Assembly (NCBI GenBank): GCA_937920105.1 | Contig: CALETH010000131.1 | Span: forward strand, 6,400-70,399 | Direction of reading: 5' to 3' | Length of the DNA: 64,000 nt | Source: an uncultured Bacteroidota bacterium | GTDB lineage: Bacteria; Bacteroidota; Ignavibacteria; UBA10030; UBA8401 | Shown here: one piece after another, positions 1 to 64,000 of the stretch | Layout: each line of letters begins with the position of its first letter | Numbering within the stretch: position 1 is the first letter of the stretch | Program-made: the position numbers and the translations under genes | The notes under the pieces: generated by a model | The model's input: the letters and a program-made list of their open reading frames with translations, nothing else | Database searches by the model: none | What the model was told of the DNA's origin: nothing

Positions 1-484
1 CAAAACCCAAACCAATACGGGAGGCAGATTCCATTGTAAACTTTCCGGAAGGAACATCAGAAATTCCTTGAAATGTAACATCACCACTGATATTATTAAA
101 AAGAATATCTGCTCCAATGTGTGGTGTGATTGGACTTGCTGGAATCGCAATACTATATTCCGGACCAATACCTATTGACATTATTCCTGTATTAAGTTCA
201 ACGTTGCTGTTTGGTTTATCGGAAGCAGCAATTCCGGAGTTGCTTAAACTTACAAAATTTATAATTCCTCTAAAACCAATTCCACCTAAACCCAATTTTG
301 CTATTAACCCAACATTGTAACCAGATTTTAATCCATAATTTATTCCATTATAGTACTCAATTGTCGTTCCACCAAAATCTTCTTGTGGACTTGCTAATCC
401 AAGTTCACCGCCAAGTTTTATAGATTGTGCATAACTTGTGACTCCGCACAATAATAGTGCTGCAAAAAGGTTTCGTAATTTCAT
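1..484 (-). CDS. Outer-membrane beta-barrel/porin-like protein, N-terminal part (gene runs off window start)
   Basis: Minus-strand ATG at 484-482, open to position 1. Translation MKLRNLFAALLLCGVTSYAQS... gives a signal peptide followed by Gly-rich amphipathic beta-strand pattern. Not in the ORF track because it is truncated by the window edge; the track ORF 117..320 is antisense to it. Confidence 0.6.
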   Translation of the reverse strand, partial: MKLRNLFAALLLCGVTSYAQSIKLGGELGLASPQEDFGGTTIEYYNGINYGLKSGYNVGLIAKLGLGGIGFRGIINFVSLSNSGIAASDKPNSNVELNTGIMSIGIGPEYSIAIPASPITPHIGADILFNNISGDVTFQGISDVPSGKFTMESASRIGLGF

Positions 485-686
485 AAAAAAACTCCTAAAA
501 ATTAGTTAATGATAATATGTGTTGTGATGATAATGATACTACCTTCTTTGTATTTATGCAAGTTTTCACATAGATAAAAATTATTTTTTTCTGTATTTTT
601 TTTGTATAATTGGTGTATAATAAAAAATATGAAAGGATGTTTATGAAAGCCGCATTTTTTTCACATTTATTTTTTTAATTATCATT

Positions 687-2645
687 ATGAATACATCTTC
701 TGCACAAAATTCTCAACCATTTCTCCAAAATATTTCTACCGTAGAACAATTTACTAAACTTCAAGAAGAGCGATTACAAAAAGCACAGCAAATACTCAAT
801 CAATTACAAATACAAAGTAGAGAATATTCAGACGAACAAATTTTACGAATGTACGATGATATTTTGTTACAATTAGATGCTGTTGCTTCTCAATCTTCAT
901 TATTAGAAAACGTCCATCCGGATTCTGCAATGCGAAATAGTGCAGAAAAACTAAGCCAAAAGGCGGCATCATTTGGAGCAGAACTTTCGCTTAATAGAAC
1001 TGTGTATGATTTACTTTCTTCTCTTGATGTAAAAAAGTTTGATAAGGAAACACAATTTTATGTAGAAAAAACATTACGAGAATTTCGTCTTTCTGGGGTA
1101 GATAAAGATGAAGCAACACGAAAAAAAATTAAACAACTTCTTGATGAAATAGTAGAAATTGGACAAGAATTTTCTCGCAACATCCGTTCTGATGTACGAA
1201 CTGTGGTTGCAGAAAACGTGAATGAGTTAGATGGGTTACCACAAGATTTTATTCAACGTCATCCTGTAGAAAAAGATGGAACAATTAAACTCACCATTAA
1301 TTATCCCGATGCAGTTCCAGTTTTTACGTATGCAAAAAATGAAAATCTCCGTAAAAGAATGTATATGGAGTACAATAATAGAGCATATCCTCAAAATAAA
1401 GCAGTATTAGAAAAACTTATTACAAAACGTCATGAATTAGCACAACTTTTAGGATATGATAATTATGCGGCGTACGTTACAGCCAATAAAATGGTGAAAA
1501 GTGAAAAGAATGCTGCGGATTTTATAGAAAAAATTGCTGCTGCATCAGAAAAAAAATCCAAAGAAGAATACGCAATATTAGTAAAGAGAAAAAAACAAGA
1601 CGTTCCTACGGCAACAAAAATTAATTTGTGGGAAAATAGTTATTATTCGGAATTAGTACGAAAGGCAGAATATGATTTTGATGCACAAAGTGTGCGTCCG
1701 TATTTTCAATATGAAAAAGTAAAAGAAGGAATTCTTTCTGTTACCGAAAAATTATTTGATGTGAAATTTAAAAAAGTACAAAATGCACCAGTCTGGCATC
1801 CATCGGTAGAATGTTTAGAGATTTTTGAAAATAATGAATGTATTGGAAGATTGTATTTAGATATGCATCCGCGAGAAAATAAATATAATCACGCAGCACA
1901 ATTTGGAATACGAACCGGAATTAAAGGAAAGCAACTTCCCGAAGCAGCACTTATTTGCAATTTTCCCGGTGGAGTGGAAGGCGACCCGGGCTTAATGGAG
2001 CATAGTGATGTAACAACATTTTTTCATGAATTTGGACATTTACTGCATTCAATTTTTGCAGGAAAAAAGAATTGGGCAGGTACAAGCGGAATCCAAACAG
2101 AATGGGATTTTGTAGAAACACCATCTCAATTATTAGAAGAGTGGGCGTGGGATGCAAAGGTGCTTGCAACATTTGCAAAACATTATCAAACAGGAGAACC
2201 GATTTCTGAAAAATTAGTTCAACAAATGAAACGTGCCAATGAATTTGGAAAAGCGTTAAGTGTACGCCAACAAATGTATTATGCAAAACTTTCACTTTCT
2301 TGTTATGATAGAAAACCACAAATGCTTAATCTTGATAAGTTATCAAAAGAATTACGTGAAAAATATACACCATATTCTTTTGTTGATGGAACGCATTTTT
2401 ATTCTTCGTTCGGACATTTAGATGGCTATTCTGCAATCTACTATACCTACATGTGGTCATTAGTTATCGCCAAAGATTTATTTACACAATTTGATAAAAA
2501 TAATCTTCTCAAAACATCCACAGCACAAAAATATAAAGAAAAAATTCTTGCTCCCGGTGGCTCAAAACCAGCAGCAGAATTAGTAAAAGATTTTCTTGGA
2601 AGGGATTTTAATTTTGATGGTTGGAAAAAGTGGCTTGAAGAGTAG
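687..2645 (+). CDS. M3 family zinc metallopeptidase (thimet oligopeptidase / Dcp-like)
   Basis: 652 aa with HEFGH zinc-binding motif (FFHEFGHLLHS) and overall M3 architecture. Confidence 0.85.
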   Translation: MNTSSAQNSQPFLQNISTVEQFTKLQEERLQKAQQILNQLQIQSREYSDEQILRMYDDILLQLDAVASQSSLLENVHPDSAMRNSAEKLSQKAASFGAELSLNRTVYDLLSSLDVKKFDKETQFYVEKTLREFRLSGVDKDEATRKKIKQLLDEIVEIGQEFSRNIRSDVRTVVAENVNELDGLPQDFIQRHPVEKDGTIKLTINYPDAVPVFTYAKNENLRKRMYMEYNNRAYPQNKAVLEKLITKRHELAQLLGYDNYAAYVTANKMVKSEKNAADFIEKIAAASEKKSKEEYAILVKRKKQDVPTATKINLWENSYYSELVRKAEYDFDAQSVRPYFQYEKVKEGILSVTEKLFDVKFKKVQNAPVWHPSVECLEIFENNECIGRLYLDMHPRENKYNHAAQFGIRTGIKGKQLPEAALICNFPGGVEGDPGLMEHSDVTTFFHEFGHLLHSIFAGKKNWAGTSGIQTEWDFVETPSQLLEEWAWDAKVLATFAKHYQTGEPISEKLVQQMKRANEFGKALSVRQQMYYAKLSLSCYDRKPQMLNLDKLSKELREKYTPYSFVDGTHFYSSFGHLDGYSAIYYTYMWSLVIAKDLFTQFDKNNLLKTSTAQKYKEKILAPGGSKPAAELVKDFLGRDFNFDGWKKWLEE

Positions 2646-2721
2646 TAATGAAGTCAATGAGTAAGAATGGTTGCAAAACCATTCCATAAAAAAATCAAAC
2701 AACTATTTAGGAGAAACACTT

Positions 2722-3195
2722 ATGTTAAAAAAACTTTTTTTTGCAATAGGAATCATTTCATTGTTATTTTCTACCACCACCTTTTCTCAAAAAAATGGTT
2801 TTGGTGTAGGAATAATTATTGGTGAACCCACTGGAATCAGTGTAAAAAAATGGCTTGATAATTATTCTGCCATTGATGGTGCAGTAGCATGGTCTTTTGG
2901 AAAAGGCAGCGGATTTCATCTTCATGCAGATTATCTTGCCCATAGTTATAGTGTATTTAAAGTTTCTCGCGGAACACTTCCGCTGTATTATGGAATTGGT
3001 GCTCGCATAGGAAATACAAACAAAAATAACGGCAGCTCTTCCGCAGGATTAGGAATTAGAGTACCAGTTGGTGTTGCTTATAATTTTGCCAATGACCCAT
3101 TAGATATTTTTTTTGAAATAGTTCCTGTTCTTAATTTAGCCCCAGCAACAGATTTTGGTATCAATGCTGGTTTAGGAATACGATACTTTTTTTAA
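2722..3195 (+). CDS. Small secreted/outer-membrane beta-barrel-like protein
   Basis: ATG at 2722 preceded by aggaga RBS; the track ORF starts at an upstream TTG at 2671. Signal peptide MLKKLFFAIGIISLLFSTTTFSQ, Gly-rich, ends in aromatic residues. Confidence 0.6.
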   Translation: MLKKLFFAIGIISLLFSTTTFSQKNGFGVGIIIGEPTGISVKKWLDNYSAIDGAVAWSFGKGSGFHLHADYLAHSYSVFKVSRGTLPLYYGIGARIGNTNKNNGSSSAGLGIRVPVGVAYNFANDPLDIFFEIVPVLNLAPATDFGINAGLGIRYFF

Positions 3196-3218
3196 TGAAT
3201 TGTTCCATTAATATTATA

Positions 3219-3255
3219 AAAAGCGAAATCCTGATAAAATCAGGATTTCGCTTTT
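3219..3255. terminator. Bidirectional rho-independent terminator between convergent genes
   Basis: aaaagcgaaatcctgat-aaa-atcaggatttcgctttt: perfect 14-bp stem flanked by A-run and T-run. Confidence 0.8.
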
Positions 3256-3276
3256 GTCTTTTCAGTTAATAATTTT

Positions 3277-4434
3277 TTACAAAAAAGCATCTTTCATTTT
3301 TTCAAAAATACTTTTGTTTTTCGTTTTTTCTTCTTCGGTAGGAGAGATGTGTTCGCTGAGAGAAAGTTCTTTGAGCAATTCTTTTTCTCGTGTATTTATT
3401 TTTGTGGGAACCCAAATTTGTACGCGAATGAGTTGGTCTCCTTTACCATAACTATTTAAATGAGGGATTCCTTTTTCTCGCATGCGTAACATTTTTCCTG
3501 CCATTGTTCCGGAATCTATTTTTACTTTTGCTCTTCCGGTGAGGGTTGGTACTTCGATTTCTGTTCCCATCACTGCATCGGGAAAACTAATCAGTGCATT
3601 GTAAATAACGTCATTCCCATTGCGGATAAAATGTTCATGTTTTTCTTCTTCAAATTCTACAATCACATCACCTGCAGAACCACCACGTCTTCCCACATTT
3701 CCTTCACCACGCAAGGTGAGGTAATGTCCTTCAGAAACTCCTGCTGGTACGTTGACTTTGATTGTTGTTTCTCCGTGTTCGCGACCTTCGCCTTTACAGG
3801 TGGTGCAAAAATCTTTTATCACTTGTCCCGTGCCGCTGCAATGAGCACAGGTGGCAATGTTTACAAATTGTCCGAAGACAGAACGGGAGACTTGACGAAT
3901 TTCTCCGGTACCTTCACAGTATTGACAGGTTGATTTTGCTGAACTGGATTTTGCTCCGCTTCCATGGCAGGTATGGCATTTTACCCATTTTTTAATTTTG
4001 ATTTTCTTTTCTACTCCGGTTGCAATTTCTTCTAAGGTGAGTTTGAGTCGAACTTTGAGGTTGGAGCCGGGTTCTCCGGTTTCTCTACTACGACGTTGCT
4101 GCTGCCTACCACCGCCAAAAACTTCTTCAAAAATTGAGCCGCCGAAAATATCTCCGAAGTTAGAAAAAATATCGTTAACGTTGGTGTAGGTGTGGGTATC
4201 ACCGCTTCGCATTCCTTCGTGTCCGAATCTATCGTAGCGTTGTTTTTTATCGGCATCACCTAATACTTCGTATGCTTCGGTTGCTTCTTTAAATTTTTCT
4301 TCGGCTTCTTTATTATCCGGATTTCTATCAGGATGATATTGCATTGCAAGTTTGCGGTACGCTTTTTTTATTTCATCAGATGAAGCGGTACGGGAAACGC
4401 CTAATATTTCGTAGTAATCTTTTTTTGTTGGCAT
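3277..4434 (-). CDS. dnaJ: Molecular chaperone DnaJ
   Basis: J-domain (YYEILGV...HPDRN), G/F region, four CxxCxGxG zinc-finger repeats. Confidence 0.97.
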
Positions 4435-4460
4435 AAATTTTTTGTATTATCGTGTTTTAT

Positions 4461-4494
4461 AGACCTGTGAGGTTTTAAAAACCTCACAGGTTTT
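4461..4494. repeat. Palindromic repeat, AGAC-stem-TTTAAAA-stem-GTCT family (stem variant B)
   Basis: agacctgtgaggttttaaaaacctcacaggtttt; same architecture as copies at 7003, 18874, 24535, 26224, 41968, 59298. Confidence 0.8.
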
Positions 4495-4500
4495 ACTGTA

Positions 4501-5073
4501 TTATTCTGTTTTTTCTTTTGCAACAATAACTTTTGCGTGTCTGATAACTTTATTGTGGAGAAAATATCCTTTTTCTACTTCTTCGATAATTGTGTTTGGT
4601 GCAACATCTTCTTTTGGCATTTGCATGAGTGCATCGTGAAATTCCACGTTAAATTCTTTACCAACGGTTTCCATTGTTTTTACTCCTTGGCTTTCTAACA
4701 CTTTCATAAATTTGGAAAGTATCATTTCTACGCCTTTGTAAAATGGGTCTGAAGAAAGTGTTTGTCCCGCTTTGAGTGAACGATTGAAATCATCAATCAA
4801 TGGTAGAAATTGTGTGATGACATTTTCACTGGCAAATTTTGCCAGTGTTGCAATATCATTTTCCATGCGGCGTTTGTAGTTTTCAAATTCTGCTGCTTTG
4901 CGAAGAAGTTGGTCTTTTACTTGTGCAGTTTGTTTTTCACATTCAGATAATTGTTTTTTTACTGTTTCTACTTCTGAAAGTTCTTCTACAATTTCTTGGT
5001 CTTTCATGACATCGTTTGATGGTGGTTGTGGTGTTTCGGTATTTCCATTTATTTTTTCTTCTTCTGTTTGCAT
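4501..5073 (-). CDS. grpE: Nucleotide exchange factor GrpE
   Basis: 190 aa, GrpE-like coiled-coil plus C-terminal domain; sits between hrcA and dnaJ as in the canonical hrcA-grpE-dnaK/dnaJ arrangement. Confidence 0.9.
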   Translation of the reverse strand: MQTEEEKINGNTETPQPPSNDVMKDQEIVEELSEVETVKKQLSECEKQTAQVKDQLLRKAAEFENYKRRMENDIATLAKFASENVITQFLPLIDDFNRSLKAGQTLSSDPFYKGVEMILSKFMKVLESQGVKTMETVGKEFNVEFHDALMQMPKEDVAPNTIIEEVEKGYFLHNKVIRHAKVIVAKEKTE

Positions 5074-5090
5074 TGGTTTCTCCGTTGAGA

Positions 5091-5576
5091 TTATCGTAAT
5101 TTAAAATCATTTTTAATAAAATCGGGATAGTGTCCACCTAATTCCCAATTATCTTTTGTGTTATTTTCATTTCCTGTAAATGGTGAAGTGTTATTGTTTT
5201 TCCATGTAAATATTTGAGTTTCATCCCAGTTTTCTGTTTCAAGGTATACAATAGCATTATTCCAGTATAATTTAGAAAGTAGATTTTCAAATTTTATTAA
5301 CCAATCTTTCCAGTCATCATATACTTCTTTATACGATGCTCCAAAAGTAATGACTTGGTCTTTATATAATCCATCTCCAAATTTTACTGTTGGTGTATTA
5401 AACATTAGTTTTGTGATTTGTGGATATTCATCTTCTGTCGGTAATTCATCAATAATCATTTTATTTAATCGATGAAAAAGTAATCTATCGTTATCAAGAT
5501 GAATATTTCCACCATAATTATATCTTTTTCCAATAATTCTTCCATAGACAAAAGATTGCCATCCCATACATACCAT
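5091..5576 (-). CDS. Hypothetical Trp-rich protein inserted between hrcA and grpE
   Basis: 161 aa ORF, no recognisable motif; ATG at 5576; tightly packed in the heat-shock gene string. Confidence 0.5.
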   Translation of the reverse strand: MVCMGWQSFVYGRIIGKRYNYGGNIHLDNDRLLFHRLNKMIIDELPTEDEYPQITKLMFNTPTVKFGDGLYKDQVITFGASYKEVYDDWKDWLIKFENLLSKLYWNNAIVYLETENWDETQIFTWKNNNTSPFTGNENNTKDNWELGGHYPDFIKNDFKLR

Positions 5577-5655
5577 CCTTTAAATATTTTTATAGATAAA
5601 ACGCTGATTAATTAAGATTTTTCTTGGTAATAAATTTTACATTGTTAAATAAAGT

Positions 5656-5725
5656 ATCCCGACTTGGCGGGATGAAATTTTCTCGAAATGGATTCCCGCT
5701 AAAAACGTGCAGGAATAACACTTTT
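5656..5725. repeat. REP-like palindromic elements (tcccg-N6-cggga and gattcccgc...gcaggaat)
   Basis: gtatcccgacttggcgggatgaaa and ggattcccgctaaaaacgtgcaggaat; related copies at 13016, 34270, 34326, 47071, 50529, 57358. Confidence 0.7.
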
Positions 5726-5776
5726 CTTGTTTTAATTTTTACATCATATAAATCTTAATAATCCTAAAAATCATAA

Positions 5777-6826
5777 TTATATATTTTTATTTTCTTTTAA
5801 CATTATTGAAATCGTTTTTGCAACATAATCTACTAAGGGAATCATTTTAGAATAATTCATTCGTTTTGTACCGAGAATTCCAATTGTTCCACTGATATCT
5901 CCAACATTATAAGTGGATGTTACAATACTGTATTGTTGAAATTTTTCATCATTATTTTCTTTTCCGATTGTAACGGTAATTGGTTGTGTACTATTTTTAA
6001 GTTCGCTTTTTTCTAATACGTGGACAATGATTTCTTCATTATCTAATAATTCTATCACGCCGCGAAAATTTTCCATGGTTTCAAATTCCGGTTGGGTGAT
6101 AATTTCGGATGTTCCACCTATGTGGACTTTTTCTCGTGTTCGTGTTTCATCAAATAATTTATCAACGGATTCTATAAAAAGTCGGATGAGTCCTGTTTCT
6201 TCATTGTGAACATCTTTCACGCGTGCAGAAAATGTTTCGCGAATTTTTTTGAGTGGAAGTCCTGCTAATCGTTCATTCAGCATTCTGCTGACATCTTCTA
6301 ATTTTGTACGTGGTATTTCTGCGTGAACTTCCATCATAATGGTTTTTACTACTCCGCTGCGAATGGAGAGGATGACCATAATGTGTGTGCTGGATATTTG
6401 CACGAGTTCTAATTTTTCAAAAATTCCTGTGGTGATTTTTGGTGCTAAGACAATTCCTAATTGATGAGAAATTGTTCCTAAAATTTTGGATGCGACTCGT
6501 AAAAGTTCTTCGCGTTCTGCTTCTATGGTTAATTGTTTTTGGATGACTGATTGTTCTTGTTGGGAAAGTTGTTCTACTTCCATCAGTGCATCCACATAAA
6601 AGCGATACCCTTTATCCGTTGGTATTCTTCCGGCGGATGTGTGTGGGTGATTGATGTATCCCAACTCTTCCAAATCGGACATAACGTTTCGCACGGTTGC
6701 GGGACTTAATCCGATTTCTTTATTTTTGGAAATAAATCGCGAACCCACGGGCGTTGCTGTATGGATAAAACTATGGATGATGTTTTTTAAAATTGTTTTT
6801 TCTCGTTCGTTGAGAATTTCTTGCAT
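5777..6826 (-). CDS. hrcA: Heat-inducible transcription repressor HrcA
   Basis: N-terminal winged-helix (ATPVGSRFISKNKEIGLSPATVRNVMSDLEELGYI) and HrcA C-terminal domain. Confidence 0.93.
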   Translation of the reverse strand: MQEILNEREKTILKNIIHSFIHTATPVGSRFISKNKEIGLSPATVRNVMSDLEELGYINHPHTSAGRIPTDKGYRFYVDALMEVEQLSQQEQSVIQKQLTIEAEREELLRVASKILGTISHQLGIVLAPKITTGIFEKLELVQISSTHIMVILSIRSGVVKTIMMEVHAEIPRTKLEDVSRMLNERLAGLPLKKIRETFSARVKDVHNEETGLIRLFIESVDKLFDETRTREKVHIGGTSEIITQPEFETMENFRGVIELLDNEEIIVHVLEKSELKNSTQPITVTIGKENNDEKFQQYSIVTSTYNVGDISGTIGILGTKRMNYSKMIPLVDYVAKTISIMLKENKNI

Positions 6827-7002
6827 AGTTATCTTTTAGAAATTTTTCATAGTATTGCTTTTCAAAATACTCATTTTCGTAAAGTTTTACAATGATGAAT
6901 TATTTGAGCCGCTTGTAACCCTGCCAGAGTTTAATTCGCCTGTGGCGAACTGGCAGGGTTTTTAAATTCATGATTTTGTTTTTTGAATCCTTCTATAGTT
7001 TT

Positions 7003-7035
7003 AGATTTGTCAAGTTTTAAAAACTTGACAAATCT
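7003..7035. repeat. Palindromic repeat, AGAC/AGAT-stem-TTTAAAA-stem family (variant A)
   Basis: agatttgtcaagttttaaaaacttgacaaatct; the upstream hairpin aaccctgccag...ctggcagggtt (6918-6962) shares its 5' arm with the copy at 18858. Confidence 0.8.
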
Positions 7036-7046
7036 GCTTCTATTTT

Positions 7047-7109
7047 TTCACACCCCTAACCCCTCTCTCCAACACACAAGTCCATCGCTGCAGAGGGGAA
7101 TATTCATGC
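7047..7109. repeat. Repeat family P (cacacccctaacccctctctcc...cagaggggaat)
   Basis: Inverted copy of the element at 10735-10795; related copies at 16290-16375 and 26817-26862. Confidence 0.75.
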
Positions 7110-7141
7110 TCAAAATCCTGTTCATCGTTTAATCCTACAAA

Positions 7142-9787
7142 TCATGGTTTTATTTTTCTAAATCCCAACTCACCCTCAGTTTTCATAAAGCACTCTATAG
7201 TATCTCCATCAACAAGATTTCCGGAAAGAATTTCTTCGGAAAGTTTATCTATAATATGTTTTTGGATAACACGTTTTAACGGTCTTGCTCCAAAACTTGG
7301 GTCGTAACCGAGACGAGCGAGCCAATCTTTTGCTTCATCAGCAATGAGCAATTTCATATTTTTTTGCTCTAATAATTTGCGTACGTGTTTCAATTGAATA
7401 TCAACAACTTTTTCAATATCACTTTTGTTGAGTGGTTTGAAAAGAATTGTTTCATCTATGCGATTCAAAAATTCCGGACGAATGGTTTGACGTAATAGTT
7501 GATATAATTGCGAACGCAAATCTCCAACCATGTTTTCCCAATCTTCATCAGTTTGTAATTCGTTAATTTTTTCTTGAATATATTGCGAACCAAGATTGGA
7601 TGTCATGATAATAATGGTATTTTTAAAATTCACAGTTCGTCCTTGTGAATCCGTTAAACGTCCTTCATCTAAAACTTGTAAAAGAATATTAAACACTTCA
7701 GGATGTGCTTTTTCAATTTCATCTAACAATACAACGGAATACGGTTTGCGACGTACGGCTTCTGTGAGTTGTCCGCCTTCTTCATATCCAACATATCCCG
7801 GAGGTGCACCGATGAGGCGGGAGACGGCAAATTTTTCCATGTACTCGCTCATATCAATTCGCACCATAGCATTTTCATCATTAAATAAAAATTCTGCTAA
7901 CGAACGTGCGAGTTCTGTTTTTCCAACACCGGTTGTTCCCAAAAAGATGAATGAACCGATGGGACGTTTTTCATCTTGCAATCCAGCACGGCTGCGGCGA
8001 ATGGCGGAGGCAACGGCATGTACGGCTTCTTCTTGATTTACCATGCGTTCGTGAATTTTTTCTTCGAGATGTAATAATTTTGTGCGTTCGCTTTCCAACA
8101 TTCGTGTTACGGGAATTCCTGTCCACTTGGAAACAATTTCTGCAATATCTTCTGCATCAACTTCTTCTTTCAACATTTTTTGTTCTTTTTGAACTTCTGT
8201 TAATTTGGAGGTTGCGTCTTTCAATTTTTTTTCGATTGTGGTGATTGTTCCGTACCGGAGTTCCGCAACTTTTCCTAAATTTCCTTCGCGTTCAAATTGT
8301 TCGGCTTGCGTGCGTACGTTTTCAATTTCTTCTTTCATGGAGCGAATTGATTGAATGAGATTTTTTTCATTTTGCCAATGGGCTTTTAATTCCGAACGGC
8401 GTTGATTGAGTTCTGCTAATTCTTTTTCAATGTGATGAATACGATTTTCACTCGCTTTTTTGTCGGCTTCATCGGCATACTCTGCGGTGATTTCTCGTTT
8501 CACTGCTTCGCGTTCAATTTCCAATTGTTTGATTTTTCTTTCGATGTCATCCAATTCTTCCGGCATAGAATCTATTTCAATACGCAATTTGGAAGCGGCC
8601 TCATCCACCAAATCAATTGCTTTATCCGGAAGAAATCTATCGGAAATATATCGAGAACTTAATTGTGCAGCGGCAACAATTGCTCCATCGGTGATGCGTA
8701 CGCCGTGATGCACTTCGTAGCGCTCGCTCAATCCACGCAAAATAGAAATTGTATCTTCCACGCTTGGTTCATCAACAAGAACAGGTTGGAAGCGGCGTTC
8801 CAATGCCGGGTCTTTTTCAATATACTTTCGGTATTCATCCAACGTAGTTGCACCGATGGCACGCAAATCTCCGCGGGCAAGTGCTGGCTTGAGCATGTTT
8901 GCTGCATCAACCGCACCTTGTGCTGCACCGGCACCAACAAGTGTGTGAAGTTCATCAATAAATAAAATTATTTCTCCGTTGGAATTTTCTACTTCTTTTA
9001 AAACTGCTTTCAATCGTTCTTCAAACTGTCCGCGAAAACTTGCACCGGCAATAAGTGCTGCCATATCCAATGCAACGATGCGTTTGGTTTTGAGATTTTC
9101 GGGAACGTCGCCTTGAATAATGCGATGGGCAAGTCCTTCAGCGATTGCGGTTTTACCAACGCCGGGCTCGCCGATGAGTACGGGATTATTTTTTGTGCGT
9201 CGTGAAAGTACTTGCAACACGCGTCGGATTTCTTCATCTCGTCCGATGACGGGGTCGAGTTTTCCTTTGCGTGCAAGTTCATTTAAATCTCTTCCGAATT
9301 TTTGGAGTGATTGATATTTATCTTCAGGATTTTGGTCTGTTACTCGTTGCGAACCGCGTACTTCTTTTAATGCTTTGAGTACGCCATCTTTGTTCACACC
9401 TTGGTCTATCAAAATTTTTGCTGCGGGATTTTGTTTTTGTTCCAACAGTGCAAGGAGTAAATGTTCTGTGCTGATGTATTCGTCTTTTAATTTTTCTGCT
9501 TCTTTTTGTGCTTGCTCAAATATTTTATTGAGTGTGTTGGAAAGATATTGATTTCCCGCATTTTGTATTTTTGGAAGTTTTTCTACCAGTTCGTTGACTT
9601 TTACTTTTATATAATTAGTATTTGCTCCCAATTTTTGCAAAAGGGGAATAACGATTCCTTGTGCATCTTGCACTAAGGCAGCAAGCAGATGTTCCGGCTC
9701 TATTGCTTGATTTCCGTAACTTGTCGCAATTTCTTGTGCGTTCTGTACGGCTTCTTGTGATTTGATTGTGAATTTATTGAGGTTCAT
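7142..9787 (-). CDS. clpB: ATP-dependent chaperone ClpB (AAA+ disaggregase)
   Basis: 881 aa, two AAA modules with Walker A ([16 protein letters not shown]), coiled-coil middle domain, ClpB N-domain. Confidence 0.97.
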
Positions 9788-9820
9788 AATAGTTTTGGGT
9801 TATGAGTTTTCAGTTGTGAG

Positions 9821-10564
9821 TTATGAGTATTGAGATTGAAATCGTGATTTTCCAATAGTCGGTGGAATAGTGTCTCGTTCTATCATAAGAATATCTTGAT
9901 TAAATATTACCATACAAATTGCTCCACCATAATTACAGTCATTAGGGTCTCTTACACTAGTCCATACAATTCCTTGGAAATTATTTTTGAAAGCATGTTT
10001 TGCTATAATTTGTGTTAAAGGATAAACAGAATCGTTTTTTGTATATATTTTATCCTTAAAAAAAATTTCTTCACTGTTATAGATATTATATTTTTTTATT
10101 AATCGAAAAAAAGCATTGTTTGTATGTCTTAAATCCAAAATTGGGGCATCAAATTTAAGATACTTCTCTGTTAATGCCCACATAGCATCTTTTTTAACAT
10201 ACTTCATCATTTCTTCTAATGAACATCCTTCTTCTTTATGAAGTTCTTTTGTTATTTCAGTTTTAGATATATAAAAGTCAAAAGCCCAATATGAAACAGG
10301 TTTGTTCTCAAGAGCAAAGCGTCCATTTAATGAGGGAAAAAATAACTTTGGATTATTAGGAATATCTGTTTCTTCTCTTCCATAAATTTTTTGTGGTTTG
10401 TCATAATCAAAAGGCTCTTTGGGATTAACTTCGTAGTATCTTGAATGATACCATAGTTTTTCAGAAAGAGTTTCTCTAGACCATTTATTTTGATGTTTCT
10501 TTATATCGTTCCAATCTTCTGTTGTAATGCGGCTAAATAACTCATCCCAATTTTCTTCTATCAT
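9821..10564 (-). CDS. Hypothetical protein with RES-domain-like C-terminal half (orphan, no Xre partner)
   Basis: 247 aa. NGRFALENKPVSYWAF, a downstream Glu, and GIVWTSVRDPNDCNYGGAICMVIF resemble the R/E/S motif blocks of RES NAD+-glycohydrolase toxin domains; about 90-aa N-terminal extension. Confidence 0.45.
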   Translation of the reverse strand: MIEENWDELFSRITTEDWNDIKKHQNKWSRETLSEKLWYHSRYYEVNPKEPFDYDKPQKIYGREETDIPNNPKLFFPSLNGRFALENKPVSYWAFDFYISKTEITKELHKEEGCSLEEMMKYVKKDAMWALTEKYLKFDAPILDLRHTNNAFFRLIKKYNIYNSEEIFFKDKIYTKNDSVYPLTQIIAKHAFKNNFQGIVWTSVRDPNDCNYGGAICMVIFNQDILMIERDTIPPTIGKSRFQSQYS

Positions 10565-10627
10565 ACCTTATTCTTTCAATAAATATTTTTGTTATAATTT
10601 AATTATCGTTTTTCTCTTCACTGTTTT

Positions 10628-10795
10628 TGACACACCCCCGACCCTCCCAACACACAAAAATAACCAACACATCCCGTAAAAAGCACGGGACACAAAAAGC
10701 GTGCAGAGGGACTTTATGTACTTCTGGGCGTTTTTCATTCCCCTCTGTAGCGATGGTTTAAGCGAAGGAGAGAGGGGTTAGGGATGTGTCCTATT
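10628..10795. repeat. Composite repeat family P element
   Basis: gacacacccccgaccctcccaacacacaaaaa...gtgcagagggac...cattcccctctgtagcgatgg...ggagagaggggttagggatgtgtcc; its 3' part is the reverse complement of 7047-7109. Confidence 0.75.
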
Positions 10796-10807
10796 GAGTG
10801 TTACAAC

Positions 10808-10833
10808 AAAGGCGAGGATGACCTCGCCTTTTG
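10808..10833 (-). terminator. Rho-independent terminator downstream of dnaK
   Basis: aaaggcgagg-atgac-cctcgccttttg, GC-rich stem plus T-run. Confidence 0.75.
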
Positions 10834-10842
10834 TTATTGTTT

Positions 10843-12792
10843 TTATTTTTTCTTTTCTTTTTTGTCATCATCAATTACTTCGTACTCGGCATTTTCTACT
10901 TTTTTCTCATCTTTTTGCTGAGTTGTAGATTGCTGTCCGCCTTCAGGTTGTGCTCCTGCGGTTGCTCCTTGTTGTTTTGCGGCTTCGTACATTTTTGTTG
11001 ATGCTTCATTCCAAATTGCATTCAACGCATCCATTTTAGATTTTATTTCTGTTGTGTTGTTTGTTTTAATTGCTTCTTCTAATGCTGTTGCTGCTGTTTC
11101 TAATTTGGATTTTGTGTCTGCATCAATCTTATCTTCCATTTCTTTCATTTGTTTTCGAGTAGAGAAGACAAGATTATCTGCTTGATTTTTTGTTTCTATT
11201 TCTTCTTTGCGTTTTGCATCATCTGCTGCATGCGCTTGTGCATCTTTTTTCATTCGTTCAACTTCTTCTTTACTCAATCCGGAAGAAGAGGTAATGCGGA
11301 TACTTTGTTCTTTATTGGTTGCTTGGTCTTTTGCTGTTACATGCAGCATTCCGTTAGCATCAATATCAAGTATAACTTCTATTTTTGGTACCCCACGTGG
11401 TGCTGGTGGAATTCCATCCAAATGAAAACGTCCGAGCGTACGATTATCTACTGCCATTGGACGTTCACCTTGAAGAATGTGAACTTCTACTGATGTTTGA
11501 CTATCTGCTGCTGTACTAAACACTTCACTTTTTCGCGTTGGGATGGTTGTGTTTGCATCAATTAATTTTGTCATCACACCACCAAGAGTTTCAATTCCCA
11601 AAGAAAGCGGTGTAACATCTAATAAGAGAACATCAGTAACATCTCCGGCAAGAACACCACCTTGAATTGCTGCTCCGATTGCAACTACTTCATCAGGATT
11701 TACTCCTTTGTGTCCTTCTTTTCCAAAAATGTCTTTTACAAGTTGTTGAATGCGCGGCATACGTGTCATACCACCAACCAAAATTACTTCATCAATTTGA
11801 CTTGGAGAAACACCGGCATCTTTTAATGCTTTTTCTACTGGTGGAATACATCGTTTTACTAAATCATCAACAAGTTGTTCAAATTTTGCACGCGTTAAAT
11901 TCATGTTTAAATGTTTTGGACCTTCGGATGTTGCGGTTACGAAGGGAAGATTGATTTCTGTTTGGTTGAGTTGTGAAAGTTCAATCTTTGCTTTTTCTGC
12001 TGCTTCACGAAGACGTTGTAACGCCATTGGGTCTTTTAACAAATCAATGCCTTCTTGTTTTTTAAATTCTCCGGCAATGTATTCTACAAGACGTTGGTCA
12101 AAATTATCTCCACCAAGATGTGTATCTCCGTTGGTAGATTTTACTTTGAAATTTCCTGTTCCTTCAACTTCGTATAATTCAAGAACGGAAATATCAAATG
12201 TTCCACCACCCAAATCGAACACCGCAACTTTTGCATCTTTTCCTTTTTTATCTAAACCGTAAGCAAGTGCAGCAGCGGTTGGTTCGTTCACAATACGGCG
12301 AACGTTGAGTCCGGCAATTTCTCCGGCTTCTTTTGTTGCTTGACGTTGTGCATCATTAAAATATGCGGGAACAGTGATAACGGCTTCTGTTATTTTTTGT
12401 CCGAGATAATCTTCTGCAGTTTGTTTCATTTTTTGTAAAATCATCGCAGAAATTTCCGGCGGAGAATACATACGGTCATCAATTTTTACACGGGCAGTAT
12501 TGTTATCTCCTGCAATAACATTGTAGGGAACGAGTTTCATTTCGTCATTCACCTCGTTCATGAAACGTCCCATAAATCTTTTGATGGAATAGATGGTGTT
12601 GTGTGGATTAGTTACGGCTTGTCGTTTTGCTGCATGACCAACTAAACGTTCTCCGTTTTTTGCAAATCCAACCATTGATGGTGTTGTGCGAAATCCTTCT
12701 GCGTTTGCAATGACAACGGGGTCATTTCCTTCCATAACGGCAACTACTGAGTTTGTTGTTCCCAAATCTATTCCGATAATTTTTCCAGCCAT
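10843..12792 (-). CDS. dnaK: Molecular chaperone DnaK (Hsp70)
   Basis: 649 aa, [16 protein letters not shown], Hsp70 signatures throughout. Confidence 0.98.
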
Positions 12793-13015
12793 TGTTTTCT
12801 CCTGTGAGATAAATTGTTATTATAATAGATAAACTTTTCTTATAACTTCATCAAATACCGTACCAATAAAAATATGCGAAATTGAATTAAAAATGATGTT
12901 TTTTAAATTTAATTTGATGACAAAATGTCATTCAATAAAGATTTCGCCAATTTGACAAGTGTTGACTATGGATTATGGAAATATTATAGATTATTTTAGA
13001 TGAATATTTTACAGC

Positions 13016-13044
13016 GTCATTCCCGCATGTTTTTAGCGGGAGTC
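13016..13044. repeat. REP-like palindrome gtcattcccgc-N-gcgggagtc
   Basis: Almost identical to 34270-34300; directly abuts the birA start. Confidence 0.75.
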
Positions 13045-13057
13045 TATAAAAAAAAAT

Positions 13058-13816
13058 ATGTTAGATAAAAATACAATAATCGAAAAACTATCCACCAAAT
13101 ATATTGGAAAAAACTTTTCTGTTTTTGCAACAATAGATTCCACTAATACATTTGCAAAATCTTTGGATGCACCAAACGGAACAGTAATTTTTGCTGAAGA
13201 ACAAACATTGGGAAGAGGAAGGATGCAAAGAAGTTGGGTTGCAGAAAAAGAAAAAAATCTTCTCTTTTCAATTATTCTGTATCCGGAAATAGAGCAAACA
13301 AAAATTCCGTTAATTTCTTTTGTTGCTTCGCTTGCGGTTGCAAAGGCAATTCGCGAAACAACAAAACTTTCTACAGAATGTAAATGGCCTAATGATGTTT
13401 TGGTGAATGAAAAAAAAGTCTGTGGGATTTTATTGGAAACAGTTTCTTCCTCAAAAAAAATTATTGTGGGAATTGGCGTTAATGTTAATCAGAAAAATTT
13501 TTCTCAAGAACTTCAACAGAAGGCAACATCATTATACAATGAAGTGAAAAGCGAAATTGACAGAGGTATGTTGTTGATAAAGATTTTAGAAAATTTTGAG
13601 TTTTGGTACGAACAACTTCAAAAAGAATCTTCTATTATAATAGATGAATGGAAAAAATATTCTACAATGCTTGGAAAAAAGATTATCATTAACGAACACC
13701 ATTCTTCTTTTGAAGCAATTGCTGTAGATATACAAAACGATGGTGGATTGTGTATCAAAACTTTTTCTGGTGAAGAAAGAGTTGTGTATTCTGGTGATGT
13801 GAGTGTGAAACTCTAA
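13058..13816 (+). CDS. birA: Biotin--[acetyl-CoA-carboxylase] ligase (group I, no N-terminal HTH)
   Basis: GRGRMQRSW biotin-protein-ligase motif; 252 aa. Confidence 0.9.
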   Translation: MLDKNTIIEKLSTKYIGKNFSVFATIDSTNTFAKSLDAPNGTVIFAEEQTLGRGRMQRSWVAEKEKNLLFSIILYPEIEQTKIPLISFVASLAVAKAIRETTKLSTECKWPNDVLVNEKKVCGILLETVSSSKKIIVGIGVNVNQKNFSQELQQKATSLYNEVKSEIDRGMLLIKILENFEFWYEQLQKESSIIIDEWKKYSTMLGKKIIINEHHSSFEAIAVDIQNDGGLCIKTFSGEERVVYSGDVSVKL

Positions 13817-13886
13817 GTTTTATTATTGGATGTAAATTTTTTATATTTTAGTAGAAATACATTTTACAATTATAAGGAATATCATA

Positions 13887-14105
13887 ATGTCTACAACCAT
13901 AGCAAATATGACAAAACGAGAATTTACGCAAATTATTTCTGATGTTGTTGAAAAAAAACTTCTTGAAATTTTTGCAGACCCTGATAACGGATTAATTTTA
14001 CGAGAAATCGTTCGTAAACAATTACTTCAACAATTAAAAGAAGTAAATGCAGGAAAAAGAGGAAAAAATATTGACGATGTTGTAAAAGAATTGGGATTAC
14101 AATAA
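13887..14105 (+). CDS. Small protein, putative antitoxin partner of the downstream RelE/ParE toxin
   Basis: 72 aa, RBS aaggaa, stop/start TAAATG junction with the toxin gene; no strong family assignment. Confidence 0.5.
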   Translation: MSTTIANMTKREFTQIISDVVEKKLLEIFADPDNGLILREIVRKQLLQQLKEVNAGKRGKNIDDVVKELGLQ

Positions 14106-14369
14106 ATGTATTCGATTCAATTTTTGCAATCCGCAACTAAAAGTCTTAAAAAATTAGATAAAAAAGTTTCCCAACAAATTATTGACCGTATTCGTTGGTT
14201 GGCAGAAAACATTCAATCCACAAAATTATATCCTCTCAAAGGTGAACTTTCCGGTTTGTATAAAATACGAGAAGGTTCATATCGTATTATTTTTCAGACA
14301 CTACATAAAGAAAAAATAATTATCATTCATAGTATTGGGCATAGAAGGGATATTTATAAGGAACGATGA
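14106..14369 (+). CDS. RelE/ParE-family (BrnT-like) type II toxin
   Basis: LKGELSGLYKIREGSYRIIFQTLHKEKIIIIHSIGHRRDIYK matches the RelE/ParE core (G.YR..Y......I.I..IGHR...Y). Confidence 0.8.
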   Translation: MYSIQFLQSATKSLKKLDKKVSQQIIDRIRWLAENIQSTKLYPLKGELSGLYKIREGSYRIIFQTLHKEKIIIIHSIGHRRDIYKER

Positions 14370-14635
14370 AAAAATTATCTCGCTTCAAAAATGAAAATGA
14401 AGAAAGAAAATTTTGGGCAACACACAGTCCATTAGAGTATTTTGATAAGAAAAATATGGTGATAACAACATTTCCTAATCTTAAACCCACAAGTAGAACA
14501 ATTTCTATTCGTCTTCCGGAATTATTGTTAGAAGAAATTAAAGTGTTGGCAAACGAAAAAGATATTCCTTATCAATCTATGTTAAAAATCTTATTGACAG
14601 AAAAAGTAAGAGAAGAATTTAAGATAAAAAAATGA
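14366..14635 (+). CDS. BrnA/CopG-like antitoxin
   Basis: FWATHSPLEYFD...ISIRLPELLLEEIKVLANEKDIPYQSMLKILL matches the BrnA antitoxin family pattern; ATGA overlap with the toxin gene. Confidence 0.7.
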   Translation: MKKLSRFKNENEERKFWATHSPLEYFDKKNMVITTFPNLKPTSRTISIRLPELLLEEIKVLANEKDIPYQSMLKILLTEKVREEFKIKK

Positions 14636-14708
14636 AGATATTGTAAAAAAATTAGGATTAAAAATAATTGTTCATTGCTCATTAATAATTGTTAATTGAT
14701 AATTGATT

Positions 14709-15500
14709 ATGCTTCTTGCTATAGATATCGGTAACACCCATACAGTGTTTGGCATCTACAAAAACTCTACACTTCTCGGAAGTTGGCGAGTAACAAGTTT
14801 TACTACTCGTACCGAAGATGAATTTGGTGCTTTAGTAAAAACATTTTGCGAAAATGCAAAAATCCCACTCAAAAAAATTTCTGTTGTAGGAATTTCTTCA
14901 GTAGTTCCCAATCTTACCGAAACAGTAAGCAGAATGTCCAAAAAATATTTTGCATTGGAGCCAATAATTATTTCTGCAGATTTATCGTTGGGAATAAATG
15001 TTCTGTATGATGACCCTTTTGCTGTTGGTGCAGACCGTTTATGCAACGCTGTGGCTGCCTTCACCAAATATCAATCTCCACTTATTATTGTAGATTTTGG
15101 TACGGCAACAACGTACGATGTTGTTTCCAAAGCAGGAGATTATCTTGGTGGAGTGATTACTGCCGGAGTGGAAACATCTGCTGCAGAACTCCATCGAAGA
15201 GCAGCAAAACTTCCCAAAATAGAATTGCGATTTCCTGAAAATGTTATCGGCAAAAATACTGTTCACAGTATGCAATCCGGAATTTTGTATGGAGCATTAG
15301 ATGCAATGGAATCTATGATTCGCCGCATTACTAAAGAATTGGGAGAACAACCAATAGTTATTGCTACGGGTGGATTTTCGGAAATGTTATGTCGTCATTC
15401 AAAACTCATTCATCATCACGAACCAAATTTAGTGTTGGATGGTATTCGTATTATTGTAGAAAAAGTTGCTCTGCATCACAAAAAGAAACGTAGTTCATAA
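14709..15500 (+). CDS. coaX: Type III pantothenate kinase
   Basis: LLAIDIGNTHTVFGIY N-terminal ASKHA motif; the birA-coaX neighbourhood is conserved in many bacteria. The track ORF starts at TTG 14703. Confidence 0.88.
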   Translation: MLLAIDIGNTHTVFGIYKNSTLLGSWRVTSFTTRTEDEFGALVKTFCENAKIPLKKISVVGISSVVPNLTETVSRMSKKYFALEPIIISADLSLGINVLYDDPFAVGADRLCNAVAAFTKYQSPLIIVDFGTATTYDVVSKAGDYLGGVITAGVETSAAELHRRAAKLPKIELRFPENVIGKNTVHSMQSGILYGALDAMESMIRRITKELGEQPIVIATGGFSEMLCRHSKLIHHHEPNLVLDGIRIIVEKVALHHKKKRSS

Positions 15501-15578
15501 AAGGTATCTTTTGAAAGAAAAAGAAAATTGATATATTGAACATCATTATTATTCATTCATTATTTAATAATTATACTT

Positions 15579-16277
15579 ATGCTTACAGCAAAAAAGAAAA
15601 TTTCACAACGACCCATCGTTCAAGAAAGTCCGTTAATGGAACGATACTATGAAACACAAAGTTGGATTCAAGAAAACAAAAAACGTGTCAATACCATTTT
15701 GGGAATTATTGTTGTTCTTGGACTTGGTATTTGGTTCTATTATAACAATACCAAAGCCAATGATGAAAAAGCCATGACAGAGTTTTCCAAAGTGTTTTCG
15801 TATTACGATAACGGACAGTATCAACTTGCCATTAATGGAATTCCGGAAAAAAACGTTACCGGCTTGCAATCCATTGTAGATAATTATGGAAGCACCAATG
15901 CTGGAAATATTGCAAAATTTTATCTTGCCAATGCGTACTACAACACACAAAATTATGATAAAGCATTAGAATATTTTAGCGGTGTCAGTGTAGGTAATCC
16001 AATGGTAGAAAATTCTGCAGTTGCTGGTGAAGCAGCATGTTATGAAGCAAAAGGAGATTTCAAAACTGCAGCAAGCAAATTTGAAAAAGCAGGAATGAAA
16101 GGCAATGATGACGTACACTCACCGGAATATCTTGCCAATGCAGGACGTAATTATACAAAAGTTGGTGAAAAAGAAAAAGCGATTGAAATTTATAAAATGA
16201 TAAAAAAAGAATATCCCAAATCTCCAATAGCGTTTTCTGTTGATAAAGAACTTGCTGCATTGGGAGTTATGTTGTAA
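15579..16277 (+). CDS. TPR-repeat membrane-anchored protein (YfgM-like architecture)
   Basis: N-terminal TM helix (ILGIIVVLGLGIWFYY) then TPR-like repeats. Confidence 0.55.
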   Translation: MLTAKKKISQRPIVQESPLMERYYETQSWIQENKKRVNTILGIIVVLGLGIWFYYNNTKANDEKAMTEFSKVFSYYDNGQYQLAINGIPEKNVTGLQSIVDNYGSTNAGNIAKFYLANAYYNTQNYDKALEYFSGVSVGNPMVENSAVAGEAACYEAKGDFKTAASKFEKAGMKGNDDVHSPEYLANAGRNYTKVGEKEKAIEIYKMIKKEYPKSPIAFSVDKELAALGVML

Positions 16278-16289
16278 ATATCGTTGTGA

Positions 16290-16375
16290 ACTTTCCCTCC
16301 TACTAGGAGGGAATGCAAGGGTGGTCGTTTTTAAATTTTTTGACCTCCCCTAACCCCTCCTAAATAGGAGGGGAA
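16290..16375. repeat. Two hairpins of repeat family P upstream of nuoA
   Basis: tccctcctactaggaggga and cccctaacccctcctaaataggagggg. Confidence 0.7.
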
Positions 16376-16403
16376 AACATATTTCCAAATTTTATAAAAA
16401 ACC

Positions 16404-16781
16404 ATGCTTACCGATTTTGGTAGAATACTTATTTTTTTTATTGTAGGAATAATTTTCACGGCTGGTGGACTTATTACTTCGTGGTTGTTACGACCTAAAC
16501 GTCCATATCCGGCAAAACTTTCTTCGTACGAATGCGGTGAAGAAGCAACCGGAGATTCTCGAATTCAATTCAATATTCGTTTTTATATTATTGCATTAAT
16601 TTTTGTAGTGTTTGAAGTAGAAGTGGTACTGTTATTTCCGTGGGCATTAGTGTTTAAAGAGTTTGGAATGTTTGCTTTTATTGAAATGCTTATTTTTCTT
16701 TTCATTCTCATAGTTGGTTATATGTACGTGTGGAAGAAAAAAGATTTGGAATGGGATGTACCGCAACCCAAAAATTGGTAA
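16404..16781 (+). CDS. nuoA: NADH-quinone oxidoreductase subunit A
   Basis: 125 aa, 3 TM, ND3/NuoA signature (SYECGEE...FDIRFY). Confidence 0.93.
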   Translation: MLTDFGRILIFFIVGIIFTAGGLITSWLLRPKRPYPAKLSSYECGEEATGDSRIQFNIRFYIIALIFVVFEVEVVLLFPWALVFKEFGMFAFIEMLIFLFILIVGYMYVWKKKDLEWDVPQPKNW

Positions 16782-16824
16782 CAAATTAATTCATTTATCT
16801 TAATAAACAATTAAAGAGACACAA

Positions 16825-18849
16825 ATGAAAAACAAATTTTTCATATATTATATAATTGCATTATTAATAATGCCAATAACCAGTCCCGCTCAATGGGCAA
16901 AAAATATAGGTGGTAATGCTAGTGATAGAGGTAGTAGTATTGCTAATGATGGTAATGGAAATGTGTATATAACAGGGTCTTTTCGTGGGACAGCAGATTT
17001 TGATACAGGTCCAGGAACGACAAACTTGATTGGGAAAGGTTGGACTGACATATATTTTGCAAAATACGATGTTTCCGGTTTATTATTGTGGGCAAAAAGT
17101 GTTGGGAGTACTAATTCTGATGGAGGTAATAGTATTGCTGTCGATGGTAGTGGAGATGTGTATGTAACAGGTTCCTTTGAAGGAATGGCAGATTTTGACC
17201 CTGGAGTAGGAACAACAAATTTGCCTTGGGTTGGTGGTGACGATATCTTTTTTGCAAAATACAAATCTAGTGACGGTTCGCTTATTTGGGCAAAAAGTAT
17301 TGGTGCTGCTAATGGTGCTTCCGAGGGTGGTAATAGTATTGCCATAGATGGAAGTGGAAATGTCTACATAACAGGTATATTTTATGGAACAGTAGATTTT
17401 GACCCAGGGCCAGGAACAACAAATTTAACAAGTGCTGGATATGATATATTTTTTGCGAAATATAGTGGGAATGATGGTTCACTTATATGGGCAAAAAGTG
17501 TTGGTGGTACTACTGATAATGATAAAGGTAATAGTGTTGCTATAGATGGTAGTGGAAATGTCTATATAACAGGACATTTTTTTGGCACAGTAGATTTTGA
17601 CCCAGGTTCAGGAACTGCAAATTTAACGAGTGTTGGTAATTATGATATCTTTTTCGCGAAATATAGTGGTAATGACGGTTCGCTTATATGGGCAAAAAGT
17701 ATTGGTGGTGCTAGTATTGATTATTGTAGCGATATTGTTGTAGATGGTAGTGCAAATGTATATTTAACTGGATATTTTGATTATACAGCAGATTTTGACC
17801 CCAGTGCTGGAGTCGCAAATTTGACAAGTGTTGGTTATGACATTTTTTTTGCCAAATATAACTCTACGGGTTCGCTTTTATGGGTAAAAGGTATAGGGGG
17901 TGGTGGTACTGATGGTAGCGCTAGTATAGATATAGATGGAAGTGGAAATGTGTATGTAACAGGTTCTTTTCAAGGAGCGGTAGATTTTGACCCTGGAGTA
18001 GGAACGACAAGTTTAACTAGTGTTGGTGGTTCCGATATCTTTTTTGCGAAATATAATTCTACTGGTTCATTTGTGTGGGAAAAAAAAATTGGAAGTGGCG
18101 GTGACGATTTTGGTACTAGTCTTGCCTTAGATGGCAGTGGAAATGCCTATACAACAGGATATTTTAATGGAACAGCCGATTTTGACCCATCAACCAATGC
18201 AGCCGATACATTAAAATTAACCAGCAGTGATGATGATATCTTTTTTGCAAAATATAGAACTATTGATGGTCTTCTTCCCGTAGAACTTACCTCATTTACA
18301 GCAACATCAAAAAATAGTGCTGTAGAGTTATCATGGAGTACAGTGAGTGAAATAAATAATTTTGGATTTGAAATTGAGAAAGCAGAAATCCATAATCAAT
18401 CATCAGAAAAACAGTGGAAAAAAATTAGTTTTGTACAGGGAAACGGAACAAGCAATATCCAACACCATTACACATTTATTGATAAAAATGTTACTACAGG
18501 AAAATTTATATATCGATTAAAACAAATTGATATGGATGGAAAGTTTACGTACAGCGAAGAAATAGAAGGAAATGCAGAAATTCCAAAAGAGATAACATTA
18601 TCCCAAAATTATCCAAACCCCTTTAATCCTGTAACAACAATTAATTATGAAATCCCACAAACCGGAAAAGTGTATTTAAAAGTGTACAATGTGTTAGGAG
18701 AAGAAGTCGCAACACTGGTGAATGGAATGCAGGAAGCGGGAAGATATTCTACACAATTTGACGCATCGAAATATTCTTCTGGAATATATTTTTATAAACT
18801 CACATCGAATAATTATATATTAGTAAAATCAATGGTATTGGTGAAATAA
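16825..18849 (+). CDS. Secreted SBBP-repeat beta-propeller protein with T9SS C-terminal sorting domain
   Basis: Signal peptide; about 10 repeats of GNSIAxDGSGNVYxTGxFxGTxDFDPGxGTTNLTSxGxxDIFFAKY (SBBP-like); C-terminal Por_Secre_tail-like domain (NYPNPFNP...GIYFYKL). Confidence 0.8.
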   Translation: MKNKFFIYYIIALLIMPITSPAQWAKNIGGNASDRGSSIANDGNGNVYITGSFRGTADFDTGPGTTNLIGKGWTDIYFAKYDVSGLLLWAKSVGSTNSDGGNSIAVDGSGDVYVTGSFEGMADFDPGVGTTNLPWVGGDDIFFAKYKSSDGSLIWAKSIGAANGASEGGNSIAIDGSGNVYITGIFYGTVDFDPGPGTTNLTSAGYDIFFAKYSGNDGSLIWAKSVGGTTDNDKGNSVAIDGSGNVYITGHFFGTVDFDPGSGTANLTSVGNYDIFFAKYSGNDGSLIWAKSIGGASIDYCSDIVVDGSANVYLTGYFDYTADFDPSAGVANLTSVGYDIFFAKYNSTGSLLWVKGIGGGGTDGSASIDIDGSGNVYVTGSFQGAVDFDPGVGTTSLTSVGGSDIFFAKYNSTGSFVWEKKIGSGGDDFGTSLALDGSGNAYTTGYFNGTADFDPSTNAADTLKLTSSDDDIFFAKYRTIDGLLPVELTSFTATSKNSAVELSWSTVSEINNFGFEIEKAEIHNQSSEKQWKKISFVQGNGTSNIQHHYTFIDKNVTTGKFIYRLKQIDMDGKFTYSEEIEGNAEIPKEITLSQNYPNPFNPVTTINYEIPQTGKVYLKVYNVLGEEVATLVNGMQEAGRYSTQFDASKYSSGIYFYKLTSNNYILVKSMVLVK

Positions 18850-18873
18850 ATTCATAAACCCTGCCATAGTTAG

Positions 18874-18905
18874 AGACCTGTCAAGTTTAAAAACTTGACA
18901 AGTCT
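18874..18905. repeat. Palindromic repeat AGAC-stem-TTTAAAA-stem-GTCT (variant A)
   Basis: agacctgtcaagtttaaaaacttgacaagtct, preceded by aaccctgccatag (half of the 6918 hairpin). Confidence 0.8.
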
Positions 18906-18916
18906 AATAAAAAATC

Positions 18917-19411
18917 ATGGGACTTCTTGATAAACAAATTAACAGCAGCAATATCGTCATCACATCGTTAGATAATTTGATGAATTGGGCAAGACTTTCT
19001 TCTCTTTGGCAAATGCAATTTGGATTAGCATGTTGTGCAATAGAAATGATGGGAGCAGCAGCATCAAATTATGATATTATGCGTTTCGGAGTTATTCCGC
19101 GAGCAACCCCACGTCAATGTGATGTGATGATTGTTTCCGGAACGGTAACCTTAAAAATGGCATCACGTGTGAAACGTTTGTATGACCAAATGTCTGAACC
19201 ACGTTATGTTATTTCTATGGGAAGTTGTTCTAATTGCGGAGGTCCATATTGGGAACACGGTTATCATGTGTTGAAAGGAGTGGATAGAGTAATTCCTGTA
19301 GATGTGTACGTTCCCGGATGTCCGCCAAGACCAGAAGCATTGTTGGAAGGTGTCATTAAATTACAAGAAAAAATTCGCAGTGAAGGTGTTGGAAAGAAGA
19401 AAGTAGCGTAA
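18917..19411 (+). CDS. nuoB: NADH-quinone oxidoreductase subunit B
   Basis: 164 aa, Fe-S cluster N2 cysteines ([20 protein letters not shown]). Confidence 0.95.
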
Positions 19412-19442
19412 TTTTTTTTATTGATAATAAAAAGGTATTATT

Positions 19443-19649
19443 ATGAAATTTACTATCACAATCAATCGTGATGAAGATGGGATGTATATTGCAGAATGTC
19501 CATCTATTCCAGGTTGCTTTAGTCAAGGAAAAACCGAAGAAGAAGCACAAAAAAATATTCAAGAGGCAATCAAAGAATGTTTAGATGTGCGAGCAGAAAA
19601 AGGAATGCCCTTAACTATTTCCACTCGCCAAGTTGAGGTTGCTATTTAA
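19443..19649 (+). CDS. hicB: HicB-family antitoxin (short, UPF0150-like)
   Basis: 68 aa, DGMYIAECPSIPGCFSQGKTEEEAQKNIQEAI matches the HicB N-terminal fold; TAATG junction with hicA. Confidence 0.7.
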   Translation: MKFTITINRDEDGMYIAECPSIPGCFSQGKTEEEAQKNIQEAIKECLDVRAEKGMPLTISTRQVEVAI

Positions 19650-19879
19650 TGCCCCAAGTGCCACTTCTTCGTCCAAAAGATATTATTAAAGTTTTTGAAA
19701 AACTTGGCTGGGAAGTTGTACGTCAACGAGGAAGTCATATCATTCTTACCAAAGAAGGGAGTATTTCAACATTGTCAGTTCCTAATCATTCTGAAGTTGC
19801 TCGTGGTACATTAAGAGGTCTTATTCAAAAAGCAGGAATAACAATAGAACACTTTATCGAAGTTTTACAAACGTTATGA
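19649..19879 (+). CDS. hicA: HicA-family mRNA interferase toxin
   Basis: 76 aa, ...VRQRGSHIILTKEG... matches the HicA motif; its stop overlaps the nuoC start (ATGA). Confidence 0.75.
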   Translation: MPQVPLLRPKDIIKVFEKLGWEVVRQRGSHIILTKEGSISTLSVPNHSEVARGTLRGLIQKAGITIEHFIEVLQTL

Positions 19880-20352
19880 TTACTCCACAAGAAGTATTTG
19901 ATATACTACAATCCAAGTTTGGTGAGAAAATTTTGGAGTTACAACTTCAAACACATAATCCATTTATAAAAATTTCATCAGATGGATTATTAGAAATTGC
20001 ACAATTTCTTCGAGATGATGAACGATTTCAATTTGATTATCTTTCTTGCCTTTCAGGGATGGATTATGAAAAAACGCTTGGAGTTGTGTATCATCTTTTT
20101 TCTATGAAAAAAAAACATAAGATTGTTATCAAGGTTGAAGTGTCAAAAGAAAATCCGATAATTCCATCCGTAGAAAAAATTTGGAAAACCGCAAACTGGC
20201 ACGAACGCGAAGCATACGATTTATTTGGAATTATTTTTTCTGAACATCCGGATTTACGACGGATTCTTTTACCGTATGATTGGGAAGGACATCCACTACG
20301 AAAAGATTATCAAGTTCCGGAATATTATAATGGAATGAAAGTTCCGTATTAA
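19876..20352 (+). CDS. nuoC: NADH-quinone oxidoreductase subunit C
   Basis: 158 aa, 30 kDa subunit signature (EREAYDLFGIIFSEHPDLRRIL). Confidence 0.93.
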   Translation: MITPQEVFDILQSKFGEKILELQLQTHNPFIKISSDGLLEIAQFLRDDERFQFDYLSCLSGMDYEKTLGVVYHLFSMKKKHKIVIKVEVSKENPIIPSVEKIWKTANWHEREAYDLFGIIFSEHPDLRRILLPYDWEGHPLRKDYQVPEYYNGMKVPY

Positions 20353-20361
20353 AAATATTTT

Positions 20362-20628
20362 ATGAAATATCTCCTATGGTTTTTTGTCGCTATTAATGCA
20401 GCAATCGGAATTAAATACCTTTTGAGTTCTTTTGGTGTATTCAAAATGCGATATTATCCATTTATTACAGAATTTATTTTTGCTGTTGTACTGCTTGGTA
20501 CGGCTGCGGTGGCATTATATATTTATCATTATAAAGAAATCATGTGGTTATCATTTCTTATTGTTTGTTCACCACTTATGCTTTTGTGTATAGTAGTATT
20601 TTTTTCAATGGTAACAGGTAAATATTAA
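20362..20628 (+). CDS. Small hypothetical membrane protein (3 TM)
   Basis: 88 aa hydrophobic ORF wedged between nuoC and nuoD. Confidence 0.45.
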   Translation: MKYLLWFFVAINAAIGIKYLLSSFGVFKMRYYPFITEFIFAVVLLGTAAVALYIYHYKEIMWLSFLIVCSPLMLLCIVVFFSMVTGKY

Positions 20629-20674
20629 CTTATAAACTATATTTTTATCAACTAATTATACAGGGAGTTATAAT

Positions 20675-21196
20675 ATGAAAAGCATGTTCTTCGTCATCGC
20701 AATTATTTTTTTCACACTTCCAATCTATGCACAAGTACAAGTAGAGGAAGGTCAGGAAGATGAATGCTATCAAGAAATTATTCAAGATATGAACAAAGAA
20801 ATAGCAGAAGCACCAACGAACGCAGAGTTGTATATCACACGTGGCAATGCGAAATATTATTTAGATGATTTTCGTGGAGCAATGTCTGACTACAAACAAG
20901 CATTAGAAAATAATGAAAGTTCTGCAGAAGCATATTGCCGGCTTGGAATGGTGAAGTTGCAATTTCTCAATCAATTTGAAGAATCGCTTGCAGATTTTGA
21001 AAAATCCATTGAGTTAAATGAAAAATATGCTCTTGCGTATTATGGTAGAGGTTTAGCAAAAATTGCCAAACAAGAAGATGATAAAGAAGGCGGTTGTGCA
21101 GATTTAAGCAAAGCCGGAGAATTAGGAGAAATCAAAGCATATCAAGCATTAAAAAATTTGTGTAAAAGTTCTAAAGATGTAGCAAAAGAAGAATAA
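20675..21196 (+). CDS. Secreted TPR-repeat protein
   Basis: Signal peptide MKSMFFVIAIIFFTLPIYAQ, then TPR-like helical repeats. Confidence 0.6.
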   Translation: MKSMFFVIAIIFFTLPIYAQVQVEEGQEDECYQEIIQDMNKEIAEAPTNAELYITRGNAKYYLDDFRGAMSDYKQALENNESSAEAYCRLGMVKLQFLNQFEESLADFEKSIELNEKYALAYYGRGLAKIAKQEDDKEGGCADLSKAGELGEIKAYQALKNLCKSSKDVAKEE

Positions 21197-21211
21197 ATTT
21201 TACATATCTGC

Positions 21212-22366
21212 ATGTCTAAAGGAGCGCATCTACATAACATTGCAACAAAAAATCTTCGTACCGAGGAAATGGTTCTCAATATGGGACCGCAACATCCATC
21301 AACGCATGGGGTGCTGCGGCTTGAACTTCTTGTTGATGGAGAAATTGTTGTTGATGTCATTCCCCACATAGGTTACCTTCATCGCTGTTTTGAAAAACAC
21401 GCCGAACAAATGCTCAACTATCAACAAATCATTCCGTATGTTGATAGGATGGATTATGTTGCTTCCATGACGAATGAGTTTGCATTTGTTACCGCCGCAG
21501 AAAAACTTTTCAATATTCAAGTTCCCGAACGAGTAGAATACATTCGCGTAATTATGGCGGAGTTGCAACGCATCGCCAGTCATCTTATTGCTGTTGGAAC
21601 CTACGGAATTGATATTGGAGCGTTCACACCATTTTTATATTGTTTCCGTGACCGCGAAAAAATTTTAGATTTATTTGAGATGACCTCCGGTGCACGGCTT
21701 CTTTACAATTATATGTGCATTGGCGGATTGTATCATGATTTGCCAAATGGATTTATTGAAAAAGCAAAAGAATTTTGTCAATACTTTAGAAAACAATTAA
21801 AAGATTTTAATGATTTATTGACATACAATGAAATTTTTATAAACCGAACAGCAAATGTGGGAATCCTTCCTGTAGATGTTGGTATTAATTATGCATGCAG
21901 TGGTCCAATGTTGCGGGGTTCCGGTGTAGATTGGGATTTGCGCCGTGATGACCCATATTCAATTTATCATAAATTGGAATGGGAAGTTTGTGTTGCAAAA
22001 GGGGAAGTGGGAAAGATTGGTGATTGTTGGAATAGACATTTTGTGCGTGTGCGAGAAATGGAGCAAAGCATTCTTATAATAGAGCAAGCGTTGGCACAAC
22101 TTCCGGAAGGAGATGTGAAATCCGCAATTCCTAAAAGAATACGACCGTTGCCTGCAGAAATTTACGTACGCACAGAAGCACCACGTGGAGAATTGGGATT
22201 TTATATTGTGAGTGATAATTCTACATCACCGTACCGTGTGAAAGCACGTTCATCTGCATTTGTGAACTTGAGTGTGATTGCAGAAATTGCTCGTGGTGCA
22301 ATGCTTGCCGATATGGTTGCCATTATCGGAAGTATTGATATTGTGTTGGGTGAAGTGGATAGATGA
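21212..22366 (+). CDS. nuoD: NADH-quinone oxidoreductase subunit D
   Basis: 384 aa, 49 kDa subunit ([16 protein letters not shown]). Confidence 0.96.
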
Positions 22367-22439
22367 TGTTTAATGGAAAGTTGCAAATGAGGAATTGATA
22401 ATATAAAAAATAATATACTTTTAAATAAGTGAGGTATTT

Positions 22440-22691
22440 ATGATAACAGCAAAAGAAGCCACACAAGCAGCAATAAAATATTTCCAAGAAGTTTTTAATG
22501 GCCGTTATGATAATTTAGCAGTAGAAGAAATCGAATTATCTTCTGATGAAAAATTTTGGTCTATTACACTTGGTTATAATATGATGTCAACAATGACAAT
22601 GCTTGTACCTACATCGCAACGAACATATAAAGAATTTAAAGTTTCTGCTGAAAGTGGTAAAGTTACTGCGATGAAAATCCATAATGTTTAA
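22440..22691 (+). CDS. Small hypothetical protein, possibly PepSY-like
   Basis: 83 aa; weak resemblance to the PepSY fold pattern (LAVEEIEL...FKVSAESGKVTAMKI). Confidence 0.35.
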   Translation: MITAKEATQAAIKYFQEVFNGRYDNLAVEEIELSSDEKFWSITLGYNMMSTMTMLVPTSQRTYKEFKVSAESGKVTAMKIHNV

Positions 22692-22696
22692 TATAT

Positions 22697-23207
22697 ATGG
22701 CGGATTATTATATTGAATTGTTAAAAAAATATTATTCTAAAGGTATACTTATAGATACAAATTTACTTTTGATATTTATTATTGGAATGTGTGATAAAAA
22801 TTATATCGCAACATTTAAGCGAACAAAGACATTTTCGTCTGAAGATTATGATATTCTTTTTCATATACTTCAACCATTTTGTAAAATCATAACAACACCA
22901 AATATTCTTACAGAAGTTAGTAATCATCTCGGATTTTTAGAGGAGTCTTTGAAACAGAAAGTTTTGAAAACTTATTTCTAATAATATTAATTCTTATTTT
23001 GCGGAAAGTTATCATAAAAGCAATTTTCTTTCTTCAAAAGATTTTTTTCATAAATTTGGACTTACGGATTCCAGCATTATTGAAGAAGCAAAAAATAAGT
23101 ATTTAGTTCTTACGGAAGATTTAAAATTAACCAATTATCTCCAATACCAAAAAATAGATGTCATGAATTTTCATCATTTGCAAACAATAAATTGGTATTC
23201 AACATAA
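22697..23207 (+). pseudogene. PIN-domain (VapC-like) nuclease gene disrupted by a +1 frameshift near 22968-22981
   Basis: Track ORF 22697..22981 encodes the PIN N-terminal motif (GILIDTNLLL). The C-terminal half (…FAESYHKSNFLSSKDFFHKFGLTDSSIIEEAKNKYLVLTEDLKLTNY…, stop about 23207) continues in a different frame with no start codon. Confidence 0.65.
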
Positions 23208-23242
23208 TATAAACCCATTTCACTCACTTAAATTTATCTATT

Positions 23243-24373
23243 ATGGAAAACTCATACACAGAAACAACATCAAAATCTTGGGGAAATAGAATAATGGAAT
23301 CTCTCAAAGGGATTCTTTTCGGACTTCTTCTTGTTGCACTTGCATTTATCGTTTTATGGTGGAACGAAGGACGTGCCGTAAAAACTGCAAAAAGTTTAGA
23401 AGAAGGTGCATCCAGCGTTGTAACAATTTCTTCATCTGCTGTTGCAAAAGAAAACGAGCAAAAACTTGTTCATCTTACCGGAATGGCAACAACAAATGAA
23501 ATATTAATTGATGCAGATTTTAAAATTTCTCTTCCTGCAATTAAACTTAGAAGAATTGTGGAAATGTATCAATGGAAAGAAGAAAAATCTGAAAAGAAAG
23601 AAAAGAAAATGGGCGGCTCGGAAGAAACGGTAACAACGTATTCTTATAAAAAAGTGTGGGATGATAATATTATTTCTTCTGAAAATTTTAAACAAAAAGA
23701 AGGACATACTAATCCAACAACATTTCAATATTCTTCATCTGAAAAAATTGCACAAAATGTTCAAGTTGGTGGCTTTACACTTTCACCATCACTCATTCAA
23801 AAAATAAATAAATACGAAAAACTCAATCCGCAAACATTTGATTCTACACAAAAATCTTCGCAAGAAATTTATATTGGAAGAGGAAATATTAATTCACCGG
23901 AAATTGGAGATGTAAAAATCTCTTTTGAAGCAGTAAAGCCAATCGAAGTAAGCATTGTTGCAAAACAAGTAGGAAATTCTTTTGAACCATATAAAGCAGA
24001 AGCCGGCGGTGAAGTAGAATTACTGGAGTATGGAAATGTTCCTGCCGCAAAAATGTTTTCTGAAGCACAATCCACCAATACAACAATGACATGGATTTTC
24101 CGCATTGCTGGAATTGCAATGATGTTTTTTGGAATTATGACAATTTTTAAACCACTCGTTACCGTTGCTGATGTGTTACCATTTCTCGGAAGTATATTAA
24201 ATATGGGACTCGGAATTTTTTCTGCTGTAATTTCATTTTCATTAAGTTTTATTACCATTGCCCTTGCGTGGTTATTTTACCGTCCTGTGTTGGGAATTAT
24301 TTTATTAGTTATTGGTATTGGAATTTTTGTGGGAATAAAATTTATTTCACCGAAAAAGAAAACAGCGAAATAA
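23243..24373 (+). CDS. TMEM43-like (DUF1625-type) membrane protein
   Basis: 376 aa, N-terminal TM (LFGLLLVALAFIVLWWNEGR), large soluble domain, C-terminal cluster of TM helices; architecture resembles bacterial TMEM43 homologues. Confidence 0.5.
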   Translation: MENSYTETTSKSWGNRIMESLKGILFGLLLVALAFIVLWWNEGRAVKTAKSLEEGASSVVTISSSAVAKENEQKLVHLTGMATTNEILIDADFKISLPAIKLRRIVEMYQWKEEKSEKKEKKMGGSEETVTTYSYKKVWDDNIISSENFKQKEGHTNPTTFQYSSSEKIAQNVQVGGFTLSPSLIQKINKYEKLNPQTFDSTQKSSQEIYIGRGNINSPEIGDVKISFEAVKPIEVSIVAKQVGNSFEPYKAEAGGEVELLEYGNVPAAKMFSEAQSTNTTMTWIFRIAGIAMMFFGIMTIFKPLVTVADVLPFLGSILNMGLGIFSAVISFSLSFITIALAWLFYRPVLGIILLVIGIGIFVGIKFISPKKKTAK

Positions 24374-24380
24374 GATTTGT

Positions 24381-24405
24381 AGGGACGGTTGCAAAACCGT
24401 CCTTG
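24381..24405. repeat. Hairpin with GGTTGCAAAACC core
   Basis: agggacggttgcaaaaccgtccttg; sister copy agaatggttgcaaaaccattcca at 2664-2686. Both lie just 3' of plus-strand stop codons. Confidence 0.6.
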
Positions 24406-24416
24406 GAAATTTTTAG

Positions 24417-24523
24417 AGAAACGTTCCCTCTATTTTGAAAAAAATCCAAAAGATGGAAAATTGTGGAAGAAAATAAAAGACGAATTTCTTAAAGCAAAAA
24501 ACTATAAGAGAATAGAAAAATAG
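24417..24523 (+). other. Degenerate duplicate of the 3' end of the antitoxin gene 24614..24841
   Basis: gaaacgttccctctattttgaaaaaaatccaaaagatggaaaattgtggaagaaaataaaagacgaatttcttaaagcaaaaaactataag aligns at about 85% with 24751-24841 (…RSLYFEKNPEGGKLWEEIKDEFLKGKKL). Confidence 0.75.
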
Positions 24524-24534
24524 AAACTGAAATA

Positions 24535-24567
24535 AGATTTGTCTAGTTTCAAAAACTTGACAAATCT
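24535..24567. repeat. Palindromic repeat AGAT-stem-TTTAAAA-stem-ATCT (variant A)
   Basis: agatttgtctagtttcaaaaacttgacaaatct. Confidence 0.8.
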
Positions 24568-24613
24568 AATCATAGTAATCCTATAAATTAAGGTCAAATC
24601 AAGAGGCAAATGT

Positions 24614-24841
24614 ATGCAAACACATCTTCGTAATAAAATAAATAAATTGAGCGTTTCTGAAAAAATTTTACTCGTTGAAGAACTTTGGGATGATATTGCT
24701 CGTAAGAATGAAACTTTTGAATTATCACAAAGTCAAAAAAGTGAATTAGAGAAACGCTCACTCTATTTTGAAAAAAATCCAGAAGGTGGAAAATTGTGGG
24801 AAGAAATAAAAGACGAATTTCTTAAAGGCAAAAAATTATAA
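24614..24841 (+). CDS. Putative addiction-module antitoxin (TIGR02574-like) paired with ParE-type toxin
   Basis: 75 aa, LSVSEKILLVEELWDDI...SQSQKSELEKR...NPEGGKLWEEIKDEF matches the 'putative addiction module component' family pattern. Confidence 0.7.
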   Translation: MQTHLRNKINKLSVSEKILLVEELWDDIARKNETFELSQSQKSELEKRSLYFEKNPEGGKLWEEIKDEFLKGKKL

Positions 24842-25134
24842 TGTCTATTCGTTTTCATCCTGAATCTGAAAAAGAATTAAAAGAGTCCGTTTATTGGTAT
24901 GAATATCAACGTAAAGGTCTTGGATTTGAATTTCTTTTTTGTGTTGATGAAGCCATAGAACAAATAAAAAATCGTCCTCAAATGTATCCACTCGTTACAG
25001 AAAAAACTCGTCGTATAGTTGTTAAAAGATTTCCCTTTGCTATTTTTTACGAAACAAATAAATCCAGTATTTATATTTTGGCTATTTTTCATTTACGACG
25101 CAATCCAAAAGAATGGAAAAATAGAAAATCATAG
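24841..25134 (+). CDS. ParE/RelE-family toxin (plasmid stabilisation system protein)
   Basis: 97 aa, IRFHPESEKELKESVYWYE...FPFAIFYE...IYILAIFHLRRNPKEW; TAATG overlap with the antitoxin gene. Confidence 0.75.
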   Translation: MSIRFHPESEKELKESVYWYEYQRKGLGFEFLFCVDEAIEQIKNRPQMYPLVTEKTRRIVVKRFPFAIFYETNKSSIYILAIFHLRRNPKEWKNRKS

Positions 25135-25171
25135 TCATATCATTACAATCCTATAAATCATAGTTTAAGCC

Positions 25172-26218
25172 ATGCCCGAGTTTCTTACCAATATTTTTGG
25201 AAAAACAATAATTGTTCACATTATCATGGGAGCAGTACCGTTATTATTTATACTTCCGTACGCTCTTGTAGTTATTTATGTGGAAATGAAACTTTCTTCC
25301 CACATGCAAAACCGTGTGGGATATATGAGAACCGGTTGGCATGGAACACTGCAACCTTTTGCAGATATTTTCAAACTCTTACAAAAAGAAAATATTGTTC
25401 CAGCAGAAGCAGATAAAATTTTATTTTCATTAGCACCATTTATAGTTTTTATCGGAATGTATGCTGCGTACGCAGTGCTGCCTTTTGGAAGCGGATATGT
25501 TGGCAGCGAAATGGAAATCGGAATTTTTTATCTACTCGCAGTTTCTTCATTAGTGGTTGTAGGAATTTTGATGGCTGGCTGGTCATCCAATAATAAATGG
25601 TCATTATTAGGAGCAATGCGTTCTGTTGCACAAATTGTAAGTTACGAAATTCCGGCAGCATTAGCATTGCTTGGAGTGGTGATGCTTGCCGGAACAATGA
25701 ATACCGAAATGTTAAGTGCAATGCAATCCGGTGGAATGCACGAATGGTTTATTTTTGGCGGAACATTACCATTGTGGAAAAAATTTACAATCATTCCCTT
25801 TATGTTTATAATTTTTTTGGTGTATCTCGTTTCATCAATGGCAGAGGTAAATCGGACACCATTTGATTTGCCCGAAGCAGAATCTGAATTAGTGCAGGGT
25901 TACAATACAGAATACAGCGGAATGAAATTTGCTATTTTTTATTTAGCAGAATATGGAAATTTATTTTTAATTTCTGCTATTGCAGTAATTGTATTTTTTG
26001 GCGGATATACAAGTCCGTTTGGAAAATTTCTTTCCGGAGGTGTGTGGGATGTTTTTTGGTTTATCACCAAAGGAATGTTGTTAGTACTTATTAATATTTG
26101 GATTCGTTGGACTCTTCCTCGTTTGCGAGTTGACCAACTCATGTACGTTTCATGGAAAGTCCTTACACCATTTGCTTTGGTTGGAATTATTGTTATCGGA
26201 TTTATTTTGGTTGTGTAA
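25172..26218 (+). CDS. nuoH: NADH-quinone oxidoreductase subunit H
   Basis: 348 aa polytopic membrane protein with ND1/NuoH signature (SEMEIGIFYLLAVSSL, RTPFDLPEAESELVQGYNTEYSG). Confidence 0.96.
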   Translation: MPEFLTNIFGKTIIVHIIMGAVPLLFILPYALVVIYVEMKLSSHMQNRVGYMRTGWHGTLQPFADIFKLLQKENIVPAEADKILFSLAPFIVFIGMYAAYAVLPFGSGYVGSEMEIGIFYLLAVSSLVVVGILMAGWSSNNKWSLLGAMRSVAQIVSYEIPAALALLGVVMLAGTMNTEMLSAMQSGGMHEWFIFGGTLPLWKKFTIIPFMFIIFLVYLVSSMAEVNRTPFDLPEAESELVQGYNTEYSGMKFAIFYLAEYGNLFLISAIAVIVFFGGYTSPFGKFLSGGVWDVFWFITKGMLLVLINIWIRWTLPRLRVDQLMYVSWKVLTPFALVGIIVIGFILVV

Positions 26219-26223
26219 GTTTT

Positions 26224-26256
26224 ATATTTGTCAAGTTTTTAAAACTTGACAAATCT
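26224..26256. repeat. Palindromic repeat stem-TTTTTAAAA-stem (variant A)
   Basis: atatttgtcaagtttttaaaacttgacaaatctgtat. Confidence 0.8.
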
Positions 26257-26277
26257 GTATGATATAACTTTATAAGT

Positions 26278-26814
26278 ATGCAATACTTTATCAACATATA
26301 TAAATCACTCCGTTCAGTTATTGTTGGGTTGAAAATTACTGCGAAAAATCTTTTTAAGCCAACAGTAACGATTCAATATCCGGATGTGAAAAAAGCAATG
26401 CCGGAGCGGACAAGAAATCGTTTGTATGTCAATATGGATGATTGTATTGGCTGCGACCAATGTGCAATTGCATGTCCGGTAAACTGCATTACCATAGAAA
26501 CAATCAAATCAACACCCGAAGATAATCTTGGTGTAACATCAACAGGACACAAAAAGAAACTTCATGTTCCCGTGTTTGATATTGATATTGCGAAATGTTG
26601 TTATTGTGGATTGTGCGTTCCACCATGTCCCACAGATTGTATTGTGATGACACCGGTGTACGAATTTTCTGAATTTGATAGACAAAATTTAATTTATAAT
26701 TTCAGCACGATGACCCCTTCTGAAATTGAAACAGCAAAACTCAAAGCAAAGAAAATGGAAGAAGAAATTGCTGCGAAAAAATCAGCACAAAATTCTACAA
26801 CTGGTTCTGTATAA
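26278..26814 (+). CDS. nuoI: NADH-quinone oxidoreductase subunit I (2x[4Fe-4S] ferredoxin)
   Basis: CIGCDQCAIACP and CCYCGLCVPPCP motifs. Confidence 0.95.
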   Translation: MQYFINIYKSLRSVIVGLKITAKNLFKPTVTIQYPDVKKAMPERTRNRLYVNMDDCIGCDQCAIACPVNCITIETIKSTPEDNLGVTSTGHKKKLHVPVFDIDIAKCCYCGLCVPPCPTDCIVMTPVYEFSEFDRQNLIYNFSTMTPSEIETAKLKAKKMEEEIAAKKSAQNSTTGSV

Positions 26815-26816
26815 AC

Positions 26817-26862
26817 TCCCCTCTGTGTATTGGCAAGAGCAATGGAGAGAGGGGTGTGTCCA
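26817..26862. repeat. Repeat family P hairpin
   Basis: cccctctgtgtattggcaagagcaatggagagaggggtgtgtcc, compare 10741-10795. Translation of this element produces the spurious N-terminal extension of the nuoJ ORF in the track. Confidence 0.75.
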
Positions 26863-26907
26863 AAAAATAAGAAGAAAAAATTAAGAATTAAGAAAGATAC
26901 TATTACA

Positions 26908-27420
26908 ATGTTCCTCCAACTTTTCGACATCATCTTTTATTTTTTTGCAACAGTAACACTCATTTCTGCAGGGATTGTTGTATTCTCAAAAAATATAGTA
27001 CGCTCAGCATTCTCATTAGTCTTTACATTTTTTGGAATTGCCGGATTGTATGTATTATTGAATGCAGATTTTGTTGCTGTAGCACAACTCTTTGTGTACG
27101 TTGGCGGAATTTTAGTATTACTATTATTTGCAGTTATGTTAACACAAAAAATTTCTAATCTACAAATGAAAATAACAACACTTCATCCAATAATTGCAAT
27201 AATTCTTGTTGCATCACTTATTGGTGTATTGTGCGGAATTGTGCGGATGAATGACTGGCGAATTATTACAATTTCTGAAATACCACAATCCACAGCACAA
27301 TCAATTGGAAAGGCATTGATAACAACACATATTCTTCCATTTGAAATTATTTCCGTTATTTTACTCGTTGCAATTATCGGAGCAGCAATGCTCGCAAGAA
27401 AGAGCGAAAAAAAATCATGA
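26908..27420 (+). CDS. nuoJ: NADH-quinone oxidoreductase subunit J
   Basis: Start chosen at MFLQLFDIIFYFF (ATG 26908) because the track's first 26 codons lie inside a repeat element; 5 TM ND6/NuoJ-like. Confidence 0.85.
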   Translation: MFLQLFDIIFYFFATVTLISAGIVVFSKNIVRSAFSLVFTFFGIAGLYVLLNADFVAVAQLFVYVGGILVLLLFAVMLTQKISNLQMKITTLHPIIAIILVASLIGVLCGIVRMNDWRIITISEIPQSTAQSIGKALITTHILPFEIISVILLVAIIGAAMLARKSEKKS

Positions 27421-27722
27421 TAACACTTCATCATTTTTTATTTGTTAGTATTATTCTTTTTGGATTAGGTGTGTATGCAGTTTTAACACGTCGCAATGCA
27501 GTGATGGTATTGATGGGAATAGAACTTATTCTCAATGCAGCCAATCTCAATTTTGTTGCTTTTTCTCGTTATGGTGGATTGAAATTAGATGGACAAATGT
27601 TTGCGTTGTTTGTGATTATTCTTGCAGCAGCAGAAGCCGCTGTTGCATTAGCTATCATTCTCAATATTTATCAACGCTTCAATACTATTAATGTGGATGA
27701 TGTTGATACGTTGAAAGAGTGA
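27417..27722 (+). CDS. nuoK: NADH-quinone oxidoreductase subunit K
   Basis: 101 aa, 3 TM, ND4L/NuoK (GIELILNAANLNFVAFS). Confidence 0.95.
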   Translation: MITLHHFLFVSIILFGLGVYAVLTRRNAVMVLMGIELILNAANLNFVAFSRYGGLKLDGQMFALFVIILAAAEAAVALAIILNIYQRFNTINVDDVDTLKE

Positions 27723-27865
27723 CCCTGATTTTCAAGATTACAAGATTACGATGATGTAATTAACAAAATTTTTACTTTGCATCTTAGCGACTTTGCGAGA
27801 CAAAACAAATCCGCGAAAATCATAAAAATCTTAACAATCAGTGCTTTATCAAATAATATAATTTA

Positions 27866-29896
27866 ATGCAAAAAACACTTTTACAATTATCTTTTATTGT
27901 TTTTATTCTTCCTCTGTGCAGTTTTCTTTTTCTTATTTTTTTCGGAAAAAAACTGCGAGCGGAAATATTCGCAACTTCTGTTATTGCAGTAACATTTCTT
28001 TTAAGCATATTTATTGCAACTATAAAATTTTTATCTTTTCCTCAAGAAACATTTCATTATTCTTTTTCTTGGATAAATTTTCCCATCAAGATAGAAACCG
28101 GAATTTTACTCGATAATCCCGCAGCAATAATGCTTGTTATCGTAACATTCATCAGTTTTCTTGTACATCTTTTTTCTATAGAATATATGAAAGGAGATGT
28201 ACGTTACTCACGATATTTTTCTTATCTTGGATTTTTTACCACATCAATGCTCGGAATAATTCTCACCGATAATCTTTTTACGATGTACATGTTTTGGGAA
28301 TTGGTTGGTATTAGTTCCTATCTTCTCATCGGACATTGGTACGAAAAAACTTCTGCTGCCAACGCATCAAAAAAAGCATTTATCGTCAATCGCATTGGTG
28401 ATGTAGGAATGTTCATTGGAATTATGTTGTTGTGGAATAATTTTCACACACTCACATTTGAAGGAATTTTTTCTTCACTCAATACTATAGAAAACACATC
28501 ACTACTAACTGTTGCTGGACTTTTACTTTTTTGCGGAGCAATTGGAAAATCTGCACAATTTCCATTACAAGTGTGGTTGCCGGATGCTATGGAAGGACCA
28601 ACTCCCGTGAGTGCATTAATTCATGCAGCAACAATGGTGGCTGCAGGTGTGTATCTGGTGCTTCGCATTTTTCCGTTACTTACCATCGAAGCGTTAACCG
28701 TGATTGCGTACATCGGAGCAGTTACAGCATTTATTGCAGCAACAATTGCAGTTGTTCAAACAGACATCAAAAAAATATTGGCGTACTCTACAATAAGTCA
28801 GTTGGGATATATGATGCTTGGTTTGGGTTCACTTGGATATACAGCGGGATTTTTTCATTTAGTTACACATGCAATTTTTAAGGCGGGACTTTTTCTCGGA
28901 GCCGGTTCGGTAATTTATGCAATGCACAATTCAATACAGGCATTACATCACACAAAAAATCATGATGTTGATGCACAAAATATTTTTTTTATGGGTGGAT
29001 TGAAAAAGAAAATGCCAATTACATTTTGGACTTTTCTTATGTGCACTTTTGCACTCACGGGAATTCCATTGACTTCCGGATTTTTAAGTAAAGATGAAAT
29101 TCTTACATCAGCACTTGTCTTTGGAAACCACACCAATAATTTTCTTCTTCCGTTGTTGGCTTTCAGTACGGTGATGTTAACATCATTTTATATGTTTCGT
29201 CTTATCATTGTTGCATTTTTAGGAAATCATATTGATGAAAAAAGAATAGAACACATTCACGAATCTCCCAAAGTGATGCTCGTACCATTGATTGTATTGG
29301 CAGTGTTATCATTTTTTGTTTTCTATTCGTTCAATCCATTTTCTGTATCAAACAGTTGGTTTACAAAAATTATTACTTTACCACGTTCACTTATTTCAAC
29401 CTATCTTCCTGAACACAGAAAATTTGCAGTAACACCACATCAACAAATACACACTCTTGCAATGGTTGTTTCGTTTGGGGCAACATTATTAGGAATATTA
29501 TTTGCATTTCTTTTGTATTATTGGAAAAAGATTTCTCCACAAAAGATTGCACAAAAATCTCGTTTATTATATTCATTTTTTTCTCAACAATGGTACTTTG
29601 ATAGATTCTATAATATATTTGTGGTGAAAGGAACACTTGCATTTTCTAAAATTTTTTCTTGGTTTGATGTAAAAGTTATTGATGGATGTGTGAATGGAAC
29701 AGCAGTACTATTTCAAAAAATTTCTTTTGTGAGTGGAAAATTTGATTCCATTATTGTTGATGGAATCGTTAATTTTATTGCGTATTTTTCCGGCATGTTG
29801 GGATTAGGGTTACGAAAAATCCAAACAGGAAAAGTGCAAACTTACATTGCATTAGTAATCGTTGGAATTTTAATTTTATTTTTTGTGTATAAATGA
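27866..29896 (+). CDS. nuoL: NADH-quinone oxidoreductase subunit L
   Basis: 676 aa antiporter-like subunit (WLPDAMEGPTPVSALIHAATMV). Confidence 0.96.
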   Translation: MQKTLLQLSFIVFILPLCSFLFLIFFGKKLRAEIFATSVIAVTFLLSIFIATIKFLSFPQETFHYSFSWINFPIKIETGILLDNPAAIMLVIVTFISFLVHLFSIEYMKGDVRYSRYFSYLGFFTTSMLGIILTDNLFTMYMFWELVGISSYLLIGHWYEKTSAANASKKAFIVNRIGDVGMFIGIMLLWNNFHTLTFEGIFSSLNTIENTSLLTVAGLLLFCGAIGKSAQFPLQVWLPDAMEGPTPVSALIHAATMVAAGVYLVLRIFPLLTIEALTVIAYIGAVTAFIAATIAVVQTDIKKILAYSTISQLGYMMLGLGSLGYTAGFFHLVTHAIFKAGLFLGAGSVIYAMHNSIQALHHTKNHDVDAQNIFFMGGLKKKMPITFWTFLMCTFALTGIPLTSGFLSKDEILTSALVFGNHTNNFLLPLLAFSTVMLTSFYMFRLIIVAFLGNHIDEKRIEHIHESPKVMLVPLIVLAVLSFFVFYSFNPFSVSNSWFTKIITLPRSLISTYLPEHRKFAVTPHQQIHTLAMVVSFGATLLGILFAFLLYYWKKISPQKIAQKSRLLYSFFSQQWYFDRFYNIFVVKGTLAFSKIFSWFDVKVIDGCVNGTAVLFQKISFVSGKFDSIIVDGIVNFIAYFSGMLGLGLRKIQTGKVQTYIALVIVGILILFFVYK

Positions 29897-29952
29897 ATAT
29901 AATTTTAAAAAAATACAATTTTATATTTATAAACTATAATAAGGAATAAATT

Positions 29953-30627
29953 ATGCCATGGATGGAATTCATTAGAGAAGATTCTTACGTAAGTAAGGAT
30001 AGCCCAAATATAGCAATAACCAGCGACCGCAAATTCATGTTTAATTCTCAGTTTGTCAGATTAGCTGGCTTGAATATCAAACAACGGGTGGTAGTTCATA
30101 TTCATCCAGAGACGTATAGAATTGGATTTGAATTTGTTACAGATGATAATCAAAATTCTTTCCAATTAGGTTATCAATCTCGTGGTAGTAAATCAGGAGG
30201 ACTTAATTGTACAGCTGGAGCAGTAATTAATAGATTTGCTTGGATAAAGGCAATTTCAGAATTAAAATCTCCCCAAGCAAAACGTTTTTCTCCAAAACAA
30301 GATAGAGAAATGGGGAAATTGGTATGGGCAATACAACTTTGTCCGGCTTTTGAAATTAGCGAGTCTAGAGAAGCAAATAATATTCCAAGTGGAGCAAAAG
30401 GAATATATCGGTATAAACGTCATAGTGGAGAAATAGTTTATATAGGTAAAGGAGATATAAAGAGTAGATTAAATGAACCTCAAAGACGAGAATGGAAGTT
30501 TGATACAATTGAGTATTCAATTGTAGAAGATGTAGATGCAAGAACAAAATGGGAAGAATTTTGGATTGTTCGTTTTCAAGAAGAAAATAAACAACAACTT
30601 CCAATGTATAATAAAATTTCTGCTTAA
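29953..30627 (+). CDS. Swapped-hairpin (AbrB/MazE-like) N-terminal domain fused to a GIY-YIG nuclease domain
   Basis: 224 aa; the N-terminal IAITSDRKFMFNSQFVRLAGLNIKQRVVVHIHPETYRIGFEFV resembles AbrB/SpoVT-type DNA-binding barrels; the C-terminal GIYRYKRHSGEIVYIGKG...R...E is a GIY-YIG core. RBS aaggaa. Confidence 0.6.
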   Translation: MPWMEFIREDSYVSKDSPNIAITSDRKFMFNSQFVRLAGLNIKQRVVVHIHPETYRIGFEFVTDDNQNSFQLGYQSRGSKSGGLNCTAGAVINRFAWIKAISELKSPQAKRFSPKQDREMGKLVWAIQLCPAFEISESREANNIPSGAKGIYRYKRHSGEIVYIGKGDIKSRLNEPQRREWKFDTIEYSIVEDVDARTKWEEFWIVRFQEENKQQLPMYNKISA

Positions 30628-30663
30628 AATTATAGAATATATTTTTACATATTTGATACAATT

Positions 30664-32244
30664 ATGCAATTCACATTTCTCAATATAGGAATACTCACAT
30701 GGCTAACATTCTTACCATTGGTAGGAATGCTGTGTATCTTTTTTCTTCCACAAAAAAAATCACAACTAGCAAAATGGATAACATTAGGTTGCACAACAAT
30801 CCAATTGTTATTAGCAACAATCATTTATATAAAATTTGATAGAACATTAGCAGGAGTAAATTCTATCGAAGGAATGCAATTCAAAGAAATTTTTCCATGG
30901 ATTTCTATTAACAGTACAGAATGGTTCGGGAAAATTTCCATTCAATATTTTTTAGGAATTGATGGACTCAGTGTTCCGATGATTTTATTAACAGCAATTA
31001 TTTCTTTCATTGCCGTTCTTGCATCATGGAAAATAGAAAAATCCGTGAAAGGATATTTTTCATTATTTCTTTTATTAAACACCGGAATGTTTGGCGTTTT
31101 TGTTGCGTTAGATTTTTTCTTGTTCTTTATTTTTTGGGAATTAATGTTGTTACCAATGTATTTTCTTATTGGAGTGTGGGGTGGAGAGCGAAGAGAATAT
31201 GCAGCAGTAAAATTTTTCCTCTACACATTATTTGGTTCAGTGCTGATTTTATTAGTGATGTTGGCATTATACTTTAGTGTTACTGTTACTGATGCAATAA
31301 CTGGAGAAAAAATGCACACCTTCAATATGCTCGCAATGATGAATCCACAAAATTTTGAAAACAATTCACTCTTATTCGGACTTCACACTTATTGGAGATA
31401 CATTGCATTTATTGCACTCTTTATTGGATTTGCAATTAAATTACCGTTGTTTCCATTTCACACATGGCTGCCTGATGCACACGTGGAAGCACCAACAGCA
31501 ATCAGCGTTATTCTTGCCGGCATACTTTTAAAAATGGGTGGATATGGTTTAGTGAGAATTGCATTACCAATTTTTCCGGATGCAGCAATACACTATGTAT
31601 ATCCTATTGCCTTTTTGGGATTTATTAATATTGTGTATGGTGCATTGTGTGCAATGGCACAAAAAGATTTTAAAAAACTCATTGCCTATTCATCCGTCAG
31701 CCACATGGGAATTGTAGTGTTGGGAATTGCAGCGTTAAATACGCAAGGAATGGTTGGAGCAATGTTGCAAATGTTCAATCACGGAACAATTACCGCAATG
31801 CTCTTTGTTATTGTCGGCGTATTGTATGATAGAACACACACACGTCAGATAAGTGAGTTTGGCGGGTTGATGAATAAAATGCCAAAATATTCTGCATTAG
31901 TAGTCATTGCATTTTTTGCATCACTTGGTTTGCCGGGATTAAGCGGATTTATTTCTGAGGCCTTTTCATTTCTCGGTGCATTTCAAACTCATCAATGGTT
32001 AACTATTGCTTCCACATCTGGAATAGTATTAACCGCCGCTTATATGTTGTGGACTTTTCAACGTGTGTATTTAGGAACACTTCCGGAAAAATGGAATTCA
32101 CTACAAGATATTTCCAAACGAGAGTTATTGATGTTAGTTCCGCTAGCAATCATTATAATATTTTTAGGAATTTATCCAACACCAATGTTAGAATTAATGA
32201 ATACTTCTGTGAACGCTCTTGTTGAAATGGTAAAAGTGAAATAA
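30664..32244 (+). CDS. nuoM: NADH-quinone oxidoreductase subunit M
   Basis: 526 aa antiporter-like subunit (FPFHTWLPDAHVEAPTAISVILAGILLKMGGYG). Confidence 0.96.
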   Translation: MQFTFLNIGILTWLTFLPLVGMLCIFFLPQKKSQLAKWITLGCTTIQLLLATIIYIKFDRTLAGVNSIEGMQFKEIFPWISINSTEWFGKISIQYFLGIDGLSVPMILLTAIISFIAVLASWKIEKSVKGYFSLFLLLNTGMFGVFVALDFFLFFIFWELMLLPMYFLIGVWGGERREYAAVKFFLYTLFGSVLILLVMLALYFSVTVTDAITGEKMHTFNMLAMMNPQNFENNSLLFGLHTYWRYIAFIALFIGFAIKLPLFPFHTWLPDAHVEAPTAISVILAGILLKMGGYGLVRIALPIFPDAAIHYVYPIAFLGFINIVYGALCAMAQKDFKKLIAYSSVSHMGIVVLGIAALNTQGMVGAMLQMFNHGTITAMLFVIVGVLYDRTHTRQISEFGGLMNKMPKYSALVVIAFFASLGLPGLSGFISEAFSFLGAFQTHQWLTIASTSGIVLTAAYMLWTFQRVYLGTLPEKWNSLQDISKRELLMLVPLAIIIIFLGIYPTPMLELMNTSVNALVEMVKVK

Positions 32245-32684
32245 TGAAGATATCAGAAAACATCATCCCACTGTCCTTAGAAGAAGTAATAATTTTACAA
32301 AAAAAACGGACGAAAATTATTATTGCTTTATCTAAAATAGAAATTTTTTCTTTGGGAGTATTATTTTTCTTTTTTCGAAATAATCTTAATGAAATAGTAT
32401 TTTTTGTCCTTTTAGGTTGTGTTACAGTTTTGTTGATAGTGATTAGTTTTATAGCAGTAAAACAAATAAATAAAGATTTATATAAAGATATAAAAAAAAT
32501 AATTATAGGTACTATTGATAATAAACTTATTGAGTTTTATAAATCTCCATCGTATTACCTTTTTATCGGTAACGAAAAAATTTTTGTTGATAAAAAAACA
32601 TATCAACAATATGAAATTGGTGCTAAGATAGAGATTCATATCACTTTTTACAGTCAACACGTATTTATTATTAAGTATCTTTAA
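32244..32684 (+). CDS. Small 2-TM membrane protein, paralogue 1 (possibly bPH_2/DUF304-like)
   Basis: Starts MKISENIIPLSLEE; two TM helices then about a 75-aa soluble domain ending KIEIHITFYSQHVFIIKYL; TAATG-coupled to nuoM. Confidence 0.5.
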   Translation: MKISENIIPLSLEEVIILQKKRTKIIIALSKIEIFSLGVLFFFFRNNLNEIVFFVLLGCVTVLLIVISFIAVKQINKDLYKDIKKIIIGTIDNKLIEFYKSPSYYLFIGNEKIFVDKKTYQQYEIGAKIEIHITFYSQHVFIIKYL

Positions 32685-33139
32685 TGAAAATCTCAGAAAA
32701 TATCGTTCCACTTTCTCCGGAAGAAATTGAAACTTTACAAAAAGACAAAAGAAATACTCTTATAGCAGTTCCAATAGTAGGAATAGTTTTTGTAATAGTT
32801 TTATATTTCATTTTTGATGAAAACATTTTGTGGTTTTATACAGTGAGTGGGAGTATCCTTTTATTATTTTCTTTTTTCATGTGGAAAACAACTCAAAAAA
32901 TTCGTAAAGATATTCAAGAAGGAATGAAAAGGGTAATTGTTGGTACGATTGATAATAAATCTGCTCAAAAATCAGCAACCACTAATAATAAATCCAGCAC
33001 CAATACTAATTACTATTTGTGGCTCGGTGAAGAAAAATTTTCCATCAATTCAGATACTTATTATAAATGTGAAAAAGAACAAAAAGTAGAAATTCATATA
33101 ACACCACACTCTCAACATATATATAAAATTATTGTATGA
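32684..33139 (+). CDS. Small 2-TM membrane protein, paralogue 2
   Basis: Starts MKISENIVPLSPEE; same architecture as the upstream gene with a low-complexity insertion (KSATTNNKSSTNTNYY); ends KVEIHITPHSQHIYKIIV. Confidence 0.5.
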   Translation: MKISENIVPLSPEEIETLQKDKRNTLIAVPIVGIVFVIVLYFIFDENILWFYTVSGSILLLFSFFMWKTTQKIRKDIQEGMKRVIVGTIDNKSAQKSATTNNKSSTNTNYYLWLGEEKFSINSDTYYKCEKEQKVEIHITPHSQHIYKIIV

Positions 33140-34242
33140 ATATTGTAATGCTATTGTTTTGTATTATCGCTGGATTTTTTATTTTTTTTGGATGTTCTAA
33201 AGCCATGAAAAAATCTTCATCATTTCCTTCTATAGAACAAGAAACATTAGAAGAACGAGAAAAGGGCTTTCAACAATATCCCAACGCATTATATCCAATA
33301 GAAAAAAATGGAAAATGGGGATATATGAATCGTGCAACAAAAATTATTATTCAACCACAATATGAAAACGTGGAAGATTTTTTTGAAGGAAGAGCAAAAA
33401 TCCAAAAAAATGGAAAGTATGGGTATATTGATAGTACTGGAAAAGAAATTATTTTAGCACAATTTGAAAAGGCAGAAAATTTTTTTGAAGGATTTGCAAA
33501 AATAAAAAAAAATGAGAAATACGGCTTTATTGATAAAACAGGAAAAGAAATTATCTCACCACAATTTGAAGATGCGGGAAATTTTTCTGAGGGCTTTGCT
33601 GCTGTAAAAATAAATGGTAAAACCGGATTTATAAATAGAGAAGGAAAAATAATTATCCAACCGCAATTTTTACGTGCAGTGTATGTTTCGCAATTTTCTG
33701 AAGGACTTGCTTCAGTCTATACCTCGGAAGAAGAAGGTGGTGGATATATTGATAAAAAAGGTGAGTGGATTATTCAACCAAATTTTATTGAAGTTGGTCC
33801 TTTTCGTAATGGACTTGCCAGAGTTGCTGTTCAAGAAGATAAAATACTGACTGGCTTTCTTGATAAAGGTGGTCTATTTGTTATCGCACCATCATTTACT
33901 TTTGCATGGGATTTTTCTGAAAATTTTGTAACGGGTTGGACATTAAGCGAAGACCGAACGAAAAAAATCTGGAAATGTATGGATACACAAGGCAATATTG
34001 TTCTTGATAATTTACCATATCGAACAGTTGGTGCATGTGTGGGAGGATTTATTCCTATACAAAATTCTGAAATGAAGTGGGGATTTATGGATATCACTGG
34101 AAAAGAAATTATTCCACCGCAATTTTCAGGAATAAATCATTTTAAAAATGGACTTGCGAGAATGGAAATAGGAGATTTCTCTCGTGGACATACGTCTATT
34201 GTTTATATTAATCCAACAGGCAAAATAGTTTGGCAACCGTAA
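33136..34242 (+). CDS. WG-repeat (KWG-like) lipoprotein
   Basis: Lipoprotein signal ...FFGCSK; at least 7 repeats of G[KY][WY]G[FY]I[DN]xTGKEIIxPQFExxxxFxEGxA. Confidence 0.7.
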   Translation: MNIVMLLFCIIAGFFIFFGCSKAMKKSSSFPSIEQETLEEREKGFQQYPNALYPIEKNGKWGYMNRATKIIIQPQYENVEDFFEGRAKIQKNGKYGYIDSTGKEIILAQFEKAENFFEGFAKIKKNEKYGFIDKTGKEIISPQFEDAGNFSEGFAAVKINGKTGFINREGKIIIQPQFLRAVYVSQFSEGLASVYTSEEEGGGYIDKKGEWIIQPNFIEVGPFRNGLARVAVQEDKILTGFLDKGGLFVIAPSFTFAWDFSENFVTGWTLSEDRTKKIWKCMDTQGNIVLDNLPYRTVGACVGGFIPIQNSEMKWGFMDITGKEIIPPQFSGINHFKNGLARMEIGDFSRGHTSIVYINPTGKIVWQP

Positions 34243-34269
34243 TATGATTAAGTTATTCAAAAAAACAAT

Positions 34270-34350
34270 GTCATTCCCACATGTTTTTAGTGGGAATCCA
34301 TTTTTTAAATTTTCGTAAAAATATGGATTCCCGCTTTCGCGGGAATGACC
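34270..34350. repeat. Two REP-like palindromes (gtcattcccac-N-gtgggaatcc; ggattcccgctttcgcgggaatgacc)
   Basis: The first is near-identical to 13016-13044; the second is the GAAA-loop type also seen at 50529. Their translation gives the spurious MFLVGIHFLNFRKNMDSRFRGNDLKKF extension of the nuoN ORF in the track. Confidence 0.75.
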
Positions 34351-34373
34351 TTAAAAAATTTTGTATTCGCTTT

Positions 34374-35822
34374 ATGATTGAACACATCCTTTCTTCGCTA
34401 CACTATATTTATCCAGAGATTACACTTCTTGGGACAATTCTTACTATTATAATAGCAGATGTTTTTTTATCATCACATAAAAAAATATCTTTTGTTATAA
34501 TTGCTTTTATTGGAATTTTTCTTCTAGCAACATTTCTTATTCAACAACAATTTTCTCTTAATGCAATTTTTGATGGAATGCTTACAATAGATTCCTTTGC
34601 ACGATTTTTTAAACTTTTAATTATTGCTGCTGGTGCATTCACAATTCTTTTCTCACTCAATTCATCAGAGCTTACTACAATCCATCAACGCCTCGGTGAA
34701 TATTATGCAATTCTTTTCACCGCAATGCTGGGAATGTTTTTAATGGTCAGTGCAACACATCTGCTCACATTATATTTAGCAATAGAACTTACCAGTATTA
34801 GTTTCTACATTTTGGTTGGCATTATAAAAGAAAGACAATCTTCATCCGAAGCATCGCTGAAATATATTTTATATGGAGCATTTTCTTCCGGAGTAATGTT
34901 GTACGGACTTTCACTTTTTTATGGAATGTTTGGTTCGTTAGAATTTAGTGCTATACAAATTGCTCTTATAGAAGGAAGCACAAATCCATTATTACTATTG
35001 TTTGCAACATTGTGTTTGCTTGTCGGACTTGGATATAAAATTTCCATTGTTCCGTTTCATTTTTGGACTCCTGATGTGTACGAAGGTGCACCAATTACTA
35101 TTACAGCATTTCTTTCCGTTGCATCAAAAATTTCCGGATTTGCTTTGCTGATGCGAATAGTAATGATGTTTTCCGAAGTGAAAGAAATTCCTCTACAACA
35201 AATTCTCATTATCATTTCTATTCTAACAATGACGATTGGAAACCTTGTGGCCTTATGGCAAAATAATATTAAAAGATTTCTTGCATACTCTAGTATTGCC
35301 CACGCCGGATATTTATTATTAGGGTGTGTAACGATGGGAAAAGAAGGATTGATGGCAATGATGTTGTACAGCGGAATATATCTTTTTATGAACCTTGGAA
35401 CATTTTATGTTGCAATGTTTGTTGCTGATATAAAACAAAGTGAACATCTTGATGCTTACAAAGGATTAGGAAAATCATTTCCATTTCTTTCTATTGCAAT
35501 GGTAATATTTTTAATTTCGCTAACGGGGTTGCCGCCTACTGCAGGATTTATAGGTAAACTGTATTTATTTTCTTCTTTAATGAATGCAAAACTTGTATGG
35601 TTAGCATTGATAGCAGTTATTAATAGTATTATATCATTATACTATTATATAAGAATTATCCGGAACATGTTTTTGCGTGATGAGGAATTACCAATCATAA
35701 CACATAATATTTTTTTATTTCCTCAAAAAATTCTTCTTTTACTTTTACTTCTTCCCACAATTATTTTTGGAATGTATTTTTCTCCATTGATGGAATTGGT
35801 GCGAAGTTCCATACTGAAATAG
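34374..35822 (+). CDS. nuoN: NADH-quinone oxidoreductase subunit N
   Basis: Start chosen at MIEHILSSLHYIYPE (ATG 34374), downstream of the repeat; ND2/NuoN antiporter-like subunit. Confidence 0.9.
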   Translation: MIEHILSSLHYIYPEITLLGTILTIIIADVFLSSHKKISFVIIAFIGIFLLATFLIQQQFSLNAIFDGMLTIDSFARFFKLLIIAAGAFTILFSLNSSELTTIHQRLGEYYAILFTAMLGMFLMVSATHLLTLYLAIELTSISFYILVGIIKERQSSSEASLKYILYGAFSSGVMLYGLSLFYGMFGSLEFSAIQIALIEGSTNPLLLLFATLCLLVGLGYKISIVPFHFWTPDVYEGAPITITAFLSVASKISGFALLMRIVMMFSEVKEIPLQQILIIISILTMTIGNLVALWQNNIKRFLAYSSIAHAGYLLLGCVTMGKEGLMAMMLYSGIYLFMNLGTFYVAMFVADIKQSEHLDAYKGLGKSFPFLSIAMVIFLISLTGLPPTAGFIGKLYLFSSLMNAKLVWLALIAVINSIISLYYYIRIIRNMFLRDEELPIITHNIFLFPQKILLLLLLLPTIIFGMYFSPLMELVRSSILK

Positions 35823-35880
35823 TGTTCTTGCCAATACATCTTTTTTTTTGTACATTATTAAACTTTTCTCAATTCTTAAG

Positions 35881-35954
35881 GCGGGGTAGCTCAGCTGGTT
35901 AGAGCGTCGGAATCATAATCCGTAGGTCGGGGGTTCAAGTCCCTCCCCCGCTAC
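35881..35954 (+). tRNA. tRNA with CAT anticodon (Met, or more likely Ile2/lysidine given the tilS neighbour)
   Basis: ggcggggtagctcagctggttagagcgtcggaatcataatccgtaggtcgggggttcaagtccctcccccgcta folds as a cloverleaf (7-bp acceptor with G1-U72, D-arm GCTC/GAGC, anticodon loop aTCATAa, T-arm GGGGG/CCCTC, TTCAAGT loop); no encoded CCA. Confidence 0.85.
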
Positions 35955-35962
35955 AATAATAA

Positions 35963-36000
35963 CCCTTTCAATCGGCTCAACGATATGAAAGGTTTTTTTT
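35963..36000 (+). terminator. Hairpin plus T9 run downstream of the tRNA
   Basis: cctttcaatcggctcaacgatatgaaagg followed by ttttttttt. Confidence 0.6.
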
Positions 36001-36001
36001 T

Positions 36002-37381
36002 ATGAGGAATAAAAAAAACATAAAACCATTTCAGCAAAAGATTCTCTCCTTTATCACACAACACCAATTATTGAAAAAACACCAACAAATTGCTGTTGCG
36101 GTGAGTGGGGGAATTGATTCTGTGGTTTTATTAGATGTTCTTTTTCAATTACGAGAAATATTGAAAATTTCATTACATGTTGTTCATGTCAATCATCAAT
36201 TGCGAGGAAAAGAATCTAATGCTGATGAGCAGTTTGTAAAAAAACTTGCAAAGAAATATGGTGTTCCGATTTATAGTGAACGATATGATACTCAAAAAAT
36301 TGCATTGCAAAACTCACAATCTATTCTAGTGGCTGCGAGAGAATTACGATATAATTTTTTTTCTACGCTAAAAAATATTCATCATATTGCCACCGCACAT
36401 AATGCTAATGATAATGCAGAAACTATGTTGTTTAATTTTTTTCGAGGGACGGGAATTTATGGTATAACGGGAATTCCAATTCAACGAGAAAAAATTGTGC
36501 GTCCGCTGTTGTGTGTTACACGTTCAGAAATTGTAGAATATGCAAAAGAACACAAATTATCTTTTCGTGAAGATTCTTCTAACAACAAAGATGTGTATAG
36601 TAGAAATTTTTTGCGACATCATATTATTCCGTTGATAGAAAAGAATATCAATCCATCACTTGTTCAAACATTACAAGCGGAAGCAAAAATCTTTTTTAAT
36701 GCAGGAAATTTTTTACAGTCTCAAATTGAACAAGTAAAACAAGAAATTGTAAAAGTTGATGAAAAAAAAATAATACTACCAGTCACATTATTTCAAAAGC
36801 AACATTCATATCTTCAACAAATGTTGGTTGCAGATATTTTATTGCAACAAAAGATTGAATTGCATCATCTTCATATTGAAGCAATAATTTCTCTTTGTAA
36901 TTCACAAAAAGGAAAATCTGTAGAATTAGGAAATGGTTGGGTTGTAGAAAAAAATTCAAAAGAAATAGTTTTTCAGAAAAAAAGAAATGTGCAGGATTTT
37001 TTATTTGTTCTTAGCAAAGAAGGGAAAGTCACAACAAAAGATTTTTCTATGTCCATTACAAAAAGTACACGTCCAAAAAAGTTTGAGAAAAATCCTTTTG
37101 TGGAATACGTGGATGCAGAAATGATTCAATTTCCTGTTACCATTCGTTCATGGAAAAACGGAGACGAATTTTTTCCATTAGGAATGCATCATGTAAAAAA
37201 AGTGAGTGATTTTTTTGTGGATGAAAAAATCCCGCGTTCAGAAAAACACACTATTCCGATTATAGAATCCAGCAAATCTATCGTATGGATTGCAGGTCAT
37301 CGATTAGATAATCGGTTTAAGATAACGGACAAAACAAAAAAAGTATTTAAGTTAGAGTATTCAGTTATCAGTAGTCAGTAG
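36002..37381 (+). CDS. tilS: tRNA(Ile)-lysidine synthetase
   Basis: PP-loop SGGIDS (VAVSGGIDSVVLL), 459 aa with TilS C-terminal domains. Confidence 0.92.
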   Translation: MRNKKNIKPFQQKILSFITQHQLLKKHQQIAVAVSGGIDSVVLLDVLFQLREILKISLHVVHVNHQLRGKESNADEQFVKKLAKKYGVPIYSERYDTQKIALQNSQSILVAARELRYNFFSTLKNIHHIATAHNANDNAETMLFNFFRGTGIYGITGIPIQREKIVRPLLCVTRSEIVEYAKEHKLSFREDSSNNKDVYSRNFLRHHIIPLIEKNINPSLVQTLQAEAKIFFNAGNFLQSQIEQVKQEIVKVDEKKIILPVTLFQKQHSYLQQMLVADILLQQKIELHHLHIEAIISLCNSQKGKSVELGNGWVVEKNSKEIVFQKKRNVQDFLFVLSKEGKVTTKDFSMSITKSTRPKKFEKNPFVEYVDAEMIQFPVTIRSWKNGDEFFPLGMHHVKKVSDFFVDEKIPRSEKHTIPIIESSKSIVWIAGHRLDNRFKITDKTKKVFKLEYSVISSQ

Positions 37382-37470
37382 ATTATTACATTCTGAACGT
37401 AGTGAGGAATCTTCGGACTAATTTCATAGTTATCATAACAATCATTTAATCATAGTTGAAAAGTAAACTT

Positions 37471-38016
37471 ATGCACACAAACATTACCATTAATAACGAA
37501 GATTTTTCTATCTACATTAGTGAAAAAGAAATTCAAGAACGAGTGCGAGAACTTGGTGAAGAAATGAATAAGCGATATGAAGGAAAAACTCCAATTTTTA
37601 TCGGAGTGTTGAATGGTTCTTTTATTTTTTTTGCAGATTTGCTTCGTGAAATTACTATTGATTGCGAAGTGGATTTCTTAAAACTTTCCAGTTATGGAGA
37701 TTCAAAAATTTCTTCAGGAAACGTTACACTATTGAAAGACCTCAATTGCCAAATTACCGGAAGAGATATTGTTCTTGTTGAAGATATTATTGATTCTGGT
37801 CTTTCTATTGATTATATCCGAAAATTAGTGTTAGCACAATCACCAAAATCACTTGCCGTTGCTGCTTTGCTTTATAAAAAAGAAGCAATAAAAATTCATA
37901 ATCCCATAGAATATATTGGTTTTGAAATTCCCAATGATTTTGTGATTGGATATGGTTTGGATTATGCTCAAAAGGGAAGAAATTTGAGAGCGATTTATAA
38001 GATTGTAAATCAATAA
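37471..38016 (+). CDS. hpt: Hypoxanthine(-guanine) phosphoribosyltransferase
   Basis: PRPP-binding motif VLVEDIIDSGLS; tilS-hpt-ftsH synteny as in Bacillus. The track ORF begins at TTG 37456. Confidence 0.9.
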   Translation: MHTNITINNEDFSIYISEKEIQERVRELGEEMNKRYEGKTPIFIGVLNGSFIFFADLLREITIDCEVDFLKLSSYGDSKISSGNVTLLKDLNCQITGRDIVLVEDIIDSGLSIDYIRKLVLAQSPKSLAVAALLYKKEAIKIHNPIEYIGFEIPNDFVIGYGLDYAQKGRNLRAIYKIVNQ

Positions 38017-38088
38017 GATTCATTGTTTTTTCTTCATTTCTTTTTTACTTTGGAAAGAGGAAATTAGTTTTCAAAATTTCAAATTTGT

Positions 38089-38658
38089 ATGATAAAAAAG
38101 ATATTGTTTGTTGTAATGTGCTTTTCTTTTCATGTAGTATATACACAACCTATTGAGCGTTCAAATTTTTTTGTTACAGGTTCTCTAGGAACAACGATTC
38201 CTACCCAAGAAGATTTTATTCAATATGGCATTTCATTTAGTAAATCATTTTCAGTTGCTATTGTTTCTTTGGTTGACCCATTAAAGATATCGTTAAAGTT
38301 TACAGAATTTTCTGCAAACGCAAATCCAAAAAACCTCACACAATATTATACGCAGACAACGTGTAATGCTGGAATATATTTTTGTGATGTGGCAAAATTT
38401 TTAGATGTTTCTTTTAATGCTGGTGGTGGTTTTGTTTTTATGAATAGTAGAGAAACGCACACGATAACAAAAACGGGTAGATTGTGGTATGAAAATAGAT
38501 ATTCTAGTTTGCCAGGATTGTGGATTGGAGGTTCAATAGAAAAATCGCTTTTTGTACAATCACTTGTTGGAATAATGGAACTAGAATACAACTATCCAAT
38601 ATATCGTTTCTCTGGGCATAATATAAATATTTCTTTTGGAATAGGATATTATTTGTGA
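38089..38658 (+). CDS. Hypothetical outer-membrane beta-barrel-like protein
   Basis: Signal peptide, alternating hydrophobic pattern, C-terminal aromatic GIGYYL. Confidence 0.5.
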   Translation: MIKKILFVVMCFSFHVVYTQPIERSNFFVTGSLGTTIPTQEDFIQYGISFSKSFSVAIVSLVDPLKISLKFTEFSANANPKNLTQYYTQTTCNAGIYFCDVAKFLDVSFNAGGGFVFMNSRETHTITKTGRLWYENRYSSLPGLWIGGSIEKSLFVQSLVGIMELEYNYPIYRFSGHNINISFGIGYYL

Positions 38659-39146
38659 GAGCACGATTATTAATAGCAATTTTTGCCTCGTTTCTTTTTC
38701 TCGGTGTAACCTGTGAAGATGGGTCTGGTGTTACTGAAGAACCGTTAAAAGGGAAAATTACAAATGAAAATGGAGAAAATATTTTTCAAGCAAAAATTCA
38801 ATTTCAAAAACCTTTTCCCTTTTTAGGAGGTACTTATACTTATTCAGATAGCGAAGGACAATATATAATGCAAAATGGTTTTTCTTATCCTTGTTCTACA
38901 GATATTGGAGCATGCAATAAAACAACAAGTTATAGCGAATGGGAAGACTTTGTTTTAATAGTAACTCATGTTGATTATGATACTACAATTGTTGGAATCG
39001 TAAAAAATAATAACAATAATTTAAAAATGGTTATGCAAAATCGTAACATAGAAATAGACACAATTTTTTCTTCTGAGCAATATAACTTTGGAGAATTTGG
39101 CGAAGAACATTTTATACCAACCATTATTTTGAAATCAAAAAAATAA
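38655..39146 (+). CDS. Hypothetical secreted protein
   Basis: GTG start overlapping the previous stop (GTGA); signal peptide MRARLLIAIFASFLFLGVTC. Confidence 0.45.
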   Translation: MRARLLIAIFASFLFLGVTCEDGSGVTEEPLKGKITNENGENIFQAKIQFQKPFPFLGGTYTYSDSEGQYIMQNGFSYPCSTDIGACNKTTSYSEWEDFVLIVTHVDYDTTIVGIVKNNNNNLKMVMQNRNIEIDTIFSSEQYNFGEFGEEHFIPTIILKSKK

Positions 39147-39215
39147 AACATGTAATTTTTGTGAAAATCAGTACATTGTAAGTAATGAAATAATAACTTA
39201 GGAGCAATTATAAAG

Positions 39216-41312
39216 ATGTCAGAAAAAAATAACAATACAGAATTTTCTCCCAAAAAAGAAAAAGGGAAAAAATCGCCAATGCGAAAAAACGATGATTTTA
39301 ATTGGGCAAAAACTTTTCGTGTTGTTCTCACATGGTCAGCAATTATACTTGGCGTATTTTTGTTAATGACAATTTTTAAAAATCAAGATGGAACAGAGTA
39401 TGAAATTACTTTTACTCAGTACCAACAATTTTTAGAAAATAAACAAATCACAAAAGCCGTTGTAAAAAAATCTGATTTTAACAATTTTGATTTTCATGGA
39501 ACGCTGAAATCATCTCAAGAAATTTTTACGCCAAACGGAAAAAAGATTATTGTAGAAAAATTCGTCCTCACACTTCCATACACAAACATTGATGATAATG
39601 TTATTGCTAAATGGAATGAAAAAGGAGTTTCTTTTACTATCACCAAAGAAGATACTATGTGGTTAAATACACTGTTAAGTATTTTACCATGGATAATTAT
39701 TTTTGCTGTGTGGATTTTTATTTTTCGTAGAATGCAGGGCGGTGCAGGTGGTGGCGGAGGTCCACGAGGAATATTTTCTTTTGGAAAAAGTCGTGCAAAA
39801 ATGCTGAATGAAGGAGCAACTAAAATTACTTTTGCGGATGTTGCTGGTGCTGATGAAGCAAAAGTAGAACTTCAAGAAGTTATTGAGTTTTTAAAAGACC
39901 CGGGAAAATTTCAAAAACTCGGTGGAAAAATTCCACGAGGCGTTTTGTTACTTGGTCCTCCGGGAACAGGAAAAACACTTCTTGCTCGTGCCGTTGCTGG
40001 CGAAGCAGGAGTTCCATTTTTTTCTATTAGTGGAGCAGAATTTGTTGAAATGTTTGTTGGTGTTGGTGCAAGCCGTGTAAGAGATTTATTTGAACAAGGA
40101 AAGCGCAGTGCACCATGTATTATTTTTATTGATGAAATTGATGCCGTTGGTCGTCATCGTGGAGCAGGACTTGGCGGTGGACATGATGAGCGTGAACAAA
40201 CACTCAATCAACTTCTTGTAGAGATGGATGGTTTTGAACAAAACAGTGGTGTGATTATTATTGCAGCAACAAATCGTCCTGATGTTCTTGACCCAGCACT
40301 TTTGCGTCCAGGACGTTTTGATAGACAAGTTGTTGTTGACCGTCCCGATGTTCGCGGACGTGAAGGAATTCTGAAAGTTCACACACGAAAAATTCCTTTA
40401 GCACCAGATGTAAAAGTAGAAATTCTTGCAAAAGGAACTCCCGGACTTTCCGGTGCAGACCTTGCGAATTTAGTGAACGAAGCCGCACTTCTTGCAGCAC
40501 GCGAAAATAAAAAAGAAGTTTCCATGCATCATTTTGAAGATGCAAAAGATAAAGTGATGATGGGAATGGAACGAAAATCTATGATTATTTCTGATAAAGA
40601 AAAACGCATTACAGCGTATCACGAAGCCGGACACGTTCTTGTTGCAAAACTTATTCCTGAATCAGACCCAATTCACAAAGTAACAATTATTCCGCGGGGA
40701 AGAGCGCTTGGTGTAACAACATCATTACCGATAGATGAAAAACATACATACTCCAAAACATATCTCGAAGCGATGATGGCAATGTTATTTGGCGGACGTG
40801 CTGCGGAAAAAATTGTGTTCAACGAATTTACTACTGGAGCAGGAAATGATATTGAGCGAGCAAGTAATCTTGCACGAAAAATGGTTTGTGAATGGGGAAT
40901 GAGTGAAAAAATGGGACCATTAGCATACGGAGCAAAGGAAGAAGAATTATTTCTTGGACGTGAAGTTACCAAACATCGAGATTTTAGCGAAGAAACAGGA
41001 AGAATGATTGATGAAGAAGTTAAAAAAATTATTAACTCTTGTATGAAAAAAGCAGAAACACTTCTTTCGGAAAACATTGATAAACTTCACAATCTTTCTA
41101 ACGCATTATTAGAGCGAGAAAATTTGGATAGTGAAGAAATAGATAAAGTTTTACGTGGAGAAGCATTACCATCATTGGAAAAAGTTAATGGTAACGGAAA
41201 AACTATTCCCGAAACAATTCCACCAATAGTAAAACCAGTACAAGAAATCAATACTGTTGTGGAACAAAGTTCTAAACCAAAAACAAAAGGAAGAAAACCC
41301 CGCACATCATGA
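39216..41312 (+). CDS. ftsH: ATP-dependent zinc metalloprotease FtsH
   Basis: Two N-terminal TM, AAA module ([16 protein letters not shown]), HEAGH zinc site. Confidence 0.97.
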
Positions 41313-41935
41313 TTGATAATGCTATTCAATATAAAGCGGAAGTTGTTCGCAAAGGCATTCACCTTTGTTCATTAAGTATTCCAATTATATATCATCATCT
41401 TACTCGTCAAGAGGCACTAGTTTTATTAGTGCCTCTTGCATTTTTATTTTTGATGGTCGATATCACCCGCTATTATCATAAACCAACAGCAGAAATTTTT
41501 TATAAATTTTTTCGTCCAATTCTTCGCTCTCACGAACAAAACGAAAATCAAAAAAGATTGAATGGTGCAACGTATGTTCTTCTTTCTGCAGCCTTATGTG
41601 TAGCAATATTTCCTAAAATTATTTTTCTTACAGCATTTTCTATTCTCATTATTTCAGATTCTGTTGCTGCATTAATAGGAAGAAAGTTTGGCAAGAAAAA
41701 ATTTTTTAGTAAAAGTGTAGAAGGAAGTTTCGCATTTTTTCTTTCAGCGTGTATTGTTGTACTTGTTGCACCAAAACTCACCAATACGTTTAATGAGTAT
41801 GCTATAGGATTTTTTGCAGCAGCAGTGGGTGCTGTGGTAGAAGCATTATCAATTACGATAGATGATAATTTTTCTATACCAATTTCTGTAGGAAGTGTGA
41901 TGTGGATTGGATATATATTATTTCATCTTTTGTAA
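41309..41935 (+). CDS. CTP-dependent polyprenol/diacylglycerol kinase-like membrane protein (CTP_transf_1 / DGK1-Sec59 superfamily)
   Basis: 208 aa, 6 TM, ATGA-coupled to ftsH. Confidence 0.5.
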   Translation: MIDNAIQYKAEVVRKGIHLCSLSIPIIYHHLTRQEALVLLVPLAFLFLMVDITRYYHKPTAEIFYKFFRPILRSHEQNENQKRLNGATYVLLSAALCVAIFPKIIFLTAFSILIISDSVAALIGRKFGKKKFFSKSVEGSFAFFLSACIVVLVAPKLTNTFNEYAIGFFAAAVGAVVEALSITIDDNFSIPISVGSVMWIGYILFHLL

Positions 41936-41967
41936 ATTAAGCAAGATTTTTTTCATCTATACAGCCA

Positions 41968-42002
41968 AGACCTCACAGGTTTTTAAAACCTGTGAGGTCT
42001 TG
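41968..42002. repeat. Palindromic repeat AGAC-stem-TTTAAAA-stem-GTCT (variant B, opposite orientation to 4461)
   Basis: aagacctcacaggtttttaaaacctgtgaggtctt. Confidence 0.8.
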
Positions 42003-42058
42003 TACTGCAAAAAAATAGTTTTTATATAAATCCATTCTTGTAAAATAATTTCTCAATC

Positions 42059-44542
42059 GTGAAAAGTATTTTCCTCAAAAAAACATTTTTCTTTTTATCA
42101 CTCATTACCATTTTTTCCGGTTGTGATTGTGGAAGAAAAATTACACTTCAAGAAATTCAATCTCTTCGTATTCAAGCACAAGAATATCTTCAGCAAAAAC
42201 AATATCAATCTGCGGAAAAACTGTTTGTAGAAATTCTTCAAAACGAACAAACATTCTCAGAAAACGAATCCTCAATCGCAAAAGATAAAAGTACGTTTGC
42301 TGAAATACAAAGTTTTGTAGGAAAAATTTCTCCAGCAATAGAAAACTACGAATTTGCTTTAGAGTATTATCGTAAAACATTCGATAAAAAAAATGAAATA
42401 CAAATATTAAACTCTTTAGGTGGACTTTGTTTAGCACTAAAAGATAACGAAAGAGCAAAATCCTATTTTGCAGATGCACTCACAATAAGTGAAGTGTATG
42501 GAGATTCTTTTTCTACAATACAAAGCACAAATAATTATGCTATGATGTTGTATCAGAACGGAGAATATCAAAAAGCACTTTCATATTTTTTTCGTGTAAA
42601 AGACTTTTACCAAAATCATTCTTTAGAAAATACCGCAAAAGCAATTTTTAGTATTGCAGATATTTACACAAAAATAAATAATGAAACTGAAGCCATTCGT
42701 ATTTTTACAGAAGCAAAAAACACTCTTCAATTATTAAATAATGATTTTGTACAAAGCGAATTTCATTTTCACTATGGAAATAGTTTAGCATATTTTGAGC
42801 ACTGGTCTCAAGCACTCTATCACTATAAACAAGCATTACAAATTTTTCAAAAAAAATCTTTAGATAATGAACAAAAAAAACGCGTAGTAGATATACAGAA
42901 AAATATTGGAAATATTTTTTACAAAAATTTTAATTTTGAACTCGCAAAATCTCATTTTATAGAAGCATATACACTTGCAAAATCTATCAATGATAAGCTT
43001 TCCACGGGATATCTTCTTGTTCTTATTGCGGATTGTGAATTAAAAAACGGATTACCAAAGTTTTCACAACAATCCACAATTAATGCAAAAAATTATTATG
43101 AACAATCACTCACATTTTTTTCTCGAATAGGATTTATCCCGGGACAATCTGTGGCGTTGTGGAAATTGGGTTTTTTGCAGGAACTTTCTCGTGATGTTGA
43201 TGGAGCAATACAATCCTACAAAAAAGCATTGGAATTGCAATCATCACTATTGCAAGATTTTTCTACCAACGATAATGTTTTTGATGAACTCCAACAAATT
43301 CCATATACAAATCTTATAGAATTACTTCTTCAACAAAACAAAATCTCCGAAGCACTGTATTATGCGGAACAAGAGCGAACACTTCCATTATGGAGAACGT
43401 TGCAAAAATTTTCATTTACTTTTAATAATGAAAAAAAACAATATTTAGTTCACTCTTACCAAAAACAATTTCGTGAATCTGCGATAATGGAACGAGAATT
43501 ATTATTACAAACAATTTCTTTATATACAGACACGCAATATAGAAATGAAGTAGAGCAAAAAAATCTACAAAACGAGAAAAATCTTTTGACAACAAGTTCA
43601 ACGTTAGCACGAGAATATCCTGCGGTGGAAATTTATGCAAAAATTCCTTCGTTCACGGATGAAGAAATACAAGCATCGTTACCGGAAAACACAACCATTC
43701 TTAATTATTATCAAACAAAAAATACATTGTATATTTTTGTCATTAATCCCGCACAAAAAATTTCTGTAATAAAAAAAGACGTACAAAAAAATGGTGGATA
43801 TAATTATTGGATTTCTTCTGTGGAAAATCTTTTTCAAAAAAGAGTGGTAATTATTCCGCCGAAAGATATACCATTTTTTTCAATGCATTCATTGCAAAAA
43901 AATGAAAAAGAAACGTTGTTAGATAAGGTTGATGTTTCCTATCTTCCGTATCTTTCCTGTGTAAGAAGTATCAACAATACTTCTCGTTTTGTGAACAGTG
44001 TTTCTGCCTTTGGAAATCCTACAGGAAAACAATGGGCGGTAGATTTTGAATTGCGTGATATTCGTTCGTTTTTTAAAGATGCTTCTATTAATGCGGGAAA
44101 AAATTTTACTAAACAGCGATTACTTTCTTCCACTGGAGATTTGTTGCAACTTTCCACAACATTTCAGCAAGAAGAAGATATTACATCGTCTGCATTAAAA
44201 ATTTCTGCTGGCAATACTACGGATGATAGCGAAAAAATGTTTCTTTCAGAATATACTCAACTCAATTCTTTTTCAGCAGTGTATTTTTCTTCACAAGAAA
44301 ATGAGGAAAATCGGATTTCAATTTTCCATGCAATTATTCCAATGCTGAATGATGCTTGTTACGTTATTGCAACACCATTTTCTTCAACAACAAAAGCAAA
44401 TAAAATATTTAGCGAAAAATTTTACTCCACTCTTGCTAGTGGTGGTACAGTGAATGAAGCATATCGCGAAGCAGTTCTTGAGATAAAAAATCGTAAAGAG
44501 TTTTCTCAACAATGGTTTCAGTTTTTTAAATTTGGGAAGTAG
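42059..44542 (+). CDS. TPR-repeat lipoprotein with degenerate CHAT-like C-terminal domain
   Basis: GTG start; lipoprotein signal (…ITIFSGC); many TPR-like repeats; the C-terminal 250 aa loosely resembles CHAT (…LNDACYVIATPFS…FYSTLASGGTVNEAYREAVLEI) but the catalytic His/Cys are not clearly conserved. Confidence 0.5.
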   Translation: MKSIFLKKTFFFLSLITIFSGCDCGRKITLQEIQSLRIQAQEYLQQKQYQSAEKLFVEILQNEQTFSENESSIAKDKSTFAEIQSFVGKISPAIENYEFALEYYRKTFDKKNEIQILNSLGGLCLALKDNERAKSYFADALTISEVYGDSFSTIQSTNNYAMMLYQNGEYQKALSYFFRVKDFYQNHSLENTAKAIFSIADIYTKINNETEAIRIFTEAKNTLQLLNNDFVQSEFHFHYGNSLAYFEHWSQALYHYKQALQIFQKKSLDNEQKKRVVDIQKNIGNIFYKNFNFELAKSHFIEAYTLAKSINDKLSTGYLLVLIADCELKNGLPKFSQQSTINAKNYYEQSLTFFSRIGFIPGQSVALWKLGFLQELSRDVDGAIQSYKKALELQSSLLQDFSTNDNVFDELQQIPYTNLIELLLQQNKISEALYYAEQERTLPLWRTLQKFSFTFNNEKKQYLVHSYQKQFRESAIMERELLLQTISLYTDTQYRNEVEQKNLQNEKNLLTTSSTLAREYPAVEIYAKIPSFTDEEIQASLPENTTILNYYQTKNTLYIFVINPAQKISVIKKDVQKNGGYNYWISSVENLFQKRVVIIPPKDIPFFSMHSLQKNEKETLLDKVDVSYLPYLSCVRSINNTSRFVNSVSAFGNPTGKQWAVDFELRDIRSFFKDASINAGKNFTKQRLLSSTGDLLQLSTTFQQEEDITSSALKISAGNTTDDSEKMFLSEYTQLNSFSAVYFSSQENEENRISIFHAIIPMLNDACYVIATPFSSTTKANKIFSEKFYSTLASGGTVNEAYREAVLEIKNRKEFSQQWFQFFKFGK

Positions 44543-44545
44543 ATG

Positions 44546-45082
44546 TTATAATTTTCTCAACTTTTCTTTTCCCAACATAATTCCCACAATAGATTTTCCA
44601 TCCACAATAACTCCATTATAAATTTTTTCTATTGCTTCATCAAGAGGTATGCGGAGAAGTTTAATGCTTTGTTCTCCTTCTTCTAATGCTTGTCCATGAG
44701 GAGAAGGGAAAAGATTTTGTGCAAGATAAATGTGAAGGTGTTCGTTACAAAATCCGGGAGTGGTGAGAAGTGTGGTAAGTTTTGTCCATTGATGAGCAGT
44801 ATATCCAGTTTCTTCTTGCAATTCTCGTGCAGCACAATGTTGAGGGTCTTCATTATAATCCAATTTTCCTGCAGGAAGTTCAATAATTTCTTTGCCAATG
44901 GGATGACGATATTGTTGGATGAGAAGAATATCTCCATTTTCAAAAACAGGAAGCACAACGCTTCCTCCGGGATGTTCTACAATTTCTCGTGATGTGAGTG
45001 TGCCGGATGGATGTTGAAAATGTTCTATAGAAACATCAATAATATATCCTTGATATTTTTTTTCTTTACGAAGGATTTGCAT
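44546..45082 (-). CDS. NUDIX hydrolase (ADP-ribose pyrophosphatase-like)
   Basis: Nudix box GKLDYNEDPQHCAARELQEETGY. Start placed at ATG 45082; the track extends to GTG 45109. Confidence 0.85.
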   Translation of the reverse strand: MQILRKEKKYQGYIIDVSIEHFQHPSGTLTSREIVEHPGGSVVLPVFENGDILLIQQYRHPIGKEIIELPAGKLDYNEDPQHCAARELQEETGYTAHQWTKLTTLLTTPGFCNEHLHIYLAQNLFPSPHGQALEEGEQSIKLLRIPLDEAIEKIYNGVIVDGKSIVGIMLGKEKLRKL

Positions 45083-46187
45083 CAGTTTGATTTTTGAGAT
45101 GAACAACACGTTGCGGGAAGGGAATTTCTATATTTGCTTCTGCTAATGCATTATAAAGAGAAACACGTAAATTTTCTGCAACAAGAAATTGTTCTTGAAA
45201 ACTATCTATTCTACACACTGCTGTAAATTCCAAAGCAGAATCTCCTAAATTTTTTAACAAAACAATTGGTTCTGGGTCTTTTAATATTTTGGGATGTGTC
45301 TGCATAATGGTAAGCATAATTTTTTTTACTTGTTCTACATTTGAGCCATATGCAACACCAAAATCCACTACCACACGAACATGAGGATTTGGATAGGAAT
45401 AATTGATAATTCTTGTTTTTACTAATTCAGAATTAGGAATAATTATTATGTTGTTATCAAAATCCAATACTCTGGTACTTCGCAAACCAATATCAGTAAC
45501 TTCACCAATTTCTCCAGATGGAATTTTTATTCTATCACCAACGTGATACGATTGGTCAATCATAATAACAAAGCCGGCAATCATATTTGCAAGGGTTTCT
45601 TGTGCCGCAAGACCGATGATGATGGTACCAGCACCAAGTACGGTAAATAAACTTGAAATATCTTGTCCAAAATGTCCAAGAACAATAACAAGTCCTATAA
45701 AAACAACAAAAGTATTGGTAAGCCGGCTAATGAGAATAGAAAGAGAAGAACTGAATTTTTTCTTTTTGTCTTCTTCAACAGAAGTAATAACATGGTGAAC
45801 CGTTAATCGCACAGCACGTACAGCGATAATAAGAAAAGCAATAACTATTCCGATGAAAAGAGTATCTTTTGTATAATCGAGAATTCTTACTGTAACATTA
45901 TCTGAACTGGAAATGCCGCTGATAACTTTCGTAATCCCTACATACACACCAGCAACAATAGAAATTCCAAAAGTAAATTTGGTAAGAATTTCAATAACTT
46001 TATTGAGAATTCTGAAACGAATACCTTTATTAATAAAGATGAGAATAATTTGTAAAATTTTTCCTGCTAAGATGAAAAATAGTACAAACAACAATGCTTT
46101 TACTATTTGATAAAAAATTCCTGTACCAAATAATGATTGAATAAATGTTAAACTTGTTTCTCCAAAAACACTAAAAAAAGAATCCAT
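45066..46187 (-). CDS. Mechanosensitive ion channel, MscS family
   Basis: TM3-pore helix region GAGTIIIGLAAQETLANMIAGFVIM and beta-domain. Confidence 0.85.
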   Translation of the reverse strand: MDSFFSVFGETSLTFIQSLFGTGIFYQIVKALLFVLFFILAGKILQIILIFINKGIRFRILNKVIEILTKFTFGISIVAGVYVGITKVISGISSSDNVTVRILDYTKDTLFIGIVIAFLIIAVRAVRLTVHHVITSVEEDKKKKFSSSLSILISRLTNTFVVFIGLVIVLGHFGQDISSLFTVLGAGTIIIGLAAQETLANMIAGFVIMIDQSYHVGDRIKIPSGEIGEVTDIGLRSTRVLDFDNNIIIIPNSELVKTRIINYSYPNPHVRVVVDFGVAYGSNVEQVKKIMLTIMQTHPKILKDPEPIVLLKNLGDSALEFTAVCRIDSFQEQFLVAENLRVSLYNALAEANIEIPFPQRVVHLKNQTDANPS

Positions 46188-46768
46188 TATATTTTCCTAC
46201 TCCCCGGTTTAATTGCTTCACTACCTTCTTTGCATAACGGACATTCTTCGGCTTTATGAGTAATCACATCCATATCTAAAACAGAATATGTTTTTGCATC
46301 AAATTTTACTTTTCCATTACTGCGGTCCACAATGTAACCAACACCAGATAATATTGCTCCAGCATTCTTCACAATGGAAATTACTTCTTCTACAGAGCCA
46401 CCAGTTGTTACAACATCTTCTACAACCAAGACACGTTCACCTTTTTTTAATTCAAATCCACGGCGGAGAGACATTACTCCGTTTTCGCGTTCAGTGAACA
46501 TTGTACGTGCTTCTAACAATCTTCCAACTTCAGTTGCAACAACAATTCCGCCAATTGCCGGAGAAATAACAACTTCTATTTCACTGTATTGAAAATGTTT
46601 TGCAATTTCTCCAGAAAATAGATGAAGATATTTTGGATATTGCAATACTTTTGCACATTGAAAATATTGCGGACTGTGTAAGCCCGAGGAAAGAAGAAAA
46701 TGACCTTCAAGTAAAGCGTGGGTTTCTTTGAAGATTTCTAATATTTGTTGTTTGGGAAGTTTTTGCAT
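46187..46768 (-). CDS. pyrE: Orotate phosphoribosyltransferase
   Basis: GHFLLSSGLHSPQYF, PRPP-binding VLVVEDVVTTGGS. Confidence 0.88.
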   Translation of the reverse strand: MQKLPKQQILEIFKETHALLEGHFLLSSGLHSPQYFQCAKVLQYPKYLHLFSGEIAKHFQYSEIEVVISPAIGGIVVATEVGRLLEARTMFTERENGVMSLRRGFELKKGERVLVVEDVVTTGGSVEEVISIVKNAGAILSGVGYIVDRSNGKVKFDAKTYSVLDMDVITHKAEECPLCKEGSEAIKPGSRKI

Positions 46769-46774
46769 AAGAGT

Positions 46775-47050
46775 TTATAATTTATCAATACATTGTGCTA
46801 ATAGAAAATCTTTTTCCGTCAACCCGCCTTTACTGTGAGTAGAAAGTACGAGTGTAATTTTATTCCATCGAATATCAATATCAGGATGGTGATTCATTTT
46901 TTCTGAAAGAAGTGCAACAGATTGTACAAAACCCATTGCATGAACGAAATCTTTTTTAGTGAATGTTTTATAGATTTCCGTTCCGTTTTGTTTCCAGCCC
47001 TTAAGCTTTTTTAAAGAAGTGGAAATTTGTTTTTTTGTGAGAAGTTTCAT
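46775..47050 (-). CDS. Pterin-4a-carbinolamine dehydratase (PCD/DCoH)
   Basis: 91 aa, [EDKH]-x(3)-H-[HN]-P motif region NHHPDIDIRWNKITLVLSTHSKGGLT. Confidence 0.85.
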   Translation of the reverse strand: MKLLTKKQISTSLKKLKGWKQNGTEIYKTFTKKDFVHAMGFVQSVALLSEKMNHHPDIDIRWNKITLVLSTHSKGGLTEKDFLLAQCIDKL

Positions 47051-47070
47051 AAAAGATATAAAATTTTAAA

Positions 47071-47102
47071 TTTGTCATCCCGTAATAACAGGATGACAAA
47101 TC
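47071..47102. repeat. REP-like palindrome tgtcatcc-N-ggatgaca
   Basis: tttgtcatcccgtaataacaggatgacaaatc. Confidence 0.65.
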
Positions 47103-47111
47103 TTTATAGCA

Positions 47112-47414
47112 TTATTTTCTTGTTTGTACTTCTACTGCAACAATTTCTTCAACAAGAATAAGGGCATCAAAGAAATTTTTTCCATCTAACTGTGTTATTA
47201 CACAAGTATTATTTCCAACGTCACCAACAAATCCTTTATAAGATTTTCCATTTTTTAACACTACTTCAACTTTAATTTTTTGTTCTTTCGCAGTATCTAA
47301 AAGTTTAGGAATGCTAAAAACAGAACTTAATTTGAGTTCTTGTTTTTCTTGTGAAAAAAGTGGCGAGGTACTAAATAACAATCCAACAATGAGAGAAAAG
47401 AAAAAGGTTTTCAT
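47112..47414 (-). CDS. Small secreted hypothetical protein
   Basis: 100 aa, signal peptide MKTFFFSLIVGLLFSTSPLFSQ. Confidence 0.5.
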   Translation of the reverse strand: MKTFFFSLIVGLLFSTSPLFSQEKQELKLSSVFSIPKLLDTAKEQKIKVEVVLKNGKSYKGFVGDVGNNTCVITQLDGKNFFDALILVEEIVAVEVQTRK

Positions 47415-47775
47415 AAAAACTCCTTATAAAATAAAAAATGAATTAAGTGAATTATTAGAACATGCAAATAGAATGTACAAAAAATAAGGGAAAAATTTAG
47501 AGTCAAGAAAAAAATAAATTTTTTTTCAAAAAAAATCTTGCTTTCGCTTTACTAAATATCTTATATTAAACCAGCAACAAAAAATATCCCCCGTGTTGTT
47601 AAAAATTCTGCACCTCGTTACAACACTATCATTATATATCAAGATAAAAATTTCATGTTTATACAGTCAACAATTGTTTGTAGTAGAAATCACATTTCGT
47701 TTTCTACAAAATAATTATTATTGAATGTATGCAAACATTTTCTATATACTTTTTTTATAAATAAGGAATACTACC

Positions 47776-50517
47776 ATGGTAGAAGAAAAAGTCATCATCG
47801 CAGAAAAAAAAGTTTCTGTGCGTTCTTCTCAAGATGAAAAAGAAAGTATCTCCAAAGGACTTTCTTTTCGTCGTTATTTTACCACTGCCGGAGTTCATCC
47901 ATTTGATGAGTTAGAATGGGAATTTCGTACGGCAACAATCTCCAATGAAAAAGGAGAGAAAATTTTTGTTCAAGAAAATGTAGAAATTCCTAAAACATGG
48001 TCGATGACAGCAACGAATGTTGTTGTATCAAAATATTTTCATGGATTGATTGGTACGCCAGAACGTGAAACCAGTGTACGTCAATTAGTAGAGCGAGTTG
48101 CAAAAACCACAATGGAGTGGGGAAAAAAACAAAAATATTTTGCAACCGAAGAAGATTCAGAAATTTTTTACAATGAATTATCTTTTCTCCTCGTCAATCA
48201 ATACATGGCATTCAACAGTCCAGTGTGGTTTAATGTTGGTGTGGAAGAAAAACCACAATGCTCTGCATGTTTTATCAATTCCGTTCAAGATAACATGGAA
48301 TCCATTTTAAAACTTGCAAAAACGGAAGGCATGCTTTTCAAATGGGGTTCTGGAACTGGTTCAAATCTTTCAACGCTACGTTCTTCAAAAGAAACATTGA
48401 GTGGTGGAGGAACTGCATCAGGTCCGGTTTCCTTTATGAAGGGCTTTGATGCATTCGCTGGAGTTATTAAATCCGGAGGAAAAACTCGTCGAGCAGCAAA
48501 AATGGTCATTCTCAATGCAGACCATCCTGATGTTATGGATTTTATTCATTGCAAATCCGATGAAGAAAAAAAAGCATGGGCACTAATTGATGCTGGTTAT
48601 AATGGTGGATTTAATGTTCCGGGTGGAGCGTATGATTCCGTTTCTTACCAAAACGCAAATCATTCCGTACGAGTTACTGATGAATTTATGAAAGCCGTTT
48701 TGGAAGATAAAGAATGGTTCACCAAAAGTGTTAAAGGTGGAAAGATTGTACAAACATATAGAGCAAGAGATATTATGAAACAAATCTCTGAATCTGCTTG
48801 GGTTTGCGGAGACCCCGGAATGCAGTATGATACAACAATCAATAACTGGCACACATCAGCAAACACGGCACGCATCAATGCATCCAATCCATGCAGCGAA
48901 TATATGTATCTTGATGATTCAGCATGTAATCTTGCATCACTTAATTTAATGAAATTTAGAAAACAAGATGGTGAATTTGATGTAGAAGCATTTAAGCATG
49001 CAGTAGATATTACCATCACATCACAAGAAATTTTTGTTGATAATGCAAGTTATCCAACACCAGCAATTGAAAAAAATAGTCATGATTTTCGTCCGCTTGG
49101 ATTAGGATATGCAAATCTTGGTGCATTGCTTATGGCACGCGGACTTGCGTACGATAGTGATGCTGGAAGAGAATATTCTGCAGCAATTACATCATTAATG
49201 TGTGGAGAAGCATATAAACAATCTGCACTTATTGCAAAAGAAATGGGAACGTTTAAAGGGTATGCAATTAATCGTGAACCAATGTTAAATGTGATGAACA
49301 AGCACAGCATCTATGCAGAAAAAATAAATGAAAAACATGTTCCAGAAGAATTATTACACGAAGCACGTCAAGTATGGCAAGAGGCAATTGAGTATGGAAA
49401 ACAGTACGGTTATCGTAACGGACAAGCAACAGTGCTTGCACCAACGGGAACAATTGGATTTATGATGGATTGTGATACCACAGGTGTTGAACCAGATATT
49501 GCATTGGTGAAATACAAAAAACTTGTTGGTGGCGGACTTTTAAAAATTGTCAACCAAACCGTACCAGAAGCATTACGAAAATTAAATTATGATAGTGAAC
49601 AAATAGAACACATTATAAAGTACATCGAAAAAAATGACACCATTGAAGGTGCACCATATTTAAAAGAAGAACATCTTTCTGTTTTTGATTGTGCATTCAA
49701 ACCAGCAAAAGGAAAACGTTCTATTCAATATATGGGGCACATTAAAATGATGGCAGCAACACAGCCATTTTTAAGCGGAGCAATTTCTAAAACAGTAAAT
49801 ATGCCAAATGAAGTTACTGTTGATGAAATAATGCAAGCATACATTGAAGCATGGAAACTTGGATTGAAAGCAATCGCAGTGTACCGAGATGGATGTAAAC
49901 GTACACAACCACTCAGCACGTCTTTAGAAAGCAAAGATGGAGAAAAATTAAAACTTGCACGTCCCGTGCGAAGAAAACTTCCCGCAGAACGAAAAGCCAT
50001 TACACACAAGTTCAGCATCGCAGGACATGAGGGCTATATCACTGCTGGATTATATGAAGATGGAACACTTGGTGAAGTTTTTATCACAATGTCAAAAGAA
50101 GGTTCAACAATTTCCGGAATGATGGATGCATTTGCAACATCAGTTTCGTTGGCATTGCAATACGGAGTTCCGTTAAAAGTATTGGTAGATAAATTCAGCC
50201 ACATGAGATTTGAACCATCCGGATTTACCAACAATCCCGATATACCAATAGCAAAATCTTTCTGTGATTATATTTTTAGATGGTTAGGAATGAAATTTTT
50301 ATCCAAAGAAGAACAACCATTTGTAGCAGAAACAATTGCAGAAAAAACAGATGCACCAAAAATAGCAAAACAATCAGCAAATGTTGAAAGTAAAGAAAAA
50401 GTAATTTTCCAAACACAAGCAGATGCACCACCATGCCATGAATGCGGAAGTATTATGATACGTTCTGGAAGTTGTTATAAGTGTATTCAATGTGGTTCAA
50501 CAAGCGGTTGTTCGTAA
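47776..50517 (+). CDS. nrdJ: Class II (adenosylcobalamin-dependent) ribonucleotide reductase
   Basis: 913 aa; RNR barrel signatures (NPCSEYM, active-site Cys regions) and C-terminal CxxC...CxxC zinc ribbon (CHECGSIMIRSGSCYKCIQCG). Confidence 0.93.
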   Translation: MVEEKVIIAEKKVSVRSSQDEKESISKGLSFRRYFTTAGVHPFDELEWEFRTATISNEKGEKIFVQENVEIPKTWSMTATNVVVSKYFHGLIGTPERETSVRQLVERVAKTTMEWGKKQKYFATEEDSEIFYNELSFLLVNQYMAFNSPVWFNVGVEEKPQCSACFINSVQDNMESILKLAKTEGMLFKWGSGTGSNLSTLRSSKETLSGGGTASGPVSFMKGFDAFAGVIKSGGKTRRAAKMVILNADHPDVMDFIHCKSDEEKKAWALIDAGYNGGFNVPGGAYDSVSYQNANHSVRVTDEFMKAVLEDKEWFTKSVKGGKIVQTYRARDIMKQISESAWVCGDPGMQYDTTINNWHTSANTARINASNPCSEYMYLDDSACNLASLNLMKFRKQDGEFDVEAFKHAVDITITSQEIFVDNASYPTPAIEKNSHDFRPLGLGYANLGALLMARGLAYDSDAGREYSAAITSLMCGEAYKQSALIAKEMGTFKGYAINREPMLNVMNKHSIYAEKINEKHVPEELLHEARQVWQEAIEYGKQYGYRNGQATVLAPTGTIGFMMDCDTTGVEPDIALVKYKKLVGGGLLKIVNQTVPEALRKLNYDSEQIEHIIKYIEKNDTIEGAPYLKEEHLSVFDCAFKPAKGKRSIQYMGHIKMMAATQPFLSGAISKTVNMPNEVTVDEIMQAYIEAWKLGLKAIAVYRDGCKRTQPLSTSLESKDGEKLKLARPVRRKLPAERKAITHKFSIAGHEGYITAGLYEDGTLGEVFITMSKEGSTISGMMDAFATSVSLALQYGVPLKVLVDKFSHMRFEPSGFTNNPDIPIAKSFCDYIFRWLGMKFLSKEEQPFVAETIAEKTDAPKIAKQSANVESKEKVIFQTQADAPPCHECGSIMIRSGSCYKCIQCGSTSGCS

Positions 50518-50528
50518 ATTATAAAGTA

Positions 50529-50597
50529 GTCATTCCTGCGAAAGCAGGAATCCAGAAATGCTCAAAAGCGGAAAGAATAACATTTTTTCCGCTTTTG
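50529..50597 (+). terminator. REP-like palindrome followed by rho-independent terminator downstream of nrdJ
   Basis: gtcattcctgcgaaagcaggaatcc, then aaaagcggaaagaataacattttttccgctttt. Confidence 0.7.
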
Positions 50598-50685
50598 TGT
50601 TATATTAGCAGTAGTTCAGTACACAGTAAGCAGTAATCAGAAAAAAATAATTTCCATAATCAATATAATCCACAGTGAAATAATT

Positions 50686-51267
50686 ATGACCCGACAACAA
50701 TTCATTCAACACTCACTAAAAGAAAGTTCAGAAACAAAACTAAAAATTGCTGAACACTGTCCCACAGAAATTTCCAAAGCAATAGATATACTCATCAACG
50801 CATTCAACAATAAAAAGAAAATTCTTTTATGTGGAAACGGCGGCAGTGCTGCCGATGCACAACATCTCGCAACCGAATTTGTTATCCGTCTTTCACCAAC
50901 AATAAAACGTCCCGGACTTCCAGCAATCGCACTCACAACCGATGTGTCAAATCTCACTGCAGGAGCAAATGATATTGGTTATGATAATGTATTCGCACGT
51001 TCTGTTGAAGCATTGGGAAATGAAGGAGATGTTCTTATTGGCATCAGTACCAGTGGAAATTCTCCCAGTGTGAATAATGCATTTGTAAAAGCAAAAGAAA
51101 TGAAAATATCTACCATTGGATTTTTAGGAAAAGATGGTGGAAAAGCAAAACCCCTCGTTGACCTTCCAATAATTATTCCTTCAAATGATACACAACGTAT
51201 CCAAGAAGGACATATCACTATTGGACATATTATTTTTCAACAAGTAGAACAAGAAATGTTTGGATAA
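50686..51267 (+). CDS. gmhA: Sedoheptulose-7-phosphate isomerase / SIS-domain protein (GmhA-DiaA family)
   Basis: ILLCGNGGSAADAQHLATEF, SIS domain. Confidence 0.85.
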   Translation: MTRQQFIQHSLKESSETKLKIAEHCPTEISKAIDILINAFNNKKKILLCGNGGSAADAQHLATEFVIRLSPTIKRPGLPAIALTTDVSNLTAGANDIGYDNVFARSVEALGNEGDVLIGISTSGNSPSVNNAFVKAKEMKISTIGFLGKDGGKAKPLVDLPIIIPSNDTQRIQEGHITIGHIIFQQVEQEMFG

Positions 51268-51299
51268 ATAAAAATAACAACAAAATAAGGAGGTGGGTT

Positions 51300-52028
51300 A
51301 TGAAATTACAAACAAGAAATACGTTGAAAATATTTTGTTATGCTTTTGTATTATCTATATTTTTTGGTAATATATATTCTCAAATTAAAGCAACCACTGA
51401 AGATGGTAAAGAAGTAGTTCTCTATAATAATGGTCAGTGGAAGTATGGGAATAAAACCCTTTCAGAGCAATATGATGAAGTTGCTCAACATGCTAAAACT
51501 ACATTAAAAATGACTGTTGATAAAGATATATCATCAGGAAGAGAAGGGCATGAATATGTGGTAAAATCTATAGAACAAAAAGGGTACATCAGTAAAAATA
51601 AAACTCTTTCAGAACAGTATGATGAAGTTGCTCAGTATGTAAAAACAAAATTAGGAATGTTAGTAAATAAAGATTTGTCATCAGGAAAAGATGGTTATGA
51701 ATATGTAGTAAACTTGATGGAACAAAAAGCATATTTAGGGAATAAAACCCTTTCAGAACAATATGATGAAGTTGCTCAGTATGTGAAAACAAAATTAGGA
51801 ATGTTTGTTCATAAAGATTTATCATCAGGAAAAGAAGGTCAACAATACATTATGAAATTTATAGAGCGAAGAGGATATTTAGATAAAAGTAAAACCCTTT
51901 CAGAGCAATATAATGAAGTTGCTCGCTATGTTGAAACCAAATTAGGAATGACAGTTGACAAAGATTTTTCATCAGGGAAAGAAGGGTATCAATATGTAAA
52001 TAAGTTGATGGAATTGCTTGATAAATAA
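51300..52028 (+). CDS. Secreted protein made of about 5 tandem 48-aa repeats
   Basis: Signal peptide, then repeats NKTLSEQYDEVAQYVKTKLGMxVxKDLSSGKxGYEYVVxLMEQKxYL with about a 144-bp period in the DNA (51440-51990). Confidence 0.6.
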   Translation: MKLQTRNTLKIFCYAFVLSIFFGNIYSQIKATTEDGKEVVLYNNGQWKYGNKTLSEQYDEVAQHAKTTLKMTVDKDISSGREGHEYVVKSIEQKGYISKNKTLSEQYDEVAQYVKTKLGMLVNKDLSSGKDGYEYVVNLMEQKAYLGNKTLSEQYDEVAQYVKTKLGMFVHKDLSSGKEGQQYIMKFIERRGYLDKSKTLSEQYNEVARYVETKLGMTVDKDFSSGKEGYQYVNKLMELLDK

Positions 52029-52064
52029 AATGGAAAATTTGAGTTTAGTAAAAATAATACATAA

Positions 52065-52832
52065 ATGAAATTACTTGCCGATACATATTTCAAACAATAC
52101 AATGATATAATTGGAAATCAAATAGAAAATCTAATTACATCATTCAATTTTGTAGAAAAAAATATTGATTTGGGATATACAACTCAAGCATCAGCCGTGT
52201 ATTCTTCCAATATTGAGGGAAATAGTATTGATTTAAATTCCTATATGAATTATAAATTATCACCACAAAAAACTCCACCTCATAAAGAAATTCAGGAAAT
52301 TGAAAATTTAGTTTTGGCTTATACATTTGCACAATCAAATCCGTTAACCGAAAAAAATCTTTTACAATCTCATAAAATATTTGCACAAACACTGGTAATA
52401 AAAAGTGAACAAGGCAATTATCGCAAAGAAAAAGTTGGCGTTTTTGATACATCCGGATTAGTGTATCTTGCCATTGAACCCGAACACGTACAAAAAACAA
52501 TGAGAGATTTTTTTCATGATGTAGAATTGCTCATAAAAAAAAAATTATCGACAACAGAAACATTGTATTTTGCTTCATTCATTCATTTACTTTTTGCTCA
52601 TATCCATCCCTTTAGAGATGGTAACGGACGTGCTGCACGGTTGCTGGAAAAATGGTTTTTAGCAGAAAAACTTGGTAAAGATTTTTGGAAAATATCTTCG
52701 GAAAAATTTTATAAAGAACATCAACAAGAATATTACCGTAATATCAATTTAGGAATAAATTATTATGAATTGGATTATAATAAATGTATTCCCTTTTTAT
52801 TGATGCTGCCGAACTCTTTAGAGGAGAAATAA
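52065..52832 (+). CDS. Fic-family protein, class II (intramolecular N-terminal inhibitory motif)
   Basis: Fic active-site HPFRDGNGRAAR; N-terminal SSNIEGN fits the [ST]xxxE[GN] inhibitory helix motif. Confidence 0.85.
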   Translation: MKLLADTYFKQYNDIIGNQIENLITSFNFVEKNIDLGYTTQASAVYSSNIEGNSIDLNSYMNYKLSPQKTPPHKEIQEIENLVLAYTFAQSNPLTEKNLLQSHKIFAQTLVIKSEQGNYRKEKVGVFDTSGLVYLAIEPEHVQKTMRDFFHDVELLIKKKLSTTETLYFASFIHLLFAHIHPFRDGNGRAARLLEKWFLAEKLGKDFWKISSEKFYKEHQQEYYRNINLGINYYELDYNKCIPFLLMLPNSLEEK

Positions 52833-52839
52833 AAAATAC

Positions 52840-53649
52840 ATGATACCAATTTTACCCAACATCTTTTTTACTATTGTAATTGTACTACTTACTACTTTTT
52901 TAATTATTTTAACTGAAAAATTTACCAAGAAAGATAAATTAGTTTTCTTTATTATATTTTGCATGGTTTTGATGCAAATATGGCAGGAATGGAACAATCA
53001 GCGAGAGAATGACCAAAATGATTTAAAATTAACGAGTGAACGAAACCAAAGAGATTCTTTAATAACCGTTGGAGTTGAGAAAAACAGAAGAGAACTTTTT
53101 GAGGATATTTCAAAAGCATTTGCAAAACAGGAATTAAAGTTAGATGTAGTAACAAAAGAAATAAGCAGAATTAGAGATTCTACAAAAATTATTACAAATA
53201 ACTTTGGACAACCTGACCCTGTACTTCTTATTAGAAGTAATGGAATTTATTTTAAAACTACCGCTGATTCAATGAATATTTATACTATAAGATTGACTAG
53301 CTTTGATGCGGGTTCGACTAATTTTGACATATCATGTTATATTTTAGCACAATTTATTGATGGAACGTATGATTTTGGTAAAATGAATTTTCCAGGAGGT
53401 GGACAAATACCTAAAAATGGAATTTGTACGACTGACCTGCTTCCAACAAAAATTAAGTGCAATAAAATATACGTTTATTTAAAAGGAACATATACTACAC
53501 TAGATAATATTAAAACTTATAAAATTGATACTGTATATGAATATGATTCAAACCAAAATAATGTAGTAATTGTTAGTCAGAATATTAAAAAGGAACTTGT
53601 AGAAAAAATGAGTCATTTATCTAAGGATTCTAATTTTTTTGAAAAATAA
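52840..53649 (+). CDS. Hypothetical membrane-anchored protein
   Basis: 269 aa, two N-terminal TM helices, no recognisable motif. Confidence 0.45.
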   Translation: MIPILPNIFFTIVIVLLTTFLIILTEKFTKKDKLVFFIIFCMVLMQIWQEWNNQRENDQNDLKLTSERNQRDSLITVGVEKNRRELFEDISKAFAKQELKLDVVTKEISRIRDSTKIITNNFGQPDPVLLIRSNGIYFKTTADSMNIYTIRLTSFDAGSTNFDISCYILAQFIDGTYDFGKMNFPGGGQIPKNGICTTDLLPTKIKCNKIYVYLKGTYTTLDNIKTYKIDTVYEYDSNQNNVVIVSQNIKKELVEKMSHLSKDSNFFEK

Positions 53650-53706
53650 TTTTATATAAAAAATAACACTACTTTCACTTAAACAGTAATTTATCAAAAA
53701 ACCCTT

Positions 53707-54117
53707 ATGCAAAACCAAAACAATCAAACAGACCCAACACCAAAAGTAACAGGAATCGGCGGCATCTTCTTTTTTTCTGAAAACCCTAAAGAAACAAGAG
53801 AATGGTATGCAAAAAATTTGGGACTTGAAGTGAATGACTACGGTTCCACATTTGAATTTAGAGATGTAAAAAATCCGGAAGAAATTGGCTCGCTCCAATG
53901 GAGTCCATTTAAAAAAGGAAGCAAATATTTTGAACCATCAAAAAAAGAATTTATGATAAATTACCGAGTGCAAAATATTGAAGCACTCGTAGAAAAACTC
54001 AAAGCAAACGGAGTAACCATATTGGATGACATTGCAAGTTACGACTACGGAAAATTTGTCCATATTATGGATGCAGAAGGCAACAAAATTGAACTCTGGG
54101 AGCCAATAAATAAATAA
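53707..54117 (+). CDS. VOC-family (glyoxalase/bleomycin-resistance fold) protein
   Basis: 136 aa, beta-alpha-beta-beta-beta pattern (ITGIGGIFFFSENPKETREWYAKNLGLEV ... HIMDAEGNKIELWEP). Confidence 0.6.
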   Translation: MQNQNNQTDPTPKVTGIGGIFFFSENPKETREWYAKNLGLEVNDYGSTFEFRDVKNPEEIGSLQWSPFKKGSKYFEPSKKEFMINYRVQNIEALVEKLKANGVTILDDIASYDYGKFVHIMDAEGNKIELWEPINK

Positions 54118-54143
54118 AATTCATTATTGTAAGAATATACATT

Positions 54144-54578
54144 ATGAAATTATCACAATTCAAATACTATTTAGAAACCGTTCCACAATTACATTTTGTT
54201 CAGCCCAATGGAACGTTGATTCCAAAACATTTTCATATAACAGAAGCGGGCTTAACCACGAAACATTTTATTGATTGTGGTGGAACAGTGCGAATGGAAA
54301 AAACAGTGAGTTTGCAGATTTGGGTTGCTAATGATTTTGACCACCGTCTTGAACCACAAAAATTGAAAAAAATTCTAAGTATTGCGGAAAATTTATTTGG
54401 AAATGAAGATTTAGAAGTTGAAATAGAATATCAAACGGAAACAATTAGTCGATACGGCCTAGATTTTAATGGAGCAAATTTTTTGCTGGTAACGAAACAA
54501 ACAGAGTGTTTAGCAAAAGACCATTGTAAAACACCAACAATTGAAGCATCGTGTTGTTCAACAGACAAATGTTGTTAA
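54144..54578 (+). CDS. Hypothetical protein with Cys-rich C-terminus
   Basis: 144 aa; C-terminal CLAKDHC...SCCSTDKCC. Confidence 0.45.
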   Translation: MKLSQFKYYLETVPQLHFVQPNGTLIPKHFHITEAGLTTKHFIDCGGTVRMEKTVSLQIWVANDFDHRLEPQKLKKILSIAENLFGNEDLEVEIEYQTETISRYGLDFNGANFLLVTKQTECLAKDHCKTPTIEASCCSTDKCC

Positions 54579-54610
54579 CTTAATATTGTAATTATTTTTT
54601 ACTGATAGTT

Positions 54611-56038
54611 ATGAAAACCTCAACCCAACATATCACCACATCACTCTTTGATTTATTCAAAGTCGGACCAGGTCCATCAAGTTCGCACACCATCGGACCG
54701 ATGAAAGCCGCGTACAATTTTCTTCAAGAACTCAAAAAACTTCCTGATACAACTGTTGCAATTAACGCAACACTTGAAGTTACTCTTTACGGCTCACTCA
54801 GTGCAACAGGAAAAGGACACGGTACGGATAGAGCAATTGTTGCTGGTTTATTAGGCTGGCTTCCCGAAGAATGCAATCCGGAAAAATTTTCTCATTTAGT
54901 TTCTAGTGAAAAAGATAATTATGCTATCAGTGTTCCTGGTTGTAAACCAATTTTATTTTCTGCGAAAAATATTCATTTTGAACGTGGCAGATTTGATTTT
55001 CCACATCCCAACACACTCATAATTCGTCTTATCAATGAAAATGGCAATGTTATTTTGGAACACGAATATTATTCCATTGGTGGTGGATTTATTATCCGAA
55101 AAGGAGAGCAGCAGCAAAAATCTGATGTAATCCCACCATATCCATATTCCACAATGAAAGAATTAAAAAATCATCTCCAAAAAAATTCTCTTTCATTAAC
55201 GGAATTAGTTATAGAAAATGAAATCGCAATTTCTCATCTCACAAAAGAAGAAGTTTATAAGAAGATGGAAAACATTTTGCAATTTATGCACAATGCTGTA
55301 GAACGCGGATTACATACAGAAGGAGTTTTGCCTGGTTCAATTCAACTTCATAGAAAAGCACCATCACTTTTTCAAAAAGCAGAAGCATTTTCCCAATCTT
55401 CACAACAAGAAAAGCCGCAAGCCCAAAATCAAGCCCAAAACCAAGATAGCTTTTTAATTTTTCTCAATGCATATTGTGAAGCCGCATCAGAAGAAAATGC
55501 GGCAGGAAATATTGTAGTAACCGCACCAACTTCCGGTGCATCCGGAGTTATTCCCGGAATTACCTATCTTCTCAAACATCATTATCATTACGATACCAAA
55601 AAAATTTGTGAAGGTATGTTTGTTGCTGCTGTTATCGGATTTTTGGTAAAACATAACGCCAGCATTTCCGGAGCAGAGATGGGGTGTATGGGAGAAATCG
55701 GAACTGCCTCCGCAATGGGAGCAGCAATGTTAGCCCATTGTGCAGGACATTCTGTTGATGTTATTGAAGCCGCTGCAGAAATCGCGATTGAACATCACCT
55801 CGGAATGACGTGTGACCCAATTGGTGGTTACGTGCAGATTCCTTGTATAGAACGCAATGCTATGGGAGCGGTGAAAGCATACAACGCCTATCTTCTTGCC
55901 TCGTTAGGAAATCACGCCTACCAAAAAATTTCTTTGGATAATGTTATTAAGGTAATGAAAGCCACCGGAGATGATATGTCTAAAAAATATAAAGAAACTT
56001 CCGAAGCAGGTTTAGCATTGAGTAGTACAGAATGTTGA
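54611..56038 (+). CDS. sdaA: L-serine dehydratase, iron-sulfur-dependent, single chain
   Basis: FKVGPGPSSSHTIGPM N-terminus, alpha-type C-terminal half with Cys ligands. Confidence 0.9.
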   Translation: MKTSTQHITTSLFDLFKVGPGPSSSHTIGPMKAAYNFLQELKKLPDTTVAINATLEVTLYGSLSATGKGHGTDRAIVAGLLGWLPEECNPEKFSHLVSSEKDNYAISVPGCKPILFSAKNIHFERGRFDFPHPNTLIIRLINENGNVILEHEYYSIGGGFIIRKGEQQQKSDVIPPYPYSTMKELKNHLQKNSLSLTELVIENEIAISHLTKEEVYKKMENILQFMHNAVERGLHTEGVLPGSIQLHRKAPSLFQKAEAFSQSSQQEKPQAQNQAQNQDSFLIFLNAYCEAASEENAAGNIVVTAPTSGASGVIPGITYLLKHHYHYDTKKICEGMFVAAVIGFLVKHNASISGAEMGCMGEIGTASAMGAAMLAHCAGHSVDVIEAAAEIAIEHHLGMTCDPIGGYVQIPCIERNAMGAVKAYNAYLLASLGNHAYQKISLDNVIKVMKATGDDMSKKYKETSEAGLALSSTEC

Positions 56039-56676
56039 AATATTTTCCTCAAAAAAAGAAAAAACGTACTCCCCAACAATTACACTACATCGTTTTTTAT
56101 AAACCCTTCAATGTACTTTGTCAGTTTACGGATAACTCTATTCCTAAAAGAGCAATATTATCAGATTTTGGAAATTTTCCATCGGATGTATATCCAGTTG
56201 GACGTTTGGATTTTGATAGTGAAGGTTTGCTTCTTCTTACGAATGATAATATTCTCAAACACAAATTACTTTCTCCAAAATTTGAACACCCGCGAACATA
56301 TCTTGTACAAGTAGAAAAAATTCCCGATAACACTGCCATAGAAAAATTACAAAAGGGAGTTGTTATTGAAGGCAAGAAAACAAAACCTGCAAAAGTAGAA
56401 TTATTGTTGAATGAACCAGAATTACCACCACGTAATCCTCCAATTCGATTTCGAAAATATATTCCAACATCATGGTTAAAAATTACTCTTACGGAAGGAC
56501 GTAACAGACAGGTAAGAAAAATGACTGCATGTGTTGGACATCCAACATTACGATTGGTAAGAATTACTTTTGGAAATATTACTCTTGATTCACTTGTTCC
56601 GGGTGAGATGAGAAAGCTGAGTGAGGAAGAGATAAAATTCTTAAAGAATTCAGAAAATCAATACTTGTCAACTTGA
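56032..56676 (+). CDS. RsuA/RluE-family rRNA pseudouridine synthase (no S4 domain)
   Basis: VYPVGRLDFDSEGLLLLTNDN catalytic Asp motif; the stop codon lies inside a short palindrome tacttgtcaacttgacaagt. Confidence 0.8.
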   Translation: MLKYFPQKKKKRTPQQLHYIVFYKPFNVLCQFTDNSIPKRAILSDFGNFPSDVYPVGRLDFDSEGLLLLTNDNILKHKLLSPKFEHPRTYLVQVEKIPDNTAIEKLQKGVVIEGKKTKPAKVELLLNEPELPPRNPPIRFRKYIPTSWLKITLTEGRNRQVRKMTACVGHPTLRLVRITFGNITLDSLVPGEMRKLSEEEIKFLKNSENQYLST

Positions 56677-56708
56677 CAAGTTCAAAATAGTTTCGTACCA
56701 TTCTTATT

Positions 56709-56954
56709 ATGAAAACATTACCAGTTGGAGAACTTAAAACTCATTTTTCGGAAGCAATGGAAAGTGTACGCAAAGGAGAAAAAATTTGTGTACTGTATGG
56801 AAAAAAGAAAAAACCAATAGCCATGATAGTTCCGTACACCATACAAAAAAAGAAACAAAGAAAAATCGGTTTGCTTGATGGAAAAGTAAAAGTAAAATTT
56901 TCTCCTCATTTCACGATAACAGAAGAAGAATTTTTACATGAAATATCTTCTTGA
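56709..56954 (+). CDS. Phd/YefM-type antitoxin (VapB-like)
   Basis: 81 aa, MKTLPVGELKTHFSEAMESVRKGEKICVLYGKKKKPIAMIVP; overlaps the downstream PIN gene. Confidence 0.65.
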   Translation: MKTLPVGELKTHFSEAMESVRKGEKICVLYGKKKKPIAMIVPYTIQKKKQRKIGLLDGKVKVKFSPHFTITEEEFLHEISS

Positions 56955-57336
56955 TACGCATACACTTATTTGGTCTATAACAGATTCTCGTAGACTTTCT
57001 CCTCGTATTCTTGAATTACTACGAAATTCTGATAATGAAATTTTTGTTTCTGTGATTTCATTGTGGGAAATTTCATTAAAGTATAAACTCGGAAAACTAA
57101 TATTGAATAATTTATCTCCCGAAGATTTTCCTTCTCTTATCAAAAAATTACACTATGAACTTATTACATTGACGGGAGAAGAAGTGAGTACTTATCATTT
57201 ACTTAACGAACACACTCACAAAGACCCTTTTGATAGAATGTTGGCTTGGCAGGCAATACAACGAAAAATTGTTGTTATTACAAAAGATTCAAAGTTTGAA
57301 CTTTTTACTCCATTAGGTTTAGAGATTTTTTGGTAA
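56938..57336 (+). CDS. vapC: PIN-domain toxin VapC
   Basis: 132 aa, MKYLLDTHTLIW...SVISLWEISLK...ITKD acidic quartet pattern. Confidence 0.8.
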   Translation: MKYLLDTHTLIWSITDSRRLSPRILELLRNSDNEIFVSVISLWEISLKYKLGKLILNNLSPEDFPSLIKKLHYELITLTGEEVSTYHLLNEHTHKDPFDRMLAWQAIQRKIVVITKDSKFELFTPLGLEIFW

Positions 57337-57357
57337 AACGTTTTTGATATTGTCTAT

Positions 57358-57401
57358 AAGCGGACTTGTCCCGTTTACACGGGATGAAAATCCGCTTTTT
57401 T
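57358..57401 (+). terminator. Compound hairpin plus T-run
   Basis: aagcggacttgtcccgtttacacgggatgaaaatccgctttttt; the inner tcccg-N6-cggga is the same motif as at 5656. Confidence 0.65.
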
Positions 57402-57588
57402 ATTTTTTTGTAGATGCTAAAAATCCATCACACTGTAATACAGGCAATCGCGGATATTTTGGAAATGCTTTATCCTCTTTATTTTTTTCACATAAATGAA
57501 AAATACTTCCACGAGTATTTTTTATGATGGTGTGAAAAGAGCAGTCTTTACACAATCCTATTTTATCATCGGTACTTTTACGTTCCAT
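57400..57588 (-). CDS. Small Cys-containing hypothetical protein (uncertain)
   Basis: 62 aa with CKDC...HLC...C spacing; overlaps hutU 3' end by 31 nt; could be spurious. Confidence 0.25.
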
Positions 57589-59177
57589 TGTTTTGCATTT
57601 TTTATTGCACGTTCATAACCTGCATCAGCATGTCGGATAATTCCCATTCCCGGGTCGTACGTTAGTACACGTTCTAATCGGGCTTCGGCATCTTTAGTTC
57701 CATCGGCAACAACCACCATTCCCGCATGAAGAGATAAACCAATTCCCACACCGCCACCGTGATGCACACTTACCCAACTTGCTCCGCCAACGGCATTTAA
57801 AAGAGCATTCAAAATTGGCCAATCAGCAATAGCATCGCTGCCGTCTTTCATTTTTTCCGTTTCGCGATTTGGTGATGCAACCGAACCACAATCCAAATGG
57901 TCTCTTCCAATAACAATTGGGGCGCTGACTTTTCCTTTGGCAACAAGTGTGTTAAAAATCTTTCCCATCTTTGCACGTTCTCCGTATCCTAACCAGCAAA
58001 TGCGAGCGGGAATCCCTTGAAAAGAAATTTGTTTTTGTGCTTTTTCAATCCACGTACATAATTGTTTATTTTCTGGAAATGCTTTGAGAATTGCTTCATC
58101 GGTGCGGTAAATATCTTCAGGGTTTCCGGAAAGTGCGACCCAACGAAAAGGTCCTTTCCCATCACAAAAGAGTGGACGAATATATTCAGGAACAAATCCC
58201 GGAATATCAAACGCATTTTTTAGACCGTTGGCAAGTGCTTCTCCGCGAATATTATTTCCGTAATCAAAAACAACAGCACCTTTTTTTTGCAAAGTCAGCA
58301 TTGCCTTTACATGTTCTGTGATGGATTGTTGTGCAAGTGCAATATATTTTTTTGGATTTTTTTTGCGGAGTTCTACTGCTTTTGTGTAGGTCATTCCCGC
58401 AGGAACATATCCGTTTAATGTATCATGTGCGGAAGTTTGGTCTGTAACAATGTCTGGTAAAAATTTTCCTTTTGCAATTTGTGGAATTATTTCTGCGGCA
58501 TTTCCTAATAATCCAACAGAAAGCGGTTGTTTTTTTTCTTTTGCTTGCTGAATAATTTTTAATGCTTCTTCAAGAGAAGTTGTGAACACATCCAAATATT
58601 TTGTTTGCAATCTTTTTTTAATACGTTCTTCATCAACTTCTATAGCAAGACATGCAGCACCGTTCATTGTTGCAGCGAGTGGTTGTGCACCGCCCATTCC
58701 GCCAAGTCCGGCAGTGAGAAGAAATTTTCCGGCAAGTGTTCCGTTAAAATATTTTTGTGCAGCAGCGGCAAAGGTTTCGTAGGTTCCTTGCACAATTCCT
58801 TGCGAGCCGATGTATATCCAACTTCCAGCCGTCATTTGTCCGTACATTGTTAACCCGAGTGCTTCAAGTCTGCGAAATTCATTCCATGTTGCCCAATGTG
58901 GTACGAGCATAGAATTAGAAATTAATACTCGTGGTGCATTGGTGTGCGTGCGAAAAATTCCGACAGGTTTTCCGGATTGGATAAGAAGTGTTTCATCGTT
59001 CTCTAAAGTTTTTAAACTTTTTACAATTGCTTCATAACATTCCCAGTTGCGTGCGGCTTTTCCTGTTCCGCCGTACACAATAAGTTCATTGGGATTTTCT
59101 GCAACTTCTGGGTTGAGGTTGTTTTGGAGCATTCGGAGTGCGGCTTCTTGTAGCCAGCCTTTACAGGTGAATTTCAT
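57558..59177 (-). CDS. hutU: Urocanate hydratase
   Basis: [26 protein letters not shown]-terminus and NAD-binding [13 protein letters not shown] at 59177 preferred; the track ORF extends to TTG 59201. Confidence 0.93.
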
Positions 59178-59297
59178 AATATTTTTGACCATGATTTTCA
59201 AGATTAAAGGATTATTATGATTTGAATTGTGTAAGATGTGAATTAAATGATAACATTTTTTAATTATTATCTTTTTGTATTAGAAAATAACTGTATA

Positions 59298-59333
59298 TAG
59301 ACTACAAAAAATTTAAAAACTTTTGTAGTCTCA
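59298..59333. repeat. Palindromic repeat AGAC-stem-TTTAAAAA-stem-GTCT (variant C)
   Basis: tagactacaaaaaatttaaaaacttttgtagtctca in the divergent hutU / response-regulator intergenic region; a second imperfect palindrome actattgtcttttataagacgatagt follows. Confidence 0.7.
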
Positions 59334-59418
59334 TTTTTATTTTCTCTTTTGTAATTTTTAGACTATTGTCTTTTATAAGACGATAGTTTATTTTGAAAGC
59401 ATTATAATATAAAAAAAT

Positions 59419-60210
59419 ATGCAAAAACTTTCTGCTCTTATTGTTGATGATGAAATGTGGGGAAGGAAAAATTTAGAAAAACTATTATTGTATTACTGTC
59501 CTGAAATACAAATTATAGGGATGGCAAGCTCTGCAGCAGAAGCGAAAACAATAGTTGAGCAACAAACTCCCGATATTATTTTTTTGGATATTGAAATGCC
59601 AAATGTTAATGGCTTTCAATTTTTGGATTCTTTTACAGAAAGAAATTTTTCTGTTATTTTTGTTACTGCTTACAGCCGTTATGCATTGCAAGCCATTAAA
59701 GCCAGTGCTGTTGATTACATTCTCAAACCGATTAATATACAAGAATTACAGAATGCAGTACAAAAATCATGTACAATTCATACATTAAAAAAATCTCATA
59801 AGACGCTGCAAAAAAATTATCGTGCTTCTGTAACTAATTTGCTTAATGAAATACAAAAAGAACAATATCCGGATAAAATTACACTTCCGCATTCCGAAGA
59901 ATATCGCATTGTAAATGTGAAAGATATTATCCGATTGGAAGGCGATGATAATTACACACACATTTATTGTTTCAATCAAAAACCTGTTCTTGCTTCTAAA
60001 ACACTTCGTGAGTTTGAAGAATTATTTGATACGACAAAATTTTTTCGAATTCACAAATCTCACATTATTAATCTCGCTTATCTTAAAAGTTATTCTTCTC
60101 GTGATGGTGGTTTTGTAACGATGTTCGATGGTGTAAAACTTCCTATTTCACGGAGAAGATATACAGATTTTCTCGATGTAGTAAAAAATTCAGCGCCGTT
60201 AATTCAGTAA
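59419..60210 (+). CDS. LytTR-family two-component response regulator
   Basis: Receiver domain (ALIVDDE...DIIFLDIEMP) plus C-terminal LytTR DNA-binding domain. Confidence 0.88.
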   Translation: MQKLSALIVDDEMWGRKNLEKLLLYYCPEIQIIGMASSAAEAKTIVEQQTPDIIFLDIEMPNVNGFQFLDSFTERNFSVIFVTAYSRYALQAIKASAVDYILKPINIQELQNAVQKSCTIHTLKKSHKTLQKNYRASVTNLLNEIQKEQYPDKITLPHSEEYRIVNVKDIIRLEGDDNYTHIYCFNQKPVLASKTLREFEELFDTTKFFRIHKSHIINLAYLKSYSSRDGGFVTMFDGVKLPISRRRYTDFLDVVKNSAPLIQ

Positions 60211-60212
60211 AT

Positions 60213-63050
60213 ATGAGAAAAATCTTTCCTCTTTTCTTTTGTATTATTTCCACAACTTTTGCACAAATGTTTCCATACTATCATTACACCGTTGATGATG
60301 GTTTGCCGCATTCAGTAGTGTATAGAATGCTTCAAGATAAAAAGGGCTTTTTGTGGTTCACAACGGATAATGGAGTAAGTAAATATGATGGTGAAACATT
60401 TACGAATTTTTCTGTTGTAGAGGGTCTTCTTTCCAACAGTGTTGTTCCAATAGCAGAATCTTCGGATGGAAAAATTTTTGTTGGAGTATATGGAAAAGGA
60501 ATTAATTATATACAAAATAATAAAGTGTATTTATATCATAAGAATATTAATATAAACTCTTTTATGATAGAACGTAATGGTTATTTGTATGTACAATCAG
60601 GTTTTGCATGTGTAAAAATTAATGATACTAGTAGTCAGTTTTTATGGAAACCTACGGGGAAATCTTTTGGTTTATACAAAACCTTACAACAAGATATTTT
60701 AGTCATGAAAGAAGGAGGGGGTCTTTACAGCATGGTTAATGATACAATTGTACCATACAAAAATAATATTCTTGGGAACAAAGAAATATTTTCTTTACAC
60801 CAAGAAGAAGATAGTATTCTTTGGTGCGGTTCTATAGGAAAGATATTAAAAATTCAGGATACAATAGTACATGAAATAGTTCTTCCTTTTAAAAAAAAAG
60901 TTTATGGAATTTTTATTGATTCTCAAAAGCGAATCTGGTTTACTATTCCAAATGAAGGCATTTTTTTATTAGAAAATGAAAAAATCACCTCTATAGGCAA
61001 AAAATTAAATATAGAAAAAGATAATATAGGTTGGCCAAAAGAAGATAAAGAAGGAAATATATGGATTACACCATATGGCAAGGAAGTGTATTGTATCTAT
61101 AATACTTATATCACCAATTATTCTACACAAGATGGTTTAAGCCATAACTATGTAAAAACAATAACACAAGATAGATATGGAAGAATTTTAATTGGAACAC
61201 TTAATGGAATTACAATTATTCATAATGATAGTGTAACTCTACCAAAAAATAATTATCAAAATTATGAAGTACGGACAATCTTTACAGGATTGAAAGATAC
61301 AATAGCAATTTTTGGTTCTGCGTCTGCTATCCAGAACAAAAAAAATCTTCCATATGATAGCTACACAACATATTACTATTGGCCAAATTTAACATCTCTA
61401 GCAAAAATTAATAATACAGATACATTATTAGGTGGAATGTGGCAAAACTGGATAGTTTTTACTAATCCTCAAGGCAATATTATACGATATACACAACTTT
61501 ATAAAAACTTTTCCGGTTACATTCGAACAAAAAAACTTTATAAAGATGTGCACAATAGAATATGGATTGGTACAACATCAGGTTTATGTCAATATGTAAA
61601 TACTGATAGTGTGTATTGTTATGAAGGTGATACACCACTCACAGGAATTATTGAAGATATTACCGAAGATAGTTCACAGAGAGTATGGGTCGTCAGCAAT
61701 AAAGGAGTAATGTATTACAAAAATAATGAATGGAAAAATTTTATCTTACCGGAATATACAATCAATGCCGCAACATCACTTCAGTTTGATTTAAAGAACC
61801 ATCTTTGGCTTGGTACATCAAACGGTTTGTATTATTATGATGGAAAAACCGTAAAACATTTTACTAAATATTCAGGTCTTACTTCCAACAATATTACTAC
61901 ACTTTATTATGAAAAAGAAAAAAATTTTTTATGGATTGGAACAACTGAAGGTTTATCCAGAATAAATATTACACAATATCATTCGTCTATTGCTAAACCA
62001 CTTACACCGATTATTTCAAAAGTGGTTGTTGAAGATTCTACTATTTATGAACCCACATCATTACAACTTTCATCAATACAAAATGCTGTAAAAATTTATT
62101 TTGCTGGACTTCATTTTCAACGTCCTAAAAGTGTAATTTATGAATACCGACTTAATGAAGACACTTTATGGCGAAAAACACAAAGTAATATAGTGGAACT
62201 GTTAAATATTTCTTATGGAACAACACAACTTTTTATGCGGGCAAAAACAGAAAACAGAGAATGGAGTACCCCAATTACATTTCTTATAGAAAAAGAAACA
62301 CCATTCTGGGCAACACTTCCATTTTACATTTTTTGTGGTATGATTGGCATCACTATTATTTTTGTGATAACGGAACGTCGCATTCGTAGTATAAAAAAAC
62401 GCGAGCAGGAAAAAACAACATTACTCAATACAATGAAAAAATTAGAATACCAAGCACTTGCTGCAATGATGAATCCGCATTTTATTTTTAATTCACTTAA
62501 TGCCATACAATCTTTAATAAATAATTTGGAAATCCGCAAAGCCAATGAATATCTTACAAGTTTTTCACAACTGATACGTAGTAATTTGGATGTTGTAGAA
62601 AAAAATATAATTTCATTGCACGAAGAATTAGAAAGATTACAATTATATTTATTATTAGAAAAACTTCGATTTGGAGATTCTTTAGAATATATCATCACCG
62701 TAGAAAAAGAAATAGATTTAGAAGAAACCTTTATTCCTAATATGCTTTTACAACCATTTGTAGAAAATTCTTTACGACATGGAATTTTACCCAGTGGAAG
62801 AGATGGAAAAATTTCTATTATTATCAAAAAGGAAAATACTATAAAAATTTTTATAGAAGATAATGGTGTTGGTATGAAAACAACATCTTTTGATTATACT
62901 TCTAAGGGAATACGACTTATACAAGAACGCCTACAACTGCTTTACAAAGAACAGTACACACCAATTCTTTTTCATACACTCACCGATAATTCTGGAAATA
63001 TTCTGGGTACTCGTGTAGAAATCACTCTTCCAGACTCTGCAATACTCTAA
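60213..63050 (+). CDS. Sensor histidine kinase with periplasmic two-component-regulator beta-propeller + Y_Y_Y domain and LytS-type (His_kinase/HATPase_c) cytoplasmic module
   Basis: 945 aa; repeated propeller blades (LW.GT..GL..YD), single TM (FYIFCGMIGITIIFVI), then the PF06580-like H-box region (MNPHFIFNSLNAIQSLI) and ATPase. Confidence 0.85.
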   Translation: MRKIFPLFFCIISTTFAQMFPYYHYTVDDGLPHSVVYRMLQDKKGFLWFTTDNGVSKYDGETFTNFSVVEGLLSNSVVPIAESSDGKIFVGVYGKGINYIQNNKVYLYHKNININSFMIERNGYLYVQSGFACVKINDTSSQFLWKPTGKSFGLYKTLQQDILVMKEGGGLYSMVNDTIVPYKNNILGNKEIFSLHQEEDSILWCGSIGKILKIQDTIVHEIVLPFKKKVYGIFIDSQKRIWFTIPNEGIFLLENEKITSIGKKLNIEKDNIGWPKEDKEGNIWITPYGKEVYCIYNTYITNYSTQDGLSHNYVKTITQDRYGRILIGTLNGITIIHNDSVTLPKNNYQNYEVRTIFTGLKDTIAIFGSASAIQNKKNLPYDSYTTYYYWPNLTSLAKINNTDTLLGGMWQNWIVFTNPQGNIIRYTQLYKNFSGYIRTKKLYKDVHNRIWIGTTSGLCQYVNTDSVYCYEGDTPLTGIIEDITEDSSQRVWVVSNKGVMYYKNNEWKNFILPEYTINAATSLQFDLKNHLWLGTSNGLYYYDGKTVKHFTKYSGLTSNNITTLYYEKEKNFLWIGTTEGLSRINITQYHSSIAKPLTPIISKVVVEDSTIYEPTSLQLSSIQNAVKIYFAGLHFQRPKSVIYEYRLNEDTLWRKTQSNIVELLNISYGTTQLFMRAKTENREWSTPITFLIEKETPFWATLPFYIFCGMIGITIIFVITERRIRSIKKREQEKTTLLNTMKKLEYQALAAMMNPHFIFNSLNAIQSLINNLEIRKANEYLTSFSQLIRSNLDVVEKNIISLHEELERLQLYLLLEKLRFGDSLEYIITVEKEIDLEETFIPNMLLQPFVENSLRHGILPSGRDGKISIIIKKENTIKIFIEDNGVGMKTTSFDYTSKGIRLIQERLQLLYKEQYTPILFHTLTDNSGNILGTRVEITLPDSAIL

Positions 63051-63311
63051 TTTTTATCCTTTTTCTTTTATACTTAATACTTTTCTGTAACCGTTTCCTC
63101 GCCACACACTACCGTTTACTCATTTATTGCTACCGTTGGCTCATTCTCTCTTGAAAGCAGGTATCATCTTTTTGTATTATTTCACCTCACAAAAAACTAA
63201 AAATAGGAATTACTAAAAAATAGGAGGTCTTTATGCCACCATAAATTAATATGCAATCTGCAATGAAAAATCACAAAAAATCAAATTTAAAAATTATAAG
63301 GAAAACAAAAA

Positions 63312-64000
63312 ATGAAAACCATAAAACTTTTTTACCTCATCGTAATAACAATGTGTGTAACACACACAACAATATTTGCACAAGCAACACAGGCAACAAA
63401 TGTATTAAATGGTACACAATATTTAGGTTCAAGTAATAATTTTGATATTATTTTTAAAAGAAATAATACACCTGCTGGGTTATTAGGACCATTTAATACA
63501 TCATTTGGAGTAAATGCTCTTAATCTTTCTTCAACGGGTTCATATAATACAGCAGTAGGAGTATCATCGTTAGCATTAAATATCAGTGGAAGTAGTAACA
63601 CTGCTAATGGTGTTTTCTCATTGTATTACAATACAACAGGAAATTATAATACTGCTTTTGGTTACAATTCTTTAATAGACAATACCAGTGGAACTTTAAA
63701 TACTGCAATAGGATATGGTGCTAATGTTGGTTCAGGGAATTTAAAGCATGCAACAGCAGTAGGTGCTAATGCAATTGTTACCAGTGATAGCAGTGTTCAA
63801 TTAGGTAGTGCATTCGTAAAAAAAGTGTATGCTGGAGTAGGTGCTAATGCTACGCTTATTGCAGGAAAATTGCAAATTACCGGTGGTACGTTAGGAGCAG
63901 GAAAAGTTCTTACTTCTACTGATGCTACTGGTATTGCTACATGGCAAACCCCACCTACATCACCATGGTTAACTTCTGGTTCTAATACCTATTATAATAA
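63312..64000 (+). CDS. Secreted repeat protein, N-terminal part (tail-fibre/adhesin-head-like NTAxGxxSL repeats); runs off window end
   Basis: Signal peptide MKTIKLFYLIVITMCVTHTTIFAQA, then repeated NTA[VFI]G motifs; open to the last base. Confidence 0.55.
   Translation, partial: MKTIKLFYLIVITMCVTHTTIFAQATQATNVLNGTQYLGSSNNFDIIFKRNNTPAGLLGPFNTSFGVNALNLSSTGSYNTAVGVSSLALNISGSSNTANGVFSLYYNTTGNYNTAFGYNSLIDNTSGTLNTAIGYGANVGSGNLKHATAVGANAIVTSDSSVQLGSAFVKKVYAGVGANATLIAGKLQITGGTLGAGKVLTSTDATGIATWQTPPTSPWLTSGSNTYYN

Follow-up and report, generated by a model that had tools for sequence, protein, structure and literature searches.

Loci that encode HicA toxins have been divided into 14 classes (Gerdes 2024, mBio, PMC10865869). 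In classical HicAB modules (Classes 3 and 4), such as those of E. coli K-12 and B. pseudomallei and the HicA3B3 module of Y. pestis, the toxin gene comes first and HicB ends in an HTH or RHH domain that autorepresses the module's own promoter (PMC10865869). Class 2 modules have the order hicBA: HicB, encoded upstream of hicA by 63-103 codons, lacks a DNA-binding domain (DBD), the two genes are closely linked or overlapping, and HicA has 60-85 amino acids (PMC10865869). This hicBA arrangement with a DBD-less HicB is the commonest bicistronic HicA structure. The same paper leaves the regulation of Class 1 and Class 2 modules unexplained and states that the toxicity and neutralisation of Class 2 modules have had no experimental test to date (PMC10865869).

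Here we describe a genuine hicB-hicA pair that is inserted between nuoB and nuoC, two complex I genes of a single NDH-1 operon, and is joined to nuoC by the sequence ATGA. It lies in a 64,000-nt stretch of DNA (the window), and its features are collected in Table 1. All four genes at the junction (nuoB, hicB, hicA and nuoC) score well over the curated Pfam cut-offs. An initial annotation had named the two ORFs hicB and hicA, and the profile search bore this out, with bit scores of 41.5 and 70.6 against a cut-off of 27 bits for both HicB_lk_antitox and HicA_toxin. Matches to cognate toxin and antitoxin profiles in adjacent ORFs far exceed what chance would give. The annotated geometry also agrees with the sequence, as hicB begins 31 nt after the TAA stop codon of nuoB (19409-19411), and the TGA stop of hicA (19877-19879) overlaps the ATG of nuoC (19876-19878). 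This ATG is the earliest start available in frame, and the start is correctly placed since the NuoC proteins of relatives align from residue 1-2. Overlaps of this kind are an ordinary feature of operons, and this one has three of 4 nt and four of 1 nt. A separate assembly record, ENA contig L001, is 100% identical over 6233 nt, from nuoB through hicBA and nuoC to nuoD and beyond it. Because this separate record is identical, the gene arrangement is not an assembly artefact, and an assembly chimera is ruled out by the same contig together with a host-like GC3.

Table 1. Features of the nuo operon and its passenger genes (positions in nt of the window).
Feature	Position	Strand	Evidence or content
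nuoABCDHIJKLMN cluster, 11 subunits	16404-35822	+	Pfam on all ORFs; canonical order, one strand, without nuoEFG
nuoB (NDH-1 20-kDa subunit), host gene 5′ of the cassette	18917-19411	+	Pfam PF01058 Oxidored_q6, E 2e-29
nuoB-hicB spacer, 31 nt, A/T-rich	19412-19442	+	Sequence; last ~15 nt with the SD-like AAGG of the cassette
hicB, 68-aa antitoxin	19443-19649	+	PF15919 HicB_lk_antitox, 41.5 bits, E 1.8e-10
TAATG, one base common to hicB stop and hicA start	19647-19651	+	Sequence; kept in 4 of 5 aligned cassettes
hicA, 76-aa toxin, putative mRNA interferase	19649-19879	+	PF07927 HicA_toxin, 70.6 bits, E 1.2e-19
ATGA, nuoC start over hicA stop, 4-nt overlap	19876-19879	+	Sequence
nuoC (NDH-1 30-kDa subunit), host gene 3′ of the cassette	19876-20352	+	PF00329 Complex1_30kDa, E 1.1e-49
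Second TA pair, antitoxin of the TIGR02574 family	24614-24841	+	NCBIfam TIGR02574, E 1.8e-13
Second TA pair, ParE-family toxin	24841-25134	+	Pfam ParE_toxin, E 3.1e-7
Passenger at nuoA/nuoB			674-aa SBBP-repeat protein with type IX secretion sorting domain
Passenger at nuoB/nuoC			hicBA
Passengers at nuoC/nuoD			88-aa membrane protein and TPR protein
Passengers at nuoD/nuoH			Two small ORFs, TMEM43-like protein, TIGR02574 antitoxin and ParE toxin
Passenger at nuoL/nuoM			224-aa ORF
Passengers at nuoM/nuoN			Two paralogous ORFs and WG-repeat protein

HicA covers the PF07927 profile from end to end and keeps all 19 columns that are invariant in an alignment of 39 homologues, S29 and H30 among them. 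The Gly-x-His catalytic motif is present as an intact G28-S29-H30, which lines up with the GSH of other solved HicA proteins, Y. pestis HicA3 and 9svk among them. The AF2 model of HicA (pLDDT 92.8) has an alpha-beta-beta-beta-alpha topology (H9-18, E21-27, E30-35, E41-45, H52-61) with an extra C-terminal helix. Its best Foldseek matches are 1whz (TM 0.79/0.85), 6g26, 4p78, 4c26 and 6hpb, and the HicA toxins of B. pseudomallei, Y. pestis and E. coli are among the structural matches.

For HicB, we took the family fold, an N-terminal partial RNase H-like domain of beta-beta-beta-alpha-beta topology, as the criterion alongside the profile, and both identify the protein as a HicB. The profile match spans positions 1-58 of 123 in PF15919, which is its N-terminal half, and the protein thus consists of the partial RNase H-like domain alone, with no space for a DNA-binding domain. 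Its AF2 model (pLDDT 78.7) shows beta-beta-beta-alpha, the last 15 residues being of low confidence, and the best Foldseek matches are all HicB N-domains, with a TM score of 0.78-0.80 for 6g1c. The N-terminal domain of B. pseudomallei HicB (6g1c/6g1n) is matched by sequence as well as by fold. The short length does not reflect truncation, because essentially all close homologues, which are 79-88% identical, are exactly 68 aa long.

With hicB before hicA, a HicB of 68 codons, no DNA-binding domain and a 1-nt overlap between the genes, the module belongs to Class 2, all of whose testable defining features it has. The arrangement is constant across the subfamily: in all 12 independent contexts of close homologues, a 68-aa HicB is followed by a HicA of 73-76 aa at a junction of 0-1 nt. 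The initial annotation was right that the antitoxin gene comes first here, but its contrast with canonical, toxin-first hic loci does not stand, the hicBA order being native to Class 2. Relative to classical HicAB, the nuo-embedded module shares the dsRBD-like fold and conserved His of HicA and the N-terminal domain of HicB, whereas it is antitoxin-first, its HicB has no DNA-binding domain and we recognised no operator or promoter. Assignment to Classes 3 and 4 is ruled out by the hicB-first order and the DBD-less HicB.

Both genes appear to be in working order. In comparisons with seven homologous cassettes, dN/dS was 0.07-0.14 for hicA and 0.04-0.14 for hicB and hicA together, values obtained with synonymous sites (dS) saturated, and the GC3 of the two genes (0.16-0.22) is like that of their neighbours. 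The low dN/dS and host-like GC3 indicate that hicB and hicA are coding, conserved and long resident. On their sequences, the two genes are intact and under purifying selection.

The junction that holds the pair is tight elsewhere. Across 144 relatives, nuoB and nuoC are separated by a median of 13 nt, with at most 60 nt in 122 and an overlap in 23; the corresponding interval in the window measures 464 nt. Since the spacer of relatives is short, hicBA is best understood as an insertion into an ancestrally tight junction. Homologues of the two proteins occur in Nostoc, Terriglobia, Deltaproteobacteria, Planctomycetota, Actinobacteria, Nitrospirota and others, and identity to these proteins is 70-83% for HicA and 79-88% for HicB, whereas NuoC reaches no more than about 67-70% with its best relative. 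The cassette is therefore far better conserved than the host backbone, which fits a horizontally spreading unit. DNA homology among five cassettes begins ~15 nt upstream of the hicB start codon, where an SD-like AAGG/AGGAG lies, and ends with hicA at its stop codon. The cassette is bordered by neither flanking repeats nor attC-like sites nor inverted repeats, the subfamily had no match in a viral contig collection, and a plasmid collection gave one match only, at 40% identity; on these grounds we rejected an origin in a mobile element. A NuoC scan of genome and metagenome contigs returned nothing above about 67-70% identity other than the identical ENA contig. Because this search yielded no close relative free of the insert, how old the insertion is and which state came first are judged from distant outgroups.

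The same cassette sits in other operons (rml and sdh) in other genomes. Its neighbours elsewhere include sdhB, chlH/cobN, rmlC, a tRNA synthetase gene and ADH, and it also occurs in TA islands. In 6 of the 12 contexts it lies at most 71 nt downstream of a co-directional housekeeping gene (nuoB, sdhB, chlH/cobN, 3HCDH, ADH or rmlC). The upstream gene is co-directional in 10 of 12, which is not significant against a baseline of ~70% (P about 0.25), and divergent in the other two, where the cassette must supply its own promoter.

At the nuo locus, a consensus scan found no terminator-like site on the + strand between 19127 and 24102, in keeping with the earlier remark that no terminator lies between nuoB and hicB. 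The 31-nt nuoB-hicB spacer contains no palindrome and no sigma-70-like match, the sigma-70 consensus being the one scanned there and possibly not that of the host. Total counts of promoter- and terminator-like matches equal those of shuffled sequence. Scanning the cluster for the Bacteroidetes-type promoter motif TAnnTTTG gave 2 intergenic matches. An Rfam search returned a tRNA only, and RNA folding is not significant at either boundary of the cassette, the nuoB-hicB spacer included. As far as its sequence can be read, the cassette brings along neither a promoter nor an operator nor a terminator that we could recognise. The nuo promoter is the only evident transcriptional input, and hicBA is likely transcribed from it by read-through; the 3′-terminal part of nuoB or hicA itself may contain a further promoter.

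The pair is one of several passengers. Blocks of same-strand genes occupy 6 of the 10 nuo junctions (Table 1), and several of these genes are joined to nuo genes or to one another by 1- or 4-nt overlaps. A second toxin-antitoxin pair, of the TIGR02574 and ParE families, overlaps internally by 1 nt and ends 37 nt before nuoH. PADLOC gave no defence-system match for any passenger. We also observed a partial duplicate of the antitoxin gene at 24389-24523, and one passenger, orf94, which has no profile match, may be a truncated gene, judging by eye from its translation.

Among relatives, 65 of 945 nuo junctions (6.9%) are expanded, which we defined as 200 nt or longer. Where 8 or more junctions could be observed (68 loci), 42 loci have no expanded junction and none has more than 5, compared with 6 of 10 in the window. 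Inserted ORFs of at least 95 aa are almost always on the nuo strand. One relative (L007) carries an unrelated hicBA at the same nuoB/nuoC junction, and this must be an independent insertion, because its HicA is only 24% identical to the one described here and its HicB has a Phd-like N-terminus. In a second (L044), a toxin-first hicAB lies at nuoJ/nuoK and a DUF2442/DUF4160 pair at nuoH/nuoI. A third (L054) has a PIN-domain gene at nuoC/nuoD, with an antitoxin-like ORF ~600 nt upstream of it. Further inserts encode an MNT-like nucleotidyltransferase (L112), a GmrSD-like nuclease domain (L053) and, in several relatives, retropepsin-like proteases or 23S_rRNA_IVP four-helix proteins.

How the pair relates to the expression of complex I can be read in more than one way. 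The initial annotation proposed that translation of NuoC depends on that of the toxin and that the pair "cannot easily be lost", which would lock the cassette into complex I expression. The ATGA overlap with no SD-like motif before nuoC and the absence of a terminator fit such an arrangement, as does the complete lack of slack at the 3′ end of the cassette, where imprecise deletions would harm nuoC. However, an SD-like motif is missing before all 11 nuo genes of the operon, and its absence before nuoC is therefore uninformative for coupling. The 120-nt region around the nuoC start has a folding energy of -11.2 kcal/mol (z = +1.40), no better than that of 189 of 200 shuffled sequences. Independent initiation is plausible given that the start region folds more weakly than shuffles, the open RNA favouring free access to nuoC, and some termination-reinitiation from hicA into nuoC is possible; we see no sign that NuoC synthesis requires translation of the toxin. 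The claim of difficult loss fares no better. The same cassette also sits in an rml operon, between rmlC and an epimerase gene, from which it is separated by 32 and 44-68 nt, respectively. In several assemblies of that operon ~158 nt are missing from within hicA, and hicB and both neighbours are intact. The nuoB-nuoC junctions of relatives also differ widely, some genes overlapping and others lying up to about 177 nt apart, and the spacer sequences show no evident conservation. We therefore consider entrenchment through nuoC unlikely.

It is less probable still that HicBA has been domesticated as a regulator, with HicA cleaving the polycistronic nuo mRNA or the pair linking growth arrest to nuo transcription, so that it would tune the stoichiometry of complex I subunits or serve a response to redox or energy stress. 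The pair is probably co-transcribed with nuo, expression would track the host promoter in the absence of an autoregulatory DNA-binding domain, a second TA pair stands just before nuoH, and unrelated HicA modules recur in the nuo junctions of L007 and L044, all of which could be expected of a regulator. Against this, copies beside unrelated genes and in TA islands are 70-88% identical, which argues that there has been no nuo-specific adaptation, and 42 of the 68 well-covered loci of relatives manage without any insert. We consider it highly improbable that the pair is no more than a tolerated remnant, inactive and in decay. The possible truncation of orf94, the partial duplicate of an antitoxin gene and the loss of hicA in homologous cassettes show the kind of decay that such a reading calls for, but hicB and hicA are themselves full length (68 and 76 aa) as in their homologues, every invariant residue including S29 and H30 is kept, and dN/dS stays at 0.04-0.14 despite full amelioration of codon composition.

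We conclude that the pair is probably a type II toxin-antitoxin cassette of the Class 2 HicBA kind, gained by horizontal transfer and resident as a passenger between nuoB and nuoC of the 11-subunit NDH-1 operon. The unit amounts to ~450 bp, two ORFs and a short SD-like leader, carried by a low-GC bacterium of the Ignavibacteria/Bacteroidota group. We propose that hicBA is transcribed from the nuo promoter by read-through, that HicB is made first and would neutralise HicA by direct binding, and that HicA, once freed, would cleave mRNA. The stop/start overlaps would stem from ordinary operon compaction; they may allow some termination-reinitiation, on which nuoC would not depend. Persistence of the cassette would probably be that of a selfish addiction module, possibly with a role in phage defence. 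Such a location would offer transcription and would tolerate only co-directional, terminator-free inserts, and the same logic may cover the five other passenger blocks of the operon.

The module itself is ordinary, and its value lies in the context that it offers for the question of how DBD-less HicBA modules are expressed and controlled. With 11 nuo genes, six passenger blocks and at least two TA pairs, the operon represents an extreme of colonisation by selfish or accessory genes without breakage of the operon, and the independent recurrences in relatives suggest that the process is repeatable. We speculate that conserved, steadily transcribed operons are recurrent safe harbours in which DBD-less TA cassettes without a conserved promoter, and other small selfish genes, accumulate in the direction of the host genes. 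Because co-directionality across contexts is not significant and two contexts are divergent, we put this forward as a hypothesis and hold it to be rather doubtful at present. If it were true, the regulation that Gerdes 2024 found lacking an explanation in Class 1 and Class 2 HicBA modules would lie in read-through transcription of the host operon, and the shut-off of that transcription, upon phage infection or a respiratory shift for instance, would trigger release of the toxin. Should an enrichment hold genome-wide, it would bear on models of operon evolution and TA persistence; otherwise, the cluster is no more than a crowded operon.

As a module, the pair does not differ from the Class 2 hicBA described by Gerdes 2024, although that paper contains neither an embedding between complex I subunit genes nor a start/stop overlap into a host gene (PMC10865869). 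The behaviour of the insert also has precedent in operon evolution, as acquired genes can come to lie co-directionally under a native promoter, and an unrelated gene can lie inside a conserved operon, as in sdhCDAB-b0725-sucABCD (Price, Arkin and Alm 2006, "The Life-Cycle of Operons", PMC1480536). Insertions within operons are much rarer there than additions at the ends (PMC1480536), whereas six internal junctions of one operon are occupied here. For nuo clusters in particular, Spero et al. 2015 (PMC4453560) permitted up to 10 non-nuo ORFs between nuo genes in operon calling. Thus the module type, the placement of acquired genes on native promoters and the presence of ORFs inside nuo clusters are all known, and it is the context and the crowding that are unusual. 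Our literature search turned up neither a report of TA modules within a nuo operon nor a description of an operon as heavily colonised as this cluster.

Complex I clusters that contain unrelated ORFs have long been known, in the form of the URFs of the nqo cluster of Paracoccus denitrificans and the nuo cluster of Rhodobacter capsulatus. To our knowledge those URFs are not toxin-antitoxin pairs, whereas at least two of the passenger blocks in the nuo operon described here are TA modules. Pairs in line with unrelated genes are likewise familiar from relA-mazEF in E. coli and from the TA cassettes of Vibrio superintegrons. The nuo array shares with these systems that TA modules lie in line with, and are probably transcribed with, unrelated genes and that several accumulate in a co-directional array. 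It differs from the superintegrons in having neither attC sites nor an integrase, and in that its backbone is the 11-gene operon of a single respiratory enzyme.

The 11-gene nuo operon (window 16404-35822) carries same-strand non-nuo genes in 6 of its 10 junctions, about 14 such ORFs in total; in relatives, 6.9% of nuo junctions are expanded on average. Coordinates of several of these passengers and of neighbouring features are collected in the table below. Among them is a second toxin-antitoxin (TA) pair, TIGR02574 antitoxin and ParE, with nuoH beginning 37 nt past its end. In the same region (window 24389-25134), an 89-nt direct repeat with 90% identity (24413-24501 versus 24746-24834) is what is left of another antitoxin gene copy.

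Profile searches with orf83 and orf94 returned no matches. By eye, orf94 shows PIN-like motifs (ILIDTN..., TTPNILTE). A stop-ridden stretch of 261 nt follows orf94, possibly a VapC-like gene that has been truncated and has a partner. The paralogy of orf146 and orf151 is seen in a 65-nt repeat that is 72% identical. The nuoM stop, orf146 and orf151 are joined in a chain by 1-nt overlaps, and a 4-nt overlap links this chain onward to the gene for a WG-repeat protein.

Features of the nuo operon, its surroundings and the compared loci
Feature	Location	Remark
Two G+C-rich hairpins, ttccctcctactaggagggaa and cccctcctaaataggagggg	window 16290-16385	just upstream of nuoA
orf83 and orf94	window 22440-23242	5 nt between them
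Terminator-like hairpin	window 24380-24405 (+)	11-bp stem
TIGR02574 antitoxin	window 24614-24841	second TA pair in nuo cluster
ParE	window 24841-25134	second TA pair in nuo cluster
orf146 and orf151	window 32244-33139	paralogues
tRNA, CAT anticodon	window 35880-35954	between nuoN and tilS
tilS-hpt-ftsH cluster	window 36002-41312	
Palindrome copies	window 7003-7035, 18874-18905, 24535-24567, 26224-26256	intergenic
Phd-like-HicB and HicA	L007 1329-1887	nuoB-nuoC, junction shared with window hicBA
DUF2442/DUF4160	L044 14172-14640	nuoH-nuoI
hicAB, toxin-first	L044 15831-16311	nuoJ-nuoK
PIN gene, antitoxin-like ORF about 600 nt upstream	L054 10512-11738	nuoC-nuoD

The G+C-rich hairpins upstream of nuoA are probably where the previous unit ends and the nuo transcription unit begins. 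Within the cluster, the + strand has just one convincing terminator-like hairpin, directly 3′ of the TMEM43-like passenger, and the operon may be split there into two transcription units. A palindrome of ~32 nt, AGATTTGTCAAGTTTT.AAAACTTGACAAATCT, has four copies in the window, three of them within the nuo cluster (5′ of nuoB, 5′ of the ParE pair and in the nuoH-nuoI gap), and was present in none of the fetched loci. Its predicted RNA hairpins (-13 to -20 kcal/mol) lack a T-run; a REP-like element, an operator and a processing hairpin are all candidate identities for it.

With tilS, the gene for lysidine synthetase, immediately downstream, the CAT-anticodon tRNA could be tRNA-Ile2, the substrate of TilS, and not tRNA-Met. 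Within the tilS-hpt-ftsH cluster, the hpt-ftsH interval holds two uncharacterised ORFs (38089-38658 and 38655-39146), and this genome may be prone to passenger insertions in general.

The other TA-type pairs in nuo junctions of distant relatives (L007, L044, L054) are independent insertions. The same Class 2 hicBA as in the window is found in an rml (dTDP-sugar) operon (L200-L205, about 1000-2900) that also carries PemK/MazF-like pairs; in some of these assemblies an internal hicA deletion of ~158 nt leaves an orphan hicB. Of the named homologues of the cassette, the closest lies downstream of sdhB in a Bacteroidota MAG (L162 1-3231), where a 23S_rRNA_IVP gene separates sdhA and sdhB, making this sdh operon another respiratory operon with passengers.

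Follow-up and report, generated by a model that had tools for sequence, protein, structure and literature searches.

A probable eroded copy of an antitoxin/ParE-type toxin module lying head to tail with its intact counterpart in a nuo operon

An antitoxin/toxin pair in the spacer between nuoD and nuoH

The 64-kb window (the whole stretch of DNA that was analysed) carries on its + strand an intact pair of overlapping genes. The first, an antitoxin gene (24614-24841) of 75 aa, belongs to PF09720 (Unstab_antitox) and TIGR02574, with scores of 50.5 bits in Pfam (cut-off 23.3) and 50.2 bits in NCBIfam (cut-off 31.9), and the second, a toxin gene (24841-25134) of 97 aa, falls within PF05016 of the ParE/RelE superfamily, with a Pfam score of 31.3 bits (gathering score 23) over residues 3-88 of 97; a search of NCBIfam with the toxin returned no match. 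The toxin's ATG overlaps the stop codon of the antitoxin in the motif TAATG (ATAATG in context), and this overlap points to translational coupling of the pair. Ahead of the antitoxin is a short leader on the same strand (24589-24613), recognised from its sequence and examined in a promoter scan that detected no sigma-70-like promoter on the + strand, and the module closes with a 3' tail (25127-25158, + strand) whose counterpart at 24568-24588 is described below. As a member of PF09720, the antitoxin would be a labile protein that binds and blocks the ParE-like toxin.

The AlphaFold (AF2) model of the toxin has a pLDDT of 84.6 and the topology E-H-H-E-E-E-H, in keeping with an N-terminal helical hairpin that packs on an antiparallel sheet of three or four strands. 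When this model was compared with the PDB by Foldseek, ranks 1-21 were all occupied by the ParE branch, with TMq values of mostly 0.74-0.80 (one chain at 0.63), among them PfiT, the ParE proteins of P. aeruginosa and Mesorhizobium, M. tuberculosis ParE1 and ParE2, E. coli O157 ParE2, Caulobacter ParE1 and PrpT; RelE, YoeB and HigB all ranked below these, at TMq 0.47-0.69. By sequence, the best PDB match of the toxin is M. tuberculosis ParE2 (8c26, E 0.006), and its identity to solved ParEs is 15-23%, while no relative of the antitoxin has a solved structure in the PDB. The preliminary description of this DNA had labelled the pair a ParE-type module, and with PF05016 above threshold and a predicted fold closest to ParE structures the label "ParE-type TA module" appears fair.

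Among ~15 billion proteins searched, the nearest homologues of the toxin are 57-59% identical and reside in three modules (L084, L085 and L086), in all three of which an antitoxin of 72-73 aa, 58-62% identical to the one here, is encoded directly upstream of a PF05016 toxin. These modules lie in unrelated genomic contexts, none of them nuo. Remoter homologues of the toxin are plasmid-borne and annotated as RelE/ParE family toxins accompanied by an addiction module protein.

A 2.8-kb accretion, with the module inside it, separates nuoD from nuoH (which starts at 25172) in an operon of the nuoA-B-C-D-H-I-J-K-L-M type. For comparison, we used NuoH-anchored loci from 80 representative genomes (Ignavibacteria- or Bacteroidota-labelled MAGs) with NuoH proteins 58-75% identical to that of the window; the GTDB representative genomes do not include this species, and their best NuoH match is at 75%. 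In 76 of 79 relatives nuoD and nuoH are adjacent, lying 3-220 nt apart, and an empty site is thus found at the family level, the median distance being 35 nt as opposed to 2805 nt here. The accretion contains an 83-aa ORF, a 94-aa ORF with a continuation in the +1 frame, a TMEM43-family gene, the scar that is the subject of this report and the intact module, and is poorer in GC (24-31%) than nuoD and nuoH on either side (35-44%). Because of both the widened gap and the lower GC content, we place the module in accessory DNA: the module and the carcass beside it are accessory insertions in a normally minimal spacer. A label given by eye to the ORF at 22697-22981 and its +1-frame continuation, that of a PIN toxin, was rejected, since the joined frames matched no family in Pfam or NCBIfam.

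The D-H junction is one of several in this operon that are expanded: A-B measures 2135 nt, B-C 464 nt (with HicB/HicA), C-D 859 nt and L-M 767 nt, where the medians of the relatives are 23-79 nt, which brings the expanded nuo junctions of this genome to five of nine. An 11-subunit-type nuo operon is thus broken at most of its junctions by co-oriented accessory genes, several TA pairs among them. Few of the relatives have inserts at their nuo junctions, and those inserts are mostly other TA pairs (MntA/HepT, DUF4258/DUF2283, HicA with a PHD-like antitoxin, HicB, and DUF2442/DUF4160); in two of the relatives (L040 and L073), it is the nuoD-nuoH spacer itself that holds an unrelated TA pair. On occasion, TA pairs have thus inserted independently in the relatives at the junctions that are invaded here.

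An incomplete second copy upstream of the module

The segment preceding the module had been described as a repeat of the last part of the antitoxin gene at roughly 85% identity. A repeat is indeed present, with left coordinates within ~5 nt of those first given, but its identity is closer to 91%: positions 24413-24507 align with 24746-24841 over 96 columns, of which 90.6% are identical and which include one indel of 1 nt, and a gapless core of 89 nt is 90% identical. Similarity on this scale stands well above background in a self-comparison (BLAST E 5.8e-32 over all 64 kb of the window), and no third copy of the antitoxin/toxin module was detected in the 64-kb window at either the DNA or the protein level. 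The antitoxin 3' remnant (24413-24507, + strand) corresponds to codons 45-75 plus the stop codon, and is without the first 44 codons and without a start of its own. Near its end, a 1-nt deletion shifts the frame and replaces the natural C-terminus. The antitoxin-like part is held within a 44-aa ORF (24389-24523) that ends ...LYFEKNPKDGKLWKKIKDEFLKAKNYKRIEK and whose translation, as first observed, parallels the C-terminus of the antitoxin, with 24 of 29 residues identical (82.8%, E 5.6e-12).

Only as far as 24507 is the segment antitoxin-like. The interval originally assigned to the repeat extended from 24417 to 24523, and its last 16 positions (24508-24523) turn out to come from the toxin gene, whose 3' end is here read in a different frame. 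This toxin 3' remnant (24506-24526, + strand; AAGAGAATAGAAAAATAGAAA) represents codons 90-96 and is identical to 25107-25127 at 19 of 21 positions, a score against the toxin region that was reached by none of 2000 dinucleotide shuffles. The antitoxin and toxin remnants meet at an AA microhomology, a dinucleotide common to both alignments, and their junction amounts to a 267-nt (89-codon) deletion of what in the intact copy is 24842-25108. Next comes a stretch of 42 nt without counterpart in the intact copy (24527-24568, boundaries taken from the composite alignment), which carries a palindrome at 24535-24567 and sits 7 nt ahead of the stop codon of the remnant toxin. The duplicate then resumes as a 3' tail (24568-24588, + strand; AATCATAGTAATCCTATAAAT) that comprises the last toxin codon and the stop (TCA TAG at 24570-24575) followed by non-coding AATCCTATAAAT. 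This tail matches 25127-25158 at 21 of 21 positions when 11 nt (25136-25146) are gapped; the gapped score was equalled by 17 of 5000 shuffles, and the ungapped alignment gives 17 of 20. The scar is accordingly larger than the end of the antitoxin alone, pieces of the toxin end and the tail having been kept as well.

With the two large indels removed, the composite alignment shows 126 of 134 remnant positions to be identical to the intact copy. In the coding fragments, the two copies differ by ~9-10%. The remnant's tail stops at 24588 and the leader of the intact module starts at 24589, such that the copies follow each other head to tail at an interval of 570 nt, the repeat unit being 24589-25158. 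Five changes set the remnant apart from the intact copy: ~9% substitutions and, as disabling lesions, the loss of the leader and antitoxin codons 1-44, the 267-nt deletion in the toxin, the 42-nt insertion and the 1-nt frameshift. The segment 24413-24588 is therefore probably an eroded head-to-tail second copy of the whole antitoxin/ParE-type toxin module, and the suggestion made in the preliminary description, that of a scar left by a second and partially deleted copy, is borne out by toxin codons 90-96, the last codon, the stop and the tail all following the antitoxin fragment in collinear order.

On its left side, the remnant borders the TMEM43-family gene (23243-24373). A terminator scan placed a terminator-like hairpin followed by a T-run after this gene (24380-24405, + strand), which folds as RNA at -22.7 kcal/mol (z -7.1) and forms part of an extended palindrome (24372-24413), and the module remnant begins exactly at the end of the hairpin's T-run. 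In addition, a 14-nt sequence (GAAATAAGATTTGT; 24367-24380, + strand) recurs exactly at 24529-24542, its only other copy in the window, and the pair, starting at 24367 and 24529, brackets hairpin and remnant together. This direct repeat may mark a recombination joint. It is not accounted for by a simple history of duplication followed by deletion.

The contig is metagenome-derived, and if the assembler had threaded the antitoxin 3' ends of two strain variants in series, a pseudo-duplication would have resulted. A second, independent assembly of the same population (ENA ERZ650243, ~3.2-3.5x coverage) does break at this place: its contig L003 matches window positions 18011-24243 at 100% identity and ends there, and L001/L002 is 99.96% identical from position 24619 on and begins with 301 nt that are unrelated, leaving 375 nt that include the scar unspanned, with the scar seen in one assembly only. 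An alternative left junction at 24619, as in L001, may thus exist. Nevertheless, breaks near repeats are expected at ~3x coverage even where the structure is real, and the threading of k-mers would not yield a fusion across a 267-nt deletion, a 42-nt insert and unique flanks such as the hairpin at 24372-24413, and we consider an artefact of assembly very improbable. The 301 nt with which L001 begins gave no match in the window, no homologue in the word index and no Pfam family; the impression of a PD-(D/E)XK nuclease motif in them found no support.

No relatives above 90% protein identity exist in the databases searched: a search with the antitoxin returned only itself, and the antitoxin, the toxin and the TMEM43 protein are each the sole member of a 90% cluster. 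Similarly, a 24-mer common to both copies had no match in JGI metagenomes, and no empty site at the strain level, two-copy state or intermediate was found in these databases, which lack any relative at >90%.

A dispersed palindrome within the remnant

An AGAT...ATCT palindrome had been noted between the duplicate and the intact module. It does exist, as a 33-nt sequence (24535-24567; AGATTTGTCTAGTTTCAAAAACTTGACAAATCT) inside the 42-nt insert, where it interrupts the remnant toxin, but it is not specific to the module: further copies occur at 7003-7035 (intergenic), 18876-18908 (intergenic, upstream of nuoB) and 26224-26256 (intergenic, between nuoH and nuoI). The 64-kb window thus holds four copies, all intergenic, where none would be expected by chance, and three of them lie 6-27 nt past a stop codon. 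Their consensus, AGATTTGTCAAGTTTT(T/A)AAAACTTGACAAATCT, is a near-perfect palindrome, from which, of the four copies, that in the scar departs most, if still only slightly. All four copies fold stably, that in the scar at -15.1 kcal/mol (z -4.8). The palindrome was not found in the nuo loci of the 80 related genomes, nor upstream of the three nearest homologous modules, and a search of JGI metagenomes with its core gave one match, on an unrelated contig of 46% GC. The three copies in unrelated intergenic positions rule out that it serves as an operator of the module or represents its private insertion scar; it belongs to a dispersed set of REP-like elements, and is neither operator nor insertion signature of this module.

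Function, origin and decay of the remnant

The 44-aa ORF could, in principle, supply a truncated antitoxin peptide that buffers the toxin, or the segment might act as a regulatory leader in RNA or DNA form. The frame is open over 44 codons, and the remnant preserves every residue of the antitoxin C-terminal segment that does not vary among homologues, its four replacements being at variable positions; that four changes should miss the invariant sites is, however, not significant (~0.12 by our own estimate). The ORF has no ATG, its sole start candidate being a TTG at 24389 that is buried in the stem of the upstream terminator hairpin, and its natural C-terminus has been replaced through the frameshift. 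A read-through fusion with the TMEM43-family gene, which is in the same frame, is ruled out by a TAA at 24371 and a TAG at 24380 that separate the two. The nine substitutions between the copies comprise 2 synonymous changes and 4 replaced residues, too few for a meaningful dN/dS. When the substitutions were polarised with the three nearest homologous modules as outgroups, all three that could be assigned were derived in the remnant and non-synonymous, each a G to A change (giving E63K, E64K and G58D), again too few sites for a test of constraint. The remnant antitoxin reads K57/D58/K63/K64, and three positions that are conserved as acidic or G in the outgroups are now K, K and D. A conserved regulatory leader, which the preliminary description had itself raised as an alternative, can be ruled out: none of these three modules has a duplicate segment upstream, and a comparison of the remnant segment with Rfam gave nothing at E values up to 1. 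All in all, a functional role seems highly unlikely; the remnant is most likely non-functional, and the fragment is better annotated as a pseudogene remnant than as a 44-aa gene.

Chromosomal TA systems normally decay by a route in which truncation of the toxin is the usual first step, DNA remnants are left behind and similar systems provide compensation (PMC13617665), and in Photorhabdus TA systems cluster in small permissive spots with palindromes at their junctions (Belot et al. 2026; PMC13617665). A comparable course can be proposed for the eroded copy here. A second copy of the module would have arisen head to tail, by local tandem duplication or, less likely, because a homologous module landed there a second time; with an intact antitoxin next door able to neutralise both toxins, one copy would have been freed from the constraint of addiction. 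The freed copy would have decayed by deletions in which loss of the toxin was central, most of the toxin and the front of the antitoxin disappearing, and would have taken up the dispersed palindrome and drifted.

Tandem duplication is favoured because the tail is identical in the two copies (21/21) and the period of 570 nt is clean. The competing possibility is that an older, eroded module of the same subfamily was already in place when a module that was ~10% diverged from it but shared its 3' tail inserted beside it, or that the newcomer partly replaced its predecessor through homology-assisted recombination. A coding divergence of ~9-10% exceeds that of a very recent duplication, the nuoD-nuoH spacer is a repeated landing site (given the other accessory genes here and the TA pairs in the two relatives), and the 14-nt direct repeat around the remnant would also suit such an event. 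Successive acquisition would, on the other hand, leave an identical non-coding tail to be explained, and a remnant tail that abuts the intact leader at a period of 570 nt is what tandem duplication predicts; moreover, every change that could be polarised lies on the branch of the remnant, as fits drift after duplication, and the module comes with neither a mobility gene nor end sequences that could be recognised. We thus hold successive acquisition, in either form, to be rather unlikely, and tentatively favour local duplication over a second acquisition as the origin of the remnant.

As a feature, the scar is of an ordinary kind: a known TA family with a textbook scar of erosion, such as routine duplication and then decay would produce. 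It nonetheless offers a clean example with exact breakpoints, in which the intact and eroded states stand side by side, and it fits a published model of TA shedding, in which addictive modules can be lost thanks to the loss of the toxin and to cognate antitoxins nearby (PMC13617665). More noteworthy than the scar is the invaded nuo operon. Tentatively, and with the odds somewhat against it, the spacers of the respiratory nuo (complex I) operon in this Ignavibacteria/Bacteroidota-like clade might be preferred co-oriented landing pads for TA and other small selfish modules, with the scar as one frame of an ongoing turnover. This genome would then be an extreme case, with HicBA, the ParE-type pair and its carcass, and another small-gene pair that is apparently frameshifted. 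If such a bias were real, TA modules would take advantage of an essential operon being transcribed, or help to keep it so, and the tandem of intact and eroded copies would show gain and loss directly.

Comparison with known systems

Like the ParDE-type modules of M. tuberculosis (ParDE2, 8c26), P. aeruginosa (ParDE, 6xrw), E. coli O157 (PaaA2-ParE2, 5cw7) and Caulobacter (ParDE1, 3kxe), the intact module is a two-gene operon in which a small antitoxin comes first and stop and start codons overlap, and its toxin resembles theirs in passing the PF05016 threshold and in a predicted fold that is closest to ParE. It departs from them in its antitoxin, which belongs to PF09720/TIGR02574, an uncharacterised "addiction module component", and is neither a ParD (RHH) nor a PaaA2 protein. 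Closer counterparts are other PF09720-PF05016 modules, namely the three nearest homologous modules and plasmid relatives such as that of Desulforapulum autotrophicum pHRM2 (NC_012109), with which it shares the gene pair, its order and the sizes of the products (72-73 and 96-97 aa). The three nearest modules differ in lying in other genomic contexts and in being without a partial duplicate upstream.

The palindrome resembles REP-like palindromes in its 33-nt near-perfect symmetry, its multiple intergenic copies and its stable folding, and differs from them in that the copies here are single and not clustered.

For the scar, the nearest parallel is provided by the eroded TA loci of Photorhabdus (PMC13617665), which likewise show truncation of the toxin and non-ORF DNA remnants of both toxin and antitoxin, and which are similar also in their small permissive spots, their junction palindromes and a loss that is enabled by a similar system elsewhere. 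In comparison with those loci, the palindrome here is a dispersed repeat and not a Tn3 res-like site, with no transposase or resolvase nearby, and erosion has removed the 5' two-thirds of the antitoxin as well. What further sets the present locus apart from Photorhabdus is that the eroded copy stands in tandem with its intact twin, and both states are thus found in one genome.

Interruptions of the nuo operon

Accessory genes, all in the same orientation as the operon, break five of the nine nuo junctions at 16404-32244, opening gaps of 464-2805 nt, as against medians of 23-79 nt at the corresponding junctions of 68-79 related genomes. The nuoA-nuoB junction holds a T9SS-tailed beta-propeller protein, the nuoB-nuoC junction a HicB/HicA pair, the nuoC-nuoD junction an 88-aa membrane ORF together with a TPR protein, the nuoD-nuoH junction a 2.8-kb block, and the nuoL-nuoM junction a 224-aa ORF. 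The HicB (68 aa) and HicA (76 aa) genes (19443-19879) form an apparently intact pair, whose HicA stop overlaps the start codon of nuoC (19876), and two relatives (L029 and L076) likewise carry HicB or HicA genes at the nuoB-nuoC junction.

Unrelated TA-type pairs are present at nuo junctions of several relatives: MntA/HepT and DUF4258/DUF2283 between nuoD and nuoH (L073:5260-5891 and L040:5495-5971), DUF2442/DUF4160 between nuoH and nuoI (L059:5984-6460), and a PHD-like antitoxin with HicA between nuoB and nuoC (L076:1329-1890). They suggest that the nuo spacers of this clade have been colonised repeatedly. A second decayed two-gene module may lie at 22440-23206, where after an 83-aa ORF comes one of 94 aa (22697-22981) that appears to extend, by a switch to the +1 frame, as far as about 23206. 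Neither ORF matched any Pfam or NCBIfam family, joined frames included. Inspection by eye alone picked out PIN-like acidic motifs.

Repeats and a possible alternative junction around the module remnant

The hairpin that follows the TMEM43-family gene and the remnant of the second antitoxin-toxin module are together flanked by a 14-nt exact direct repeat, GAAATAAGATTTGT, with no third copy within the window. Its upstream copy (24367-24380) takes in both the TMEM43-family gene's stop codon and the beginning of its hairpin, and its downstream copy (24529-24542) sits ahead of a 33-nt palindrome. Separately, a 19-nt inverted repeat (24640-24658 and 24750-24768; 89% complementary, arms 91 nt apart) lies within the intact antitoxin gene, and the position that corresponds to the remnant's left breakpoint, 24746, falls at the start of its 3' arm, a possible hint that the deletion ended at a structure-prone site.

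A different arrangement appears in L001, a contig from an independent assembly (ERZ650243) of the same population, in which 301 nt of unrelated sequence (L001:1-301), traversed by an antisense ORF, lie directly 5' of antitoxin codon 3 (junction at window 24619/24620) and stand where the window has the leader, scar and TMEM43-family gene. This segment could reflect either chimerism at the end of the contig or genuine structural variation.

Dispersed palindromes

The palindrome that follows the downstream copy of the direct repeat belongs to a dispersed family of 33-nt near-perfect palindromes, AGATTTGTCAAGTTTTWAAAACTTGACAAATCT, with four copies (7003-7035, 18876-18908, 24535-24567 and 26224-26256), all of them intergenic and three of them 6-27 nt past a stop codon. 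A further palindrome (47070-47104) has the same outer arms, ATTTGTC...GACAAAT, around a different inner stem (ATTTGTCATCCCGTAATAACAGGATGACAAATCTT), and the AAGATTTGT outer arm is also common to the hairpin at 24372-24413. The 33-nt palindromes, the palindrome at 47070-47104 and this hairpin may constitute one family with constant outer arms and variable cores. The core of the 33-nt palindrome also occurs once in an unrelated metagenome contig of 46% GC (L087:54-78). Candidate roles for the 33-nt palindrome are those of a REP-like element, an RNA stabiliser or a protein-binding site.

Follow-up and report, generated by a model that had tools for sequence, protein, structure and literature searches.

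A solitary two-domain GIY-YIG endonuclease candidate inserted between the complex I genes nuoL and nuoM of an uncultured Bacteroidota bacterium

According to our analysis of a 64,000-nucleotide stretch of DNA (hereafter, the window), the open reading frame at positions 29953–30627 (+ strand), located between nuoL and nuoM, may encode a solitary, horizontally mobile, restriction-like endonuclease, either type IV-like or directed at a rare site, belonging to a two-domain branch of the GIY-YIG nucleases that is so far undescribed. We give this reading a probability of roughly 0.42. The ORF is complete, starts with ATG and encodes 224 aa plus the stop codon. Its homologues are numerous enough to mark it as a genuine gene rather than a random reading frame: 64 full-length ones were found (best E 1.6e-63), and an exhaustive search of 1.84 billion representatives yielded 643 cluster representatives at E<=1e-3, which are scattered sparsely and patchily over many phyla. 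The two-domain assignment is based on the ORF, the full-length homologues, this cluster search and an AlphaFold2 model. The protein is an undescribed variant within the known GIY-YIG class rather than a new kind of system. Since neither Pfam, NCBIfam, PHROG nor PADLOC holds a model for it, this multi-phylum family of ~640 clusters is left unannotated in genome annotation.

The assignment of the C-terminal half (residues ~131–224; 30343–30624, + strand) to the GIY-YIG nucleases is supported by conservation, Foldseek and sub-threshold profile matches. Members of the superfamily have a domain of ~100 aa that bears the GIY and YIG motifs towards its N-terminus, together with a conserved central Arg and a C-terminal Glu, the Asn of motif E being optional (PMC1564403). 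All four sequence features (GIY, YIG, central Arg and C-terminal Glu) were found in the window protein. Its core, GIYRYKRHSGEIVYIG, consists of G150-I-Y, ten residues and then Y163-I-G, with Arg172 and Glu187/Glu201 further downstream, as the first-pass annotation had pointed out. The domain motifs comprise P131-x-F133-E134 at the junction, G150-I-Y152-x-Y154, Y163-I-G165, R172, E187, W200-E201 and P217-x-Y-N220. Among 204 relatives, the core positions are nearly invariant (G150 in 203, Y152 in 203, Y163 in 202, G165 in 204, R172 in 200, E201 in 197 and N220 in 200), while E187 is retained in 179 and Y154, the third Tyr of a GIYxY motif, in 191. The presumed catalytic Glu was chosen because it lies in the helix that follows beta3 in the predicted structure. 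The model of the full protein (pLDDT 92.2, pTM 0.82) displays the three-stranded sheet flanked by helices that defines the superfamily fold, and Foldseek matched it to the GIY-YIG domain of UvrC (1yd6) with a probability of 1.0 (E 0.016–0.034, target TM 0.60–0.66, rmsd ~3 Å, ~90 columns).

At the profile level, the gathering threshold of Pfam PF01541 was reached by no tested member, and the window protein itself gave no match. Of 59 members, 17 gave sub-threshold matches to PF01541, the best E across the whole set being 0.0031, and 16 gave such matches to DUF7508. When ten members were scanned individually, the top PF01541 score was 14.7 bits against a cutoff of 22.6, and in individually scanned members the matches to both models mapped to the C-terminal region. 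Weak matches were also found to T4 endonuclease II, aligned over the motif, and to UvrC models. We attribute the sub-threshold PF01541 scores to the coverage of the Pfam model rather than to a missing structural or catalytic feature. Residue conservation and the predicted fold suggest that the protein is probably an active DNA-cutting enzyme.

The N-terminal module (residues ~1–130; 29953–30342, + strand) is basic and beta-rich, and its exclusivity, repeats and charge point to a putative role in nucleic-acid recognition. It was found with no domain other than this GIY-YIG nuclease, which it precedes in one to three copies depending on the member, with tandem arrays of two to three in P0080, P0083, P0101, P0121 and P0168; this repetition supports the view that it is an independent unit. 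Over 204 members, the median pI is 9.6 and the net charge +7, and 97% of the modules are basic. Foldseek matched the module to uncharacterised phage proteins, such as Gp105 of phage KSY1 (E 6e-6), the gene of which adjoins RNase HI in a replication module. These properties agree with the layout proposed in the first-pass annotation, a DNA-binding module joined to a nuclease. The predicted order of secondary structure elements is beta-beta-alpha-beta-beta-beta-beta-alpha-alpha-alpha-beta-beta (AlphaFold2).

The same annotation had described this part as an AbrB-like swapped-hairpin domain, for which the predicted topology and a weak profile similarity speak, and against which the Pfam and Foldseek searches speak. 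As in the AbrB/MazE/SpoVT proteins (PF04014), a beta-beta-alpha-beta-beta unit is predicted, and the weakly AbrB-like segment covers residues ~20–62 (the peptide IAITSDRKFMFNSQFVRLAGLNIKQRVVVHIHPETYRIGFEFV, residues 20–62). An hhalign comparison of residues 14–66 with an AbrB-type set of seven N-domains (AbrB, Abh, SpoVT, MazE, PemI, ChpS and VapB; sequences checked against PDB) gave a score of 19.1 (P 2.4e-4, probability 43%). The aligned stretch comprised 34 columns (residues 23–56) and was in the expected register beta2-helix-beta3-beta4. None of 200 column shuffles reached this score (mean 7.5, maximum 13.7). However, the probability was only 4% with a smaller family alignment and otherwise 23–43%, which is below any accepted threshold. 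None of 59 members matched PF04014 at E<=1, HMMER profiles of the full-length alignment or of the N-domain retrieved no AbrB-type chain from the PDB, and no AbrB-type structure was present among the Foldseek PDB matches of the module (best E 0.27), which has no fold match there. The first half of the module may be distantly AbrB-like. Its comparison with the second half by hhalign was negative for an internal duplication, and the second half was also unlike AbrB. Nuclease fusions to related pseudobarrel domains exist, for example EcoRII and BfiI, and the window protein resembles them in combining a barrel-type DNA binder, putative here, with a nuclease. A B3/EcoRII-like pseudobarrel was considered for the module itself and rejected, with a negative hhalign comparison with two B3 domains (P 0.12) and no Foldseek matches.

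Both flanking genes lie on the + strand and were confirmed by Pfam, in agreement with the placement in the first-pass annotation: nuoL at 27866–29896 (Proton_antipo_N/M, E 2.5e-82) and nuoM at 30664–32244 (Proton_antipo_M and Oxidored_q5_N). The latter is apparently intact, since homologue alignments span residues ~10 to ~523 (tblastn, ~70 loci). The spacers on the + strand comprise 56 A+T-rich nt upstream of the ORF start (29897–29952) and 36 nt between the ORF stop and nuoM (30628–30663). A promoter and terminator scan revealed no promoter-like or terminator-like site in the former and no terminator-like site in the latter; furthermore, the Bacteroidota-type motif TAnnTTTG is absent from the + strand of the 56-nt spacer and occurs across the window at chance frequency. 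The ORF is co-oriented with the complex I operon, neither a promoter nor a terminator of its own is recognisable, and it is probably transcribed by read-through from the nuo promoter. The operon also contains a ParE toxin-antitoxin module, which lies 4.8 kb upstream.

In ~70 compared nuo loci, nuoL is directly joined to nuoM and no family member is present (tblastn). The closest relative found (NuoL 60% identical) also has an empty junction, with a gap of 38 bp. The gene is an insertion when set against every nuo operon compared; an intact junction of this kind is what the first-pass annotation had proposed to look for. The best NuoL identity was 46% in species-representative genomes and about 60–61% in a set of 5.8 billion proteins, and at a distance of only ~60% identity recent mobility at the window site is not demonstrable. 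No second family copy was found in the window or in the compared nuo loci, and searches around the gene revealed no group I or II introns (intron models unmatched), other RNA elements or inteins. An 11-nt imperfect repeat, AATTATGC[C/A]AT, present at both start codons, was rejected as a target-site duplication, being at chance expectation for A+T-rich DNA by a rough estimate. The composition of the ORF is not foreign either. The first-pass annotation had it as GC-richer than its neighbours, which proved wrong: its GC content is 0.336, as compared to 0.332 in nuoL, 0.346 in nuoM and a window mean of 0.335, and its GC3 of 0.182 is, if anything, lower (0.24–0.29). A foreign GC or codon composition was accordingly rejected, the ORF being equal to the genome average.

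The family is nearly missing from mobile-element collections. With tblastn, no match was obtained in 50,697 GenBank phages or 72,556 plasmids (PLSDB); IMG/VR contained only two family loci, and none of the PHROG families covers this nuclease. In PADLOC-DB, no model matched the window protein, and among 59 tested members the relatives had only scattered marginal matches. Each locus carries one copy, which is frameshifted in 4 of 99 loci. All-against-all clustering of ORFs revealed no conserved partner gene, with no neighbour common to more than five of 95 loci. No methyltransferase lies beside the window gene and none forms a recurrent cluster in the 95 loci, the single adjacent class I methyltransferase (L117) being non-recurrent.

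The neighbours of the relatives vary, and their association with defence and mobile genes was read by eye in ~28 contexts, with no background rate set against it. Defence-type neighbours include Mrr_cat (L111), GmrSD_N-Schlafen (L101/L103), an SMC/AAA_21 ATPase (L117) and T5orf172 (L158). The L004 locus contains integrases as well as an Eco57I-type gene and a PLD-SNF2 helicase, an integrase is also found near the homologue in L152, serine recombinases occur in four independent contexts (L008/L009, L128, L130 and L153), and toxin-antitoxin pairs adjoin the homologues in L010 and L176. On the phage contig L094, the homologue forms a cassette of ~1.08 kb, flanked by the portal gene on one side and a collagen-like gene on the other, with no intron around it. 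This cassette is missing from three relatives with 85–86% identical portal genes (L182, L184 and L185), and it bears conserved adaptor coding ends in common with L093 and L174, which look like the result of co-conversion. In our best reading, the family moves between genomes as a single gene.

If the proposed restriction-like reading is correct, the basic N-terminal module of ~130 aa would recognise a nucleic-acid target, and the C-terminal domain of ~90 aa would cut DNA by means of Tyr152/Tyr154, Tyr163, Arg172, Glu201 and Asn220. Since the enzyme comes with neither a methyltransferase nor an immunity gene, the host genome would have to be spared through the choice of target, which might be a long rare site or else a modified base, as for type IV enzymes such as CMoRE/PD-T4-3. 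In this genome, the gene would be a passenger inserted at the nuoL–nuoM junction, one of several unrelated genes gathered at the nuo-cluster junctions of this lineage. The absence of a shared partner, the single copy per locus, the defence and mobile neighbours of the relatives and the empty nuo junctions support such a reading, for which CMoRE/PD-T4-3 provides a precedent. Against it speak the position in a housekeeping operon outside a defence island, a setting more typical of free-standing homing genes, the lack of a PADLOC match, a domain order opposite to that of CMoRE, and His51 of the window protein, a position at which 166 of 204 relatives carry Asp.

CMoRE/PD-T4-3, which carries a 'GIYxY-YIG' motif, has been proven to be a type IV enzyme of the GIY-YIG class encoded by a single gene (PMC12923530). 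The window protein resembles it in being encoded by one gene without a methyltransferase, in combining a recognition domain (putative here) without known homologues with a GIY-YIG nuclease, in possessing the third Tyr ('GIYxY...YIG'; here G150-I-Y-R-Y154) and in having a nuclease domain that is structurally closest to UvrC. Unlike CMoRE, it carries the nuclease at the C-terminus, so that the order of the modules is reversed, and an inserted acidic autoinhibitory loop is not evident in the sequence of its ~90-aa domain. Furthermore, the PADLOC PD-T4-3 model matched neither the window protein nor any of the 59 members, no homology to the sensor domain was seen, and the listed PDB matches, whether by sequence or by Foldseek, contained no CMoRE chain. 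The type II enzymes Eco29kI and Hpy188I are likewise small chromosomal GIY-YIG enzymes with an N-terminal extension, which contributes to target recognition (PMC1952068, PMC2630997), but, in contrast to them, the window gene has no adjacent cognate methyltransferase and none is conserved in the 95 loci; the PDB searches gave no sequence match to either.

If active, the protein would represent a new GIY-YIG architecture, in which an uncharacterised recognition module precedes a C-terminal nuclease, and would be a candidate for a defence or selfish nuclease that consists of a single gene. Small single-chain nucleases whose recognition domains are modular are also of practical interest as reagents. 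In addition, the locus shows that a complex I operon can accommodate several foreign genes in its own orientation among the subunit genes, which bears on how operons accrete passengers.

The first-pass annotation had offered a selfish homing-type element or an orphan defence nuclease, and the insertion into the nuo operon and the lack of a partner gene indicate that these were the right two hypotheses to set side by side. A free-standing homing endonuclease, a close rival of the restriction-like reading, is possible, though in our estimate unlikely. Such an enzyme would cut insertion-free genomes at a long site within nuoL/nuoM or close by, repair from an insertion-bearing copy would then bring the gene into the junction, and it would persist through its place between essential genes and the use of their transcript. 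Apart from its GIY-YIG class, its co-oriented, promoter-less, intergenic position between conserved genes, outside an intron or intein, is that of the T4 seg/mob genes (PMC2988022), and the family shares with SegA-G of T-even phages and I-TevI a GIY-YIG domain linked to a distinct DNA-binding part, putative here (PMC2988022, PMC1564403). The junction is empty in every comparator, and the family is spread patchily across phyla. The presence/absence polymorphism and the co-conversion-like ends of the phage cassette in L094, as well as the HNH_3-AP2 homing-type gene that adjoins the homologue in L002, also argue for homing. Homing enzymes possess modular DNA-binding domains, which the repeatable N-terminal module recalls. 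However, the catalytic domain of characterised GIY-YIG homing enzymes is N-terminal and their binding modules are C-terminal (PMC1564403), opposite to the order in this family, in which NUMOD, zinc-finger and helix-turn-helix modules were also undetected. The near absence from phage collections (no GenBank phages, two IMG/VR loci, no PHROG), together with chromosomal occurrence in many bacterial phyla, differs from the distribution of SegA-G and I-TevI. In addition, homing into a bacterial chromosomal operon depends on filled and empty alleles meeting often within a single cell, many relatives adjoin restriction or defence genes instead of lying inside conserved operons, no intron or intein surrounds the gene, and at the window site, with the nearest NuoL ~60% identical, no recent presence/absence polymorphism is visible.

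The superfamily also includes repair enzymes, UvrC and Slx1 (PMC1564403), and the best structural match here is UvrC, so that a domesticated cellular nuclease acting in repair, recombination or on specific structures might be considered, its nuo position being incidental or co-regulatory. The full amelioration of GC and codon composition would fit, as would the homologues in genomes of the candidate phyla radiation that lie beside NYN, RuvC and RuvAB (L178) or a staphylococcal-type nuclease (L175 and L159). We regard this as quite improbable, given a distribution of ~640 clusters among 1.84 billion representatives, which is sparse and patchy, the absence of the gene from the operons of the closest relatives, the non-conserved genomic context and the frameshifted copies. 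An AbrB-type transcription factor or antitoxin-like regulator with a vestigial nuclease domain would accord with the weak profile match at residues 23–56 and with the ParE module upstream, but the strong conservation of every catalytic residue, the lack of a toxin partner gene and the failure of Pfam and Foldseek to support AbrB membership make it very unlikely.

A bolder combination, which we consider rather improbable, is that the N-terminal module represents a new, repeatable, distantly AbrB-like recognition domain that also exists as small stand-alone phage proteins, and that the gene is a chromosomal homing element targeting the complex I operon. Joined to the GIY-YIG cutter, such a domain would establish a new class of compact endonucleases (~220 aa) specific for a site or a modification, and the insertion would be a rare instance of a core bacterial operon invaded by homing, apart from phages, introns and inteins.

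The ORF lies on the forward strand at 29953–30627 (224 codons, ATG start) between nuoL (27866–29896; Proton_antipo_N and Proton_antipo_M domains, E 2.5e-82) and nuoM (30664–32244; Oxidored_q5_N and Proton_antipo_M), with spacers of 56 and 36 nt, respectively. We found 64 full-length relatives of 210–236 aa, down to E 1.6e-63, and when 1.84 billion cluster representatives were searched exhaustively with a profile, 643 matched at E ≤ 1e-3, of which 210 reached E ≤ 1e-30; almost all are 210–240 aa long. Therefore, the ORF is a real gene. According to a sequence scan, neither spacer contains a promoter-like or terminator-like site, which suggests, as the simplest inference, that the gene would be co-transcribed with the nuo operon. 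No intron model matched around it. The first-pass annotation took the ORF to be GC-richer than its neighbours, which was wrong (0.336, compared to 0.332 in nuoL, 0.346 in nuoM, and 0.335 in the window); its GC3 is 0.182 vs. 0.24–0.29 in the neighbours. A short direct repeat at the start codons of the ORF and nuoM was rejected as a trace of insertion, its length being that expected by chance on a rough estimate.

An intact nuoL–nuoM junction, the empty site that the first-pass annotation proposed to look for, is present in distantly related genomes. Of the 80 loci that NuoL retrieved, about 70 showed nuoM downstream; in these it directly follows nuoL and in most cases precedes nuoN. The nuoL–nuoM gaps range from tens of bases to a few hundred, and no family member occurs in them. 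The best NuoL identity was 46% among species-representative genomes and 60–61% among 5.8 billion proteins, from which the organism is judged to be without a close sequenced relative. The hits are labeled uncultured Bacteroidota, a phylum consistent with the T9SS sorting domain encoded in the window. In L179, the nearest relative examined, nuoA-B-C-D-H-I-J-K-L-M-N form a compact cluster of 10.7 kb with a 38-bp L–M gap, whereas the same eleven genes occupy 19.4 kb in the window (16404–35822; nuoE, F, and G are absent from the cluster), interrupted at five or six junctions by unrelated genes in the same orientation. Judged by gene order, the ORF is an insertion, one of several in this operon.

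The C-terminal GIY-YIG nuclease domain is borne out by conservation, predicted structure, and weak sequence matches. The peptide strings quoted in the first-pass annotation occur in the translation, and so does the GIY-(10)-YIG core followed by Arg and Glu (G150 to G165 with ten residues between, then R172, E187, and E201). Among 204 members aligned to the family profile, G150 and Y152 are each kept in 203, Y163 in 202, G165 in all 204, R172 and N220 in 200 each, and E201 in 197, with E187 less conserved (179/204). The same motif set defines the GIY-YIG superfamily (PMC1564403). Pfam, PHROGs, and PADLOC gave no match to the protein, and NCBIfam gave only E~0.1 matches to the N-terminus of UvrC; among 59 relatives, Pfam matches to GIY-YIG (17/59) and DUF7508 (16/59) were all sub-threshold, and in the members scanned one by one both map to residues ~142–207. 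T4 endonuclease II aligned to the family-profile motif at E 0.16. The AlphaFold2 model (pLDDT 92.2, pTM 0.82, built on 59 sequences) matched confidently in the PDB only the UvrC GIY-YIG domain 1yd6 (probability 1.0, E 0.016–0.034, rmsd ~3 Å over ~90 columns, target TM 0.60–0.66) and a plant GIY-YIG-like domain. E201 is located in the long helix that follows the third strand, 19 residues before N220, a distance that corresponds to the Glu-to-Asn spacing in I-TevI and UvrC; this position and spacing make E201 the putative catalytic glutamate. Y154, kept in 191/204 members, completes a “GIYxY” motif, recently reported as a hallmark of CMoRE/PD-T4-3, a single-gene GIY-YIG type IV enzyme (PMC12923530).

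A profile of residues 1–138 retrieved solely proteins of the same two-domain architecture. The N-terminal module (residues ~1–130) is an autonomous unit, as indicated by the two or three tandem copies that precede a single nuclease domain in longer relatives (P0080, P0083, P0101, P0121, and P0168). It is basic in 97% of members (median pI 9.6, net charge +7), unlike the nuclease domain, whose charge is near neutral, and this would fit nucleic-acid binding. Its predicted secondary structure is beta-beta-alpha-beta-beta, then beta-beta-alpha-alpha-alpha-beta-beta. The AbrB-like character ascribed to it earlier was examined in five ways, and the resemblance is weak. None of the 59 relatives matched PF04014, a HMMER search of the PDB revealed no AbrB kinship, and Foldseek with the isolated domain model (pLDDT 88.8) against the PDB gave at best E 0.27 and probability ≤0.23. 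However, hhalign of residues 14–66 (204 sequences) to seven AbrB/Abh/SpoVT/MazE/PemI/ChpS/VapB N-domains, a set that recovers 1z0r, 2fy9, 2ro5, 1ub4, and 3tnd at E 1e-15 to 1e-24, aligned 34 columns in the expected strand-helix-strand-strand register (P 2.4e-4, probability 43%), with a score of 19.1; 200 column-shuffled controls averaged 7.5 and reached 13.7 at most. Compared by hhalign, the module's second half showed no similarity to AbrB or to its first half.

Among predicted viral structures, the best match of the module was Gp105 of Lactococcus phage KSY1 (129 aa; L212, 13582–13971; E 6e-6, TM ~0.6), a protein of unknown function encoded directly after RNase HI in the replication module; a hairpin motif, “IGFEF...DS.Y.L,” is weakly common to both (hhalign P 0.003). 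About ten further uncharacterised phage proteins match at probability ~1.0. Larger matches of 225–313 aa occur in the Ackermannviridae-type phages phiEa2809, PhiSH19, and Menlow. The enzyme class is already known; no description of the family, the N-terminal module, or the architecture was found in the libraries or literature searched, nor any paper on DUF7508 or linking AbrB-type domains to GIY-YIG nucleases. What emerges is an unannotated, well-supported family of nucleases whose putative recognition domain is new and whose host locus here is unusual; current understanding is not overturned.

Family members occur in genomes labeled Phycisphaerae, Melioribacteraceae, and Patescibacteria, besides the Bacteroidota-like genome of the window, with one copy per locus. 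Clustering of all ORFs of 95 family loci revealed no partner gene; the commonest neighbour, a serine recombinase, was found at 5/95 loci, which represent four independent contexts, L008 and L009 covering one and the same place. In four of 99 loci (L140, L166, L171, and L172) the gene is split over two or three reading frames, representing either decaying genes or sequencing errors. The contexts combine housekeeping genes with, often, mobile or defence-type genes, found within ~3 kb in roughly half of ~28 independent contexts, a share given with no background rate as comparison. These include integrases, a PLD-SNF2 helicase, KilA-N, and an Eco57I-type gene (L004), an upstream integrase (L152, which has two upstream ORFs in common with L004), a SNF2 helicase (L012), TacA/TacT and nucleotidyltransferase/HEPN toxin-antitoxin pairs (L010 and L176), a Mrr-type nuclease (L111), a GmrSD_N-Schlafen protein (L101/L103), a SMC/AAA_21 ATPase (L117), a T5orf172 protein (L158), staphylococcal-type nucleases (L175 and L159), and a prophage-like region (L008). 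In L002, a bacterial contig, a HNH_3-AP2 gene of homing-endonuclease-like architecture (7409–8287) lies 0.5 kb downstream of the family gene, both between glycoside-hydrolase-type genes. As far as sequence matches go, virus and plasmid collections contain almost no members of the family: tblastn searches of 50,697 phage and 72,556 plasmid records gave no match, no PHROGs family covers it, and IMG/VR yielded two loci.

One of these two, L094, has the homologue between the portal and collagen-like genes of a tailed-phage head module. In L182, L184, and L185, whose portal genes are 85–86% identical to that of L094, an uninterrupted collagen-like gene directly follows the portal gene, whereas in L094 a ~1.08-kb insert splits it, bringing a short C-terminal “tail” and a new N-terminal “head.” Both ends (...EF..R....AIG..V.IGDS upstream and MDR[AS]EGAL.VAE.AL.EAR downstream) are conserved in L093 and L174, where the nuclease gene also lies between two collagen-like ORFs (L094 5691–7307; L093 1–1759; L174 1–1773). 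The flanking coding sequence looks co-transferred with the nuclease gene, and this comparison demonstrates that a family member moves as a self-contained cassette along with coding adaptors on its flanks.

The two modules, the intact active site, and the solitary, patchy, cassette-like distribution argue for an autonomous endonuclease that belongs to the mobile gene pool. The analysis shows sequence, predicted fold, conservation, and genomic distribution; binding, cleavage, target, and expression are inferred from these. Both mechanisms proposed in the first-pass annotation, homing and orphan defence, fit, and we rank the latter slightly higher, at a probability of roughly 40%. A restriction-like defence nuclease would spare its host without a methyltransferase because its target would be modified bases or a rare site. 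This agrees with the Mrr, GmrSD, ATPase, toxin-antitoxin, and integrase neighbours in many genomes, with the predominance of bacterial chromosomes over phages as hosts, and with the precedent of CMoRE, which has the GIYxY signature in common (PMC12923530), although the family lacks homology to any catalogued defence protein and the ORF is not located in an island.

A free-standing homing endonuclease is a close, slightly less probable alternative. Like the T4 seg and mob genes (PMC2988022), the ORF lies between conserved co-oriented genes without a promoter of its own; the empty nuoL–nuoM site is universal in the comparison loci, and the L094 cassette has adaptor ends. However, the domain order is opposite to that of known GIY-YIG homing enzymes, the family is nearly missing from phage databases, and a bacterial chromosome would offer scant opportunity for allele-to-allele homing. 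We consider a domesticated cellular nuclease improbable, and a regulator with a vestigial nuclease, to be set against the intact active site, highly improbable.

The other insertions in the nuo cluster comprise a T9SS-secreted beta-propeller protein (SBBP/T9SS-tail) between nuoA and nuoB (16825–18849), a TPR protein between nuoC and nuoD (20675–21196), and, between nuoD and nuoH, a 94-aa ORF, a TMEM43-like protein (23243–24373), and an Unstab_antitox/ParE pair (24614–25134; 75 and 97 aa) directly upstream of nuoH. The nuoM–nuoN junction (32244–34242) holds two tandem paralogous predicted membrane proteins (146 and 151 aa, 37% identical, both beginning MKISENI.PLS), followed by a WG_beta_rep protein (368 aa, E 1e-71). 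GC3 of the inserted genes is 0.14–0.24 vs. 0.20–0.30 in most nuo genes. Unusually long non-coding gaps without an ORF of at least 90 aa follow nuoB (19412–19875, 464 nt) and nuoC (20353–20674, 322 nt), and a tRNA-Met (CAT) gene (35880–35954) begins 58 nt downstream of the nuoN stop codon. Over 24619–31481, the window shares 99.97% identity with L001, an independent ENA contig, but the two diverge completely leftward of 24619, where the toxin-antitoxin module has its left edge; this may reflect a strain-level rearrangement or an assembly break.
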